A stretch of 64,000 bases of DNA from Hydrolagus colliei (taxonomy: Eukaryota): the NCBI GenBank assembly GCA_035084275.1, contig CM068771.1, forward strand, positions 744,001 to 808,000. Reading direction: 5' to 3'. The notes below the pieces were generated by a model that did no database searches, was not told the DNA's origin, and worked only from the letters and a program-made list of their open reading frames with translations. Positions within the stretch are counted from its first letter, which is position 1, and each line of letters opens with the position of its first letter. The translations under genes and the position numbers were made by a program. Shown one piece after another: positions 1 to 64,000 of this stretch.

Positions 1-219
1 GGAAAGTTCGTCAGCCAGTGATATCAATGGCAAGCTAGTGAAGTGCTCTGAGACGCCTTCCAGTGTGGAAAGCGCTATATAAACTGACATTATTGTATGT
101 GGTTTAGCTGGTTAGATGGTGATGGCTGTGACACAGCCAGTGGTCACAGTGACAAAGGCAGAGACCACTGTGTGACACAGACAGACAGTGTAAGAGTGAG
201 CGAGTTGCACTGTTACTCA

Positions 220-365
220 CTAGAGCGAGCGCTGTTGGCCGTGGAGACGCTGCCTCTCTTTCAGCAGTAAGATGATGCCCACGATGGCACTGATGATTCC
301 CAGTGAGATTCCCAGAGCACAGACCACCGTCCCCGCTCCGCCCCGAGCCTCAGGCACCTTCGGCC
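220..365 (-). CDS. mhc2a: MHC class II alpha chain, exon 4 (connecting peptide, transmembrane, cytoplasmic tail, stop)
   Basis: Acceptor ctcactcag|GG at 366-367. Translates (G)PKVPEARGGAGTVVCALGISLGIISAIVGIILLLKERQRLHGQQRSL*, with the class II alpha TM motif VVCALGxxxGxxxxxxG and a KERQR tail as in shark class II alpha (recalled). Locus letter not assignable. Confidence 0.95.
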
Positions 366-959
366 CTGAGTGAGGAGAGAGGAGCAGCTCAGAGCTGGCA
401 CACAGTGGTATACATAGAGGGGGACAAAGGGACACAAACATATAGGGAAAGACAAAGGGGGGACAGTGCTGTGCACAACTGGCTGGTACATTTAGCCCAT
501 AAAATATAGACAATCCACTTTACAGTACTATATATTCAGTGAAGACACAAACAGCATCTGAGACGCACCAACACACACATCAAACCACAGGAACAGGAGG
601 CCATTCAGCTACTCAATCCTGTTCCACCATTCTATAAGATCATGTCTGATCTGTATCTCAAATCGAATTATCAGCCCTTGCCTCCTATCATTCCATTCTG
701 TGACCTAACAAACATTTATTCACTTCAATTTGAACAATGTGACTGGATCCAGTCATAACAGACAGGAGAGCGAGGGGCGGAGCGAGCAAAGCACAAATTA
801 AAAAACAATACATCCAGCAGGAAAATCAAATAGGGATGGCAGAGCTACATCATAATCAAATTGTTCTGAACCAGCAAACAATAACTACAAGCACTAAAAA
901 TAAAATATAGATACTTTTTACAAAATTAATTAAGAATTAAAAAAAATAATAAATAAAAC

Positions 960-3900
960 ATGAATTCATAGTGAAGGTGGGAGAGGTAGCAAGGGCGTGG
1001 CAGGTGTGTAGGAGCTGATGAAGGGCGGTGTGATCACATCTGCAGCAAATGTCTGCAACTGAGGAAGCTCCAGCTTAGAGGGGCAGATATTGTGCAGCAT
1101 CAGGGACAATGAGAGCTTCGTGCATACCTTCATCCTGGAGCCAGTCACTCCCCTGGAGCTCAGGGAATGTACGGACAATATTATCACTTATGATCAGGAC
1201 AGGGTGACTGACAGACAGGAGGTTAGGGGGACAACATGGAGAGTGGTAGTGAAACCTCAGGCTTTAACCATGACCAACAGGTTCATATAGGAAGGAAACA
1301 CAAACAGAACTTACATTCATAGATTCATAGATTCATAGAATGTTACGGCACAAAAGGAGGCCATTCGGCCCATCTAGTCTGTGCCGGATCTTTGAAAAGA
1401 GCAATTTAATCCCACTGCCCTGCCCGCTCCTTATAGCCTAATAGACCTGTTCTCCCTAAATAAAGATCTAATTCCCTTTTAAAAGTTGTTATCAAATCAG
1501 CCTCCACCATCTTTTCAGGCAATGCATTCCAGATTCGAACAACTCGCTGAGTGAAAAAATTTCTCCTCAGCTCCCCTCTACTTCGCCTTGAAACTATTTT
1601 AAATCTGTGACCACGAGTCACAGATTCGCCTACGAGTGGAAATAGTTTTTCTCTATTTGCCCTGTCGAAACCCCTCATGATTTTATAAACCTCTATTAGG
1701 TCTCCCCTCAATCTTCTCTGCTCCAGAGAGAATAACCCTAGCCTATCTAGCCTCTCCTCATAGCTGAAGTCCCTCAATCCTGGCACCATCCTAGTAAATC
1801 TTCTTTGTACCCTTTCCAATGTCTTCACATCCTTTCTGTAATGCGGTGACCAGAATTGAACACAGTATTCCAGCTGAGGCCTCACCAAAGTCTTATAGAG
1901 GTTAGTCAGCACTTCCTGACTTTTGTACTCTATACCCCTATTTATAAAGCCTAGTATCCCATATGCCTTCTTAACAGCCTTGTCTACCTGTCCTGCCACC
2001 TTCAACGAGTCACTAACACAAATCCCCAGGTCTCTCTGTTCCTTCACACCATTTAAAATTTTACTATCTAGCCTATATTGCCTCCCTTCATTTCTTCTCC
2101 CAAAATGCATCACCTCACACTTCTCTGCATTAAACTTCATCTGCTATGTGTCTGCCCACTTTACCAATTTGTCTATATCCTCTTGCAGATGGCTACTATC
2201 CTCCTCACTATTTACTATTCTCCCTAACTTAGTGTCATCTGCAAACTTGGAAACTGTACTCCGTACACCCAAGTCCAGATCATTGATGTAGATTACAAAC
2301 AGCAATGGTCCCAAAACTGATCCCTGTGGCACACCACTGCTCACTTCCCTCCAGTCTGAAAAACAGCCGCTCACTACAACTCTCTGCTTTCTGTCTCGCA
2401 GCCAGTTGTGGATCCACGCTGCCACTGTCCCTTTTACGCCATGGGCCTTTAATTTCCTAATAAGTCTCTCATGTGGCACTTTGTCAAATGCCTTTTGAAA
2501 GTCCATGTAAACTACATCAACTGCGCTACCATTATCCACCCATTCCGTTACCTCATCAAAAAATTCTATCAGATTTGTAAGGCAAGATTTGCCTTCAACA
2601 AATCCATGTTGACTGTCCTTTATTAGCCTATATCTTTCTAAGTGAAGATCTACCTTGTCCCTGATTACGGACTCTAGAAGTTTGCCCACTACCGATGTTA
2701 GACTGACTGGTCTGTGGTTACCAGGCTTGTCCTTCTGCCCCTTTTTATACAAGGGAGTAACATTAGCTATCCTCCAGTCGCTGAGGAAACTAGGCAGGTC
2801 AGGTCAAGCCAGGTCATATGGTGAAAGGAAAACCTGATTCCAATATTGGGGGAGTTGAGCAGAAGGTTGTGGTAATTGGGGATGAGACTATCAGGCAGAC
2901 AGTTGCACTTATCTGCAGCCGTAACCAGGAGGCTCGAAGACTCTGTTGCCTTCCTGGGGCCAGGGCAAAGGACATCTTAGCAGGGCTAGAGGATAATCTA
3001 AGATATGAGGGTGAGGATCCATTTGTGGTACTTCACATAGGTACCAATGATATAGGTAGGGTTGGTTGGGATGAGAAGAGGAGGGAGTTCAAGGAGCTGG
3101 AAACTAAATGAAAACAAAGAACATCCAGGGTAGTGATATCAGGATTGCTGCCTGTGCCATATGCTAATTAGCACAGGAATAAGCAAATTAGTGACTTGAA
3201 TGCATGGCTGAAGGAATGGTGTAGAATGCAGGGGTTTCATTTTATGGGCTACTGGCACCAGTATTGGGGGAAAGGGGGTCTATTTCAAAGATATGGGCTC
3301 CATTTGAATCGGGCGGGGACAAATGTCCTAGGAAATTGAATTAATAGGGAGGTAAATAGAGGTTTAAACAAGTAATGGTGGTGAGCGGGGGGGAGAAATA
3401 ATTAGAAATAATCATAAACCAGCAATATCAGGAAAATTTAAGGTGACAGTACAGAATGGCGAGAGTGATAAAAAGAATATGTTAAAAAGAGTTAAAGAAG
3501 TTCAGTAAAGTAGATAGGGCATCAGAGAGCATGGGAAATGCTAAGAAATTAAAAAGGCTTCATCTGAATGCATGACGCATTCCTAATAAAATAGATGAAT
3601 TAATGGCACAGATAGATATAAATAGGTATGATCTAGTAGCCATCACTGAAATATGGTTACAGAGAGATCTAGGGTGGGACTTAAATATACCAGGGATTTC
3701 AGTTTATAGGAAGGATAGGCAATGTGGTAAACGACTTAATGTGGAACATTAAGTCAGATTGTAAGAATTTTTATTAAGAGGAATAGCTAGTGAAAGTAAA
3801 AGTGGGTCCATTACAGGCAGAGACAAGAGGAATTATAATGGCAGAGAACCTAAATAAATATTTTGCGTCTGTCTTCACATTAGAAGACACAAAAAGTCCG

Positions 3901-4770
3901 CCGACAATAGAGATGAACCAAGGGCTAATGATAGGCAGCAACTTAGAGAAATTTGCATTAGCAAGGAATTGGTGCAAGGGAAATTGTTAGCACCAAAATG
4001 TGACAAGTGCCCTGGACCTGATGGTTTGCATCCTAGGATTTTAAAGGAAGTGGCTCATGAGATTGTAGAGGTCTTGTGTTTGATCTTCCAAAATTCCTTG
4101 GATTCTGGAATGGTTCCCATGGATTGGAAGATTGCAAACATCACACCACTATTTAAGAAGTGTGGGAAAGAAGGATGGGGAACTATAGACCAGTTAGTCT
4201 GACATCAGTGGTAGGGAAAATTCTAGAATACTATACTTGATTAAGAATGTTGTAGTGGGGTGCTTAGAGGATAACAATATAATTAGACAAAGTCAACATG
4301 GCTTTACAAAAGGGAAGTCATGCTTGACAAATCTTGTAGATTTTTTTGAGGTTATATCAAACAGATTAGACAGGGGGGAATCCGTGGATGTAGTGTATTT
4401 GGATTTCCAAAAGGCATTCGATAAGATGCCTCAAAAAACTTGATCCAAAAGGTAGATCCATGGATTTGGGGAAAATATATTCACATGGATTGAAGAATGG
4501 CTAACGGGAAGGATATTAAAAAGTAGGGATAAACAGGTCCTTCTCAGATTCACAGGATGTGACTAGTGGACTGCCACAAGGATCAGTGCTTGGGTGTCAA
4601 CTATTTACAATTTACATCAATGATCTAGATGAGGACATCAAACTTAAAATATCCAAATTCGCGGATGACACTAAATTGGGAGGGAGAATAAACACTGAGG
4701 ATGACATTTTAAAAAATGCAGCACAATATAGATAGGCTAGGTGAGTGGGCAGGTAGGTGGCAGATGAAAT
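960..4770 (+). mobile_element. Old degenerate CR1 LINE (ORF1 and ORF2 remnants), interrupted by a younger CR1
   Basis: ORF1 N-terminal CSKC remnant (~1040-1290), SGNH-esterase-like VVVIGD...CLPGA...HIGTND (2818-3111), endonuclease start (~3560-3730), RT fragments (3790-4700). Confidence 0.8.
1313..2779 (-). mobile_element. Young 5'-truncated CR1 LINE (RT to 3' end), one in-frame stop
   Basis: ORFs 2144-2752 and 1406-2140 (PQGSVLGP, FADD) separated by one W-to-stop codon. The 3' tail is the CR1-type (ATTCTATG)n-like repeat at ~1313-1340. Near-identical to 49111-50600. Confidence 0.95.
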
Positions 4771-4899
4771 GTAATGAGGCGCCATTCGGCGTGGAGGGCG
4801 CTATATAAATCGAAGTTGTTATTGTTGTTGTTAATGTGTGAAGTCATTCACCTAGGTGGTAAAAACAGTAGAGCAGATTATTTTTTAGAAGGGGATAGT

Positions 4900-7335
4900 G
4901 ATATGACGGAATCCCTAAATTAATACTTTGCATCTGTCTTCACCCTAGAAGACACAACAAGTCACCCAACAATAGGGATACACCAAGTGGTAAATGACAG
5001 GGAACAACTTAGGGAAATCTTCATTAGCAGAGAACTGGTGCTAGGGAAACTGCTGACACTAAAAATTGATAAATCCCCTAGTCCGGATGGCTTGCATCCC
5101 AGGGTCTTAAAAGAGGTAGTTTATGAGATAGTGGGTGCTTTGTGTCTATTCTTCCAAAATTCCTTGGATTCTGGAACAGTCCCCATGGATTGGAAGATCA
5201 CTAATGTCACACCACTATTTAAAAAGGGTGGAAAGGAAAAGATGGGGAACTATAGGCCAGTTAGTCTGACATTGGTGATAGGAAAAAATTTAGAATTCTT
5301 GATTAAGGATATTTTAGTGGGGTATTTAGGGGAGCACGATATAATTAGGCAAATTCAACATGACTTTACAAAACGGAAATCATGTTTGACAAATCTCACA
5401 GAATTTTTTGAGGATATTTCGAGTAAACTAGATAGAGGTGAATTAGTGGATATGGTCTATTTGGACTTCCAGAAGGCTATCGATAAGGTGCCGCATAAAA
5501 GATTGATGCAAAAGATAGGGGCTTACGGAATTGGGGGAACATATTAACATGGATTAGGGAATGGTTAACGGGTAGGAAACAAAGAGTAGGGATAAATGAT
5601 CCTTCTCAGATTGGCAGGATGTGACTAGTGGAGTGCCACAAGGATCAGTCCTTGGGTCTCAGCTATTTACCATCCACATCAACGATCTAGATAAGGACAT
5701 CGAGCTTAATATATCTAAATTTGCTGATGATATGAAAGTAGGAGGAAGCGTTAATACCAAGGATGACATTTAAAAAAGCAGCGCAATATAGATAGGTGAG
5801 TGGGCAGGTAGGTGGCAGATGAAGTATAATGCAGGGAAGTGCGAAGTCATCCATCTAGGTTGCAAAAATAGCAGAGCAGGTTATTTGTTAGAGGGTGAGA
5901 GATTGCAGAGGGACTTGGGTGTCCTTATACATCAAACACAGAAAGTTAGTAAGCAGGTGCATCAGGCAATTAGGAAGGCTAACGGTATGTTAGCTTTCAT
6001 TATAAAAGGGTTAGATTATACGAGTAGGGAAGTCTTGCTGCAGCTGTATATGGCCCTGGTGAGACCACATCTGGAATACTGTGTGCAGTTTTGGTCTCCT
6101 TATTTAAGAAAGGGTGTTCTTGCCTTGGAGGGAGTGCAACGAAGGTTCACAAAGTTAGTACCTGGAATGAGGGGGATGAGTTAAGATGATAGGTTGATTA
6201 ATTTGAGCCTATATTCTATGGAATATAGAAGAATTAGAGGGGATCTTTTAGAAAGCTGGAAGTTTATGAAGGGGCATGACAAAGTAGATAGTGGGAGATT
6301 GTTTCCCCTGGTTGGAGAATCTAAAACCAGGGGTCACAGTCTTAAAGTTAGGGGTCAGTCCTTTCACACTGAGTTGAGAAAAAAACGTTTTCACTCAGAG
6401 GGTGGTGAATGTATGGAATTCTTCACCTTAAAGGGCTGTTGATGCTCAGTCCTTGAACATATTCAAGACTGAGTTAGATAGATTTCTCATTTATAAAAGG
6501 ATTAAGGGGTATGGGGAGAAGGCAAGTAGCTGGAGTTAGAGTAGAATATCAGCCACGATTGAATGGCGGGGCAGGCTCGATGGGCCGAATGGCCTACTCC
6601 TGCTCCTATTTCTTACGTTCTTATGTTCTTAATGGGAGAGACTAAATAGTGTTAGCATTCAGAGGGACTTGGGTGTCCTTGTACACGAGTCACAAAAAGT
6701 TAGTCTGCAGGTACAGCAAGCAATTAGGAAGGCTAACGATATGTTGGCATTCATTATAAAAGGGTTAGAATATAAGAGTAGGGAAATCTTGCTGCAGCTA
6801 TATAGGGCCCTGGTGAGATTGCACCTGGAATATTGTGTGCAGTTTTGGTCTCCTTATTTGAGAAATTATGTGCTCGCCTTGGAGTCAACGTTGATTCACT
6901 AGGTTGGTACCTGGGATGAGGGGAATGAGTTATGAAGATAGGTCGAGCAATCTAGGCCTATATTCTCTAGAATATAGAAGAATTAGAGGTGATCTTATAG
7001 AAACCTACAAGATTATTAAGGGGCAAGACAGATTAGATAGTGGGAGACTATTTCACCTGGTTGCTCTGAAGATTAGGGTTCAGCCCTTTCGCAGAGTTGA
7101 GAAAAAACTTCTTCACTCAGAGGTTAGTGAATTTATGGAATTCTCTACTCCAAACGGCTGTGGATGCTCAGTCGTTGAACATATTCAAGACTGAGATTGG
7201 TAGATTTCTTATGGATAAAAGGATTAAGGAATATGGGGATAAGGCGGGTAGGTGGAGTTAGAATAGATCAGCCATGATCTTATTGAATGGCAGGGCAGGC
7301 TCGAGGGGCCGACTGGCCTACTCCTGCTCCTAATT
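4900..7335 (+). mobile_element. Two tandem older CR1 RT/3'-end fragments
   Basis: DKSPSPDGLHPR, NYRPVSLT, LVRPHLEYCVQFWSP motifs in broken ORFs. Two 3' tails (gttcttatgttctt) at ~6620 and ~7345. Confidence 0.85.
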
Positions 7336-7989
7336 CTTGTGTTCTTATGTTCTTCTAATCAACAGCCTTATGGGGAGCAAGAGAGAGAGTTCCAAATTCC
7401 CGCAGGCCTATGCGTGATTTCACTCCTAAATGCCCTGGTTCTGATTTTATGATTGTGCGCCCTTGTGCCGAGATTTGTTTTTAGTCCCATTATTTTCTGC
7501 AATACCATGTTTTACTAATATTAAATGCATTTAATACTTCTCCTGAGATTTTGTTAGATTCCTTTGTATAGCTGGTATTTTATCCTCTTCCTCTACTGTG
7601 AAAATGGAAGCAAACTATTTATGTAACAAGTCTGCCATTGCCTTATTTTCATTGTTAGCTTCATGCTGCCTCTTACATCTGTTGTGGACCATGGCTGTTG
7701 AATTGCACATGTGGAACTTTTTGTGTTTAGGGGTGTGTACTGGTATTGTATTGTCCCAAACATGTTAATGAAGATTTATGTGTGAATGTGGGTATATGCG
7801 GCGTCTGATGTGAAAAGCGCTATGTAAGTTTAATTTTGTTTTTGTTGTTGTTCAGCCATTAACAGCCCAGTTATTGTAGTTCATTCATATCTCATCCCTT
7901 CGAAGTTAACTACAGTATATGTGAATGTAAAACTTTGGTTTGTGCCTTTCCCACTTTCCGCCTAAAACTTACAGCAAATTCAGTCATAT

Positions 7990-8760
7990 TCAGGTCATTC
8001 TTTGCAAAATGTTCTCTTATCTGTTAGACAACCCCAACACACTCATTGAGACACTGCATCCCCTCCACCCCTCCACCCCCACATACACAATGAGAAGCAC
8101 ACAATCCCCACCCCAACCCTCCACACACACACACACACACATGCAAGGCACACCCAAACACATGCACACTGAGACACAAGCCCCCATACATAGCAAGACA
8201 AACCCCCCACACACAGAAACACCCACACACTCATTCTCACCCACACACTGAGACACCCCCACACACACACACTGAGACAATCCCCCCACATACACATTGA
8301 GACACCCCTTCACATACATACAATGAGGCAACCCCCACCCACCCACACAGAGACAGCCCCACATACACATAAACTGAGACAACACCCCCACACACACTGA
8401 GACATCCCCTCACACACACAGAGACACCCTCCCACACACATACACTGAGACAACCCCCCCCAAACATACTGAGACACCCCCTCACACACAGACAACCCCC
8501 CCACACACACAGAGGCACCCCCACACACACATACACTGAGACACCCCCCACCACACACACACAGAGACACCCCTCCACATACGCACTGAGATACCCCACC
8601 CACACACACATTGAGATACCCCCCGCTATACATACTCAGTCACCCACCCCTCACATACAGTGATGTGCTCACCTGCACACACTGAGACACCCGCCCCCAC
8701 CCCCATCCCACACACACTGAGACACCCTCCCACTGACCAACACACTGAGACACACCCAAA
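7990..8760. repeat. CA/C-rich low-complexity tandem repeat (cacactgagacacccc)n
   Basis: Degenerate ~20-bp units visible directly. Confidence 0.85.
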
Positions 8761-9494
8761 ACAATTACACTTGTATAGCACTTTTCATGTCAGAAGGACT
8801 TCCCAAGGCGCCGGACAGTCATTGTTTTAGGCGGAGCCTGCTGAGTGGAGGGCGCAGGCAGATTGGTAGGGGATTAGGAAGTTGCAGAGGTAGGGTGGGG
8901 TGAGGCCATGGAGGACTTTGAATATGAGGATCAGTATGTTGAATTAAATCCTCTGGGGCACCAATGGAGTTTCACGAGGATGCGGAGATGGGATCACGGA
9001 GCTTGGAGCGGCAGAGATGATGGGCCGCAGAGCCAATCAGGAGAGCCTCTGTCTTATTGACCTTCCACTGTAGAAAGTTAGCTCTCATCTGATATCTGAC
9101 AGATGATATCTGTCAGGACAGTGGTAGTCCTGGAGTCGAGGGTAGAAGCAGAGAGGTAGAGTTGGGTGTCATCCACATACATGTGGAAATTAACTCCATT
9201 TCTGCATATGATGTCACCAAAGAGGATAATGTAGGGGGTGGATACAGCCCCCACACAAACAAAATCAGACAGCCCCCACAGGCACACATAGACACCTCCC
9301 AACACACATATTCAGATACCTCCTCCCAGAAATACTTGTTCTTATCCCCTCACTGCTTCCCCTCACTGCACCGCAACCAATGCCCCACCTCACTAACACT
9401 GATAGCCCTCCTCACTACCACCTCACTGCTCCTCCTCACCGCCCCCACAACCCCCCCACAACTCCTCCCCTCACTGACCCCAGAAGTAGACTTA

Positions 9495-10800
9495 ATTGGC
9501 CATAATGTCGCCTATAATGGGCAACTTCAACCTCCACCTAAACTCCCCTTGAACCACATCTTCTAAATTCACTGCCTTGTTCTCCTTCCTGAACCTCACT
9601 CTTCACATAAACTCACTGATCCACAAACATGGCATCATCCTTGACCTCGTCATCACCCATGACCTTGACATTTCCAACGTGAGCATTATGAACAAGGCCA
9701 TTTCGGACCACTTCCTCATTTCCTTCTTCTTTCACATTCCTCTCTCCTCCACCAAGACCTCAACCATACTCTACCACCCATGGAAAAGGCTATCCCCTAA
9801 GACCCTCACAAAGGCCCTCATATCCTCCACCTGGTTTGAGTCCTACCTCATAAATGGCCAGCAGTACATCTCCACAAACAGTTTTTCCTCCCGCTCTAAT
9901 CTGGTTACCTGCACAGAACCCCAACGATCCATCCTTGGGCCTCTCCTCTTCCTAATCTATATGCTCCCTCTTGAGGATGTCATCCACAGACATGGGGCAC
10001 ACGTGTATGCGGATGACAATCAATTTTTCAACGTCACTTTGGAGCCCTGATATCTGTCAGCATGTCTGTCAGATATCAGGAGCTGGATGTGCACAAATTT
10101 TCTTCAGCTAAACATTGACAAATCAGAAGCCTTACTCTTTGGCTCTCATCAATGTCTTTGATTGCATGGCTCTCCCTACTCCACCTTCCTGACCTGCCCC
10201 TAGAACTCCGCAAACCCATACACAACTTATACGTCACGTTTGTCCCCCAATTGTACTTCCTCCCCTACATCTAGTCATTCACCAGCACTGCTTTCTTCCA
10301 TCTCCAACACGTCGACCGTCTCAGCCAATATCGCACATGAAAAGCCACCAAAAGCTCCCCCATTATCCCAGTCCTTGCCAGACTTCACTGGCTCCCTGTC
10401 CTGGAGAGGATCAATTTCAAGATCCTCGCTCTTGTTTTCAAATCCCTCCATCGTCTGCACCCCCCTACCTCTCTGACCTCTCTCACCAAACCAGCACCCG
10501 CTACCTTCCTTCCACTAGGTCTGGCTTCCTCCGTGTCTCCTGAATCCTCTGCTCCCATCAGTGGCCATGCCTTCAGCCACTATGCCCCAAGGCTCTGAAA
10601 TTCCCTTCCACACTCCCTTCACCTTGCCCCCTCTCTTCCTAGCTTCAGGTGTTGGCAAAAGACCTTTCTTTTCAACCGCTGTTTTGGTCAGCTTCTTCCC
10701 CTTACCCCTGGCTCAGTCCTGGGATCCATTGTTGGGAAGCGCTCTGAGATGCCATCTGGCGTGGAGGGCGCTATATGAATCCAAGTTGTTGTTTGTTGTT
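9495..10800 (+). mobile_element. L2 LINE fragments with 3' tail
   Basis: ILDLVITH, ISDHFLISF, PQRSILGPLLFLIYMLPL, YADD remnants, ending in ggcgctatat...gttgttgtt. Confidence 0.8.
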
Positions 10801-10981
10801 GCCCCCTCCATCACAGCCCCCCTCCCCACCCTCACTGACCCCAGAAGTAGACTGCGGGCTCCCTCAGGCTGTGGTGCTCCACACTGACCCTTCTCTGCCC
10901 CCTATACAACCTCATCCTCCCTCCTCTCATCACTGCCCACCTCACACCCTCCATCGCCCTTCCACCCAACCCATCACTGAC

Positions 10982-11263
10982 CCCAGAAGTGGACTGCGGG
11001 CTCCCTCAGACTGCGATGATCCACCTTGCAGGTAAACTCATCCCCAGGACGGGGTACGAAGCTCAGGTAGGTGAACCTCTGGAAAGAGTAATCCTTCTCC
11101 ATGTAATATTCAGTAATGTTCACACCCTCCTTCACCGGCTCGTTGTTCCTCAGCCAATTCATCATCAGCGCCGGGGGATAAAATCCAGCAGCGTGGCAGA
11201 TCAGCGTGTTCATCACACCCCATTCAATAGGTTTCTTAGGGTAAACAGCAATCTCTGGCTGGA
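10982..11263 (-). CDS. mhc2a: MHC class II alpha chain, exon 3 (alpha-2 Ig C1-set domain)
   Basis: 282 nt, phase 1/1, acceptor tccgcag|TC and donor TGG G|GTCAGT. Encodes IQPEIAVYPKKPIEWGVMNTLICHAAGFYPPALMMNW...NITE...FTCKVDHRSLREPAVHFW, with the C1-set C-W-C pattern and an NIT sequon. Confidence 0.97.
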
Positions 11264-11299
11264 CTGCGGAGAGAGAGAGAGAGAGAGAGAGAGTGATTG

Positions 11300-12060
11300 T
11301 GAGTGTTTGTACACCACCCACCTGGCTCACACACACAGTTTTCTCCATCCCCCACTCAGCTCACATTCACAGCATCGCAGAGAACACACACAGAGCATAC
11401 GCACACACACAGCCCACAGAAACAACAACCACAAAATTACATTGCTTTTCACGTTAGGAGGAGGCTCCAAGGCAAAGTCACAGAGCACACACACACACTA
11501 CACAAACAGAGAACACACATACACAACACCAACAGAGCACACACAGGGCACATACACACAGTGTACACAAACACACAGGAGGCACACACACAGGGTACAC
11601 ATACACATGGGGCACAAAAAGGGGCATATACACGGGGGGCACACGCAAACATGGGGTATACACACACACAGAGAGCACACACACAGAACACATATAGACA
11701 CATAGAACACACACACATGGGGTACACACACAGAGTACAGACACAGAGTATACAAAAACACATACAGAACATGCATACAAAGCACACACATACAAAGCAC
11801 AAACACACACAGCACACACACAGGGTACATGCACACCACACACACACATGCAGAGTGCACCACACACAATCACGTATAGACAGTGCACACAGACACACAC
11901 ACACAGTACACAAACAGAGCACACACACATACACAGCACACACATGCTGCACAAACACATTCACACACAAAGCACACATACACAAACACACATGTAGAGC
12001 ACACACACCAATAGAGCACATACTGACAGAGCACACATGAACAGAGCCCGCACACAGAAT
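11300..12060. repeat. (CA)-rich microsatellite-like tract in intron 2
   Basis: Degenerate CACA/CAGA repeats; source of several spurious ORFs. Confidence 0.9.
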
Positions 12061-12064
12061 AACA

Positions 12065-14650
12065 ACAAGATTACATTTGTAGCGTGCCTTTTGCATCCCA
12101 AGGTGCTGGACAGTCACGGGTCAGGACCGAAGCATGGTGATGGGGTGGTTGGGGTAGTGTTGAGATAAGGGAGGGTATAGAGGCAAGACAGCAACCGAAG
12201 GTACAGTCAAAGAGGATGGTCATGAGGCCAGCCTTGACGGAGGCAATGGAGGGAGTGAGACAAATGGATTGGGGTGGAGTTCCAGAGGATAGGGGCAGAG
12301 AGGCTGACAGGCCAGCTGCTAATGGCAGAGTAGGTTGGGTGGGAAACATGGAGCAGGCCAGAGCTGGACGGAGGAAGCGGATAGGTTGATAAGGGGTCAG
12401 TAGGTCAGAGAGGTAGGTGGGTGCAAGGCCGTGGATGGACTTGAAATTGAAGACAATGATCTTGAATTCAGTATTCTGAGGAATGGGGAGCCAGGGGAAC
12501 TGGAGCAGGATGGTGGTGATGGGGTCATGGAGTCTGATGTGGGAGAGGACATGAGCTGCAGAGTTTTGGATGATCTGCAGCTTGTGGAGGGAACAGTGGG
12601 AAGACCGACAAGGAAGGAGTTGGCGTAGTGAGCCAAAGATCACACAGAGCACATACACACAGAGCACAAACCCACACAGAGAGCACACACACAGACCACA
12701 CACACAGAGCATACACACAGAGCATACATACACACATACACACCAAGAGTACACACACACAGGGCAACAAACATATGGGGCACACACACGAGACATACAC
12801 ATGGGGCACACAACAATAACTTCGACAATACATACAGTATTACATTTGTAAAGTACCATTCACATCTGAAGGAAGTCCCAAAGCTCTGAATGGTCAGGGT
12901 TATTGACCAGAAAATGGGGGGTTGGGGGGCATGAATGAGATGAGGGAGAGCAGAGAGAGTAGGAGGGCGACTGAAAGAATCAAAGAGGACGGTCTTGAGA
13001 CCAGTCTTGAAGGAGGCACAGAAGGGAGCAAGGCAGAGGGGATGGAGTTCCAAAGTATAGGGGCAGAGAGGCTGAGAGGCATCCTACCATACCACTGATG
13101 GTAGGATGGGTTGAGCGGGAGACATGGAGCATCACTTCGTGGGAGATCCAGACAGCGGTGTGGCTGCTGCTGTGCGACCTGGCCGGACATGCTGTGTCTG
13201 AGGTACCAGGGCTGTCACCAAGTCACCGGGTACACCAGCTGAGGAGCCGGTCGGTTTTGGAGCCTGTCAATACACTGGGTCCTGTTTCCCACCATTTTAA
13301 AGATGGTCCAGTTGGGTGGTGAGGACAAGGAGTGGTTATTGGCTATTGTTGGTTTTGTTGTTTATTGTTGTTGTTTTATTCCCCCCCGCCACTGTCCCCT
13401 GCCCCCCTCCCCCCCCCCCCCCCCCCCCCAACTTCTTCTTCTTCCCTCACTCCCTTTCTCCACTTTCTCTCTCCCCTTTTCCCCTTCCCTCCCTCTTCCC
13501 TCTTACCCTCCTTTCTCCCTGATCTTGCCCCCCACCCACATTTCCCTCCCTCTCCCCCACTTATCCCATCTTCCCACCTGACATTACCCTAACCCACCTT
13601 TCCTTCCTTCTCCCCCTTACCCTCTTTTCCCCCTTTCTCCCCTGGCCCCATTTCCGCAACTGTTTGTGAGACATTGTTGTGCGCAATTTGGCCCTGTTTC
13701 ACCCACAAATATACAGTCGGCTTTCATGCTCTCCTTCCCCCTACCCTGAACTCTCCCCTTGTCATCTTTCCCCAATTGTTCCCCTAATCCCACTTACATG
13801 ACTGTTTGTGGGACACTGCTAGCAATTTGGCTGCCACGTTTCACCCATAAATATGCAGTCAATTTTCTTACTCTTTTTCATCCTGCCCTGACCTCTCCTC
13901 ACCTGCTCTTGTCCCTACCTGACTGTACAGCGCCTTGGGATGTCCTCTCGACGTGAAAGGCGCTATATAAATGTAAGTTTGGATTGATTGGAGCAGGACA
14001 GAGCCTGCTGAATGGAGCGGGTGGACAGGTTGATAGGGGGTCAGCAGGTAAGAGAGGTAGAGGTTTAAGATCAAGGAGGGCCTTGAAAGTGAGGACAAGG
14101 ATCTTGAATTCTATCCTTTGAGAAATGGGGAGCCAGTGGAGCTGGGCCAGGAAGGGTGATGGTGTCTCCAGTGGAGCTTGGTGTGAGAAAGGATACAAGC
14201 TGTGGAGTTTGGGATGATCTGCATCTTATGGAGGGCAGAGTTAGGAGACCGTCAAGGAGGGGGATTGTCGTAGTCGAGCCTTGAGGTGACAAATGCATGT
14301 GTAAGAGTTTCAGCGACCTGCAGGGAGTGAGTCAGTGATGGAAATGGGTGATGTTGCGGAGGTGGAAGGCAGTTGCTTGTCATGGCACTGAAATAGGGGA
14401 GAAAGGACAGTTCCAGGTGAAACAAGACACCCAGCTTCCTGAGTGGCTTAGTGAGGTGGAGTGTACATCTGTGAATACTGATGCTGCTGGTGTCTGAGGT
14501 GCAGAGGCAAGCCAATTAGGAGGGCCTCAGTATTGCTGACGTTCAGTTGGAGAAAGTTGTCTTTCAACCAGGACTTGACGTCTGACTGGCAGTCTGTCAG
14601 GACACCAGTAGCCTGGAGTTAATGTGGAGGCAGAGAGGTAGAGTTGGGTG
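12065..14650 (-). mobile_element. Cluster of L2 LINE 3' fragments interleaved with simple repeats and SINE tails
   Basis: Repeated KLQxIQNSAA...LHWLP...FKIL...HGLAP motifs on the minus strand, each ending in the aaaggcgct...(caa)n tail. Confidence 0.75.
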
Positions 14651-14809
14651 ATCATCCGCACACACACCAGGCACACACATACAGGGCAAACAAACACACC
14701 AGGCACACACACAAGCATGAGGCACACACACAGGACACACATACATGGGCACACAAACACAAGCATGGGGCACACACATTCAGCACTCAGACACATGGGA
14801 CACACTCAT

Positions 14810-15597
14810 CAATAATTTTAATGCAGAGAAGTGTGAGATTATACATTTTGGGAGAAGAAATGAGGGGAGACAATATAGGCTAGATAGTACAACTTTAAGG
14901 TGTGCGAGGGAACAGAGAGACCTGGGGATTTGAGTTATTGACTCTTTGAAGATGGCAGGTCAGGTAGACAAAGCCTTTAAGAAGGCATATGGGATACAAG
15001 ACTTTATAAATAAGGGCATAGAGTACAAAAGTCAGGAAGTGCTGACTAACCTTTATAAAACTTTGGTTAGGCCTCAGCTGGAGTACTGTGTTCAATTCTG
15101 GTCACCACACTATAGAAAGGATGTTACGGCATTGGAACGGGTGCAAAGAAGGTTTACTAGAATGGTACCAGGATTGAGGAATGGGGAAAGGCTAGATCGG
15201 CTAGGTTTATTCACTTTGGAACAGAGAAGGTTGAGAGGAGACCTAATAGAGGTTTATAAAATTATGAGGGGATTCGACAGGGGGAATAAGGAAAAACTGT
15301 TTTCACTGGTGGGCGAATCAGCGACTCGTAGTCACAGATTTTAAACAATTTCAAAACGAAGCAGAGGGGAGCTGAGGAGAAATGTTTTCACTCAGCGGGT
15401 TGTTAGAATCTGGAGTGCATTGCCTGAAAAGGTGGTGGAAGCTGATTCAATAACAGTTTTTAAGAGAATTAAATCGTTATTTAGGGAGAACAGGTCTGTT
15501 AGGTTATGGGGATTGAGTCACACTGTTCAAAGAACCGGCACAGACTGGATGGGACGAATGGCCTCCTTTTGTGCTGTAAGGCTCTATGATCCTATGA
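14810..15597 (+). mobile_element. CR1 3' fragment
   Basis: ORF 14946-15344 (KAYG...LVRPQLEYCVQFWSP) and a ctatgatcctatga tail. Confidence 0.88.
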
Positions 15598-15884
15598 TAA
15601 CAACAATTTGGAATTCTACTGTGCTCTCCACGTCGGATGGCATCTCAAAGTGCGGACACAGGGCATACACACAGAGCACACACTGATATGGTGCACACAT
15701 ACATATGAGGCACACACATGGGGCACACTCACACTCAGGGTGCATACACACACACACATGTTGTATATATACAACCAAGGGGCACACACACACAGAGCAA
15801 GCATACAAACGAAGGACCTACACACAGATGGGCACCCAGATATGGCACAAACTCACAATACAATATAGTATAATAATCATAATC

Positions 15885-16190
15885 CTTGCATTTGCTATAG
15901 CGCTTTTCACATTTTACCGACATTTCAAAGCACTTCACAGAATATACTGTAAAGTGAATTGATTGTATATTGGTGGATGAAATGCAGCAGCCAATTGCGC
16001 ACAGCTGCGTCCCACAAACAGTTGTGAATTGAAATAACCAATTTTTATTACTGTGTTTTTTTTGGAGAGATTATTATTAGGCATGTGGAGTAAGGAAACT
16101 TTCGCCCTGACCTGCCTGGAAATACAGGTTCAAACACTGGTCTCATGCTTGTAAGGCGAGAGCTCTAACCACTGAGCTACAACAACAACA
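15885..16190 (-). mobile_element. tRNA-derived SINE, near full length
   Basis: Head GTAGCTCAGTGGTTAGAGC (A box), degenerate B box, body ...gtgggac.gctgtgcgcaattggctgc..., tail aagcgctata..aaatgcaaggatt(att)n. Further copies at ~21035-21330, 28440-28745, 35518-35864. Confidence 0.8.
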
Positions 16191-16194
16191 ACGT

Positions 16195-17115
16195 CCCAAG
16201 GCACTGAACAGTCAGGTCCGGACTCGAGCAAGGGAGAAGGGCAGGGTAGGGTGCACACACAGGGCATGCACAAACAAGGAGTACCCTCACACACACCCTC
16301 ACACACAAGGAGTAGGGCAGGGGTGCGGAGAGTAGGAGAGGGGGAAGAGTTAAGAAGATAGCAGTAGGCACGGTCCAAGAGGAATGTTTTGAGACTGGCC
16401 TTGAAGGAGGAAAGGGAGGGAAGCAAGTCAAAGGGATTGCAGGATGGAGTTCCATAATGTGGGAGCAGAGAGGCAGAAAACTTGGCCACCGATGATGGTT
16501 TGGGCGGGGGACATGGAGCAGGCCAGAATCTGCTGAACAGAGGGGATGGGCAGGGCTGATAGGGAGACAGCAGGTCAGAGAGATAGGCGGGAGCAAGGCC
16601 ATGAATGGCTTTGAAAGTGAAGACGAGGATCATAAATTTGATTCTCTGGGGGATGGGGAATCCAGTGGAGACGGGCGAGGGTGGGAGTGATGTGGTTGCG
16701 GAACATGTTACAGCAGAGTACACGAGCTGCAGAATTCAGAATTAGTTTGCAGTTTGGGAAGGAAGGAGCTGGGGAGGCCGACAAGGAGAGAGTTCCCGTA
16801 GTCAAACCTTGATGTGATGAATGCGTGAACAAGTGTTTTGGCAGCATGGGTGGGTGAAGTAGTGGTGGAGTCTGGCAATGTTACGGAGGTGATGGAAGGC
16901 AATACTGGTCATGGCACGGATATGGGGGAGGAAGGACAGTTCAGGGTCGAACAAAGCGCCTAGATTCCTGACTGGCTTAGAGAGGTGGAGAGTATAGCCT
17001 TGAATGCTGATGTTGCCAGCGCCTGAGATGCAGAGGCGGTGTTGCAAGCCAATCAGGAGGGACTCCATCTTGTTGACAACACTCTTGTTGAAGGAAGTTG
17101 TCCCTTGTCCAGGAC
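16195..17115 (-). mobile_element. L2 LINE RT/3' fragment
   Basis: AKTLVHAFITSRFDYGNSLLVGLP and FKAIHGLAPAYLSDLL motifs. Confidence 0.82.
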
Positions 17116-17335
17116 TCGTTGGACAGACACGCAATGAGAACGTGTGAACACACACATGTACACACAAACAGAGAGTGCACACACAGCACACAAACACAAA
17201 GCACAAGCAAACATCCACACAGGGCAGATACACACACACAAAGAGCACTCACACAACAACAGTATTATTATACAGGACACTCCACGCAGTCTGGTGACTT
17301 AAAATGTTTAAATGTGGTGGAGCCTGACTTCTAGA

Positions 17336-18215
17336 AGGGGATGGTGTGTGCGCGGGTGGTGTGTGTGGGGGGAGATGGTGTGTGGGGGGATGGTGTGTGT
17401 GGGGGAGGGGATGGTGAGTGTGGGGGGATGGTGTGTGGGGAGGGATGGTGTGTGTGGGGGGATGGTGTGTGTGGGGGGGGGATGGTGAGTGTGGGGGGAT
17501 GGTGTGTGGGGAGGGATGGTGTGTGGGGGGGATGGTGTGTGGGGGGGGGGATGGTGTGTGTGGGGGGGGATGGTGTGTGGGGGGGGATGGTGTGTGGGGG
17601 GGGATGGTGTGTGGGGGGGATGGTGTGTGGGGGGGATGGTGTGTGGGGGGGATGGTGTGTGGGGGGGATGGTGTGTGGGGGGGATGGTGTGTGGGGGGGA
17701 TGGTGTGTGGGGGGGATGGTGTGTGTGTGTGTGTGTGGATGGTGTGTGGGGGGATGGTGTGTGGGGGAGATGGTGTGTGTGGGGGGATGTTGTGTGTGTG
17801 TGGGGGGATGGTGTGTGTGTGTCTGGGGGGATGGTGTGTGTGTGTGGGGGGATGGTGTGTGTGGCGATGGTGTGTGTGTGTGGATGGTGTGTGTGTGGGG
17901 GGGGATGGTGTGTGTGGCGATGGTGTGTGTGTGTGGATGGTGTGTGCGGGAGATAGTGTGTGGGGGGGATGTTGTGTGGGGGGGGGGTGGTGTGTGTGTG
18001 GGGGGGAATGGTGTGTGTGGGGGGATGGTGTGTGTGTGGGTGGGGATGGTGTGTGTGGGTGGGGATGGTGTGTGTGGGGGGAGGATGGTGTGTGTGTGTG
18101 GATGGTGTGTGAGGGAGATAGTGTGTGTGGGGGGGATGGTGTGGGTGGGGGGGGATGGTGTGTGGGGGGGGTGGTGTATGTGTGGGGGGATGGTGTATGG
18201 GGGGGTTGTGGTGTG
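17336..18215 (+). repeat. G-rich satellite (GGGGGGATGGTGTGT)n, ~880 bp
   Basis: Directly visible ~14-18 bp units with G4-G8 runs; ends ~300 bp from the exon 2 donor. Confidence 0.95.
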
Positions 18216-18522
18216 TGTCGGTGGGGAGGTGGCAGTTGGGAGGGGTTTGGTGGGACCTGAAAGGTTGGGGAGAGTGGGCGAAGCGGAGGGATTGAAGGAG
18301 AGTATTCCAGAGTTTGGAATTTGGAAAGCAGGATCTCCGGAGTTTGGGGGGGAGGGAGGAGCAGGAGCCGGTGCTAGGAGATGGGAGAGGTCGGGAAGAG
18401 CCAGGGAGTACTTCACACACACCCCCCAGTGTGCTGTATATACACACACAGTGACTATAAACACACGCAGCACTGTACACCCCCCCCCCCCCCCCCCCCT
18501 CCCAGTGTATTTGCTGACTCAC

Positions 18523-18780
18523 TGCTGGGCTCCGGGGTGTCTCCGTGTGAAAGCTGTTTCCAGACACGTACGCTGATTTTACAGGTTTGAATCTCCTGTA
18601 ACACCCCCTCCACTCCGCCCTGGATACTGTGCCCGTCGAATTCAGGCAGGCGGGCGACCTCCTTCCCCAGGGCAAAATCCATGTAAAACAGCTCATCCCA
18701 GTCAACCTCAATATCAAACTGCTGGACAGGGGCCTGGTCCTGGTCCTGACACAGGTACACCAACGAATCATCGTGTAAAT
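18523..18780 (-). CDS. mhc2a: MHC class II alpha chain, exon 2 (alpha-1 peptide-binding domain)
   Basis: 258 nt, phase 1/1, acceptor tttgtgtcag|AT and donor AGC A|GTGAGT. Encodes YLHDDSLVYLCQDQDQAPVQQFDIEVDWDELFYMDFALGKEVARLPEFDGHSIQGGVEGVLQEIQTCKISVRVWKQLSHGDTPEPS, with DxDELFY and RLPEF motifs. Confidence 0.96.
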
Positions 18781-18799
18781 CTGACACAAACACAAACTA

Positions 18800-19510
18800 C
18801 CTACAGGTTAGACACACACACTACACACACTGCACACTCTGTAAACACTACACACACTCTACACACTGCACACATACACTTTAAAAACTGTACACACACT
18901 CTACACACTGGACACTCACTGTAAACACTACTCACTACTCGTACTGCACACACTGTACACTGTAAACACTGCACATACTCAACACTCACTGTACACTCTC
19001 TGTGCACACTACACATTCTGTATCCACTGTACACACACTGTAAACACTGCACACATAAACACACTGTACACAATGTAAACACTGCACATTATTCACACAC
19101 TGCAAATTGCAAACACTACACACTATACACTCTGTATACATGGTACACGAATTGTACACACTGTAAACACACTGCGCATACACTGTAAACACACTGCACA
19201 CACCACACACAGTGTACACACAGTAATCACTGCCCACATTGGAAACATACTGCAAACACAGTACACACATTGTACACACTGTAAACACTGTACACACTCT
19301 ACACACTAAATACTACATACACTGCACATTGTTTACACTGAGTGTGCAGTGTTTACAATGTACACACAGTAATCACTGCACACACACTCTACACACACTC
19401 TACAAACTGTAAATACTACACACACTATACACACTAAACACCCTCCATACTGTACACACAGTACCTACTGCAAATACTGCACGTTGTAGACACCTCACAC
19501 AGTGTACACA
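18800..19510. repeat. (acacactgta)n-type low-complexity tract in intron 1
   Basis: Directly visible degenerate CA-rich repeats. Confidence 0.85.
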
Positions 19511-22500
19511 CAGTTCCTCAGGGTTCTGTCCTTGGCCCCCTGCTCTTCATCCTCCACATGCTCCCCCTCGGTGACACCATCCAGACATGGGGTAAATTTC
19601 CACATGTATGCGGCTGACACCCAACTCTACCTTTCCGCTTCCACCCTCGACTCCAGGACTACTGCATCTTGGCAAGCGCCTGGGAACTTTCAGCGCCTTG
19701 GGACGTCCTCCCGATGTGAAAGGCGCTCTATCAATGTAATTTTTTTGTTGTTGTACTGACGTTTCTGACTGCGTCCAACATTGAGTCCTGGATGAGGGAC
19801 AACTTCCTTCAACTAAACACCACACTATCAGAGACCCTCCTGATTGGCTTGCGTAAGCACCTCCGCACCTCAGGCACTGGCAGCATCAGCATTCACGGTT
19901 ATACTCTCCACCTCTAGAAGCCAATCAGGAATCTGTGTGTCTTGTGGAACTCCATCCCGCAACTCCTCCACCTCGCTTCCTCCCTTTCCTCCTTCAAGGC
20001 CAGTCTCAAGACCTTCCTCTTCGACCGCGCCTTCGGCTGCCTCACTAACTCTCCCCCCTCTCCCCCTCTCCTTCCCCCATACTTTGACCTTCCCCACCCC
20101 CCCCACCCAGCATCCTTCGGGTCCCGAACAGACTGTTTAGCACTTTGGGACATCCTCCCGACGTGAAAGGTGCTATACAAGTACAATTTTGTTGTTGTTG
20201 TTCGACAATGAACTGTCCTTCCTCCCCTAAGCTGAATCTGATTGAATGACAACTTTTATGAGAGAAGTTGTTATTTATTTGGGAAGGACAGGTTGCATGG
20301 CTTTTGGTAGAAAGTGAGAGGGATTGATTAGGTCAGCTCTTGTGGACAGTCATCACAGACATGATGGGCTGAAAGGCCTCCTTCTGCGCTGTATAATTCT
20401 GTGGTTACCATCATCACTATCATCACCTGGGACCCTGGGTTTAATGATGATCGTTCTGTTCCTTCAGACCAAGTGTCTTCATCAGATTATCCTGATTGAT
20501 TATAGTATCTACCACTCCTATGACTGGCCTTGGTACCTAACACTTACTCAGCTGGTATTTCTGGTTTGCGCTAATTATCTCAACAGAGAGATAGTGATGG
20601 ACAACCGTTTGTGATGGACAACCTTTGAGAAGCCTCATCGAATACCATTGCTTCATCTCCTTCACTCTTTGTCCCTTCTGATTGGATTGTTAATTAATCG
20701 TTATGCATAAGATGTATTTGATTATTTACCATTCATAACTATACTAACCATTTACAGTATATTCTATGAAGTGCTTGGAGGCGTCTAGAAGATGTGAAAA
20801 GTGCTATAACAAATGCAAGGATTATTATTAGAATTATTATAATTAATCTGAGATAATAAATCTATTAATATAATAAATTAAATTTATAAAAGTAAGGATA
20901 TGCACAAATGTGGTACAATTAAATTTATAAATTTAATTGTACCACATTTGTGCATATCCTTACTTCATTGGTGGGTCACAAATTATAACAGAACCCTTAA
21001 CATAGACACTGTGCACATATTGTAAATACACAGTACATAATAATGCTTGCATTTTGATATAGTGCTTTTCTTATCGATCGATGTCTCAAAGCGCTTCACA
21101 GAATATACTGTAAAGTGAATTGATTATATACTTGTGTTTGAAAAGCAACAGCCAATTGCACACAGCAGTGTCCCCAGAAACAGTCATGGATTGAAATGAC
21201 CAATTTTATTATTGTTGGTTTTTGTGGACGGATTATTATTAGGCGTGTAGAGTAAGGAAACTTGCCCGAGGTTTTGCCCTGACCTGCCTGGATTTGAACA
21301 CAGGCTCTTACCACTGAGCTGCAGGAGCTCCACATAACCAGGAGCTCGACAAAAACACATGTACACACATACTGTACACACACTGTACGCAGAGTCTGTA
21401 GATACACACTATATTCACTGAACACACACGGCGAACACACTCAACATATACCATGTCTACACACTGTGTACACACACTATACACATACACACTAAACACT
21501 CACTGTAGACATACACCACAGGCACTGTACAGACACTGTTCACACAATATACACACTATACAACACTGCACACTCTGTACACAAACACTATACAAAACAC
21601 ACGGTGTGTATTTACACTGTAAAGACACTGTACATACAAAATGCACACATACACTGTACACACACACTGTATATGCATGATTCACATTGTACAAACACAG
21701 CGCAAACAGCAGACACTATACACATTGTTCACACAACAACAGTATGTAATAATAGACAACAACAACAACAACAAAATTACATTTGTATCGCACATTCCAC
21801 ATCAGGAGGATGTCCCAAGGCGCTGGTCAGTTACTGCTTCAACAGACAGCGCCCAGTATGTGGGGTAGTGTGCCGGGGCGCTTCCCAGTGGCAGAGTCTG
21901 GCACTGAGCCAGGGGGAGAGGGAGTGGGGGAGGGGGTGACCATGAGCACAATAAAAAGAAAGGTCGTTAGGTGGGATTTGAAAGTGGGGAGCGAGGGGGC
22001 AAGGCAGAGGGATCAAGGGAACACATGCCAGAGCTTTGAGGTGTATTGACTGAAAGCCCGGCCACTGATGGTGGAGTGGAGGGTTGAACAGAATGAAGGA
22101 TTGAACAGAAAGTCGAAGCCAGCCAAGTGTAGGCAGTGGATGGTGGGGTGGGGGGGCCTAAGCAGATTGGTGAGGTAGGGACATCCTCCCAACGTGAAAG
22201 GCATCTATCAATTAAATTTTGTTGTTGTTGATGTAGGTAGGTATGTGGGCATGAGGGATTTTAAACTAGTGTGAGGATCTCGAAGTTGATCCGTTTAGTG
22301 ATTGGGAGCCAGTGGAGAGCTGGGGCAATAAGGGTACAGAGTTTAGTGTATGATAGGGAGTGAGTGGAGCCAGGTGAGAGCTGTGGTGATGGGGGTACAG
22401 AGTTTTATGCCTTTGACATTGGGGCTATGGTTAGATCTCTGCCTTGCCCCCTCGCTCCCAACTTTCATTCATTAGGAGGCGCACAGAACACATTATACAT

Positions 22501-22544
22501 ACACACTGATTCTACACACTCTATATACTGAAAAAAATGCTCAC

Positions 22545-22825
22545 ACACTGACTGGAATAACACACTGGTCATCATTCTGACTGTAATAACACATTATCCC
22601 TCACATTGACACTGTCGGCATTAACATTAGCACATCGACAGTAATAGCACTGAGTGTAATAACACACGATAAATAATAACACGGTCCACATTAACACACT
22701 GACTGTAATAACACTGACTGTAATAATGCTGACGCTAACAACATGGGGTGTAATAGCATACTGACTGTAATAACACACTCACTATAGTTACACGCTGACT
22801 GTAATAACACTGACTGTAATAGAAC
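22545..22825. repeat. (acactgactgtaata)n tandem repeat at the start of intron 1
   Basis: About 15-20 bp degenerate units. Confidence 0.75.
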
Positions 22826-22853
22826 ATGGATGACTGTTACTGTAAAGTCTCAC

Positions 22854-22917
22854 ATTTGGCAGCCCCCACCGCCTGGGCGAGGATCAGGGTCGCGGTGATG
22901 AGGAATGTTGCTCCCAT
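22854..22917 (-). CDS. mhc2a: MHC class II alpha chain, exon 1 (signal peptide)
   Basis: ATG at 22917, MGATFLITATLILAQAVGAAK plus 1 nt, donor AAA T|GTGAGA. Phase matches exon 2, and it lies ~80 bp downstream of the Y box. Confidence 0.92.
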
Positions 22918-22998
22918 GTTGCCGACTGCTCTCAGTGTGGGTGAGAAACTCTCACTGACTCTCACACCTCCCAGCCCAGTGCCTGACTCCTCTCCACA

Positions 22999-23039
22999 CC
23001 AATCACACGGCCGCCTCTCACAACTCACTTGTTGCTGGG
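22999..23039 (-). promoter_or_regulatory. Proximal MHC class II X1-X2-Y promoter module
   Basis: Minus strand: X1 CCCAGCAACAAGTG (23039-23026), overlapping X2-like TGAGTTG, 19-bp spacer, Y box GTGATTGG (23006-22999). Matches the RFX/CREB/NF-Y module and its 19-20 bp X-Y spacing. S box not securely identified. Confidence 0.85.
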
Positions 23040-23345
23040 AGACTTCAGCAAACTACTGTCACATATTGAACAATATTGGAACTCCAGAGCCACAAACCCA
23101 ATGATATCCCCATCACCAGCTCCAACCATAGTTTCCTTACTCCATAAGCCTAATAATAATTACTCAAGAAAAAACTGTAATAATTTGGTCACTCAATCCA
23201 TGACTGTTTGTGGGATACTACTGTGCGCAATTGGCTGCCACATTTCACCCACAAATGTACAGTAAATTTTACAGTATATTTTGTGAAGCGCTTAGAGACG
23301 TCTAGAAGATGAGAAAAGCACTATCTCAAATACATGGATTATTAT

Positions 23346-24642
23346 TAACCATAGCCCCAACTCCACCCTAACCATAGCACCAACCCCAAACCCAGCACCA
23401 ATCATAGCCCCAACCATAGCCGCAGCTCCAACCATAGGTCTAACTGAACCCCAACCGTAGCCCTAAATATAGCCCCAATCCCAGCCCCAACCGTAGACCC
23501 AAATAAAACTGCAAACCCAATCCAAGCCGTAGCTCCTATCATATCCCCAACCATAACCTAATACCAGCCCCAACCATAGCCTAATACCAGCCCCAACCAT
23601 GCAGAACTGGTATAAGGCCCCCATGCCTTCTACCAGCACCATCCCCAAACATAGCCCAATCCCAGCACAAAACATAGCCCAACCCCAGCGCCCAAATCTA
23701 ATAGCCTCAAACCCAATAACAGCAACAAAATTACATTTATAGATTGCCTTTCATGTCGCGAGGATGTTCCAAGGCAATGAACAGTCAGGACTGGACCCGA
23801 GCAAGGGAGAGTGGAAGGGCAGGGGGGAGGGGTGGGAGAGAGTTAGGAATAGGGGAGGAGAGTTGGGAGGACAGCAGAAGGCACGGTCAAAGAAGAGGGT
23901 CTTGAGGCCGGCACTGAAGCAGCAGAGGGTGGGAGCGAGGCGAAGGGACTGCGGGATGGATTTCCAGAGTGTGGGAACAGAGAGGCTGAAAGCCCATCCA
24001 CCGATGGTAGGGCGAGTCAGGCAGGGCACACAGAGCAGGTCAGAGCCCACTGAACGGAGGGTACGGGGAGGTTCATAGGCGGACAACAGTTCAGAGAGGT
24101 AAGGAGGCAAGGCCGTGAATGGTCTTGAAGGTGAACCCCGTCCCAACCTTATAATAACAACAATAATAATAATAATAATAATCGTCCATGCGTTGACATA
24201 GCACTTTTGACATTTTCTGTAAAGAGTAATATTTGTGACACAGCAGTGTCCTACAAACAGTCTTGGATTGAAATGAACCCAAACTTAATACTAGCCCCCA
24301 AACTTGATCCAACCTCAAGGTCCTACCCTAGCCCCAACTTTATGCCAAACCCAGCCTCACCCCAACCCCAGACACAACACCAGCCCAATCCCCAGCCCAA
24401 AAGTTAGTGCAATTCTAGGCTAACTATGGGCTCAACTCCAAGCCCAGCCCTTACACCAAACAGAGCCCCAGCCCTAACCCCAACCATAGCCTAGCCTCAA
24501 ATCCAGCCCCAGCCTCAACCCCAGTTTTAGCCCAGCCCCAACCATAGCCCAGTAGTAGCCGCAACACCAATCCTATCACCAACACCAGCATCACCCTTAA
24601 CCACAGACCCAGCACCAACCCCAGCCCCAACCATAGCCCCAT
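23346..24642. repeat. Two (ccccaa/ccatag)n arrays (23346-23715, 24290-24642) split by an L2/SINE insert
   Basis: Repeated ccccaaccatag-type units either side of an L2 3' fragment at ~23716-24130 and a SINE tail. Confidence 0.8.
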
Positions 24643-25049
24643 TACCCTTTCCTCCCTTTTCTCTCTCACCCCACTTTCTGATTGATTGATTAATTCATTG
24701 ATTCATTAATTGATTCATTGATTCATTCATTGATTGACCTGGATTTGATTCCTGGGCAGGGCAAAAGTGAGGCTTGCTCCACACGCCTGTTTACCTAGCA
24801 GTAAGTAGGAACCCTCTTGTAAGTTCACTGATGGATCCGTTTTTCCTAGATGATAATCTCTTCATATAATAATAATTCTATATCCAATGTAAGGATTATT
24901 ATTGTAAGAAAACTATTGCTCCTCCCCACTGTTTACTGAAACATCACAAATAAATTATAATACTAAGCTGTGCAGGAATATAAAAAATAAATAAAATGGG
25001 TTTTCTTCGACATACTGTACTTATAAATTTTGTTGGTCGGCCGGGTGTC

Positions 25050-25190
25050 TGACAGGCCTGAGAGAGGGGGTAGCACAGGCCTGAGAGAGGGGGTAACAAA
25101 CGCCTGAGAGAGGGGATAACAAAGGCCTGAGGGAGGCGGTAATAAAGGCCTGAGAGAGGGGGTAGCACAGGCCTGAGAGAGGGGATAATA
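25050..25190. repeat. 23-24 bp minisatellite (caggcctgagagagggg...)x6
   Basis: Six visible units. Confidence 0.85.
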
Positions 25191-25319
25191 TGCACACACA
25201 ATTCCATGCACATATCAGTCACACACACAAGCAACAAACACACTGACACAAAGTCACACGTACACAAAATCATACACACACTCATACTGTGATAGCCCAG
25301 GCTCACTGAGGGGTAGGCA

Positions 25320-25560
25320 GAGGTTTAGAAAGCTGTGCGGTGGTTTAGGAGTGGGGGAAGTGTAGCTGAGTTGGAAAGTCCCTGGCTGGGAGTCAACGCC
25401 TCAGACAGTAATACCATAAACAATGATTTAACACAGAACAAACACATCAACAGCATGGGTTTAGATACGAGTCAGCAATGTCCTGCAATACACCAATGAG
25501 CTGCTGTGTCCACATCTTGTCACTTGTTACTCGGTCAGACAGTGACTCCCTCTGCCCTGT
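25320..25560 (-). promoter_or_regulatory. Distal module A: X-Y box plus NF-kB and ETS motifs
   Basis: X1 CCGAGTAACAAGTG (25534-25521), 20-bp spacer, Y CTCATTGG (25500-25493), kB GGGACTTTCC (25382-25373), GGAAGTG ETS-type core on the + strand ~25357. Confidence 0.7.
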
Positions 25561-27185
25561 ACCACACACAATGCACTGTATCTGCATTGTACCCTCCAAA
25601 CAGGCTCTCACTGCCCTGAGAGTGGGTTAAGAGAGGAAGGAGGGGGTAAGTCAGATCCTATGAATGCTCAGAACTCCCATGTCTGAAAGATTAAATCCCA
25701 AATCCCTTGATGAAAATAAAACAACAATAAATTGGTCATTTCATCCCACAACTGTTTGTGGGCTACTGCTGTGCGCAATTGGCTGCCATATTTTGCCCAC
25801 AGATGTGGCAGCCAATTGTCACTTCACTTTACTCTATATATTGTGAAGCGCTTTGACACCTCTAGAAGATGTGAAAAGCACTATATCAAATGTAAAAATT
25901 GTTAATATTATCATTATTGAGAACCTCTGGCCTAGAGTTTTGATCTGGATTTGTTTAAAGGCTGACGTTTATATTTCTGATAAAATAATTTGGAGAATAA
26001 TCAAGTCAGTCGGAGGGGAATCTGCCCTGTGGAAGAGATATCCAAAACAAGATCTTTACAGACATGACGGGGACAATCACACATACACATATTCAACATT
26101 TCCATACAGATATAGACTCACACACATTCAAACAACAACAAAATTACACTCGTATAGTGCCTTTCACATCAGGAGAACAACCCAAGGTGCTGGACAGTCA
26201 CCACTTCAGACCTGAGCTGAGGACAGTGGGGGAAGAGGGAAGGGGGAATTAGGAGTTGCCAATGGGTCCATCAAAGAGGAGAGTCTTGAGGTGAGATTTG
26301 AAGAAGGCCAGGGAGGGGCGAGGTGGATGGACTGCAGGATGGAGTTCCAGAGGTTGGGGGCAGCGTGGCTAAAGGCTGGCCAAGGGGTGGTGGGTGCGTC
26401 TGGGGACATGGAGCAGGCCGGAGCCTGCTGAGCAGAGGAGGCAGGCAGGTTGGTAAGGGATTACAAAATCACAGATGTCGGGTTGGTGGGGTGTGGTGGA
26501 GGGGGGGGGGGGGGGGGGGGGCGGGGTGAGGTTATGGAGGGCTTTAAATGTGAGGATCAGGATCTTGAATTGGATCCTCTGGATGATGGGGAGCCAATGG
26601 TTGGGTTAGGATGGGGGAGATGGAGTCACATCCTCACACGCAGACAGTCACACATACAGTCATACACACAGAATCTCACAACTACAAAATCAACTGCACT
26701 CAAACACTAAATGACATAAACACTCTCTCTCTCACACACTGTTAGTCCCCGGCTTGGTTTGGGGTAGGCAGTACGTCCCTTCAGCCTGTTCTGTCATGGC
26801 TGATCTGAAATTCAACTCCAATTCCCTGCCCTTGCCCATATCCCTTAATACCCTGACCTAACAAATATCTATCTATCTCTGGCTTGAAAATGGGAATGGA
26901 CCCAGCAACTACAGTCCTTGGAAAAGAGAATTCCAGATTTCAATTACCCTTTCAATAAAACTCTACCTTGATTCCACTGGGAACTGGCCTGGATCTAATT
27001 TTAAGACTGTGGCCCTTGTTCTGGATTCTGTTTCCCTATACCTCCCCAATTGAATGTCTTGATTATTTTAGAAATCCCAATCAGATCATTCCTCAACCTG
27101 TTAAATTCAAGGATGTACTTGAGGTTGATTAATATTCGGTAAGTCAGGGTATTAAGGGAGATGGGGAGAAAGTGGGACATTGGAA

Positions 27186-28110
27186 TTGAAAGGGTTATTA
27201 GAAAAACTATTTCCACTCGTGGGTGAATCTGTGACTCGTGGTCACAGATTTAAAATAGTTTCAAGGCGCAGTAGAGGGGAGCTGAGGAGAATTTTTTTCA
27301 CTCAGCGAGTTGTTCGAATCTGGAATGCATTGCCTGAAAAGGTGGTGGAGGCTGATTCGATAACAACTTTTAAAAGGGAATTAGATCTTTATTTAGGAAG
27401 AACGGGTCTATTAGGCTATGGGGAGCGGGCAGGGCAATGGGATTGAATCGCTCTTTTCAAAGAGCCGGCACAGACTAGATGGGCCGAATGGCCTCCTTTT
27501 GTGCCGTAAAATTCTATGATTCTATGATTCTATGATCAGGTTCATAGATCAGCCATGATCTAACTAAATGGCAGAATAAGTGCAGTTTTGGTCTCCTTAT
27601 TTAAAAAAGGACATACTTGACACATACGTGCAGCATAGATTCACTAGGTTAGTTCCTGGGATGAGGGGACTGATCTATGAGGATAGGTTGAATAAACTAG
27701 GGCTGTATTCTCTAGAGTACAGAAGAATTAGTGGGGATCTTATTGAAACATATAAGCTTCTTAAAGGACTAGATAAAGTAGGACTGTTTCCCCTGGTAGG
27801 AGAATCTATAACCAGGGGTCACAGTCTTAAAATTAAGGGTCAGCCTTTTAGAACAGGGTTGAGAAAACATTTTTTTCACTCAGAGGGCAATGAATTTATG
27901 GAATTCACTACCACAGAAGGCTGTAGATGCTCAGTCCGTGAACATTTTCAAGGCTGAGACTGCTAGATTTTTGAACAATAAAGGGATTAGGGGATATGGT
28001 GATAGGGGAGGTAATCAGAGTTAGGTGAGAAGATCATGATCTTATTGAATGGCGGAGCAGGCTCGAGGGGCCGAATGGCCTACTCCTGCTCCTAATTCTT
28101 ATGTTCATAT
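27186..28110 (+). mobile_element. Young CR1 3' end (27186-27535) followed by an older CR1 3' end
   Basis: 27186-27535 matches the reverse complement of the 1.3-kb and 49.1-kb copies, with a (ttctatga)3 tail. ORF 27580-27957 is a CR1 RT C-terminus. Confidence 0.88.
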
Positions 28111-28799
28111 GCTATTAAGGTCAAAGGACTGAATGGCCTATTCCTGTTCCTTTGTTCCTGAATAGAGACCATGTTTATGAAACCTGTCATGATAATTTAA
28201 CCTGTTAAAACCTGATATAATTCTGATGAATCTGCACTGCAAACACCACCCGTTCCCCACCACCACCTCCCACTAAGCCAATATATCCTTCATGAGGTGT
28301 GATGCCCAACACTGAACCCAGTGTAGCAGTTGCTGTCTGACCAAGGCTCTATTTAGTTAAAGCATCACTTCCTCTCCTCTATATTGCAGACCTTTGAGAT
28401 AAAGGCCAACATCCCATTAGCCATTTTGATAACATTTATAATAATAATCCTTGCCTTTGATATAGCGCTTTTCACATCTTTTCAACATGAATAGAGTATA
28501 CTGTAAAGTGAATTAATTGCATACTTGCGGGCAAAATGCTGCCGCAAACTATGCACAGTAGTGACCCACAAACAGTCGTGGATTAAAATGATCAATTCAT
28601 TATAGATTTTATTATAGATTATAGATTTTTTTGGGGACAGATTATTATTAGGCATGTAGAGTAAGAAAACTTGCCCACGGTTTCACCCTGACCTGCCTGG
28701 GTTCGAAACACAGGTCTCACACTTATAAGTTGAGTGATCTAACAGGATCTATAGGACTACAGGACTACAGTAGTCTGATCTACAGGACTCCACATTTTA

Positions 28800-28960
28800 G
28801 GAGAGGGAGCAGTGGTTAAGAAGTGGGAAGTGGAGATGTGGTTGGGAAGTCCCTGGCTGGGAGTCATTGCCTCAGACATTAACACCTTAAACAATGATTT
28901 AACACAGAACAAGCATGCCAACACCACGGGTTTAGACATGAGTCAGTTACTGTATCCCCC
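28800..28960 (-). promoter_or_regulatory. Distal module B: paralog of A/C retaining kB, ETS and AP-1 motifs but lacking X-Y
   Basis: Aligns by eye with 25330-25480 and 30360-30510. kB GGGACTTCCC (28853-28844), TGAGTCA at 28939-28945. Similarity ends before the Y box. Confidence 0.55.
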
Positions 28961-29945
28961 ACTCAGCCTCTGCACTGAGAGAGTGAGTGAGATACGCCTG
29001 AGAGTGAGGGTAAGATAAGCCCCATGAATACCCACTTCTGTGCAAATCACCACTCAGAGATTGAGAATCTGTGGGTTAGAATTTTTATCTGGATTCACTT
29101 AAAGCCTGATGTGATTTTCAATAAAATAAACCAGTGAATTGTTAAATCAGACAGTGGGGAGGGAATCTGCCATGTGGGAGTGAGACCCTATACAAGATCT
29201 TTACACAGCATCCTCACATCCCTGCTCGTCGGCCTTCCCAACGCAAGTTGCGGATCACCTAGAACTCTGCATGTCCTCTCTTACACCAGGCTCTGTGACT
29301 CCATCACTCTGAGGCTCGACCAGCTCCACTGACATCCCATCCCTCAGAGGATCGAGTCCAAATTGCCTTGTACTGTACCCTCCTACCTCTCAGAACTGCT
29401 AAACCCTTATGAACCTGTCCCTCTCCCCACTCAGGAAGTGCCGGCCTACTCAGTGTCCCCTGCCAGGCCCACCTCAAAATTAGCGATTCAGCCTCTCTGC
29501 CACAAACATCTGGAACTGCATCCCATATTCCCTTTTCCTCACTCTCTCCCTGCCTCAATAAAGCCACACCTCAAGACTCCTCTTTGACCGTGCCTTTGGC
29601 CACCAACTGAGACTCCCCTGCCTACCACCCTAATTGACCCCAAGTCCCTCAATCCTAATCCCTAACTGTTCAGCACCCTGGGAAGTCCTCCCTTTGTGAA
29701 AGATGCTTTACACATGTGATTTTGTACCATATTGTTTTATATTATTAGAGACAGAGCAACGATGGTCAGAATAGAACTAGAACACAGAAGAGGGACTATC
29801 ACATACATACTTGCACACAAATGCAGTCTTACACACTCACGGAATCAAAAACACTCACAAATACCTATATACCCACACTGAATCACACACACATAATTTC
29901 TCACACCATCACACCATCTCACACATAAAGTCATACGCAATCACA

Positions 29946-30242
29946 GGGGGCACTCGATAGTCTGAAGGTTTAATAGTCCAAAGGTTCGGTAGTCCGAAGG
30001 TTCGATAATCCGAACACACAAATTTCCTATACCCGGGGTAGTTACCATGGTTACCGCTCGATAGTCCGAAAATAAATTTAATTAATCCGAACATTTGGTG
30101 TGATATTCTGAAGGTTCATTAGTCCAAATGTTAGTGTTAGGGTTAGGGTTAGTGTTAGAGTTCGGGGAAGCTTCGGACTAACGAACCTTCAGACTATTGA
30201 ACCTTATGACTAATGAACCTTCGGACTATCGGGCGGTAACCA
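29946..30242. mobile_element. Probable non-autonomous DNA transposon (MITE)
   Basis: Inverted arrays of (t)cgatagtccgaaggtt and aaccttcggacta; GGTTACCGCYCGATAGTCCGAA at 30049 is inverted at 30220-30241; internal ttaggg-like tract; possible 8-bp flanking duplication caatcaca. Confidence 0.55.
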
Positions 30243-30344
30243 CAATCACATATAGGTGAACTCAAACACTATAAATGTCTCAAACACTATAAATGTCACG
30301 AACACTCTCTGTAATGCATACTGACAATCCCAGACTCAGTGTGA

Positions 30345-30600
30345 AGTTTAGAAAGAGGGAGTGGGGCACTACTGGTTTAGGAGGGGGAAGTGTGGCTGTG
30401 GTTGGAAAGTCCCTGGCTGGGATTAAACGCCTCAGACATTGATACCATAAACAATGATTTAGCACAGAATAAACACAGCAACAGCACGGGTTCAGATACG
30501 AGTCAGCAATGGCCTGGGATACACCAATGAGCTGCTGTATCTACATCTCGTCACTTGTTACTGGGTCAGACAGTGACACTCTCTGCCCTGTACCTCACAC
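30345..30600 (-). promoter_or_regulatory. Distal module C: X-Y box plus NF-kB and ETS motifs
   Basis: X1 CCCAGTAACAAGTG (30565-30552), X2-like TGACGAG, 20-bp spacer, Y CTCATTGG (30531-30524), kB GGGACTTTCC (30413-30404). Confidence 0.72.
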
Positions 30601-30699
30601 TGTATCTACACTGTACATTCCACACTGCCTCCCTCTGTCCTGTACCTCACACTGCATCTATACTGTACTCTCCATACAGCCTCCCTGGCTCAGTGTGTG

Positions 30700-31200
30700 T
30701 CAGCCTGACGTCTTGGACTCTTGCCTTTGTTTCAGAAGGTTGTGAGTTCAAGTCCCCGTGTCAGTACTTGGATGCACAAAGTCTGAGATGACACTCCAAT
30801 GCAATGAAAGTCTAATCCGACACTCCTGACATGAAAGGTGCCCTATAAATGTAATTCTATTGTTGTTGTAACTCCCAGAATCCGTTATCGTGAAGCGCTC
30901 TGAGACGCCGTCCGGCATAGAGGGCACGATATAAATCAAAGTTGTTGTTATTGTTGCATTGGCGGAAGTGACATCCTTTGGATGAGACATTAAACTGTGA
31001 TCCCATCTGCCTGTTCAGGTGGATGTGAAATATTCTATGGCATTATATGAAAAGTGAAGGGAGTTCTCCCTACATTCTCCAAAATAAAATCAGTCACACA
31101 CTTCATGACTGTTTGTGGGACATTGCTGAGCGCAAATTGGTTGATGTGTTTCTCCCACAAAATATACAGTCGCTTGGTAACATGTTACTTTGAAGCATTT
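30700..31200 (+). mobile_element. Old Deu-domain SINE (SacSINE1/AmnSINE1-like), interrupted by a SINE/L2 tail
   Basis: tRNA-like head (cagaaggttgtgagttcaagtcc). Central ...ttggatgagacattaaactg...tcaggtggatgtgaaa...atggca...gggagttctccc resembles the DeuSINE core (recalled). Confidence 0.65.
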
Positions 31201-32320
31201 AAAACATCTTATTATTATATTATAATAATGATAATCCCCTGATAGAAAAGCCATTGGGGAGAAACCATTGTCTGTGATTTACAGACACACGCGGTGATTG
31301 CAGAAACCAACACTGGGGCTTCACCACCTTCTCTCTCCACAACCCAAAATGTTAATTCATTGTCGCCATGATCCACAATCATTCATAGGTTACACTGTCA
31401 GCAAGTGGCCTGGCTACTGTTACTATAGAAGTGCTCCAAGATGTCTAGATTGCGAGATAAGGCGCTGTATCAAATGTAAGGATTACTATTATTACGTTCT
31501 CTGAGATGCTGCCTCATGTGAAAGGCCCTACATCAATGCAAGTTGTTGTTATATTACAGTGAACAGACACCCCTCTACAACACTGTGTGATGAGCTTATT
31601 ATCAGGTTTGACATCAATCTTTGTCCCTCTGCGATGGCTGCTCGGTAATAAGCAGAGGCTCCTTTCTCTCACCAGGAACAGCAGTGACACCTTCTGGCTG
31701 TCCCCTGAGCAGCAATGGAGCTGGGTTTACTCACAGTCACTGACACTGTTAGAGTGAGACTTTCCCAGGACATGTCCTGGTGGGTAATCAGGGATCTGCT
31801 GTTCCTCTGAAATCAGTCCCTCTCCTCAGGATCAGTCCCTGCCCCTCTCAATACCGCTGTCATCGCCCACCTCCTCAAAAAACCGACCCTAGATCCCCTC
31901 AAACCGTAGCCACTAACGCCCTATCTCAAACTTGCCCTTCATTGCCCAAGTCTTAGAATGTGTTGTTGCCAACCAATTCCTGATGCCTGACCCGTGCTCC
32001 CACCTTTCCCGTTTTCTGCATCGCGCCTTCTCCTCTCTCGTCTTCTGCTTCAGTTTCTCTTCTTCTGCATCTTATAAGTCTTGATCCACCATTCCCTCCT
32101 TTCTTTCCTGTGTTTCACACCCCGTCATTTTCCATTTTCTGTGTTGTGCACCATATTGTTCCATCTTCTGAGCTCAACCCACTATTTATCCTTTTCTTCA
32201 TTGCACCGTCTGTTTTCCCATCACCTGTGTGGCGCCCTCACCTTTCCAGCCTTCTGCGTGGCACACTGCGTTTCCCTCCTACTGAGTCACAGATCTACCT
32301 TTACCGATTCCTGTGTCGTA

Positions 32321-33106
32321 TAGGGTCCATCAATATGGAAATTTTCCGATTTAGATATATCGACGGGCTCATATCGAGATATACCGACTTATTTATATTT
32401 TTGGGGGTTTTGTACTGTGCATACACGCGCGTTGCGAGGTGCGCGCGCATTTGGGAGTGTGCACACATTCGGAGGTGCACGCGCATTCGGGGCCTATCTC
32501 CTCAGGAGGTAAAATATATCTCTCTCTCTCTCTGTGTGACTCTCACACTCACTCTCTCCATCTCTGTGTTTTTCTGTCTGTGTCTCTGCGTCTCTCTCCT
32601 CTCTCAAATCCCCCCACCCATCTCCACCCTTCCGTCCGTCCGTCCGTCCATCCATCCATCTCTGAATATTATCAAATCCCCCCCCGTCTCCCCGCACCCC
32701 CCCCCCCCCCCAACTGGTCTCTCTCTCTACCTCCCTCCCACCCCCACCCCCCGGTCTCTCGCTCTCCCTCCCACCCCCCCCACCCAGTCTCTCTCTTTCC
32801 CTCCCGCCCCCCGGTCTCTCTCCCCTCACCCCCACCCCCCATCTCCCCCCCACAACCCACCCTTTGCATACCTGTATATTGTTATTCGAGGATTATGAAT
32901 ACAATATGGCGGCTTGTACCTCGGTCTGTGCATTGTGTATAGAGATGAGCATTCTGGGTCTTGCAGTTCAGTGTGTGCACATTCCGATTTTCCCCCTCGA
33001 TATATAAACTTTTCGATATATCGATATTTTGAGAATGTCTATATCGGCGTATCGATACGAAAACTGTATCGGATATAACCGATATATCGATATATCGCCG
33101 GACCGT
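32321..33106. mobile_element. Possible hAT-type non-autonomous element with atcgat-rich subterminal repeats
   Basis: Imperfect TIR agggtcc / ggaccgt, with dense (at)atcga(t) motifs at both ends. No clean TSD. Confidence 0.45.
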
Positions 33107-33889
33107 CGTTCCCCATCCTTTCCTGTCTTCTGCTTCCCCGCTCCCACTTTCCCGTTTCTGCATTGCGCCACCAACTTCCTGTCTATTGTGTTAGCCCTGG
33201 TCCTTTCCTGTCTTCACTACAGTGCCCATCCTTTGCCATCTTCTACATAGCGTCCCCTCATTTTATGTCATCTGCATCGTGCCCCAAACTTTCCCATCAT
33301 CTGCATCACGCAACTTCCGTTCCTGTCTTCTACTTCCTGCCCCCTCCTTTCCCATCATGTGCTTTGCTCCCCCTCCTTTCCAGCCTTCTGTATCGCACCC
33401 CCTCTTTTCTCTGTGTTCGAGTCAAACTCAAATGTCTACATCGGATAGAAAGAAACTCAAAACCTTTGTCCACTTCAGGGTATTTCAACATGGTGAGAGG
33501 TGGATGCCGTGAATCTATAAATTAAAATTCATCTGCCATGTGTCTGCCCATTTTACCATTCGGTCTATAACTTCTTGCACAATCCTCCTCACTATTTAAC
33601 TGACACAACTAACTTTGTGTCATTTGGAAACTTCGAAAAGGTATTCCCTATACCCAAGTCCAGATAATTTATCATACAATCATAGAATCTTGTGACACAA
33701 AAGGAGGACATTTGGCCAATCGAGTCTGTGCCAGCTCTTTTAAAAGAGCAATTTAATCCCACTCCCAGCTCTCTCCCCACAAACCCGTCCTCCCCAAATA
33801 AATGTCTACCTCTCTTTTAAAAGCTTTTATTAAAACAGCCCCCACCACCTTTTCAGGCAATATATTCCAGATTCGAATAACTCGCTGGG

Positions 33890-34350
33890 TGTAGGATCAT
33901 CTATTTCCGTGTGTTGAACAGATAGTCTTTGGACACCGAGTAGATTCAAAAGAGTTAAAAGAGTTCTTTATTACAGTACTTGTAAAGTTACAGTACAGGC
34001 ACATTGCTTGAGCTGCTCTTTTTAGACAAAAGAAAATAATCTATATTTATACATTGCTACTTTCTGTTAGCTTATTTAATCAAAAAGTTACTGATGACTC
34101 GAGACACCCTCTCTCAGGGGTTTCACGCTATCAAATTAGTCTCTCCCTTCATGGGTTCCACTTGAACACTATTACGTACAGTCTGACCTTTGTCTCACAT
34201 ATTGATCATGAGTCTGCGCACTATTGGTGCACAGTTTACTGATTGGGTTAGCTGGAATGTTAAACAATGCTCATATCTAGTCGCTCGGTTAGCTGTCTAG
34301 GCATAACATTCTGGTGCTGAATCACACTCCTTACTTGTTTACCTCCTTCA
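33890..34350 (-). repeat. ERV 3' LTR
   Basis: 461 bp, minus strand TGAAGG...CCTACA, preceded by PPT AAAGGGAGGAG (34361-34351). Confidence 0.93.
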
Positions 34351-34387
34351 CTCCTCCCTTTGATTCTGCATCAGACTGACACACACA

Positions 34388-34919
34388 CTAAAAACACGTT
34401 ACGCATAATATGAAGCATGTACACGATGGAGGGGAATAGGGGTAGCACATGCACGGGCTAAACACAGCCGAATTAGAACTACAATGAATTAAATGGTTAA
34501 ACAAATAACCAAAATAAAATGATCCCATGTCCGAGATATTGACCCCAACCTTCAAACCAACCCGTGAACGAAGGCCACCAAGAGGCGCCATATGGATTCC
34601 GAAACTTGTCCACCTCAGACCGAATGTGGCGGACAAGATCAGTGATGTTCTCGGAGTTATCGGGGATGTAAGTGCAACATTCGGAGCCAATAAGGGCACA
34701 GGTACACCCTTTCTCAGCAATGATAATATCAAGGGCCATACGATTCTGGAGGGCAACAGTACGGATAGCAACCATTTCGCCGTCAACTGTTCTATGGCAC
34801 CCACAGTATCATTAGCCGCTTGTTCGAGAATGCTGTCCCGACGCATGATGGCGAGTTGCCACTAGGGACATGCATACACTCACAATGGTCAAGCACAACA
34901 ACGCCCGAAGAGCTGCCAT
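34388..34919 (-). pseudogene. env: ERV env remnant: signal peptide joined to TM subunit, SU deleted
   Basis: MAALRALLCLTIVSVCMSL at 34919, then LQNRMALDIIIAEKG (immunosuppressive domain), CALIGSECC (CX6CC) and a membrane-spanning segment; frameshifted. Confidence 0.9.
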
Positions 34920-34926
34920 TTTATTG

Positions 34927-35500
34927 ATCAATCACTCGTTTCATGTGAGAAGCGTGGACCCAGGCTTTTTTGCCCTCAACTTTGATGGCAGATGGGGTTG
35001 TCAGCAACACCAGGTAGGGACCTTCCCACTTGGCACCCAAAGGTTCCTTGTGCAGCTTCTTCACGTAAACTCAAACTCCTGGGACCAAGTCGTGTCCCCC
35101 TTTGGGTGGTTCACCCCAAGCCGCTGATACCGGTCGAGAAGCAGAACTCACAGCATTCGTTAATTGCTGACAATATTCTAGCAAAGTTTCGCTCCTTAAA
35201 TGACAATCAGCTTTTCGCAAATCAATAATTCAAGACAGAGACATAGGTCTTCCGGTTATAACCTCAAACGGGCTCAAACCGGTGGTCGGGTTAGGTGTGG
35301 CTCGAATGCTGCACAGTACCATAGGTAGTGTTTGGGGCCACGGAACACCATCCTGATGATATTTGGCCAACCGGTGTTTCAATGTCCTCTTCATCCGTTC
35401 CACTTGTCCTGAGGACTGTGGGTGGTACGGGCAGTGTAGACTCCATTTGATGTTCAATAGCCTGCTGACTTCTTGGCACACGATGCCTTCGCCCCTAGCA
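34927..35500 (-). pseudogene. pol: ERV integrase C-terminal half
   Basis: HCPYHPQSSGQVERMKRTLK, LSPFEVITGRPM and [18 protein letters not shown] (GPY/F module). Confidence 0.92.
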
Positions 35501-35870
35501 ACGCGGGCAGTCTGTTAAATAATAATAATAATAATAATAATCCTTGCATTTGATATAGCGCTTTCCACATCTTATCAATGTCTCAAAGCGCTTCACAGAA
35601 TATACTGTAAAGTTGATTGACTGTATATATTTGTGGGCAAATCGCGGCAGCCAATTGCGCACAGCAGTGTCCCACAAACAGTCATGGATTGAAATTACCA
35701 ATTTTATTATTGTGGTTTTTTTGGAGGGATTATTATTAGGCGTGTGGAGTAAGGCAACTTGCCCAAGTTTTCGCCCTGACCTGCCTGGATTCGAACACAG
35801 GTCTCCCCAGCTTGGTCTTCCCAGCTTGCAAGACAAGTGCTCTAACCACTGAGCCACAGGAGCCACATGT

Positions 35871-35986
35871 TGCTTACCATTGAAAGGTAGGAGGTGTTCA
35901 TATTGTTTTGATAAACATGTTATTTCAGCTCCGGTGTCAAGGAGGCATTCAACGTCACGATGGCCCACTCTCAGAGTAACGTATAG
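35871..35986 (-). pseudogene. pro: ERV aspartic protease N-terminus
   Basis: LYVTLRVGHRDVECLLDTGAEITC with the DTG active site; truncated by a SINE. Confidence 0.9.
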
Positions 35987-35999
35987 TCAGTCCTCCCTG

Positions 36000-37685
36000 T
36001 GGTTAAGGAGTGCCATTAAACTACACGGGAGGGAGAGAGCGGGCTCTACTTTTTTTTGCCGCTTGGACCAGCGCTTGCTGATGTTGGGTGGATAAATCAC
36101 GGAACTGGTCAATCAGTGAGGTAGAGGGTTGGGGCCGATAATCCTCGTCCCGGTCCCGGGAATCATCACGGCGTCAGGACTGGTTGCGCGACCCTTCTCC
36201 CCTTCCGCCGCCGTTACCTCTGTTCTTCTTGGAGCAGCAAGTTTTGGCCCAGTGGCCCTCCTTCCCGCAATTGTGGCACTTTCCCGGATGCGCTGATCCA
36301 TCTGTTGATCGGGAGGGCGGTGCTCGCCACTCTGGAAGGTGCAGAGTTTGACACCCTGGTCTCGGTCAATCTTATTGCATTTATCCACTAGTTCTCCATA
36401 CTCCCTACCGCGTTCTTCCCAATCAGGCAAAGTAAGCTTTACTAGTTTGCTCAGTTCGGGCTTCAGTCCGGACATAAATGCTGCTTTCAAGGGACCATTT
36501 GTTATTCTGTCAAGATCATCGGAATTGGCGCCTGGGTGCATTCACGAATGTTCCAGCCATACAGCGCGGAATAGTTCGTCGTATTCCAAAACTCCTCGGT
36601 TACTTTCTATTCACACGCCGCCACTTTACCCCAATCGGTTTTGGCTGGACCTTGTTCCACTAACCATATGCGAATAGCTGTCCAGCCGGCATTCAGATCT
36701 TGGTCATCTCCCAGTGCTTCCTCTATGGCTTGAACCAATCATCGTGCTCCTCTACCCGTTGTCATTACACTCAGAATCTGGGTGCCATCGTTCAGGTGGA
36801 GTCTGTAAATCCCCTTCAAATGACTTAACTCTTCCCAGGTCTTGAGACCTCCTTTCTTTGGGTGAGGGAGGGTTTTGGACCATTTGTCAATTTTCTCAGG
36901 ATCAGTCGGTTTGTGGATGGGTACAAATTCATAACCCCATTCAGCTGCTGGTGGATGTCCTGTTATTGTTTCCCCATTTTGCTCACTGACGGGTGCGGTT
37001 CTTCTCACTTAATTTTCCTTTTTTTTTCGTATAATCGTGGACCCGTGGAAGCCGACTTCGGATCCGATCCCCAGGGGTTGCCGTCCCATTTTTCGTCTTC
37101 ATCGGGGTCTGGGTCACTTTCGCTGGTGGTATCTTCAGGATAAGCTGGGGGTAAAACACTGGGCTGTTTTGGGGCTGGGAGTGGTCTGGCGGTCGGATAT
37201 ATCGACGGGATCGGCAAAGGAGGCGCCGAGGGATTCATCACATTACGTGAAGATTCTTCTATTTTGGCGATCTTAGCTTTCAACTTCTCAATTTCGGCAT
37301 CTTCCCTATCCATGTCCGCCTGCTTCTTGCTTATTCTCTCAGTCATGGCAAGCAATTGCTCCTTTGCCCGAGCGCTTTCCGTGCTCTGTTGCGCCTGCCT
37401 CATGACTTCTCCTCGCTACTGGAGCTGTCCCATCACTATGAGCGACCATCTGAGACCTTCTTTTCCCTTCGGACGGGTAGTTTGTCCCCAGGCTTTCTTT
37501 ATATCATCCAGATTCCACTGACCGTCTCCAATACTGTAGTTACTTTGCATTTGATTCTGGGCATACCCCAGATCTTGATTTTGTTCGATGAACTCTTTGA
37601 GTTGTTTTAACATTTCACCTTTGGTAACATCAGGTGGGGCTAGCCCTCCTTTTACTGTGGTGGTGGATTTACTTGAATCACTCAT
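36000..37685 (-). pseudogene. gag: ERV gag, frameshifted
   Basis: ATG 37685 (MSDSSK), coiled-coil region, PSAP and PPAY late domains, capsid-like AFMSGLKPEL, CCHC knuckle CHNCGKEGHWAKTC at ~36235-36285. Confidence 0.88.
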
Positions 37686-37946
37686 GGTGCCAGTGATATT
37701 CGGTACTAGGCTTGAGACCGGGGGCAATCGAATGCCGTAGATAGGATTCTTACTTTTCCCGCCGCAGAGCTCTGAAATAGTCTCTCGAGATATCTTATCT
37801 TGTTTCAGCAGTTCGTTTAAGAATCGCGAGAAAACGTAAACACTACCGATACTTGAGGCGAGGAATTTTAAGAGGATTCCTTACCTCTGGGTCACGTCTG
37901 ACCGATGTGGGTCTCTGGTTAGCCTTATGTTTTCTTGTCTTCTGCG

Positions 37947-37964
37947 ATCCTGCTGACCACACCA
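37947..37964 (-). other. ERV primer-binding site, tRNA-Ser-like
   Basis: TGGTGTGGTCAGCAGGAT, 4 nt after the 5' LTR; 15/18 to recalled vertebrate tRNA-Ser complement TGGCGTAGTCGGCAGGAT, and two of the mismatches are CpG-type. Confidence 0.65.
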
Positions 37965-37968
37965 GAAT

Positions 37969-38425
37969 TGTAGGATCATCCATTTCCGTGTGTTGAACAG
38001 ATAGTCTTTGGACACCGAGTAGATTCAAAAGAGTTAAAAGAGTTCTTTATTACAGTACTTGTAAAGTTACAGCACAGGCAAGTTGCTTGAGCTGTTCTTT
38101 TTAGACAAAATAAAATAATCTATATTTATACATTGCTACTTTCTGTTAGCTTATTCAATCAAAAAGTTACTGATGACTCGACCCTCTCTCAGGGGTTTCA
38201 CCCAATCAAAATAGTCTCTCCCTTCATGGGTTGCACTTGAACACTGGTATGTACAGTCTAACCTTTGTCTCACATATTGATCATGAGTCTGCACAGTATT
38301 GGCGCATGGTTTTCTGATTGGGTTAGCTGGAAAGTTAAACAATGCCCATATCTAGTCGCTCGGTTAGCTGTCTACGCATAACATTCTGGTGCTGAATCAC
38401 ACTCCTTATTTCTTTAACTCCTTCA
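37969..38425 (-). repeat. ERV 5' LTR
   Basis: 457 bp, colinear with 33890-34350, roughly 30 differences by eye. Confidence 0.93.
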
Positions 38426-39059
38426 CTGGGAGAAAACATTTCTCCTCAGCTCCCCTCTGCTTCTTTTTGAAACTATTTTAAATCTGTGACCACAAGTCAT
38501 GATTCACTGCTACACCCACCAGTGGAAACAGTTTTTCCCTATCTGCTCTGTTGAATCCCCTCATGATCTTAAAAACCTCTATTAGGTTTCTTACAACCTT
38601 CTCTGTTCCAATGTGAATAAGCCTAGCCTCTCTAGCCTTTCCTCGTAGGTGATGTCCCTAATTCCTGGTACCATCCTGGTAAATCTCCTCTACACCCTTT
38701 CTAATGCCTTAACATCCTTCCTAACGTGTGGTGACCAGAATTGTACACAGTACTCTTGCTGAGGACTAACCATTGTTTTACAGAGTTTACTCAGAGCTTG
38801 CTGACATTTTACTCTATGCCCCTATTTATAAAGTATCCCGTATGCTTTTTTGATAGCCTTGTCCTGCCACCTTCAAAGAATCACTCACACAAACTCCCAG
38901 GTCTCTCTGTTCATTCACACCGCTTAAAATTGCACTACCTAGGCTAGCCTCGTGACCCAAATCGAGAGTATCTGCTTTGCAGTCACTGTCCCCCGAACTT
39001 CCATCCCCTCCCCACCTCCCCCCCACACCCCATCTCCTACCCATCCTTCCATACCTTCG

Positions 39060-40545
39060 ACCCCATCTCCCCATCCTCCGTCATTAAAACCACCTCCTTG
39101 ATGAAGCTCTCCACCTGCTCCCTAGATCCCATTCCTCTCCTTACCACCCAGCTCCAGCTTCTAGCCCTTCTAATCACCGACTGCATCAACCTGTCCCTCT
39201 TACCTGGGACCTTTCCCTTCAAAACTGCCACTATCACCTCCATCCTAAAAAAGCTTTCCCTTGATGCGTCAAGCTATCTCCAAGCTCCCCTTCCTTTCCA
39301 AGGTCCTCGATAGAGTGGTTGTCTCCCACATCCACTCTTTCCTCACAAAGCATTTACTTCTCGAACGCCTCAATCGGGTTTCCGTGCCTCTCACAGCATG
39401 GAAACTGCCCTGTTCAAGGTCACAAACGACATCCTGACCATCTGTGACCAGAGCTCCCTCTGCCTCCTCGTCCTCCTCGACCTATCCACCATTTTCAATA
39501 CCGTGGACCACACAATCCTCCTCCACCACTTCTGCTTCCTCCTTAACCTGCAAGATTCTGTCCTCGATTTGTTCCAGGCCTATCTCTCACACCACCTTCA
39601 CTTTGTCTCCTCCAAGAGCTTTTCCTCCAGCCCCCACAAAGTCACATGCGCCGATCCCCAGGGCTCTGTCCTTGTCCCCCTGCTCTTCACCCTCTACACT
39701 CTCCCTCTGGGCAACATCATCTGCAGACATGGGGTAAATTCCCACATGTATGTGGATGACACCCAACTCTACCTCTCCGCATCCACCATTGACTCCAGGA
39801 CTACTGGTCTGATTGCATATCTGTCCAACGTTGAGTCGTGGACGAGGGCAGGTTTCCTACAGCTCAATGTCAACAAGACGGAGGCCCTCCTGATTGGCTC
39901 ACGTCAACACCTCTGCACCTCAGGCAATGACAACATCAGTGTTCAAGGCTGCTCTCTCCACCTCTCAAAGCCAATCAAGAATCTGGGCGACTTGTTCAAC
40001 TCTGAATTATCCTTCCTCCTCCATATCCGGCACAGTCTTCCACCACCTCTGCAATATTGCCAGACTCCACCACTACCTCACCACCCCATGCCGCCAAAAC
40101 TCTCATCCACGCCTTTATCACTTCCAGGTTCAACCTCATTGGCCTTCCCAGCTCCTCCCTCCACAGGCTGCAGATCATTCACAATTCTGCAACTCGTGTA
40201 CTCTCCTATACCAGGCTTCACACCACATCACTCCCATCCTCGCCGATCTCCACCGGCTCCCCATCCCCCAGAGGATAGATTTCAAGATCCTCATCCTCAA
40301 TTTCAAGGCCATTCACGGCCTTGCCCCCGCCTATCTCTCTGACCTACTGCCTCCCTATCTGCCCACCAACACCCTCCATTCAGCAGACTCAGGCCTGCTC
40401 TACATCCACAGCTATCGGAGGCCAGGCTTTCAGCCTCTCTGCTCCCACACTGTGGAACTCCATCCCGCAGCCCCTCCACCTTGCTTCCTCCCTTTCCTCC
40501 TTCAAGGCCAGTCTCAAGAACTTCCTCTTTGACAGTGTCCACGGA
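39060..40545 (+). mobile_element. L2 LINE RT and 3' region
   Basis: ORF 39398-40342: ETALFKVTNDIL, LLVLLDLS..FNTVDH, PQGSVL, MYVDDTQLY. Confidence 0.92.
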
Positions 40546-40885
40546 GCATTGAAAGATTGTGGCCAGAATCTCTGCTATTTGCTCCTGTACTTCCCTTAGT
40601 AACCTAGGATGCATCCCATCCGGACCGGGCGATTTATCTACCTTGAGCACCGTCAACCTTTTTAGCACTTCCTCTCTGTTTATACTAATCCTATCCATTT
40701 CCTCTCCTGTGGTACTGGGGCATTGGCTGCATATTCTTCTTTTGTGAAGACAGAGGCAAAGTACTCATTGAGTGCATTAGCCATGCCTTCAGCCTTCACA
40801 ATAAGATTTCCTCCATGGTCCCTAATTGGCCCCACCCTACCTTTCACTAACCTTTTATTTTTGATATGCATATAAAATACCTTAG

Positions 40886-41602
40886 CGTTGGGATATGGAG
40901 GTATTAAAAATTAATTATAGTTAGTTCCAATCAGGCGCCAACTAAACCAATCTATCCACAATACAGGCATGGTCAGCAATCTTGAGCAATAGGGAGAGAA
41001 ACAACTTGTCTACACAAAACATCAGGTGCATATTCCCCTGCGCTGAGACAACCTTGGGTACTGGTCCATGGCACTAATCCAAGGAGTGCACTAAAATCAG
41101 TAGCTTCTAGAATAAATAAAGAATTGAAGGAGAGCCATCTGAAGGTTTGGGAAAGCAAGGAGGCAGACAAAACAAGCCTGAGCAGATGGGGAGGTGTTTG
41201 AGATCCGCTCTGCTCATCAGGATAAGCGAGGCTGGTGGAGACATATAAAGATAGGAGTGAAAGAATGGCTCATTACAACAGTTGGGGAGTGTCTCAGAGT
41301 AAACCGAGATCTCCAGCCTGCCACTATTGTCCAGAACTACTGGAACAGGTCATGGTTCGAGTTATTCAGTTTTACAGAAGGGTCAGTTAGAGAAGGAAAG
41401 ATAGAAGGAGAGAATATTGTGAGAAGCCTGAACCTGACTTATGGTGTAACAGCCTGAATCCAGCATTGTATTCTACATAGAACTGGTTGTATGATTATTT
41501 TATTCTATCATTCTAAAATTGCTTGCAATCAATAAATCACTGTACCATTATTAAGGATTGTTGGCTCATTATTTTGAACTCTCGGGATCTGAAATCCCAA
41601 CA
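40886..41602 (+). mobile_element. Solo LTR, 717 bp, inside a CR1 fragment
   Basis: Ends (c)GTTGGGA...TCCCAACA, 4-bp TSD TTAG (40882-40885 / 41603-41606), AATAAA at 41531. The CR1 sequence resumes on both sides. Confidence 0.8.
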
Positions 41603-42359
41603 TTAGGCTTCCCTTTAATGTTACCCGCTGATCAGTTCTCATACAGTCTTTTTTCCCCTCTAATTTCTCGTTTCAGTTCCGATATTCTGTTTGGTTGTCT
41701 TCCATACTTTGGATATGAAATTTGTCATAAGCCTCCTCTTTTTGTTTTATTTTAGTCCCTTTTTAGTTTATTCCCATCCAGGGAGGTCTGGATGCCCTTT
41801 TTACCTTTGTGGGAATGTACCTGTTCTGTGCCAGAACTATCTCCTCCTTGAAGACTTGCCACTGCTCCTTATCTTTTTTATATATAAACAAATACAAAAA
41901 CAAATATATTTATTTGGGTAAAACCATATAATTTGTTTTTTAAACTAATATCCATTACACATCACGTGAAATAAACCAACATTTTTCACCATGACAAAAA
42001 CGCAGCGGCCCTGACTTGCTACCAACGCAAAATAACAAGACATCCAAAATATCATCCATCGTCTTTGTGGGAAAACAAAAACAAAACCCTGTAGTTCTCA
42101 TCACAAACCATAAGTCATCTATTACCCACATTCCCTCGTTTCTCTGCACTACTCATTTCTCTGCACCGCTGCAGTTACAAAAGGGCTAATCCCAGCTCCA
42201 CCGTCCTTCCCTTACCGGATGGCAGGCCAAAAACAAACAAAAAAAACCACTCCCATGCTCCCCCCTTTATGGGGAGAGGCTTCTGCATGATACAAACATT
42301 ATACAAACACTCTCTGGTTACAGGTCGGGTGTCCCACACTACTCCTTAGCTGTTTTACC

Positions 42360-43200
42360 TGCCAATCTTTCTCTCCAGTCCACTTGGCAAGATCTCTTTT
42401 TCACTCACTGAAATTAGCCTTCTTCCAGTTGAGTAACCTCACCTTTGATTGTTCCTTGTCCATTTCCATAAGTATTCTGAATATAATAATGTTGTGATCA
42501 CTATTGCCCAGGTGCTCTCCTACTGAAATCTGCTCTACTTGCCCCATTTCATTCCCCAGAACTAAACCCAGCACTTCCTTGTTGGGCTGGAACCATACTG
42601 ATCAAGAATGTTGTCCTGAACACATTTCAGGAATCCTTCTCCGTCCTTGCACTTTATGCTGCTATTTTACCAGTCTAGGTTGGGATAATTGAAGTCTAGC
42701 CTTAATCACTACTCTATTGGCTTTACATCTTTCTGAAATCTGTTTGCAAATCTGCTCGTCTATCCCTTTCTCACAATGTGTTGGTCTGTAGTGTAAAAGC
42801 TCCCTTTTTGTTCCTTAACTCTCACCAGATAGATTCTGTTTTTAGACCTTCTTGCACCTCGTTCCTTTCCAAGGCTGTAACCGTATCTTTAATTAATATT
42901 GCCACTCCCCCTCCTTCTTTTCATTCTCTATCCCTCCTCAATACATCATAGTCAGGAATGTTCAGTTCCCATTGCTGCCCTTGTTTGAGCCAGGTCTCCA
43001 ACATCATATCCCCTCACAGCAACTTGAACCTGCCCCCACCAATCTTGTTTGTCAAACTCCGTGTATTTACACACATGCACTCCAAGACAGACTTCACCTG
43101 TTCTCTATTTGTCCCCCGGTCTTATCCCTCCCTTTTCCAGACTATTGCTTGTTCCATTCCCATTCCCCCTCAAAATTAGTTTAATCCCCCCCGCACCCCA
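42360..43200 (-). mobile_element. CR1 endonuclease-region fragment
   Basis: Degenerate minus-strand CR1 EN sequence (gacttcaattatcccaac, gtgatcacaacatt). Confidence 0.65.
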
Positions 43201-43749
43201 CCGCCCACAACCCTGTCATGTCACAGATTAATCCATAAATAAATACATTCACACTGTTTCCAGTCTAATACCCAGCCCCACTCTCACTCTCTCGCATTCC
43301 CTCATGCTCACTGATGCTCGCAAACTGTCACAATCTGTCCCTCTCACAAAAACTCATCCACAAAACAGTCACTACACTGACCCCATCCCCCCTCTCAGTC
43401 ACTCACTCACCTTTTCTGAACTGATTAGTCAGGTGACCAGGGGGGCAAAAGCAGCGAGTGACCGGGGGGGGGGGGGGGGGGGGGGAAACAATAGCAGCAC
43501 GTGACCAGGGGTACAATAGCAGCACGTGACCAGGGGGACAATAGCAGCACTTGACCAGGGAGACAATAGCAGCATGTGACCATAGGGGACAATAGCAGCA
43601 TGTGACCAGGTGGGACAATAGCAGCATATGACCAGGGGGGAAATTGCAGCATGTGACCAAGGGGGGACAATAGCAGCATATGACCAGGGGGGAAATTGCA
43701 GCATGTGACCAGGGGGGGACAATAGCAGCATGTGACCAGGGGGGACAAT

Positions 43750-44945
43750 AGGACGGTGAGGGCTACTCTAGGATCTTTGCCAACCACTGAGGTGCAGAAC
43801 AAGGCCAGGGCTCAATGCTCAGCTCATCTGGCAAACTACACTTCTGTAGCTCAGTGGTCGCAGGCCGGAGAGTCCTGGATTATATGCAACCTATGGAGGG
43901 AGAAATTGGGAAAGCCAACAAACAGTACATTGGCGTAGTCGAGCTGTAGTGTGACCAAGGCAGAAATGAGGGTTTCACCAACCTTGAGCGTCAGGTAATG
44001 GCGGAGACATCCAATAGTTGAGGGAAGGCAGAGCGGGTCATGGCTTTGATGTGAGACAGGAAAGACAGTTGAGGATCGATCAAGACACCCAGGTTCCTGA
44101 CTGCTTGGTGAGGTTGAGTGTGCAACCTGGGAGGATGATGCCTCTCACTCTCTCACTAACTCTTCAACAAAACAGTCACCACACTTTACAACACCAAAAT
44201 TACATTTATAAAGCGCCTTTCACGTCGTCAGGATGTCCAAAGGTGCTGGAGAGTTAGGATGGGAGCTGAGCAAGGGAGAGGGATTGGGGGGATGGGTGGG
44301 AGAGAGATAGGAGCGGAGGGAGCGGGTTGAGAGAGCAGCAGGAAGCATGGTTGATGAGGAGGTACTTGAGATTGGCCTTGAAGGAGGCAAGGAAGGCAAA
44401 GGGGCTGTGAGATAGAGTTTCAGAGTGTGGGGGCAGAGAGGCTGCAAGCCCAAAGGAAGGGCGGGTTGGGTTGGGGACATGGAGCAGGCCGGAGCCCGCT
44501 GAAATGAGATGGAGGGAAGTTTCACAGGTGGACAGCAGGTCCGAAAGGTGGGGTGGGTAAGGCTGTGAATGGCTTTAAAGGTGAAAATGAGGATCTTGAA
44601 TTCAATTCTCTGGTGGATGGGGAGCTAATGTAGCCAGACGAGGGAAGGAGTGATGTGGTCGCGGAGCTTGGTGCTGGTAAGGACATGAGCTGCAGAGTTC
44701 TGGATGATCTGCACCTTGTAAAGCGAAGGACTAAGAAGGCCAACGAGGACACAGTTTCCATAGTTGATCATTCATGTGATGAATGTGTGAACTACGGTTT
44801 CAGCAGCCTCAGCAATGAGGCAGTGGCTAAATCTGGCGATGTTGCGAAGGTGGTGGAAGGCCATGTAAGACAGTTCAGGGTTGAGGTGCGGTGAACAAGA
44901 TGGCGGTAGGATTGGAGGCAGTCGGGAAGGTGATAGCGGAGTTGC
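43750..44945 (-). mobile_element. L2 LINE fragments
   Basis: L2 3' and RT motifs on the minus strand; continues past the Tc2-like element at 45774-46330. Confidence 0.75.
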
Positions 44946-44949
44946 AAAA

Positions 44950-45773
44950 CCATATATCTCCGCATATACGGCGCACTTTTTTGCACGTCGGAAGATCTCG
45001 AAAGTTGGGGGTGCGCCCTATACGCAGACACAAGAAATGTTGAGCCTCGGAAATACAGTAAACAGGAGGGGCGGGCGGCGCGCTGTCAGCCAGGGTTTGG
45101 TCAGTGTCCGGCGGGGTTTGGGGGGAATGGATGACGGGGCTTCAGCCTCGGCCGCCCGGGCATCGGCAACAGCAGCGGACTTCAGTGATGAGCCTGCTGC
45201 CTGCCTTCTGCCTAACCCAGTCTNNNNNNNNNNNNNNNNNNNNNNNNNNNNNNNNNNNNNNNNNNNNNNNNNNNNNNNNNNNNNNNNNNNNNNNNNNNNN
45301 NNNNNNNNNNNNNNNNNNNNNNNNNNNNNNNNNNNNNNNNNNNNNNNNNNNNNNNNNNNNNNNNNNNNNNNNNNNNNNNCTTTCTCCCTCTCTCTCTCCC
45401 TGGCTGCCTGCGTGCCTCTCTCCCTCTCTCTTTCCCTGGCTGCCTGCCTGCCTCTCTCCCTCTCTCTCTCACTGGCTGCCGGCCTACCTCTCTCCCTCTC
45501 TCTCTCCATGGCTGCTGGCCTGCCTCTCTCCCTCTCTCTCTCCCTGCCTGCGTGCCTGCCTGCCTCTCTCCCTCTCTCTCTCCCTGGCTGCCTGCCTGCT
45601 TCCCTCCCTCCCTCCCACTCTCCCTCCCTGCCAGCCTGCCTCTCTCTCTGCCTACCTACCTGTCTCTCCTGTCTCTCCTCCCTTCTGCCGGCAATATCAT
45701 TGAAAATGCTTCCGTTTTTTAGAAAAGGTCAAAAGTGGGTGGTGCGCCTTATACGCGGATTCGCCTTATACGG
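44950..45773. mobile_element. Tc1/mariner (Tc2/pogo-like) non-autonomous element spanning the gap
   Basis: TIRs CC(G/A)TATATCTCCGC(G/A)TATA.GGCGCAC at both ends, TA on the right, inserted in L2. Only its right half recurs in later array units. Confidence 0.7.
45224..45379. other. Assembly gap (156 N)
   Basis: Run of N. Confidence 1.
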
Positions 45774-48700
45774 TAGATGAAATGGTGGTTAGAGGTGGCC
45801 TTGTCAACGATGGTGACATCCGAGACACTGAGGCCCCGGGTGATAATAATAATAATATTCCTTGCATTTGATAAAGAAATTTTCACATCTTATGAATGGC
45901 TCAAAGCGCTTCACAGAATATACTGCAAAGTGAATTGACTGTATATTTGTGGGCAATATCAGGTCAAGCGAGTGACCAAGCATGTGGTTGCAGAGTAGAT
46001 ATGAAGGGAGAGGTTGCGATGGGAGAGGAGGGAGGAGAAGTCCGAGGAGGTCATGTAATATGGCATGAATTGGAGGTTCAAATCGCCGAGGATGATGAGG
46101 CGATAGGAGCCGAAGCAGAAGGATCCTAGGGGGGTGGAAATGTCAGAGATGAAGGTGGGGGAGGATTTTAGGGGTTCGTAGAGAAGGAGAATTTTGAGGG
46201 AGAGATGGGCAGTGGGTGAGATGTTCAAACGAGGAATGGGCGATAGGGCAAGTGGTGCCCCGGAGATGAGGGCCACACTACTGCCATGTCGGTTGGGACA
46301 CGGTGAGAGATGCAGCCATTAGGTGCGGCGTCCTCTAACCAATGAGCTAGAGGACTGTGTCTCTCACACTCTCTCTTTCTCTGTCTCACTCTCTCGCATT
46401 GTCTCACACTCACTGAGACTTACTCACTATGACAGTCTGTCACTCTCACACAAACTCACCCACAAAAACAGTCACTGCGCATTACTGTGACTCACACATG
46501 AAACATAGTCACTACACTTTAGAGTCTGTCTCACCCAACAAACACAGTCACTACACTGACCCCATCTCCCCTCTCGGTCACTCACTCACCTTTTCTGAAT
46601 TCATTGGTCAAGTCTTGCTTTGCCAGCATGTGACCAGGGGGGGGAAACGATAGCAGCATGTGACCAGGGGTGGGGACAATAGCAGAATGTGACCAGGAGG
46701 ACAATAGCAGCATGTGACCTGGTGGGGGGACAATAGCAGCACATGACCGGGGGGGGAACAATAGCAGCACGTGACCAGGGGGGGAACAATAGCAGACGTG
46801 ACCAGGGGGACAATAGCAGTCGTGACCAGGGGGACAATAGCAAGGGGAGGGCTGCTCTAGGATCTTTGGCAACCTCTGAGGTGCAGGACAAGGCCAGGGC
46901 TCAATGCTCAGCTCATCTGGCAAACTACAGTTCTGTAGCTCCCTGCCTGCCTGACTGCCTCTCTCCCTCCCTGCCTGCGTGGCTGCCTGCCTCTCTCCCT
47001 CTCTCTCTCGCTGGCTGCCGGCCTCTCTCTCGCTGGCTGCCGGCCTGCCTCTCTCCCTCTCTCACTCCCTGCCTGCCGGACTGCCTCTCTCCCTCTCTCT
47101 TTCCCTGCCTGCGTGCCTGCCTGCCTCTCTCCCTCTCTCTCTCCCTGGCTGCCTTCCTGCTTCCCTCCCTCCCTCTCTCCCTCCCTGCCTGCCTGCCTCT
47201 CTCTCTCCCTACCTACCTGTCTCTCCTGTCCCTCCTTCCTTCTGCCGGCAATATGATTGAAAATGCTTCCGTTTTTTTTTCACCAAGAAAAGGTCAAAAG
47301 TGTGGGGTGCGCCTTATATGCGGAGATATACGGTAGATGAAATGGTGGTTAGAGTTGGCCTTGTCAACCATTGTGACATCCGAGACACTGAGGACCCGGG
47401 TGATAATAATAATAATATTCCTTCCATTTGATACAGAACCTTTCACATCTTATGAATGGCTCAAAGCGCTTCACAGAATATACTGTAAAGTGAATTGACT
47501 GTATATTTTTTGGCAAAATCAGGTCAAGCGAGTGACCAAGAATGTGGTTGCGGAGTAGATGTGAAGGGAGAGGTTGAGAGAGGAGAGGACAGAGGAGAAG
47601 TCTGAGGAGGTCATTTAAGAGGGCATGAATTGGAGGTTCAAATCGCCGAGGATGATGAGGCAATAGGAGCGGAGGCAGAAGGATGCTAGGGGGGTGGAAA
47701 TGTCAGAGATGAAGGTGGGGGAGGATTTTGGGGATTCGTAGAGAAGGAGAATTTTAAGGGAGAGATGGGCCGTGGGTGAGATGTTCAAATGAGGAATGTG
47801 CGATAGGGCAAGTGGTGCCCCGGAGATAACGGCCACACCACTGCCATGTCGGTTGGGACATGGTGAGCGATGCAGCCATTAGGTGCGGCGTCCTCTAACC
47901 AATGAGCTAGAGGACTGTGTCTCTCACACTCTCTCTTTCTCTGTCTCACTCTCTCGCATTGTCTCACAATCACTGAGACCTACACACTATCACAGTCTGT
48001 CACTCTCACACAAACTCACCCACAAAACCAGTCACTGCGCTTTACTGTGACTCACACATGAAACATAGTCACTACACTTTAGAGTCTGTCTCACCCACAA
48101 AACACAGTCACTACACTGACCCCATCCCCCCTCTCGGTCACTCACTCACCTTTTCTGAATTCATTGGTCAAGTGTTGCTTTGCCAGCATGTGACCAGGCG
48201 GGACAATAGCAGCATGTGACCAGGGGGACTATAGCAGCACGTGACCAGGGGGGGACGATAGCAGCATGTGACCAGGGGGGGAACAATAGCAGCACGTGAC
48301 CAGGGGGGACAATAGGAAGGGGAGGGCTACTCTAGGATCTTTGCCAACCTTTGAGGTGCAGGACAAGGCCAGGGCACAATGCTCAGCTCATCTGGCAAAC
48401 TACAGTTCTGTAGCTCCCTGCCTGCCTGCCTCTCTCACTCTCTCCCTCCCTGGCTGCCGGACTGCCTCTCTCCCTTTTTCTCTCCCTGCCTGCTGGACTG
48501 CCTCTCTCCCTCTGTCCCTCCCTGCCTGCGTGCCTGCCTGCCTCTCTCCCTCTCTCTCTCCCTGGCTGCCTGCCTGCTTCCCTCCCTCCTTCTCTCCCTC
48601 CCTGCCTGCCTTCCTCTCTCTCTCCCTACCTACCTCTCTCTCCTGTATCTCCTCCCTTCTGCCGGCAATATCATTGAAAATGCTTCCGTTTTTTTTTCAC

Positions 48701-49110
48701 CTACAAAAGGTCAAAAGTGGGGCGTGCGCCTTATACGCGGAGATATATGGTAGATGAAATGGTGGTTAGAGGTGGCCTTGTCAACGATGGTGACATCCGA
48801 GACACTGAGGCCCCAGGTGATAATAATAATAATATTGCTTGCATTTGATATAGAACTTTTGGTTGGTAGAGAAGGAGAATTTTGAGGGAGAGATGGGCAG
48901 CGAGTGAGATGTTCAAACGAGGAATGGGCGATAGGGCAAGTGGTGCCCCGGAGATGAGGGCCACACCACTGCCATGTCGGTTGGGACATGGTGAGAGATG
49001 TAGCCATTAGGTGCGGCATCCTCTAATCAATGAGCTAGAGGACTGTGTCTCCCACACTCTCTCTTTCTCTGTCTCACTCTCTCGCATTATCTCACACTCA
49101 TTGAGACTTA

Positions 49111-50866
49111 ATCATAGAATCATAGAATTTTACGGCACAAAAGGAGGCCATTCGGCCCATCTAGTCTGTGCCGGCTCTTTGAAAAGAGCGATTCAATCCC
49201 ACTGCCCTGCCCGCTCCCATAGCCTAATAGACCCGTTCTCCCTAAATAAAGATCTGATTCCCTTTTAAAAGTTGTTATCGAATCAGCCTCCACCACCTTT
49301 TCAGGCAATGCATTCCAGCCTCCACCACCTTTTCAGGCAATGCATTCCAGATTTTTCACTCGCTGAGTGAAAAAATTTCTCCTCAGCTCCCCTCTACTTC
49401 GCCTTGAAACTATTTTAAATCTGTGACCACGAGTCACAGATTCACCCACGAGTGGAAATAGTTTTTCTCTATTTGCCCTGTCGAAACCCCTCATGATCTT
49501 ATAAACCTCTATTAGGTCTCCCCTCAATCTTCTCTGCTCCAGAGAGAATAACCCTAGCCTATCTAGCCTCTCCTCATAGCTGAAGTCCCTCAATCCTGGC
49601 GCCATCCTAGTAAATCTTCGTTGTACCCTTTCCAATGCCTTCACATCCTTTCTGTAGTGTGGTGACCAGAATTGAACACAGTATTCCAGCTGAGGCCTCA
49701 CCAAAGTCCTATAGAGGTTAGTCAGCACTTCCTGACTTTTGTACTCTATACCCCTATTTATAAAGCCTAGTATCCCATATGCCTTCTTAACAGCCTTGTC
49801 TACCTGTCCTGCCACCTTCAACGAGTCACTAACACAAATCCCCAGGTCTCTCTGTTCCTTTACACCATTTAAAATTGTACTATCTAGCCTATATTGCCTC
49901 CCTTCATTTCTTCTCCCAAAATGCATCACCTCACACTTCTCTGCATTAAACTTCATCTGCCATGTGTCTGCCCACTTTACCAATTTGTCTATATCCTCTT
50001 GCAGATGGCTACTATCCTCCTCACTGTTTACTATTCTCCCTAACTTAGTGTCATCTGCAAACTTGGAAACTGTACTCCGTACACCCAAGTCCAGATCATT
50101 GATGTAGATTACAAACAGCAATGGTCCCAAAACCGATCCCTGTGGCACACCACTGCTCACTTCCCTCCAATCTGAAAAACAGCCGCTCACTACAACTCTC
50201 TGCTTTCTGTCTCGCAGCCAGTTGTGGATCCACGCTGCCTCTGTCCCTTTTACGCCATGGGCCTTTAATTTCATAATAAGTCTCTCATGTGGCACTTTGT
50301 CAAATGCCTTTTGAAAGTCCATGTAAACTACATCAACTGCGCTACCATTATCCACCCATTCCGTTACCTCATCAAAAAATTCTATCAGATTTGTAAGGCA
50401 AGATTTGCCTTTAACAAATCCATGTTGACTGTCCTTTATTAGCCTATATCTTTCTAAGTGAAGATCTACCTTGTCCCTGATTATGGACTCTAGAAGTTTG
50501 CCCACTACCGACGTTAGACTGACTGGTCTGTAGTTACCAGGCTTGCCCTTCTGCCCCTTTTTATACAAGGGAGTAACATTAGCTATCCTCCAGTCCTCTG
50601 GCACGACCCCTGTGTCCAAGGAAGATTGAAAGATCGTGGCCAGAGTCCCTGCTATTTGCTCCCGTGCCTCACTTAGTAACCTAGGGTGCATCCCATCCGG
50701 ACCAGGTGACTTATCCACCTTGAGCGACGTCAACCTTTTTAGCACTTCCTCTCTGGTTATAATTATTCTATCCATTTCTCCTACCCTCTCCTCTAATACC
50801 ATGGCATTGGCTGTATCCTTTTCTTTTGTGAAGACAGAGGCGAAGTACTCATTCAGTACATCAGCC
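49111..50866 (-). mobile_element. Young 5'-truncated CR1 with an uninterrupted RT ORF
   Basis: ORF 49333-50880 (515 aa) covers the whole RT; atcatagaat tail at 49111; ctta on both flanks; small duplication near the 3' end breaks the C-terminus. Confidence 0.96.
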
Positions 50867-52221
50867 TTATACACTATCACACTCTGTCACTCTCACACAA
50901 ACTCACCCACAACAACAGTCACTGCGCTTTACTGTGAGTCACACATGAAACATAGTCACTACACTTTAGAGTCTGTCTCACCCACAAAACACAGTCACTA
51001 CACTGACCCCATCGGCCCTCTCGGTCACTCACTCACCTTTTCTGAATTCATTGGTCAAGTGTTGCTTTGCCAGCATGTGACCAGGGGGACAATAGCAGCA
51101 CGTGACCCGGGGGGGGACAATAGCAGCACGTGACCAGGGGGGACAATAGCAGCATGTGACCAGGGGGACAATAGCAGCACGTGACCCGGGGGGGGGACAA
51201 TAGTAGCACGTGACCAGGGGGAGGAACAATAGCAGCACGAGACCAGGGGGGGACAATAGCAAGGGGAGGGCTGCTCTAGGATCTTTGCCAACCTCTGAGG
51301 TGCAGGACAAGGCCAGGGCACAATGCTCCGCTCATCTGGCAAACTACAGTTCTGTAGCTCCCTCTCTCTCTCCATGGCTGCCTGCCTGCCTCTCTCCCTC
51401 CCTACCTGCCTGCCTCTCTCTCTCCCTACCTACCTGTCTCTCCTGTCTCTCCTCCCTTCTGCCGGCAATATCATTGAAAATGCTTCCGTTTTTTTTTCAC
51501 CAAGAAAAGTTCAAAATTGGGGGGTGTGCCTTATACGCGGAGATATACGGTAGATGAAATGGTGGTTGGAGGTGGCCTTGTCAACGATGGTGACATCCGA
51601 GACACTGAGGACCCGGGTGATGATAATAATAACAATAATATTCCTTGCATTTGATATAGAACTTTTCACATCTTATGAATGGATCAAAGTGCTTCACAGA
51701 ATATACTGTAAAGTGAATTGACTGTATATTTGTGGGCAAAATCAGGTCAAGCGAGTGACCAAGAATGTGTTTGCAGAGTAGATGTGAAAGGAGAGGTTGA
51801 GATAGGAGATGAGAGGAGGGAGGAGAAGTCTGAGGAGGTCATGTAATAGGGCATGAATTGGAGGTTCAAATCGCCGAGGATGATGAGGCGATAGGAGCGG
51901 AGGCAGAAGGATGCTAGGGGGGTGGAAATGTCAGAGACGAAGATGGGGGAGGATTTTGGGGGTTGGTAGAGAAGGAGAATTTTGAGGGAGAGATGGGCAG
52001 CGAGTGAGATGTTCAAACGAGGAATGGGCGATAGGGCAAGAGGTGTCCCGGAGATGAGGGCCACACCACTGCCATGCCGTTTGGGACATTGTGAGAGATG
52101 TAGCCATTAGGTGCGGCGTCCTCTAACCAATGAGCTAGAGGACTGTGTCTCTCACACTCTCTCTTTCTCTGTCTCACTCTCTCGCATTGTCTCACACTCA
52201 CTGAGACTTACACACTATCAC

Positions 52222-54950
52222 CAGGCCCGTACGCAGGGGAGGTGCGACGTGTGCGTACGCACCCCCCCAAATTATAAAAGGTCCACATTTTCCGGGGTAG
52301 AGAATGGCGTTGTTTTGCGTAGAATTCCCTTATTGCAGAATTTTGCCCAAAACCATTTTAAAATCCATATACTTTTACAGTAATATCACTACCTTCAACA
52401 GTCCTCTCAGAATTCATCAGAAATATCCATCAGTTTTGTTAACTATGAGGCTGCTTCAACAAAATTCATTTTTGCTGCACTGCATTAATCACAAATTAAA
52501 CCCCCCAAATATTTTGTTCCTGATTACGTTTCCAAAATGTTTCACTACTTATGTTAACATGATCTTCCTATAGTTCATCGTTGTATCGTTCTGATTATTT
52601 CTGTACCACCTCTCAATCATGAAAAGCAATATTTATCTGCCACTCTGTTACTTTTCTCCCAGGCTGTTCGCTGTCCATGGTACCATTACAAGAAAAAGAT
52701 TAGAGACTTTTCACGACGGGAGGATCTCACAATGCGCTAGAAATTCAGCGGTCGGGACCCGTACATGGGGGAGCTGAAGGATTGGGGCAAAATGATGTGA
52801 AGAGGTTAGAGTGCGGCAGAAGGCACGAAAAGTAAGTTCTTGTGACCGGCCTTGCAGCAAGCAAGGGGTAAGAGAGGGGAAGGGACTGTGTGATGGAGTT
52901 CCAGAGTGTGTGGCCAGAGAGGCTGAAAATCCGGCCACCGCAAGGCCGGGTTAATGGAGCATATCGGCCCTTTTTAACAGTGTGTTGTATTCAAGTCTCT
53001 TATGTGGAACATTATGAAACGTATTTTGGAAAATTTATATCAGTTACATAACTTCACCACATTGATACATCCTCTGTGTAACTTCATCATAAAATCTCCA
53101 GCACGTTTGTCAGAAACGAGTTTGCTTGAAGAAATCTCAGTTAGCTGTCCTTGATGAACTATTTTTGCTAGTGAGTGAAAAAATATTTTCTTTTCAGACT
53201 AGTTTGTAAAAAAAAATCAAGCCAATGAATTAGGCTGATCGATTTGAGATCACGGTTTATCCCTCGGCCCTTTTCTATACAGGTGAGTAGCACTTGCAAT
53301 GGTCCAATCCTCTGCCACCATCCTGATGTCAATGCGAATTGGCACATTTTGGTCAACGGTTTTGTTATTTCCACCCTTACATCCCTCAGCAACCTGTTTG
53401 GCATCCAATCTGGACTTGGTTATCTATCTGCCTTTCATCCACATTGTAATAAGGTAATGGTGAAGGACAATGGATGTAGTGCATTTGCTGCAGGATATAT
53501 CGATTCTACAATGCTTCTCGGTGAATTGCTGCCTAATACCCTTGTTAGGAATGTTAAATCCCATGTTATCAAAACAACAGTGTATGAAAACACACTACAT
53601 AAGTAATAATGGTAGTGACGAAATGTCGATGTCAGTAAGGAGGCTACATTGATCTGAAACTGAGTAGTTGCTAAAAAACAAACACTCAGCAGTTATAGAG
53701 ACTTGAACGGTCTAAACGCATTGCACGCTTTAAACATTTGGTGGATTTCTGTACCTCAGTGGTCAGAACGGTCACATTAAAAGCGAGAGCTAAGTATTCA
53801 TTTCAAGGTAGGCACGAAACCTTTGATATGTTTCCAAAGTCTACAAGACTGATAATAATGCATCAAGAAAACAATAGTAAATTTATCATTTCAATCCACG
53901 GCTGTTTGTAGAAGACTGTTGAGCACTGCTGGCTATCAGGTTTCGCCCAAAAATACATACACATTTCATTCAGTAGTATATTCTGTCGAGAGTATGGAGA
54001 CGTCTCTTAGTCGTGAAAAGTGCAATGCCAAATACAACAATGACCATTTATTATTATGTCTGTATGTTATGATGAACCTTATAAAACAGCAGAGATGTCG
54101 CAACTAGAGAACTGTCTTCAGTTCTGATTCCCACGCTGTAGGGAGGATGCCACAGCCTTAGACAGTGTGTAAGCTATATTACCAGGATAGTCCCAGGAAT
54201 GCAGAATTTAAGTTTAATACTGAAAAATGGGGTCTAAGATAACGAGAATCCCAAATATGTGTGTCTATTCCTCCACTGTTTAAGCACATTGTAGAATTTG
54301 TATTATAAATGCTGCCACCATTTTCTATAGTCATATGCAATCTAGCGATACACTCGGTACCAATGCTGTTATATTCTTGTACAAAATCAACAAGTCTAAT
54401 CTTCCGCAATTCTTATTTCCCTGTGTTATTCATACTTATTTTAAAAATAATTATATTATGACCTAGGGCTGAACTGCGTTGAAGTTGTGCAATCCGATAT
54501 ATGCCCGTATCTACTATCGTCTTTCATTATTTTAAAGCATACACATGTCTCCTGTCATGCTTTTAATTATCTGAAGCTGCCTTGAGCTTAATATAGTTCT
54601 ATCTACATTCCTAATTTGCAAGTTGGTTAATCTTTGTCAATACTTCTGCAATTTATGTGTATTAGTAACAGTGTACCTACAGCACGTGTTTGTTAATCTT
54701 CAATCACCTGCTCATCTATCAAATCAAAATAGATTCTATGCAGGTGGTCTTATGCTCGACAGGAATTTTGAAAGCGGAGTTGCATGAACAGGCCCGTACG
54801 CAGGGGGGGGTGCGATGGGTGCGTACGCAAACTGTGTAAAACGTCGGAGCCTCGAGGGGGCTTCGGGGGCAGCCCGCAAGCCCCCGGCCATTGTTGGTCC
54901 CATCACTAGCAATTCGCACCCCCCCATTAAAAATCCTGCGTACGGGCCTG
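52222..54950. mobile_element. 2.7-kb TIR DNA transposon (hAT-like), copy 1
   Basis: 16-bp perfect TIR CAGGCCCGTACGCAGG, 5-bp TSD ATCAC confirmed by the empty site at ~47985-47995, extra direct-orientation TIR at 54789. Confidence 0.88.
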
Positions 54951-56294
54951 ATCACAGTCTGTCACTCTCACACAAACTCACCCACAACAACAGTCACTGC
55001 GCTTTACTGTGAGTCACACATGAAACATAGTCACTACACTTTAGAGTCTGTCTCACCCACAAAACACAGTCACTGCACTGACCCCATCGGCCCTCTCGGT
55101 CACTCACTCACCTTTTCTGAATTCATTGGTCAAGTGTTGCTTTGCCAGCATGTGACCAGGGGGACAATAGCAGCACGTGACCCGGGGGGGGACAATAGCA
55201 GCACGTGACCAGGGGGGACAATAGCAGCATGTGACCAGGGGGACAATAGCAGCACGTGACCCAGGGGGGGGGACAATAGTAGCACGTGACCAGGGGGAGG
55301 AACAATAGCAGCACGAGACCAGGGGGGGACAATAGCAAGGGGAGGGCTGCTCTAGGATCTTTGCCAACCTCTGAGGTGCAGGACAAGGCCAGGGCACAAT
55401 GCTCCGCTCATCTGGCAAACTACAGTTCTGTAGCTCCCTCTCTCTCTCCCTGGCTGCCTGCCTGCCTCTCTCCCTCCCTACCTGCCTGCCTCTCTCTCTC
55501 CCTACCTACCTGTCTCTCCTGTCTCTCCTCCCTTCTGCCGGCAATATCATTGAAAATGCTTCCGTTTTTTTTTCACCAAGAAAAGTTCAAAATTGGGGGG
55601 GGTGCCTTATACGCGGAGATATACGGTAGATGAAATGGTGGTTAGAGGTGGCCTTGTTAACGATGGTGACATCCGAGACACTGAGGACCCGGGTGATGAT
55701 AATAATAATAATATTCCTTGCATTTGATATAGAACTTTTCACATCTTATGAATGGCTCAAAGTGCTTCACAGAATATACTGTAAAGTGAATTGACTGTAT
55801 ATTTGTGGGCAAAATCAGGTCAAGCGAGTGACCAAGAATGTGGTTGCAGAGTAGATGTGAAGGGAGAGGTTGAGATAGGAGATGAGAGGAGGGAGGAGAA
55901 GTCTGAGGAGGTCATGTAATAGGGCATGAATTGGAGGTTCAAATCGCCGAGGATGATGAGGCGATAGGAGCGGAGGCAGAAGGATGCTAGGGGGGTGGAA
56001 ATGTCAGAGACGAAGGTGGGGGAGGATTTTGGGGGTTGGTAGAGAAGGAGAATTTTGAGGGAGAGATGGGCAGTGGGTGAGATGTTCAAACGAGGAATGG
56101 GCGATAGGGCAAGTGGTGTCCCGGAGATGATGGGAACACCACTGCCATGTCGTTTGGGACATTGTGAGAGGTGTAGCTATTAGGTGCGGCGTCCTCTAAC
56201 CAATGAGCTAGAGGACTGTGTCTCTCACACTCTCTCTTTCTCTGTCTCACTCTCTCGCATTGTCTCACACTCACTGAGACTTACACACTATCAC

Positions 56295-59023
56295 CAGGCC
56301 CGTACGCAGGGGGCTTGCGACGGGTGCGTACGCATCCCACCAAATTATAAAAGGTCCACATTTTCCAGGGTAGAGAATGGCGTTGTTTTGCGTAGAATTC
56401 CCTTATTGCGGAATTTTGCCAAAAACCATTTGAAAATCCATATACTTTTACAGTAATATCACTACCTTCAACAGTCCTCTCAGAATTCATCAGAAATATC
56501 CATCAGTTTTGTTAACTATGAGGCTGCTTCAACAAAATTCATTTTTGCTGCACTGCATTAATCACAAATTAAACCCCAAATATATTTTGTTCCGGATTAC
56601 ATTTCCAAAATGTTTCACTACATGATCTTCCTATAGTTCATCGTTGTATTGTTCTGATTCTTTCTGTACCACCTCTTAATCTTGACACGGCAATCATGAA
56701 AAGCAATATTTATCTGCCACTCTCTGTTACTTTTCTCCCAGGCAGTTCGCTGTCCATGGTACCATTACAAGAAAAAGATTAGAGAGTTTTCACGACGGGA
56801 GGATCTCACAATGCGCTAGAAATTCAGCGGTCGGGACCCGTGCATGGGGGAGCTGAAGGATTGGGGCGAAATGATGTGAAGAGGTTAGAGTGCGGCAGAA
56901 GGCACGAAAAGTAAGTTCTTGTGACCGGCCTTGCAGCAAGCAAGGGGTAAGAGAGGGACTGTGTGATGGAGTTCCAGAGTGTGTGGCCACAGAGGCTGAA
57001 AATCCGGCCACCGCAAGGCCGGGTTAATGGAGCATATCGGCCCTTTTTAACAGTGTGTTGTATTCAAGTCTCTTATGTGGAACATTATGAAACGTATTTT
57101 GGAAAACTATATCAGTTACATAACTTCACCACATTGATACATCCTCTGTGTAACTTCATCATAAAATCTCCAGCACGTTTGTCAGAAACGAGTTTGCTTG
57201 AAGAAATCTCAGTTAGCTGTCCTTGATGAACTATTTTTGCTCGTGAGTGAAACAATATTTTCTTCTCAGACTGTAGTTTGTAAAAAAACAAATCAAGCCA
57301 ATGAATTAGGCTGATCGATTTGAGATCACGGTTTATCCCTCGGCCCTTTTCTATACAGGTGAGTAGCACTTGCAATGGTCCAATCCTCTGCCACCATCCT
57401 GATGTCAATGAGAATTGGCACATTTTGGTCAACGGTTTTGTTATTTCCACCCTTACGTCCCTCAGCAACCTGTTTGGCATCCAATCTGGACTTGATTATC
57501 TATCTGCCTTTCATCCACATTGTAATAAGGTAATGGTGAAGGACAATGGATGTAGTGCATTTGCTGCAGGATATATCGATTCTACAATGCTTCTCGGTGA
57601 ATTGCTGCCTTATACCCTTGTTAGGAATGTTAAATCCCATGTTATCAAAACAACAGTGTATGAAAACACACTACATAAGTAATAATGGTAGTGACGAAAT
57701 GGCGATGTCAGTAAGGAGGCTACATTGATCTGAAACTGAGTAGTTGCTAAAAAACAAACACTCAGCAGTTATAGACTTGAACTGTCAAAACGCATTGCAC
57801 GCTTTAAACATTTTGTGGATTTCTGTACCTCAGTGGTCAGAACGGTCACGTTAAAAGCGAGAGCTAAGTATTCATTTCAAGGTAGGCACGAAACCTTTGA
57901 TATGTTTCCAAAGTCTACAAGACTGATAATAATGCATCAAGAAAACAATAGTAAATTTATCATTTCAATCCATGGCTGTTTGTAGAAGACTGTTGAGCAC
58001 TGCTGGCTATCAGGTTTCGCCCCAAAATACATACACATTTCATTCAGTAGTATATTCTGTCGAGAGTATGGAGACGTCTCTTAGTCGTGAAAAGTGCAAT
58101 GCCAAATACAACAATGACCATTTATTATTACGTCTGTATGTTATGATGAACCTTATAAAACAGCAGTGATGCCGCAACTAGAGAACTGTCTTCAGTTCTG
58201 ATTCCCACGCTGTAGGGAGGATGCCACAGCCTTAGACAGTGTGTAAGCTATATTACCAGGATAGTCCCAGGAATGCAGAATTTAAGTTTAATACTGAAAA
58301 ATGGGGTCTAAGATAACGAGAATCCCAAATATGTGTGTCTATTCCTCCACTGTTTAAGCACATTGTAGAATTTGTATTATAAATGCTGCCACCATTTTCT
58401 ATAGTCATATGCAATCTAGCGATACACTCGGTACCAATGCTGTTATATTCTTGTACAAAATCAACAAGTCTAATCTTCCGCAATTCTTATTTCCCTGTGT
58501 TAGTCATACTTATTTTTAAAATAATTATTTTATGACCTAGGGCTGAACTGCGTTGAAGTTGTGCAATCCGATATATGCCCGTATCTACTATCGTCTTTCA
58601 TTATTTTAAAGCGTACACATGTCTCCTGTCCTGCTTTTAATTATCTGAAGCTGCCTTTAGCTTAATATAGTTCCATCTACATTGCTAATTTGCAAGTTGG
58701 TTAATCTTTGTCAATACTTCTGCAATTTATGTGTATTAGTAACAGTGTACCTACAGCACATGTTTGTTAATCTTCAATCACCTGCTCATCTATCAAATCA
58801 AAATAGATTCTATGCAGGTGGTCTTATGCTCGACAGGAATTTTGAAGGCGGAGTTGCATGAACAGGCCCGTACGCAGGGGGGGTGCGACGGGTGCGTACG
58901 CAAACTGTGTAAAACGTCGGAGCCTCGAGGGGGCTTCGGGGGCAGCCCGCAAGCCCCCGGACATTGTTGGTCCCATCACTAGCAATTCGCACCCCCCCAT
59001 TAAAAATCCTGCGTACGGGCCTG
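56295..59023. mobile_element. 2.7-kb TIR DNA transposon, copy 2
   Basis: Same TIRs and ATCAC TSD; inner TIR at 58863. Confidence 0.88.
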
Positions 59024-60394
59024 ATCACAGTCTGTCACTCTCACACAAACTCACCCACAACAACAGTCACTGCGCTTTACTGTGAGTCACACATAAAACA
59101 TAGTCACTACACTTTAGAGTCTGTCTCACCCACAAAACACAGTCACTACACTGACCCCATTGCCCCTCTCGGTCACTCACTCACCTTTTCTGAATTCATT
59201 GGTCAAGTGTTGCTTTGCCAGCATGTGACCAGGGGGGACAATAGCAGCACGTGACCTGGGGGGGGACAATAGCAGCAGGTGACCCGGGGGGGGGGGACAA
59301 TAGCAGCACGTGACCAGGGGGGAACAATAGCAGCATGTGACCAGGGGGACAATAGCAGCACGTGACCCGGGGGGGGGGAACAATAGCAGCACGTAACCAG
59401 GGGGGAGGAACAATAGCAGCACGTGACCAGGGGGGGACAATAGCAAGGGGAGGGCTGCGCTAGGATCTTTGCCAACCTCTGAGGTGCAGGACAAGGCCAG
59501 GGCACAATGCTCAGCTCATCTGGCAAACTACAGTTCTGTAGCTCCCTCTCTCTCTCCCTGGCTGCCTGCCTGCCTCTCTCCCTCCCTCCCTACCTGCCTG
59601 CCTCTCTCTCTCCCGACCTACCTGTCTCTCCTGTCTCTCCTCCCTTCTGCCGGCAATATCATTGAAAATGCTTCCGTTTTTTTTTCACCAAGAAAAGTTC
59701 AAAATTGGGGGGTGTGCCTTATACGCGGAGATATACGGTAGATGAAATGGTGGTTAGAGGTGGCCTTGTCAACGATGGTGACATCCGAGACACTGAGGAC
59801 CCGGGTGATGATAATAACAATAATATTCCTTGCATTTGATATAGAACTTTTCACATCTTATGAATGGCTCAAAGTGCTTCACAGAATATACTGTAAAGTG
59901 AATTGACTGTATATTTGTGGGCAAAATCAGGTCAAGCGAGTGACCAAGAATGTGGTTGCAGAGTGGATGTGAAGGGAGAGGTTGAGAGAGGAGAGGAGGG
60001 AGGAGAAGTCTGAGGAGGTCATGTAATAGGGCATGAATTGGAGGTTCAAATCACCGAGGATGATGAGGCGATAGGAGCGGAGGCAGAAGGATGCTAGGGG
60101 GGTGGAAATGTCAGAGACAAAGATGGGGGAGGATTTTGGGGGTTGGTAGAGAAGCAGAATTTTGAGGGAGAGATGGGCAGTGGGTGAGATGTTCAAACGA
60201 GGAATGGGCGATAGGGCAAGCGGTGTCCCGGAGATGATGAGAACACCACTGCCATGTCGTTTGGGACATTGTGAGAGATGTAGCCATTAGGTGCGGCGTC
60301 CTCTAACCTAGAGGACTGTGTCTCTCACACTCTCTCTTTCTCTGTCTCACTCTCTCGCATTGTCTCACACTCACTGAGACTTACACACTATCAC

Positions 60395-63138
60395 CAGGCC
60401 CGTACGCAGGGGGGGTGCGACGGGTGCGTACGCACCCCCCCAAATTATAAAAGGTCCACATTTTCCGGGGTAGAGAATGGCGTTGTTTTGCGTAGAATTC
60501 CCTTATTGCGGAATTTTGCCCAAAACCATTTTAAAATCCATATCCTTTTACAGTAATATCACTACCTTCAACAGTCCTCTCAGAATTCATCAGAAATATC
60601 CATCAGTTTTGTTAACTATGAGGCTGCTTCAACAAAATTCATTTTTGCTGCACTGCATTAATCACAAATTAAACCCCAAAAATATTTTGTTCCGGATTAC
60701 ATTTCCAAAATGTTTCACTACTTATGTTAACATGATCTTCCTATAGTTCATCGTTGTATCGTTCTGATTCTTTCTGTACCACCTCTTAATCTTGACACGG
60801 CAATCATGAAAAGCAATATTTATCTGCCACTCTCTGTTACTTTTCTCCCAGGCAGTTCGCTGTCCATGGTACCATTACAAGAAAAAGATTAGAGACTTTT
60901 CACGACGGGAGGATCTCACAATGCGCTAGAAATTCAGCGGTCGGGACCCGAGCATGGGGGAGCTGAAGGATTGGGGCGAAATGATGTGAAGAGGATAGAG
61001 TGCGGCAGAAGGCACGAAAAGTAAGTTCTTGTGACCGGCCTTGCAGCAAGCAAGGGGTAAGAGAGGGGAAGGGACTGTGTGATGGAGTTCCAGAGTGTGT
61101 GGCCAGAGAGGCTGAAAATCCTGCCACCGCAAGGCCGGGTTAATGGAGCATATCGGCCCTTTTTAACAGTGAGTTGTATTCAAGTCTCTTATGTGGAACA
61201 TTATGAAACGTATTTTGGAAAACTATATCAGTTACATAACTTCACCACATTGATACATCCTCTGTGTAACTTCATCATAAAATCTCCAGCACGTTTGTCA
61301 GAAACGAGTTTGCTTGAAGAAATCTCAGTTAGCTGTCCTTGATGAACTATTTTTGCTTGTGAGTGAAACAATATTTTCTTCTCATACTGTAGATTGTAAA
61401 AAAAAATCAAGCCAATGAATTAGGCTGATCGAATTGAGATCACGGTTTATCCCTCGGCCCTTTTCTATACAGGTGAGTAGCACTTGCAATGGTCCAATCC
61501 TCTGCCACCATCCTGATGTCAATGAGAATTGGCACATTTTGGTCAACGGTTTTGTTATTTCCACCCTTACGTCCCTCAGCAACCTGTTTGGCATCCAATC
61601 TGGACTTGGTTATCTATCTGCCTTTCATCCACATTGTAATAAGGTAATGGTGAAGGACAATGGATGTAGTGCATTTGCTGCAGGATATATCGATTCTACA
61701 ATGCTTCTCGGTGAATTGTTGCCTAATACCCTTGTTAGGAATGTTAAATCCCATGTTATCAAAACAACAGTGTATGAAAACACACTACATAAGTAATAAT
61801 GGTAGTGACGAAATGTCGATGTCAGTAAGGAGGCTACATTGATCTGAAACTGAGTAGTTGCTAAAAAACAAACACTCAGCAGTTATAGAGACTTGAACTG
61901 TCTAAACGCATTGCACGCTTTAAACATTTGGTGGATTTCTGTACCTCAGTGGTCAGAACGGTCACATTAAAAGCGAGAGCTAAGTATTCATTTCAAGGTA
62001 GGCACGAAACCTTTGATATGTTTCCAAAGTCTACAAGACTGATAATAATGCATCAAGAAAACAATAGTAAATTTATCATTTCAATCCACGGCTGTTTGTA
62101 GAAGACTGTTGAGCACTGCTGGCTATCAGGTTTCGCCCAAAAATACATACACATTTCATTCAGTAGTATATTCTGTCGAGAGTATGGAGACGTCTCTTAG
62201 TCGTGAAAAGTGCAATGCCAAATACAACAATGACCATTTATTATTATGTCTGTATGTTATGATGAACCTTGTAAAACAGCAGTGATGTCGCAACTAGAGA
62301 ACTGTCTTCAGTTCTGATTCCCACGCTGTAGGGAGGATGCCACAGCCTTAGACAGTGTGTAAGCTATATTACCAGGATAGTCCCAGGAATGCAGAATTTA
62401 AGTTTAATACTGAAAAATGGGGTCTAAGATAACGAGAATCCCAAATATGTGTGTCTATTCCTCCACTGTTTAAGCACATTGTAGAATTTGTATTATAAAT
62501 GCTGCCACCATTTTCTAGTCATATGCAATCTAGCGATACTCTCGGTACCAATGCTGTTATATTCTTGTACAAAATCAACCAGTCTAATCTTCCGCAATTC
62601 TTATTTCCCTGTGTTATTCATACTTATTTTTTAAATAATTATTTTATGACCTAGGGCTGAACTGCGTTGAAGTTGTGCAATCCGATATATGCCCGTATCT
62701 ACTATCGTCTTTCATTATTTTAAAGCGTACACATGTCTCCTGTCCTGCTTTTAATTATCTGAAGCTGCCTTTAGCTTAATATAGTTCCATCTACATTGCT
62801 AATTTGCAAGTTGGTTAATCTTTGTCAATACTTCTGCAATTTATGTGTATTAGTAACAGTGTACCTACAGCACGTGTTTGTTAATCTTCAATCACCTGCT
62901 CATCTATCAAATCAAAATAGATTCTATGCAGGTGGTCTTATGCTCGACAGGAATTTTGAAAGCGGAGTTGCATGAACAGGCCCGTACGCAGGGGGGGGTG
63001 CGACGGGTGCAAACGCACACTGTGTAAAACGTCGGAGCCTCGAGGGGGCTTCGGGGACAGCCCGCAAGCCCCCGGCCATTGTTGGTCCCATCACTAGCAA
63101 TTCACACACCCCCATTAAAAATCATGCGTACGGGCCTG
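60395..63138. mobile_element. 2.7-kb TIR DNA transposon, copy 3
   Basis: Same TIRs (one mismatch on the right) and ATCAC TSD; inner TIR at 62977. Confidence 0.88.
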
Positions 63139-64000
63139 ATCACAGTCTGTCACTCTCACACAAACTCACCCACAACAACAGTCACTGCGCTTTACTGTGA
63201 GTCACACATGAAACATAGTCACTACACTTTAGAGTCTGTCTCACCCACAAAACACAGTCACTACACTGACCCCATCCCCCCTCTCGGTCACTCACTCACC
63301 TTTTCTGAATTCATTGGTCAAGTGTTGCTTTGCCAGCATGTGACCAGGGGGACAATAGCAGCACGTGACCTGGGGGGGACAATAGCAGCACGTGACCCGG
63401 GGGGGGGACAATAGTAGCACGTGACCAGCGGGGCGAAACAATAGCAGCACGTGACCAGGGGGGGACAATAGCAAGGGGAGGGCTGCTCTCGGATCTTTGT
63501 CAACCTCTGAGGTGCAGGACAAGGCCAGGGCACAATGCTCAGCTCACCTGGCAAACTACAGTTCTGTAGCTCCCTCTCTCTCTCCCTGGCTGCCTGCCTC
63601 TCTCCCTCCCTACCTGCCTGCCTCTCTCCCTCCCTCCCTACCTGCCTGCCCCTCTCTCTCTCCCGACCTACCTGTCTCTCCTGTCTCTCCTCCCTTCTGC
63701 CGGCAATATCATTGAAAATGCTTCCGTTTTTTTTTCACCAAGAAAAGTCCAAAATTGGGGGGTGTGCCTTATACGCGGAGATATACGGTAGATGAAATGG
63801 TGGTTAGAGGTGGCCTTGTCAACGATGGTGACATCCGAGACACTGAGGACCCGGGTGATGATAATAATAATAATATTCCTTGCATTTGATATAGAACTTT
63901 TCACATCTTATGAATGGCTCAAAGTGCTTCACAGAATATACTGTAAAGTGAATTGACTGTATATTTGTGGACAAAATCGGGTCAAGCGAGTGACCCAGAA

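What the first reader, a model, noticed from the sequence alone, without database searches (positions are those of the whole stretch)
18523..18780. Non-classical alpha-1 domain: Cys13-Cys66 pair with loss of Asn62 and Asn69
Seen: Cys codons at 18751-18749 (YLCQ) and 18583-18581 (QTCK); helix reads GVLQEIQTCKISV where classical chains read GALANIAVDKANL; DGDE becomes DWDE. Established: alphaN62 and alphaN69 hydrogen-bond the peptide backbone in classical class II, and the 13-66 disulfide is typical of teleost alpha chains and DM-alpha but, as I recall, absent from classical nurse shark DAA. Inference: a transcribable non-classical chondrichthyan class II lineage with an altered groove (non-peptide ligand or chaperone/editor role) in a group reported to lack DM.
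Basis: partly seen in the sequence, partly recalled or inferred. Interest (0 to 1): 0.75.

Follow-up and report, generated by a model that had tools for sequence, protein, structure and literature searches.

The report
Chimaera-type MHC class II alpha gene
The flagged exon belongs to an intact MHC class II alpha-chain gene of a chimaera-like cartilaginous fish; the cysteine pair and the missing asparagines are already-described or recurrent traits of ordinary class II genes in this group, so it is mostly ordinary, apart from an unusually diverged groove helix.

Summary
Window 18780..18523 (minus strand) is a 258-nt, phase 1-1 alpha-1 exon (Pfam MHC_II_alpha, E=9e-13) with Cys13, Trp28, Glu62, Cys66 and Ser69 in HLA-DRA numbering.

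It is exon 2 of an intact four-exon, 249-aa class II alpha gene spanning 22917..220, with canonical splice sites and an X-Y-box-like promoter.

The non-classical reading is not supported by the features cited:
- All 14 expressed Callorhinchus milii class II alpha cDNAs carry Cys13, Cys66 and Trp28. The Cys pair is published for C. milii as a probably ancestral trait.
- Alpha62 is N, G, Q or D among those cDNAs, and is reported as hypervariable and positively selected in chondrichthyans.
- Ser69 recurs in classical-type shark sequences. One shark sequence has S62 plus S69.

In trees the gene is sister to the C. milii sequences (99/95; alpha-2 alone 100/100), inside the chondrichthyan clade and far from DM alpha.

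One oddity remains. The alpha-1 helix (residues 56-70) carries more changes at otherwise conserved chondrichthyan sites than any of 28 comparators, giving the longest alpha-1 branch, while alpha-2 and the transmembrane exon are ordinary. Species, polymorphism, expression and the beta partner could not be tested.

The parts
22999..23036 (-). Putative X-box (CCCAGCAACAAGTG) and Y-box (GTGATTGG, inverted CCAAT) promoter module. It lies 82-119 bp upstream of the ATG, with 22 nt between the end of X1 and ATTGG.
   Evidence: Sequence read. The pattern AGCAAC-N(20-32)-ATTGG occurs twice in the window against 0.53 expected, so position rather than count is what matters. The match to the class II SXY consensus is from memory, so this is a lead and not a test.
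22854..22917 (-). Exon 1: ATG plus signal peptide MGATFLITATLILAQAVGAAK, then the first base of the Tyr codon. Donor is T|gtgaga.
   Evidence: Sequence. tblastn to the C. milii K4GAB5 leader gives 81% identity.
18523..18780 (-). Exon 2: alpha-1 (peptide-binding) domain, 258 nt, phase 1-1. This is the finding itself.
   Evidence: The AlphaFold2 model of this exon shows four strands plus one long helix, pLDDT 78.5. Its best structural matches are class II alpha-1 domains.
18749..18751 (-). Cys alpha13 codon (TGT), at the end of floor strand S1.
   Evidence: It falls in the same alignment column as the Cys of all C. milii cDNAs and of amphibian DM alpha.
18734..18748 (-). CAGGACCAGGACCAG: an in-frame 6-nt slippage duplication. 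It gives QDQDQ where C. milii has QDE, in the S1-S2 loop.
   Evidence: Sequence. Two-residue insertion seen in alignments A1 and A2. This is the low-pLDDT block of residues 11-20.
18698..18700 (-). Trp alpha28 codon (DWDE instead of DGDE).
   Evidence: W28 is shared with every C. milii sequence, while elasmobranchs have G/D/R/N.
18569..18613 (-). Alpha-1 helix segment alpha56-70 (VEGVLQEIQTCKISV). Contains E62 (18595-18593), C66 (18583-18581), S69 (18574-18572) and a cluster of changes at otherwise conserved sites (E56V, A57E, I59V, S60L, A61Q, A64Q, N69S, L70V).
10982..11263 (-). Exon 3: alpha-2 Ig C1-set domain, 282 nt, phase 1-1, with Cys107 and Cys163 and the NIT glycosylation site.
   Evidence: Pfam C1-set E=4e-21. 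It is the only C1-set exon in the window.
220..365 (-). Exon 4: connecting peptide, transmembrane helix (CALGISLGIISAIVG motif) and cytoplasmic tail KERQRLHGQQRSL, with stop TAG at 222-220.
   Evidence: It is 85-90% identical (41-43 of 48 residues) to C. milii variants.
10829..10882 (-). A 54-nt duplicate of the exon-3/intron-3 junction, lying inside intron 3. Probably inert.
   Evidence: 89% identity to 10971-11024; VEHHSLREPAVYF.

Best explanation
This is exon 2 of an intact MHC class II alpha-chain gene of a holocephalan (chimaera-type) cartilaginous fish. It belongs to the same lineage as the expressed, polymorphic class II alpha genes of Callorhinchus milii.

Inferred mechanism:
- A signal peptide directs the chain into the ER.
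- The alpha-1 domain forms half of the peptide groove. Its helix is tied to floor strand S1 by a Cys13-Cys66 disulfide, the arrangement also found in DM alpha, teleost alpha chains and coelacanth.
- The C1-set alpha-2 domain and the Gly-rich transmembrane helix pair it with a class II beta chain.
- The heterodimer presents peptides in a DM-less loading system.

Glu62 sits at a site that varies freely in chondrichthyans. Ser69 is a recurrent, still hydrogen-bond-capable replacement of Asn69.

What is shown: the gene structure, family membership, phylogenetic position and residue states. What is inferred: the disulfide, beta pairing, peptide presentation and expression.
For: - Gene model: all four coding exons have GT-AG junctions and one open 249-aa frame.
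- Family: Pfam MHC_II_alpha and C1-set.
- Similarity: 72-75% identity to 14 C. milii cDNA-derived proteins.
- Position: sister to C. milii with 99/95 support inside the chondrichthyan clade, with DM alpha on a separate 100/100 branch. With alpha-2 alone, window plus C. milii is 100/100 and the window branch is ordinary at 0.148.
- Retained structural residues: H5/D27 salt bridge, D29/E30, C107/C163, and the transmembrane C-x2-G-x3-G-x6-G motif. There is no N-glycosylation site in alpha-1, as reported for C. milii.
- The flagged residues: C13, W28 and C66 are shared with every C. milii sequence and the Cys pair is published. Alpha62 is N/G/Q/D in C. milii and E in Pristiophorus. S69 is in three shark sequences here, two species in published Table 1, and Hemiscyllium.
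- Divergence level: per-domain divergence from C. milii (alpha-1 56-62%, alpha-2 77-80%, CP/TM/CY 85-90% identity) resembles that between classical genes of different elasmobranch orders, or between the two class II alpha genes annotated within Heterodontus and within Scyliorhinus (possibly the published DAA/DBA lineages; not assigned here).
- Fold: the AF2 alpha-1 model has the canonical fold and matches classical I-A, DQ and DR slightly better (TMq 0.71-0.80) than DM (0.67-0.68).
Against: - No other sequence in the set combines E62 with S69 on a C13/C66 background, and N69 is kept in all C. milii variants.
- The alpha-1 domain has six changes at sites that are at least 90% conserved in the other 28 chondrichthyan sequences (K20Q, K39G, E56V, A57E, A61Q, A64Q). 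Most other sequences have 0-2 and Heterodontus_b has 4.
- It has the longest alpha-1 terminal branch, 0.56 against a median of 0.19.
- Its helix segment is only 38% identical on average to elasmobranchs, against 47-53% for C. milii.
- Polymorphism, expression, the beta partner and MHC linkage were not testable. No beta gene lies in the 64 kb.
- The exact protein, or anything above 75% identical, is absent from the protein collections searched.
Confidence: 0.72

Rival explanations
1. A specialised or non-classical holocephalan class II alpha lineage. An old duplicate kept the alpha-2, transmembrane and beta-pairing scaffold. Its alpha-1 helix was remodelled at backbone-binding sites (62, 69) and at upward-facing sites (39, 57, 61, 64, which are TCR contacts in mammalian structures, from memory). 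It would then bind a different ligand set, dock T-cell receptors differently, or act as a loading accessory in a DM-less system.
For: - There is a cluster of changes at otherwise conserved helix positions, the most of any sequence compared.
- Relative rate against C. milii, using the elasmobranch consensus: alpha-1 14 vs 5 (p=0.064), alpha-2 4 vs 2.
- It has the longest alpha-1 branch with an ordinary alpha-2 branch.
- Helix identity to C. milii is 38-53% while floor identity is 64-77%.
- In teleosts, joint loss of alphaN62 and alphaN69 accompanies non-classical status (PMC4219347).
- The gene is absent from the 14 C. milii cDNAs and from all protein collections searched.
Against: - The relative-rate excess is not significant.
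- Position 69 is Ser (polar, and seen in classical-type sharks), not hydrophobic as in DM and teleost DB.
- All scaffold residues are kept.
- Total divergence is no greater than between classical genes of different orders.
- Heterodontus_b shows changes at the same sites (K39Q, A61S, A64S) in an annotated class II alpha gene.
- If the window comes from a species other than C. milii, this may simply be that species' only alpha gene.
- Almeida et al. found no divergent class II genes in chondrichthyans, although they sampled only one holocephalan.
Confidence: 0.17
2. A redundant gene copy under relaxed constraint, such as a recently silenced paralogue on its way to becoming a pseudogene. Its alpha-1 changes would then be drift rather than function.
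For: - There is an excess of substitutions at conserved alpha-1 sites.
- The introns are very large and full of transposable elements: 4.1, 7.3 and 10.6 kb with LINE copies and a minisatellite.
- A junction duplicate lies in intron 3.
- There is no nearby beta gene.
Against: - There is no stop codon, frameshift or broken splice site in 249 codons spread over 22.7 kb.
- Alpha-2 and the transmembrane exon show ordinary conservation (4 unique alpha-2 changes; 85-90% identity in exon 4), which argues for purifying selection.
- The changes are localised to one helix rather than spread evenly.
Confidence: 0.08

Closest known systems
Callorhinchus milii (elephant shark) MHC class II alpha chains (UniProt K4GAB5, K4GIJ4, K4GBN4 and others; cDNAs of Venkatesh et al. 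2014)
   Same: Same 4-part architecture and near-identical length (249 vs 247 aa). Shares Cys13, Trp28, Cys66, the lack of an alpha-1 N-glycosylation site, 21 derived alpha-2 states, and the transmembrane and tail motifs. Sister group in trees.
   Different: Only 72-75% identical overall. Has E62 (C. milii: N/G/Q/D) and S69 (C. milii: always N). Carries a 2-residue QD insertion. Has V72/L76 like elasmobranchs where C. milii has G72. The helix at positions 56-64 is remodelled.
Elasmobranch class II alpha genes (published DAA/DBA lineages of Almeida et al. 2020; nurse shark Q31397, whale shark, white shark, catshark)
   Same: Same family and clade. Alpha62 is hypervariable. S69 is present in Rhincodon, Carcharodon, Chiloscyllium and Hemiscyllium. 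E62 is present in Pristiophorus. W43 is absent. The level of divergence from C. milii matches that between the two class II alpha genes annotated within Heterodontus and within Scyliorhinus. Those pairs were not assigned to DAA or DBA here.
   Different: Elasmobranch chains lack the Cys13-Cys66 pair and have G (or D/R/N) at position 28. Identity is 50-58%.
DM alpha (HLA-DMA and amphibian DMA)
   Same: Both alpha-1 cysteines fall in the same alignment columns as the DM alpha pair that ties the helix to the floor (literature quoted).
   Different: Only 26-29% identical. DM alpha sits on a separate 100/100 clade. DM has R at the column for position 69 in the amphibian sequences, and Q30 instead of E30. 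The structural match of the model is slightly worse to DM than to classical chains.
Teleost non-classical DB/DE-group alpha chains (e.g. salmon DCA, DDA, DEA)
   Different: Those chains mostly have a hydrophobic residue at 69 and were classed non-classical from low polymorphism and low or odd expression, which are untested here. No teleost sequence was retrieved for the tree. The window gene is firmly within chondrichthyans.

Membership tests
MHC class II alpha chain | N-terminal MHC_II_alpha (alpha-1) domain | tested here: met
   Pfam PF00993 E=9.2e-13, 48.2 bits against a cut-off of 23. Matches PDB class II alpha chains. The AF2 fold has four strands plus a helix. Foldseek hits are class II alpha-1 domains.
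MHC class II alpha chain | Membrane-proximal Ig C1-set domain with the Cys107-Cys163 pair | tested here: met
   Pfam PF07654 E=4e-21. C107 and C163 are present.
MHC class II alpha chain | Four-exon layout (leader / alpha-1 / alpha-2 / CP-TM-CY) with phase-1 junctions and a Gly-rich transmembrane helix | tested here: met
   Exons at 22917-22854, 18780-18523, 11263-10982 and 365-220, all with GT-AG junctions. The transmembrane motif is CALGISLGIISAIVG.
Classical (peptide-presenting) class II | Backbone-binding Asn at alpha62 and alpha69 | tested here: not met
   The window has E62 and S69. This criterion is not defining within chondrichthyans. Alpha62 is hypervariable there, and S69 occurs in classical-type sharks.
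Classical (peptide-presenting) class II | High allelic polymorphism concentrated in groove residues | not testable with these tools
   Only one haplotype is in hand. No near-identical sequences exist in the collections.
Classical (peptide-presenting) class II | Strong expression in antigen-presenting tissues | not testable with these tools
   No read data are available. There is only an X/Y-box-like promoter arrangement.
Classical (peptide-presenting) class II | Close linkage to a partner beta gene in the MHC | tested here: inconclusive
   No beta-1 or second C1-set exon lies within the 64 kb. The gene's 3' end lies 220 bp from the window edge, so the downstream side is unseen.
Classical (peptide-presenting) class II | Phylogenetic clustering with known classical genes of the same taxon | tested here: met
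   Sister to the polymorphic expressed C. milii sequences: 99/95 with alpha-1 plus alpha-2, and 100/100 with alpha-2 alone.
DM alpha (peptide editor) | Clusters with DM alpha and shares DM-specific residues | tested here: not met
   Separate 100/100 clade and 26-29% identity. Only the Cys pair is shared, and that pair is also found in classical teleost, coelacanth and C. milii chains.
Holocephalan class II alpha (C. milii type) | Cys13 + Cys66, Trp28, no alpha-1 N-glycosylation site | tested here: met
   All are present. The alpha-1 exon contains no Asn at all. This matches the description of C. milii in PMC8010645.

The most novel reading that the evidence does not exclude
Holocephalans may carry a second, old class II alpha lineage. 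It would keep the heterodimer scaffold (alpha-2, transmembrane helix, Cys13-Cys66), but its groove helix has been rebuilt at both backbone-binding sites (E62, S69) and at normally invariant upward-facing sites (K39G, A57E, A61Q, A64Q). That would be a candidate non-classical or specialised class II molecule in a vertebrate group that has no DM and, reportedly, no canonical CD4.
Probability: 0.15. Interest if true: 0.6.

Novelty: new member of a known kind. Interest (0 to 1): 0.27.

Why it matters
Cartilaginous fish are the oldest living group with an MHC-based immune system. Chimaeras are its least sampled branch: the only comprehensive survey used a single holocephalan species.

As an ordinary class II alpha gene, this locus mainly adds a second holocephalan data point. 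It confirms that the Cys13-Cys66 disulfide and Trp28 are holocephalan traits rather than a peculiarity of one gene. It also shows that alpha62 and alpha69 cannot be used as classical/non-classical markers in chondrichthyans.

It would matter more if the diverged alpha-1 helix marks a separate lineage that coexists with a C. milii-like gene in one genome. [quoted passage not shown]

Tried and rejected
- Beta gene or other MHC exon in the window: regex and HMM scans of all six frames found only the one alpha-1 and one alpha-2 exon.
- Species identification: the exact 249-aa protein is not in the 15-billion-protein collection. A search with the alpha-1 ORF found nothing. The best relatives remain C. 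milii at 72-75%, so the species is unresolved. It is holocephalan-like, and neither shown nor excluded to be C. milii.
- Whole-library HMMER search with the alpha-1 exon: it returned only two shark class II alpha representatives and no closer or stranger family.
No coordinates are returned, so the Cys-Cys distance could not be measured. Foldseek does not discriminate classical from DM strongly.
- Supplementary FASTA files of Almeida et al. are not held, so I could not check whether this sequence is already in their C. milii set.
- Concentration of differences at groove positions: not seen (6/20 groove sites vs 19/64 others). The differences concentrate by segment (the helix) rather than by the published contact list.
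- W-category or DM membership was considered and rejected on phylogeny and identity.

Full report
**1. What is at the coordinates**

On the minus strand, window 18780..18523 is a 258-nt exon. It is bounded by an AG acceptor (tgtgtcag|AT) and a GT donor (AGC A|gtgagt), and is phase 1 at both ends. In frame it encodes LHDDSLVYLCQDQDQAPVQQFDIEVDWDELFYMDFALGKEVARLPEFDGHSIQGGVEGVLQEIQTCKISVRVWKQLSHGDTPEPS.

- The exon is a class II alpha-1 domain: Pfam PF00993 scores E=9.2e-13.
- The best PDB matches are I-A, DM and DR alpha chains.
- A family HMM built here hits it at E=1.7e-34, and it is the only alpha-1 hit in the window.

**2. The whole gene**

tblastn with the relatives found and direct reading give a complete four-exon gene on the minus strand:

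| Exon | Coordinates | Content |
|---|---|---|
| 1 | 22917-22854 | Signal peptide |
| 2 | 18780-18523 | Alpha-1 |
| 3 | 11263-10982 | Alpha-2, C1-set, Pfam E=4e-21 |
| 4 | 365-220 | Connecting peptide, transmembrane helix, tail and stop |

- All junctions are GT-AG and phase 1, and the reading frame is open for 249 residues.
- The introns are 4.1, 7.3 and 10.6 kb and are filled with LINE copies and simple repeats.
- At 82-119 bp upstream of the ATG lies CCCAGCAACAAGTG-N22-ATTGG. From memory of the class II SXY consensus, this resembles an X1 box and a Y box at the usual spacing. I treat it as a lead only.
- No beta-chain exon or second Ig C1 exon exists in the 64 kb.
- The gene's 3' end is 220 bp from the window edge, so a downstream partner could not be seen.

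**3. Relatives**

The closest proteins are 14 cDNA-derived MHC class II alpha chains of the elephant shark Callorhinchus milii, at 72-75% identity. Next come shark and ray class II alpha chains at 50-58%, then bony-vertebrate classical chains at 31-36%, then amphibian DM alpha at 26-29%.

- The exact protein is not in the 15-billion-sequence collection.
- Nothing closer than C. milii turned up, including with the alpha-1 exon alone against 1.8 billion representatives.
- The source is therefore holocephalan-like. I cannot say whether it is C. milii itself or another chimaera.

**4. Phylogeny**

An IQ-TREE analysis of alpha-1 plus alpha-2 puts the window gene as sister to the C. milii sequences (99/95). 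It falls inside the chondrichthyan clade, with DM alpha on a separate 100/100 branch. With alpha-2 alone, window plus C. milii is 100/100, and the window's terminal branch (0.148) is ordinary.

**5.

I used a DRA-like sequence in the alignment as a ruler. None of these separates the gene from ordinary chondrichthyan class II:

- **C13, W28, C66.** These are in every C. milii cDNA.
- **Published status of the Cys pair.** Almeida et al. 2020 (PMC8010645) state that C. milii differs from elasmobranchs by Cys at alpha13 and alpha66. They note these also occur in teleost DA/DB/DE and coelacanth classical chains, and may be an ancestral trait.
- **Alpha62.** It is N, G, Q or D among the C. milii cDNAs and E in Pristiophorus. 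The same paper reports alpha62 as highly variable and positively selected in chondrichthyans.
- **S69.** It occurs in Rhincodon, Carcharodon and Chiloscyllium sequences here and in Carcharodon and Isurus in the published Table 1. Hemiscyllium P0062 has S62 together with S69.
- **Teleost rule.** The rule that joint loss of N62 and N69 marks non-classical genes (PMC4219347) therefore does not carry over to this group. At position 69 those teleost chains and DM mostly have a hydrophobic residue, not Ser.

Venkatesh et al. 2014 describe the C. milii class II genes as polymorphic. The gene's nearest relatives are therefore expressed, polymorphic, classical-type sequences.

**6. What remains unusual**

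I compared each of 29 chondrichthyan sequences against the other 28. The window's alpha-1 has six replacements at sites at least 90% conserved in the rest: K20Q, K39G, E56V, A57E, A61Q and A64Q. All others have 0-2, except Heterodontus_b with four, at overlapping sites K39Q, G58V, A61S and A64S.

| Measure | Window | Comparison |
|---|---|---|
| Alpha-1 changes vs elasmobranch consensus | 14 window-only | 5 C. milii-only (p=0.064) |
| Alpha-2 changes vs elasmobranch consensus | 4 window-only | 2 C. milii-only |
| Helix (51-80) identity to C. milii | 38-53% | floor identity 64-77% |
| Helix mean identity to elasmobranchs | 0.38 | 0.47-0.53 for C. milii |
| Floor mean identity to elasmobranchs | 0.57 | 0.54-0.56 for C. 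milii |
| Alpha-2 mean identity to elasmobranchs | 0.57 | 0.55-0.56 for C. milii |
| Alpha-1 terminal branch | 0.56 (longest of all chondrichthyans) | median 0.19 |

- The changes cluster in helix residues 56-70.
- Floor and alpha-2 are as conserved in the window as in C. milii, or slightly more so.
- From memory of mammalian structures, positions 39, 57, 61 and 64 face upward towards the T-cell receptor, and 62 and 69 bind the peptide backbone. This mapping was not tested here.
- The excess is suggestive but not statistically secure, and the comparison rests on a single other holocephalan species.

**7. Structure**

AlphaFold2 on the alpha-1 exon with 39 homologues gives the canonical four strands plus one long helix, with mean pLDDT 78.5. 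Cys13 lies at the end of strand 1 and Cys66 in the helix. Foldseek matches classical I-A, DQ and DR alpha-1 domains (TMq 0.71-0.80) slightly better than HLA-DM (0.67-0.68). Coordinates are not returned, so the disulfide geometry could not be measured. The disulfide is inferred from column identity with the DM alpha cysteines and from the literature.

**8. Interpretation**

The best-supported reading (about 0.72) is an ordinary, intact, classical-type holocephalan class II alpha gene. It is either the orthologue of the C. milii genes in another chimaera, or an old allelic or paralogous lineage. Its per-domain divergence from C. milii is comparable to that between the two class II alpha genes annotated within Heterodontus and within Scyliorhinus. 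I did not assign those pairs to the published DAA/DBA lineages.

The rivals are a specialised or non-classical lineage with a rebuilt helix (about 0.17) and a redundant copy drifting under relaxed constraint (about 0.08). The drift reading is opposed by the intact frame and the well-conserved alpha-2 and transmembrane exons.

Separating these needs expression, polymorphism, the gene count in the source genome and orthologues from other chimaeras. None of these could be reached with the tools here.

**9. Verdict**

I rate it a new member of a known kind, with modest interest.

Noticed in passing
window 10829-10882 vs 10971-11024: A 54-nt copy (89% identical) of the exon-3/intron-3 junction lies 142 bp downstream inside intron 3. 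It encodes VEHHSLREPAVYF and carries a decoy donor region. This is a small local duplication.
   Followed up: partly
window 17337-18231 and 18480-18499: Intron 2 holds a 17-nt minisatellite (GGGGATGGTGTGTGTGG, about 50 copies). It also has a run of 20 G (minus strand) beginning about 24 nt after the exon-2 donor. Such tracts could hinder assembly or sequencing next to the polymorphic exon.
   Followed up: no
window 18734-18748: (CAGGAC)2CAG slippage inside exon 2 adds two residues (QDQDQ vs QDE in C. milii) in the S1-S2 loop. This is an in-frame length variant of the alpha-1 domain.
   Followed up: partly
window ~34400-38000, minus strand: A degraded endogenous-retrovirus-like remnant. It has an envelope TM piece with the CX6CC-type motif (Pfam TLV_coat, 34500-34808), an integrase fragment (35233-35514) and a protease fragment (35498-35986). 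Most of pol is missing.
   Followed up: partly
window 1498-2779 and 49316-50595; also 3858-7191, 14721-15683, 39314-40339: There are several LINE reverse-transcriptase copies (Pfam RVT_1). Two are 97.8% identical over 1.28 kb, implying a recently active family. One sits in intron 3 of the class II gene.
   Followed up: partly
window 50876-63473 (related pieces 45384-48315); N gap 45224-45379: A roughly 4.08-kb unit is repeated in tandem at least three times at 96-97% identity, with partial 90-93% relatives upstream next to the 156-nt assembly gap. Its content looks non-coding or repeat-derived. The gap was left untouched.
   Followed up: no
related proteins P0033 (Heterodontus francisci) and P0062 (Hemiscyllium ocellatum): Heterodontus_b carries changes at the same normally conserved helix sites as the window gene (K39Q, G58V, A61S, A64S). 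Hemiscyllium has S62 plus S69. Helix remodelling and double Asn loss thus recur in annotated shark class II alpha genes and may deserve a systematic survey.
   Followed up: partly
literature, PMC8010645: The Results of Almeida et al. 2020 say chondrichthyan alpha-1 domains have no intradomain disulfide. Their Discussion notes Cys alpha13/alpha66 in C. milii. The holocephalan disulfide is therefore easy to overlook when reading that paper.
   Followed up: yes

Follow-up and report, generated by a model that had tools for sequence, protein, structure and literature searches.

The DNA upstream of an MHC class II alpha gene in Hydrolagus colliei contains three same-sense copies of a ~0.3-kb cassette, and two of them, A and C, carry a class II type X1-(X2)-Y module at canonical spacing that is non-random. 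The cassettes lie in a window of 64,000 nucleotides, the whole stretch that was analysed, in which an intact class II alpha gene occupies the minus strand downstream of them. A tblastn search with ~190 class II alpha and C1-set proteins identified the four exons of this gene only. Its features are as follows; the Callorhinchus milii alpha sequences used for comparison are cDNA-derived proteins.

23026-23039, minus strand: X1 box of the alpha promoter, CCCAGCAACAAGTG
22999-23039, minus strand: proximal module of the alpha promoter, X1, 19 nt, then the Y box GTGATTGG
22854-22917, minus strand: alpha exon 1 (leader), found by tblastn
18523-18780, minus strand: alpha1 exon, found by tblastn, 54% identical to Callorhinchus milii alpha
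~10980-11267, minus strand: alpha2 exon, found by tblastn, 76% identical to Callorhinchus milii alpha
223-~366, minus strand: exon for the TM region and tail, found by tblastn

Upstream of the promoter (23 kb) the same search detected no class II or C1-set exon, in agreement with an earlier sequence-only reading of this DNA, which had stated that no coding exon follows the cassettes.

The cassettes were delimited by blastn, pairwise alignment and nhmmer.

25283-25618, minus strand: cassette A (blastn, pairwise alignment, nhmmer E 2e-130)
25345-25565, minus strand: core of cassette A (220 nt), ~90% identical to C
28796-29060, minus strand: cassette B (blastn, nhmmer), with kB and ETS sites kept and X-Y absent
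30317-30642, minus strand: cassette C (blastn, pairwise alignment, nhmmer E 2e-132)

Cassettes A, B and C are situated 2.5 kb, ~5.8 kb and 7.5 kb, respectively, upstream of the alpha X-Y promoter. With the promoter X1 placed at 23026-23039, the distances of A and C are 2,495 and 7,526 bp, so the values of 2.5 and 7.5 kb given in the sequence-only reading are right, as is its statement that the elements have the promoter's orientation. A and C share 80.5% identity over 339 aligned nt and 90.5% over an ungapped 200-nt core; A and B are 81% identical over 153 nt. Pairwise alignment of A and C revealed that identity falls to 50–60% on both sides of the 220-nt core, a plateau of ~90% that gene conversion could equally explain. 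When a profile built from A, B and C was run with nhmmer against the 64 kb of TE-rich DNA, the only matches were the three cassettes themselves (E 1e-74 to 1e-132), with SINE, LINE and MITE sequence between them. The earlier description of mutually similar islands in otherwise transposon-derived DNA holds. The cassettes have no CpG footprint, their observed/expected ratio of 0.13–0.31 being the same as that of the flanks.

The X-Y modules of A and C comprise the following elements.

25521-25534, minus strand: X1 box of A, CCGAGTAACAAGTG, with an RFX-type RGYAAC half-site; 12/14 positions identical to the promoter X1
directly 3' of the A X1, minus strand: X2-like TGACAAG
25493-25500, minus strand: Y box of A, CTCATTGG (inverted CCAAT), exactly 20 nt after X1
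30552-30565, minus strand: X1 box of C, CCCAGTAACAAGTG; 13/14 positions identical to the promoter X1
directly 3' of the C X1, minus strand: TGACGAG at the X2 position, containing TGACG, a CRE half-site
30524-30531, minus strand: Y box of C, CTCATTGG, 20 nt after X1

The AGTAAC half-site in the cassette X1 boxes fits RGYAAC, the RFX motif. At the position of the CRE-like X2 box A and C differ by a single nucleotide (TGACAAG versus TGACGAG). Strict X-Y spacing is a defining trait of S-X-Y modules (PMC1802633). A motif scan with background statistics, which had been proposed as a check, found the pattern CNAGYAAC-N24-30-ATTGG three times in the window, in the promoter, A and C, against an expectation of 0.13, and three occurrences were reached in 1 of 200 shuffles. 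Since A and C derive from one another by duplication, the pattern represents two independent events, not three. The motif positions also bear out the earlier observation that X1 is followed after exactly 20 bp by Y in A and C, and its implication that B has no X-Y. In class II S-X-Y modules the S (W) box is located about 15–17 nt upstream of X1, and mammalian work indicates that it matters for CIITA recruitment. No S box was recognisable in the cassettes on comparison with the alpha promoter, no motif upstream of X1 being common to the two. The gene's own promoter resembles the cassettes in its X1 (12–13 of 14 positions identical), its inverted CCAAT Y box, its orientation and its spacing (19 versus 20 nt). 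It differs from them in that blastn found no DNA similarity to the promoter or exon 1 beyond X-Y, no exon follows the cassettes, and the cassette ATG is too close to Y.

Downstream of the position of X-Y, all three copies retain a kB decamer and an ETS core.

25373-25382, minus strand: kB decamer of A, GGGACTTTCC, 110 nt downstream of Y
25356-25362, plus strand: ETS core of A, GGAAGTG, with a G-rich 5' flank
28844-28853, minus strand: kB decamer of B, GGGACTTCCC
28826-28832: ETS core of B, GGAAGTG
30404-30413, minus strand: kB decamer of C, GGGACTTTCC
30386-30392, plus strand: ETS core of C, GGAAGTG

In the 64-kb window the pattern GGGRNWYYCC has three matches only, one in each cassette, and the presence of the decamer and the GGAAGTG core in 3/3 copies is as previously described. 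Because the copies share these sites by descent, they count as one event rather than three. In PU.1-type ETS sites (GAGGAAGT) the 5' flank of the GGAA core is rich in purines and in A. The flank in the cassettes is GGGG or GTGG; being G-rich, it marks the core as generic ETS, and the PU.1-type label attached to it in the sequence-only reading has to be dropped.

The three copies arose by local segmental duplication, at least twice, of a larger unit of ~0.8 kb consisting of a CACA-rich tract, the ~0.3-kb cassette and a tail. The flanks, which the copies have in common outside the cassette too, in matching order and sense, point to this origin, and the paralogous tails of units A and B demonstrate that what was duplicated is larger than the cassette. 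The parts of the units and the insertions in them are listed below.

25916-26060, minus strand: motif-free tail of unit A, 75% identical to its paralogue at 29060-29205 in unit B, used as neutral comparator
26699-26761, minus strand: detached downstream end (in the minus-strand sense) of unit B, a 71% match to 30279-30343, which adjoins C
25701-25918, no strand assigned: SINE-like insertion in unit A, with 65–80% matches to >10 other copies in the window, missing at the matching site of B
27200-27535, plus strand: young LINE 3' fragment in unit B, 95–99% identical to 1317-1652 and 49110-49468
29954-30231, no strand assigned: palindromic insertion of MITE type separating B from C, seen as inverted repeats I7, I9 and I11

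Inserted LINE and SINE sequence, ~2 kb in all, separates the detached end of unit B from its cassette, the LINE fragment lying between that end (26699-26761) and the start of cassette B at 28796; the LINE copy at 1317-1652 runs on into an RVT_1 ORF. In cassette B the X-Y module was removed by a ~110-bp deletion. B therefore cannot work as an X-Y element, and its complete loss of X-Y means that this site was not under constraint. The copy number of three is a by-product of duplication and not a selected array. One part of the sequence-only reading is supported: the cassettes near the class II gene have a non-random X1-(X2)-Y module in promoter-like orientation and no exon behind it. In addition, A lies at a position like that of the human DRA-LCR/XL4 element. 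The other part, an array of amplified enhancers or a locus control region, is not supported, given the duplication of a ~0.8-kb unit, the lack of X-Y in B, the lack of a recognisable S box and the reduction of the kB and ETS sites to one event.

What the modules in A and C do at present is addressed by two readings. We tentatively favour, at somewhat less than even confidence, the view that takes A and C as distal elements of the XY-like type, similar to DRA-LCR/XL4 in humans. Slightly behind it, and nearly as likely, is the view that they are a neutral relic: the ancestral X-Y module once worked, and the present copies are functionless local duplicates. In the 200-nt core, A and C mismatch at 2/39 motif positions and at 17/161 other positions, a difference with Fisher p = 0.24 in a comparison of low power. 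The sequence-only reading had named conservation of motif positions no better than that of spacers as an outcome that would count against it; this outcome was obtained, with the same caveat of little power. Between A and B, the core (81%) is barely above the motif-free tail of the duplicated unit (75%). Nothing in this copy comparison shows selection on the motifs, as far as the aligned sequences indicate. The relic view accommodates these figures, together with the deletion of X-Y from B, the abundance of TE insertions in the duplicated units and the bulk-level CpG of the cassettes, and under it the motifs would survive in A and C because the two have diverged by only ~9%. On the other side, the A–C core is far better kept than its flanks, the cassettes are placed and oriented with respect to the alpha promoter in a way that recalls DRA-LCR/XL4, and in humans an intact XY-like sequence within a class II locus is bound as a rule (PMC1802633, PMC4230186).

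The comparison system for the distal-element reading is the human class II region. DRA-LCR/XL4, the distal S'-Y' module of HLA-DRA (PMC1904273), is an XY-like element ~2 kb upstream of that gene (PMC4230186), and sequence matches to the S-Y architecture predict RFX/CIITA binding unusually well in human (PMC1802633). Like these XL elements, A is an extra, gene-less X-Y module in a class II region with promoter-like X1-Y spacing (PMC4230186, PMC1904273, PMC1802633), and its distance from the alpha gene, –2.5 kb, is close to the approximately –2 kb of DRA-LCR/XL4. Unlike the human XL elements, A and C have no recognisable S box, carry a kB decamer together with an ETS core at a constant distance of 110 nt, and are duplicated copies of a larger repeat unit. 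According to the sequence-only reading, mammalian class II distal X-Y enhancers are mostly inverted, whereas A and C have the orientation of the promoter.

On the distal-element reading, the ancestral cassette held a genuine MHC-type X1-X2-Y module, with RFX and NF-Y sites at canonical spacing, and a kB decamer and ETS core ~110 bp downstream of it. Local duplication of the unit, at least twice, upstream of the alpha gene was followed by SINE, LINE and MITE insertions that split the units. With the full arrangement intact, A (–2.5 kb) and C (–7.5 kb) would act like human XL (S'-Y') elements: RFX, CREB and NF-Y may assemble on them, perhaps weakly, and the resulting recruitment of CIITA, local opening of chromatin and looping to the promoter would add to expression of the alpha gene. 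The kB/ETS half could supply inflammatory or leukocyte input. Should A and C turn out to be bound and to be active, control of class II genes by remote XY-like elements would not be confined to mammals. The jawed-vertebrate lineage that is the oldest still living would then have such elements too, about as far from the alpha gene as the human one, and they would offer a simple system for studying how the RFX/NF-Y/CIITA enhanceosome and the inputs from NF-kB were wired when adaptive immunity was young. If A and C are inert, the locus illustrates how segmental duplication in repeat-rich MHC DNA yields convincing-looking motif arrays.

A wider proposal is that the cassettes belong to a holocephalan-specific family of distal enhancers (X1-X2-Y, kB and ETS) that form clusters on both sides of a tail-to-tail class II beta/alpha pair, the one at 25–31 kb among them, and jointly constitute a locus control system. 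We regard this as unlikely; if true, it would place distal XY-like control with NF-kB input at the base of the jawed vertebrates, or point to convergence.

That the cassettes are a relic or alternative promoter with a first exon, either the 5' end of a lost class II gene (for example beta) or an alternative first exon of alpha, is quite improbable. On the minus strand an ATG (A) or GTG (B and C) does occur downstream of Y, followed by a hydrophobic, signal-peptide-like frame and then by GT-rich low-complexity sequence, as in alpha intron 1. However, the distance from Y to the ATG is 36 nt versus 82 nt in the real promoter, the ATG is present in A only, A is out of frame with B/C owing to a 1-nt indel, and the copies share no conserved splice donor. 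A hand count on the alignment gave ~14 non-synonymous to 4 synonymous differences, a neutral ratio, and the cassettes share nothing with alpha exon 1 or promoter DNA beyond X-Y. The tblastn search with class II alpha and C1-set proteins returned the four alpha exons only. The absence of a tblastn match to these proteins upstream of 23 kb, the frameshift and the neutral ratio count against the promoter of a separate gene relic, which the sequence-only reading had named as an outcome that would refute it.

LTR enhancers typically combine kB, ETS and CCAAT motifs. An origin of the copies as insertions of a mobile element, such as a solo LTR or a non-autonomous retroposon, with these motifs in its enhancer by chance would fit that make-up and the ERV remains at 34.4–37.7 kb of the window, but is the least probable account, given that there is no further copy in 64 kb of TE-rich DNA, the copies agree in their flanks outside the cassette, in order as well as in sense, neither terminal repeats nor target-site duplications were seen, the window ERV does not match the cassette, and the X1-20-Y architecture is specific to MHC genes.

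Several other candidate identities were considered. A coding exon was rejected on the plus strand (~9 non-synonymous to 1 synonymous differences between A and C, by hand count) and on the minus strand (the ~14 to 4 count and the frameshift). The LTR of the window ERV was rejected as the source of the cassette for want of a blastn match, and a repeat dispersed through the 64-kb window was rejected because the copies number three only, clustered, in the same sense and with common flanks. No known RNA family was found in the cassettes, the only match being mir-192 (E = 0.75), inside a SINE. Spurious ORFs spanning the cassette had no match in a collection of 5.8 billion proteins, which is uninformative. 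A homologue of the cassette is absent from two skate class II loci, L001 and L002, by nhmmer and the motif pattern; L002 has one proximal X-Y, recognised by eye and with a loosened pattern, and L001 has one weak match to the loose pattern.

The minus strand of the window carries an MHC class II alpha gene that is intact; among its named relatives the alpha chain of Callorhinchus milii is the nearest (alpha2 76%, alpha1 54% and leader 86% identical). When ~190 class II alpha and C1-set proteins were compared with the window by tblastn, the four alpha exons were found and nothing else. The proximal promoter carries an X1 box (the RFX site) and, 82 nt before the start ATG, GTGATTGG. Upstream of it are three same-sense cassettes of ~0.3 kb, here called A, B and C, whose motifs are all on the strand of the alpha gene.

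Features of the alpha gene and the cassettes
end at 223, minus: TM/tail exon
about 11267-10980, minus: alpha2 exon
18523-18780, minus: alpha1 exon
22917-22854, minus: alpha leader exon
23026-23039, minus: proximal promoter X1 CCCAGCAACAAGTG, 19 nt, then GTGATTGG
25283-25618, motifs on minus: cassette A
25701-25918: SINE-like element interrupting unit A
28796-29060, motifs on minus: cassette B
30317-30642, motifs on minus: cassette C

The intron after the alpha1 exon contains a long microsatellite with a 16-17-nt unit (17361-18263), which holds frames open for up to 495 codons (Pro/His/Thr-rich) and gives rise to spurious ORFs. At the class II alpha locus of the skate Rhinoraja longicauda (L002), the alpha promoter at 9817-9858 has another form of X1 (CCTGGAAACTGCTG), which TGATTGG follows after 21 nt, and a plain CCAAT is also present inside the X-Y spacer; a distal X-Y copy was looked for in the 10 kb upstream and none was found.

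A sequence-only reading had described three mutually similar modules, and these are real, being recovered by repeat finding and blastn. A and C align over 339 nt at 80.5%, with an ungapped 200-nt core at 90.5% (blastn, repeat search), and A 25324-25475 is 81% identical to B 28796-28946. The layout of A and C is X1, exactly 20 nt, CTCATTGG, 110 nt, GGGACTTTCC, ~10 nt and CACTTCC, and they lie 2,495 and 7,526 bp, respectively, from the promoter X1, in agreement with the 2.5 and 7.5 kb claimed. In B the ETS core and the NF-kB (kB) site (GGGACTTCCC) survive, but X-Y is gone: ~110 bp were deleted, and with them both boxes and the 52-nt repeats that lie upstream of X.

Motif scanning with background statistics located CNAGYAAC-N24-30-ATTGG three times in the whole window on both strands, with 0.13 occurrences expected. 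The sites are the promoter, A and C, and three were reached in just 1 of 200 shuffles. A and C being copies of each other, the X1-Y composite has two independent occurrences, a number still well beyond chance; a real MHC-type X-Y module was therefore present in the cassette ancestor. GGGRNWYYCC matches the window in three places, against 13.8 expected from shuffles, and all three are the kB decamers of the cassettes; sharing one ancestry, they represent a single event. GGAAGTG on its own is frequent in the window (18 seen, 11.9 expected).

The cassette copies arose by local segmental (tandem) duplication, not by transposition. Homology extends past the cassette, 25916-26060 of A matching 29060-29205 of B at 75%, and 30279-30343, adjoining C, matches 26699-26761, a segment that insertions of LINE and SINE pieces have since separated from B by 2 kb. 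A MITE-like palindrome is located before C. Once insertions are removed, each unit measures ~0.8 kb, has the same orientation as the others and consists of a CACA-rich tract, a cassette and a tail. Same-sense units with common flanks denote segmental duplication; the set of copies is not a purpose-built array. At 25031-25190 a 23-nt unit (AGGCCTGAGAGAGGGGGTAGCAC type) is repeated six times in tandem, perhaps all that is left of another, decayed repeat unit between A and the promoter; one or two occurrences of the motif are likewise seen in the X-proximal flanks of A (25604-25650) and B (28975-29021).

The observation itself was confirmed and the interpretation put on it is partly supported. 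On our best reading, a tentative one, A and C would be XY-like distal elements of the same kind as DRA-LCR/XL4 that arose through duplication, and B would be a dead copy. Sequence, order, orientation and spacing of the human S-X-X2-Y module are all strictly conserved, and RFX/CIITA binding was well predicted by matches to its profile (PMC1802633). At HLA-DRA there is a distal S'-Y' module with intergenic transcripts on its flanks (PMC1904273). This module, DRA-LCR/XL4, lies ~2 kb upstream, shows weak enhanceosome assembly with NF-Y remaining bound, and has enhancer or LCR-like properties; more XY-like elements are spread across the human class II locus (PMC4230186). In position and architecture, cassette A (-2.5 kb) closely parallels DRA-LCR/XL4. 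Unlike DRA-LCR/XL4, the cassettes share the orientation of the promoter, have no recognisable S box, carry a kB/ETS pair at a fixed distance and belong to a duplicated repeat unit. In a full-text literature search of incomplete coverage, no description of distal X-Y modules in cartilaginous fish was found.

Nearly as likely is that the cassettes are a neutral relic. Formally, motifs are no better conserved than spacers, an outcome that the sequence-only reading had named as refuting it, in a comparison to which only three copies give little power: mismatches in the A-C core affect 2 of 39 motif positions (X1, X2-like, Y, kB) and 17 of 161 others (Fisher p = 0.24). In the X-Y spacer 3 of 20 nt differ, the A-B core (81%) is scarcely above the motif-free tail (75%), and cassette CpG observed/expected (0.13-0.31) is not above that of surrounding DNA. 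One suggestive sign is the plateau of ~90% A-C identity over 25345-25565, with 50-60% on both sides, which selection, gene conversion or unstable repeat-rich flanks could all produce.

A relic promoter with its exon is less likely. Frames are open on both strands by chance and substitutions are neutral (non-synonymous:synonymous ~9:1 on the plus-strand frame and ~14:4 on the minus-strand frame, hand counts), and a coding exon was rejected. The minus-strand coding frame was also rejected, being shifted by a 1-nt indel and having an ATG in A only, 36 nt from Y. An Rfam search of the cassette returned no family. A mobile element is likewise less likely: the window is rich in dispersed repeats, yet it contains no further copy of the cassette, and a profile from the three copies found only A, B and C over the 64 kb.

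Remains of an endogenous retrovirus occupy 34400-37730 on the minus strand, with part of env TM (TLV_coat, E 1.5e-7), a weak match to an integrase core, gag-like ORFs without Pfam matches and no intact long ORF. Origin of the cassette from this element was rejected, there being no match to the remains at 34.4-37.7 kb. LINE 3' fragments at 27200-27535, 49110-49468 and 1317-1652 are mutually 95-99% identical, and the family (RVT_1 ORF at 2147-2752) has therefore been recently active in the genome. A run of 156 N (45224-45379; assembly gap or mask) is present. From 45390 to 64000 extends a tandem array of a ~4.07-kb unit, in at least four to five units with many segments 92-100% identical; shorter versions of ~1.5 kb come before it at 45.8-49 kb, and within it are a SINE-like element and a minisatellite of ~26 nt (GACCAGGGGGGACAATAGCAGCA type).
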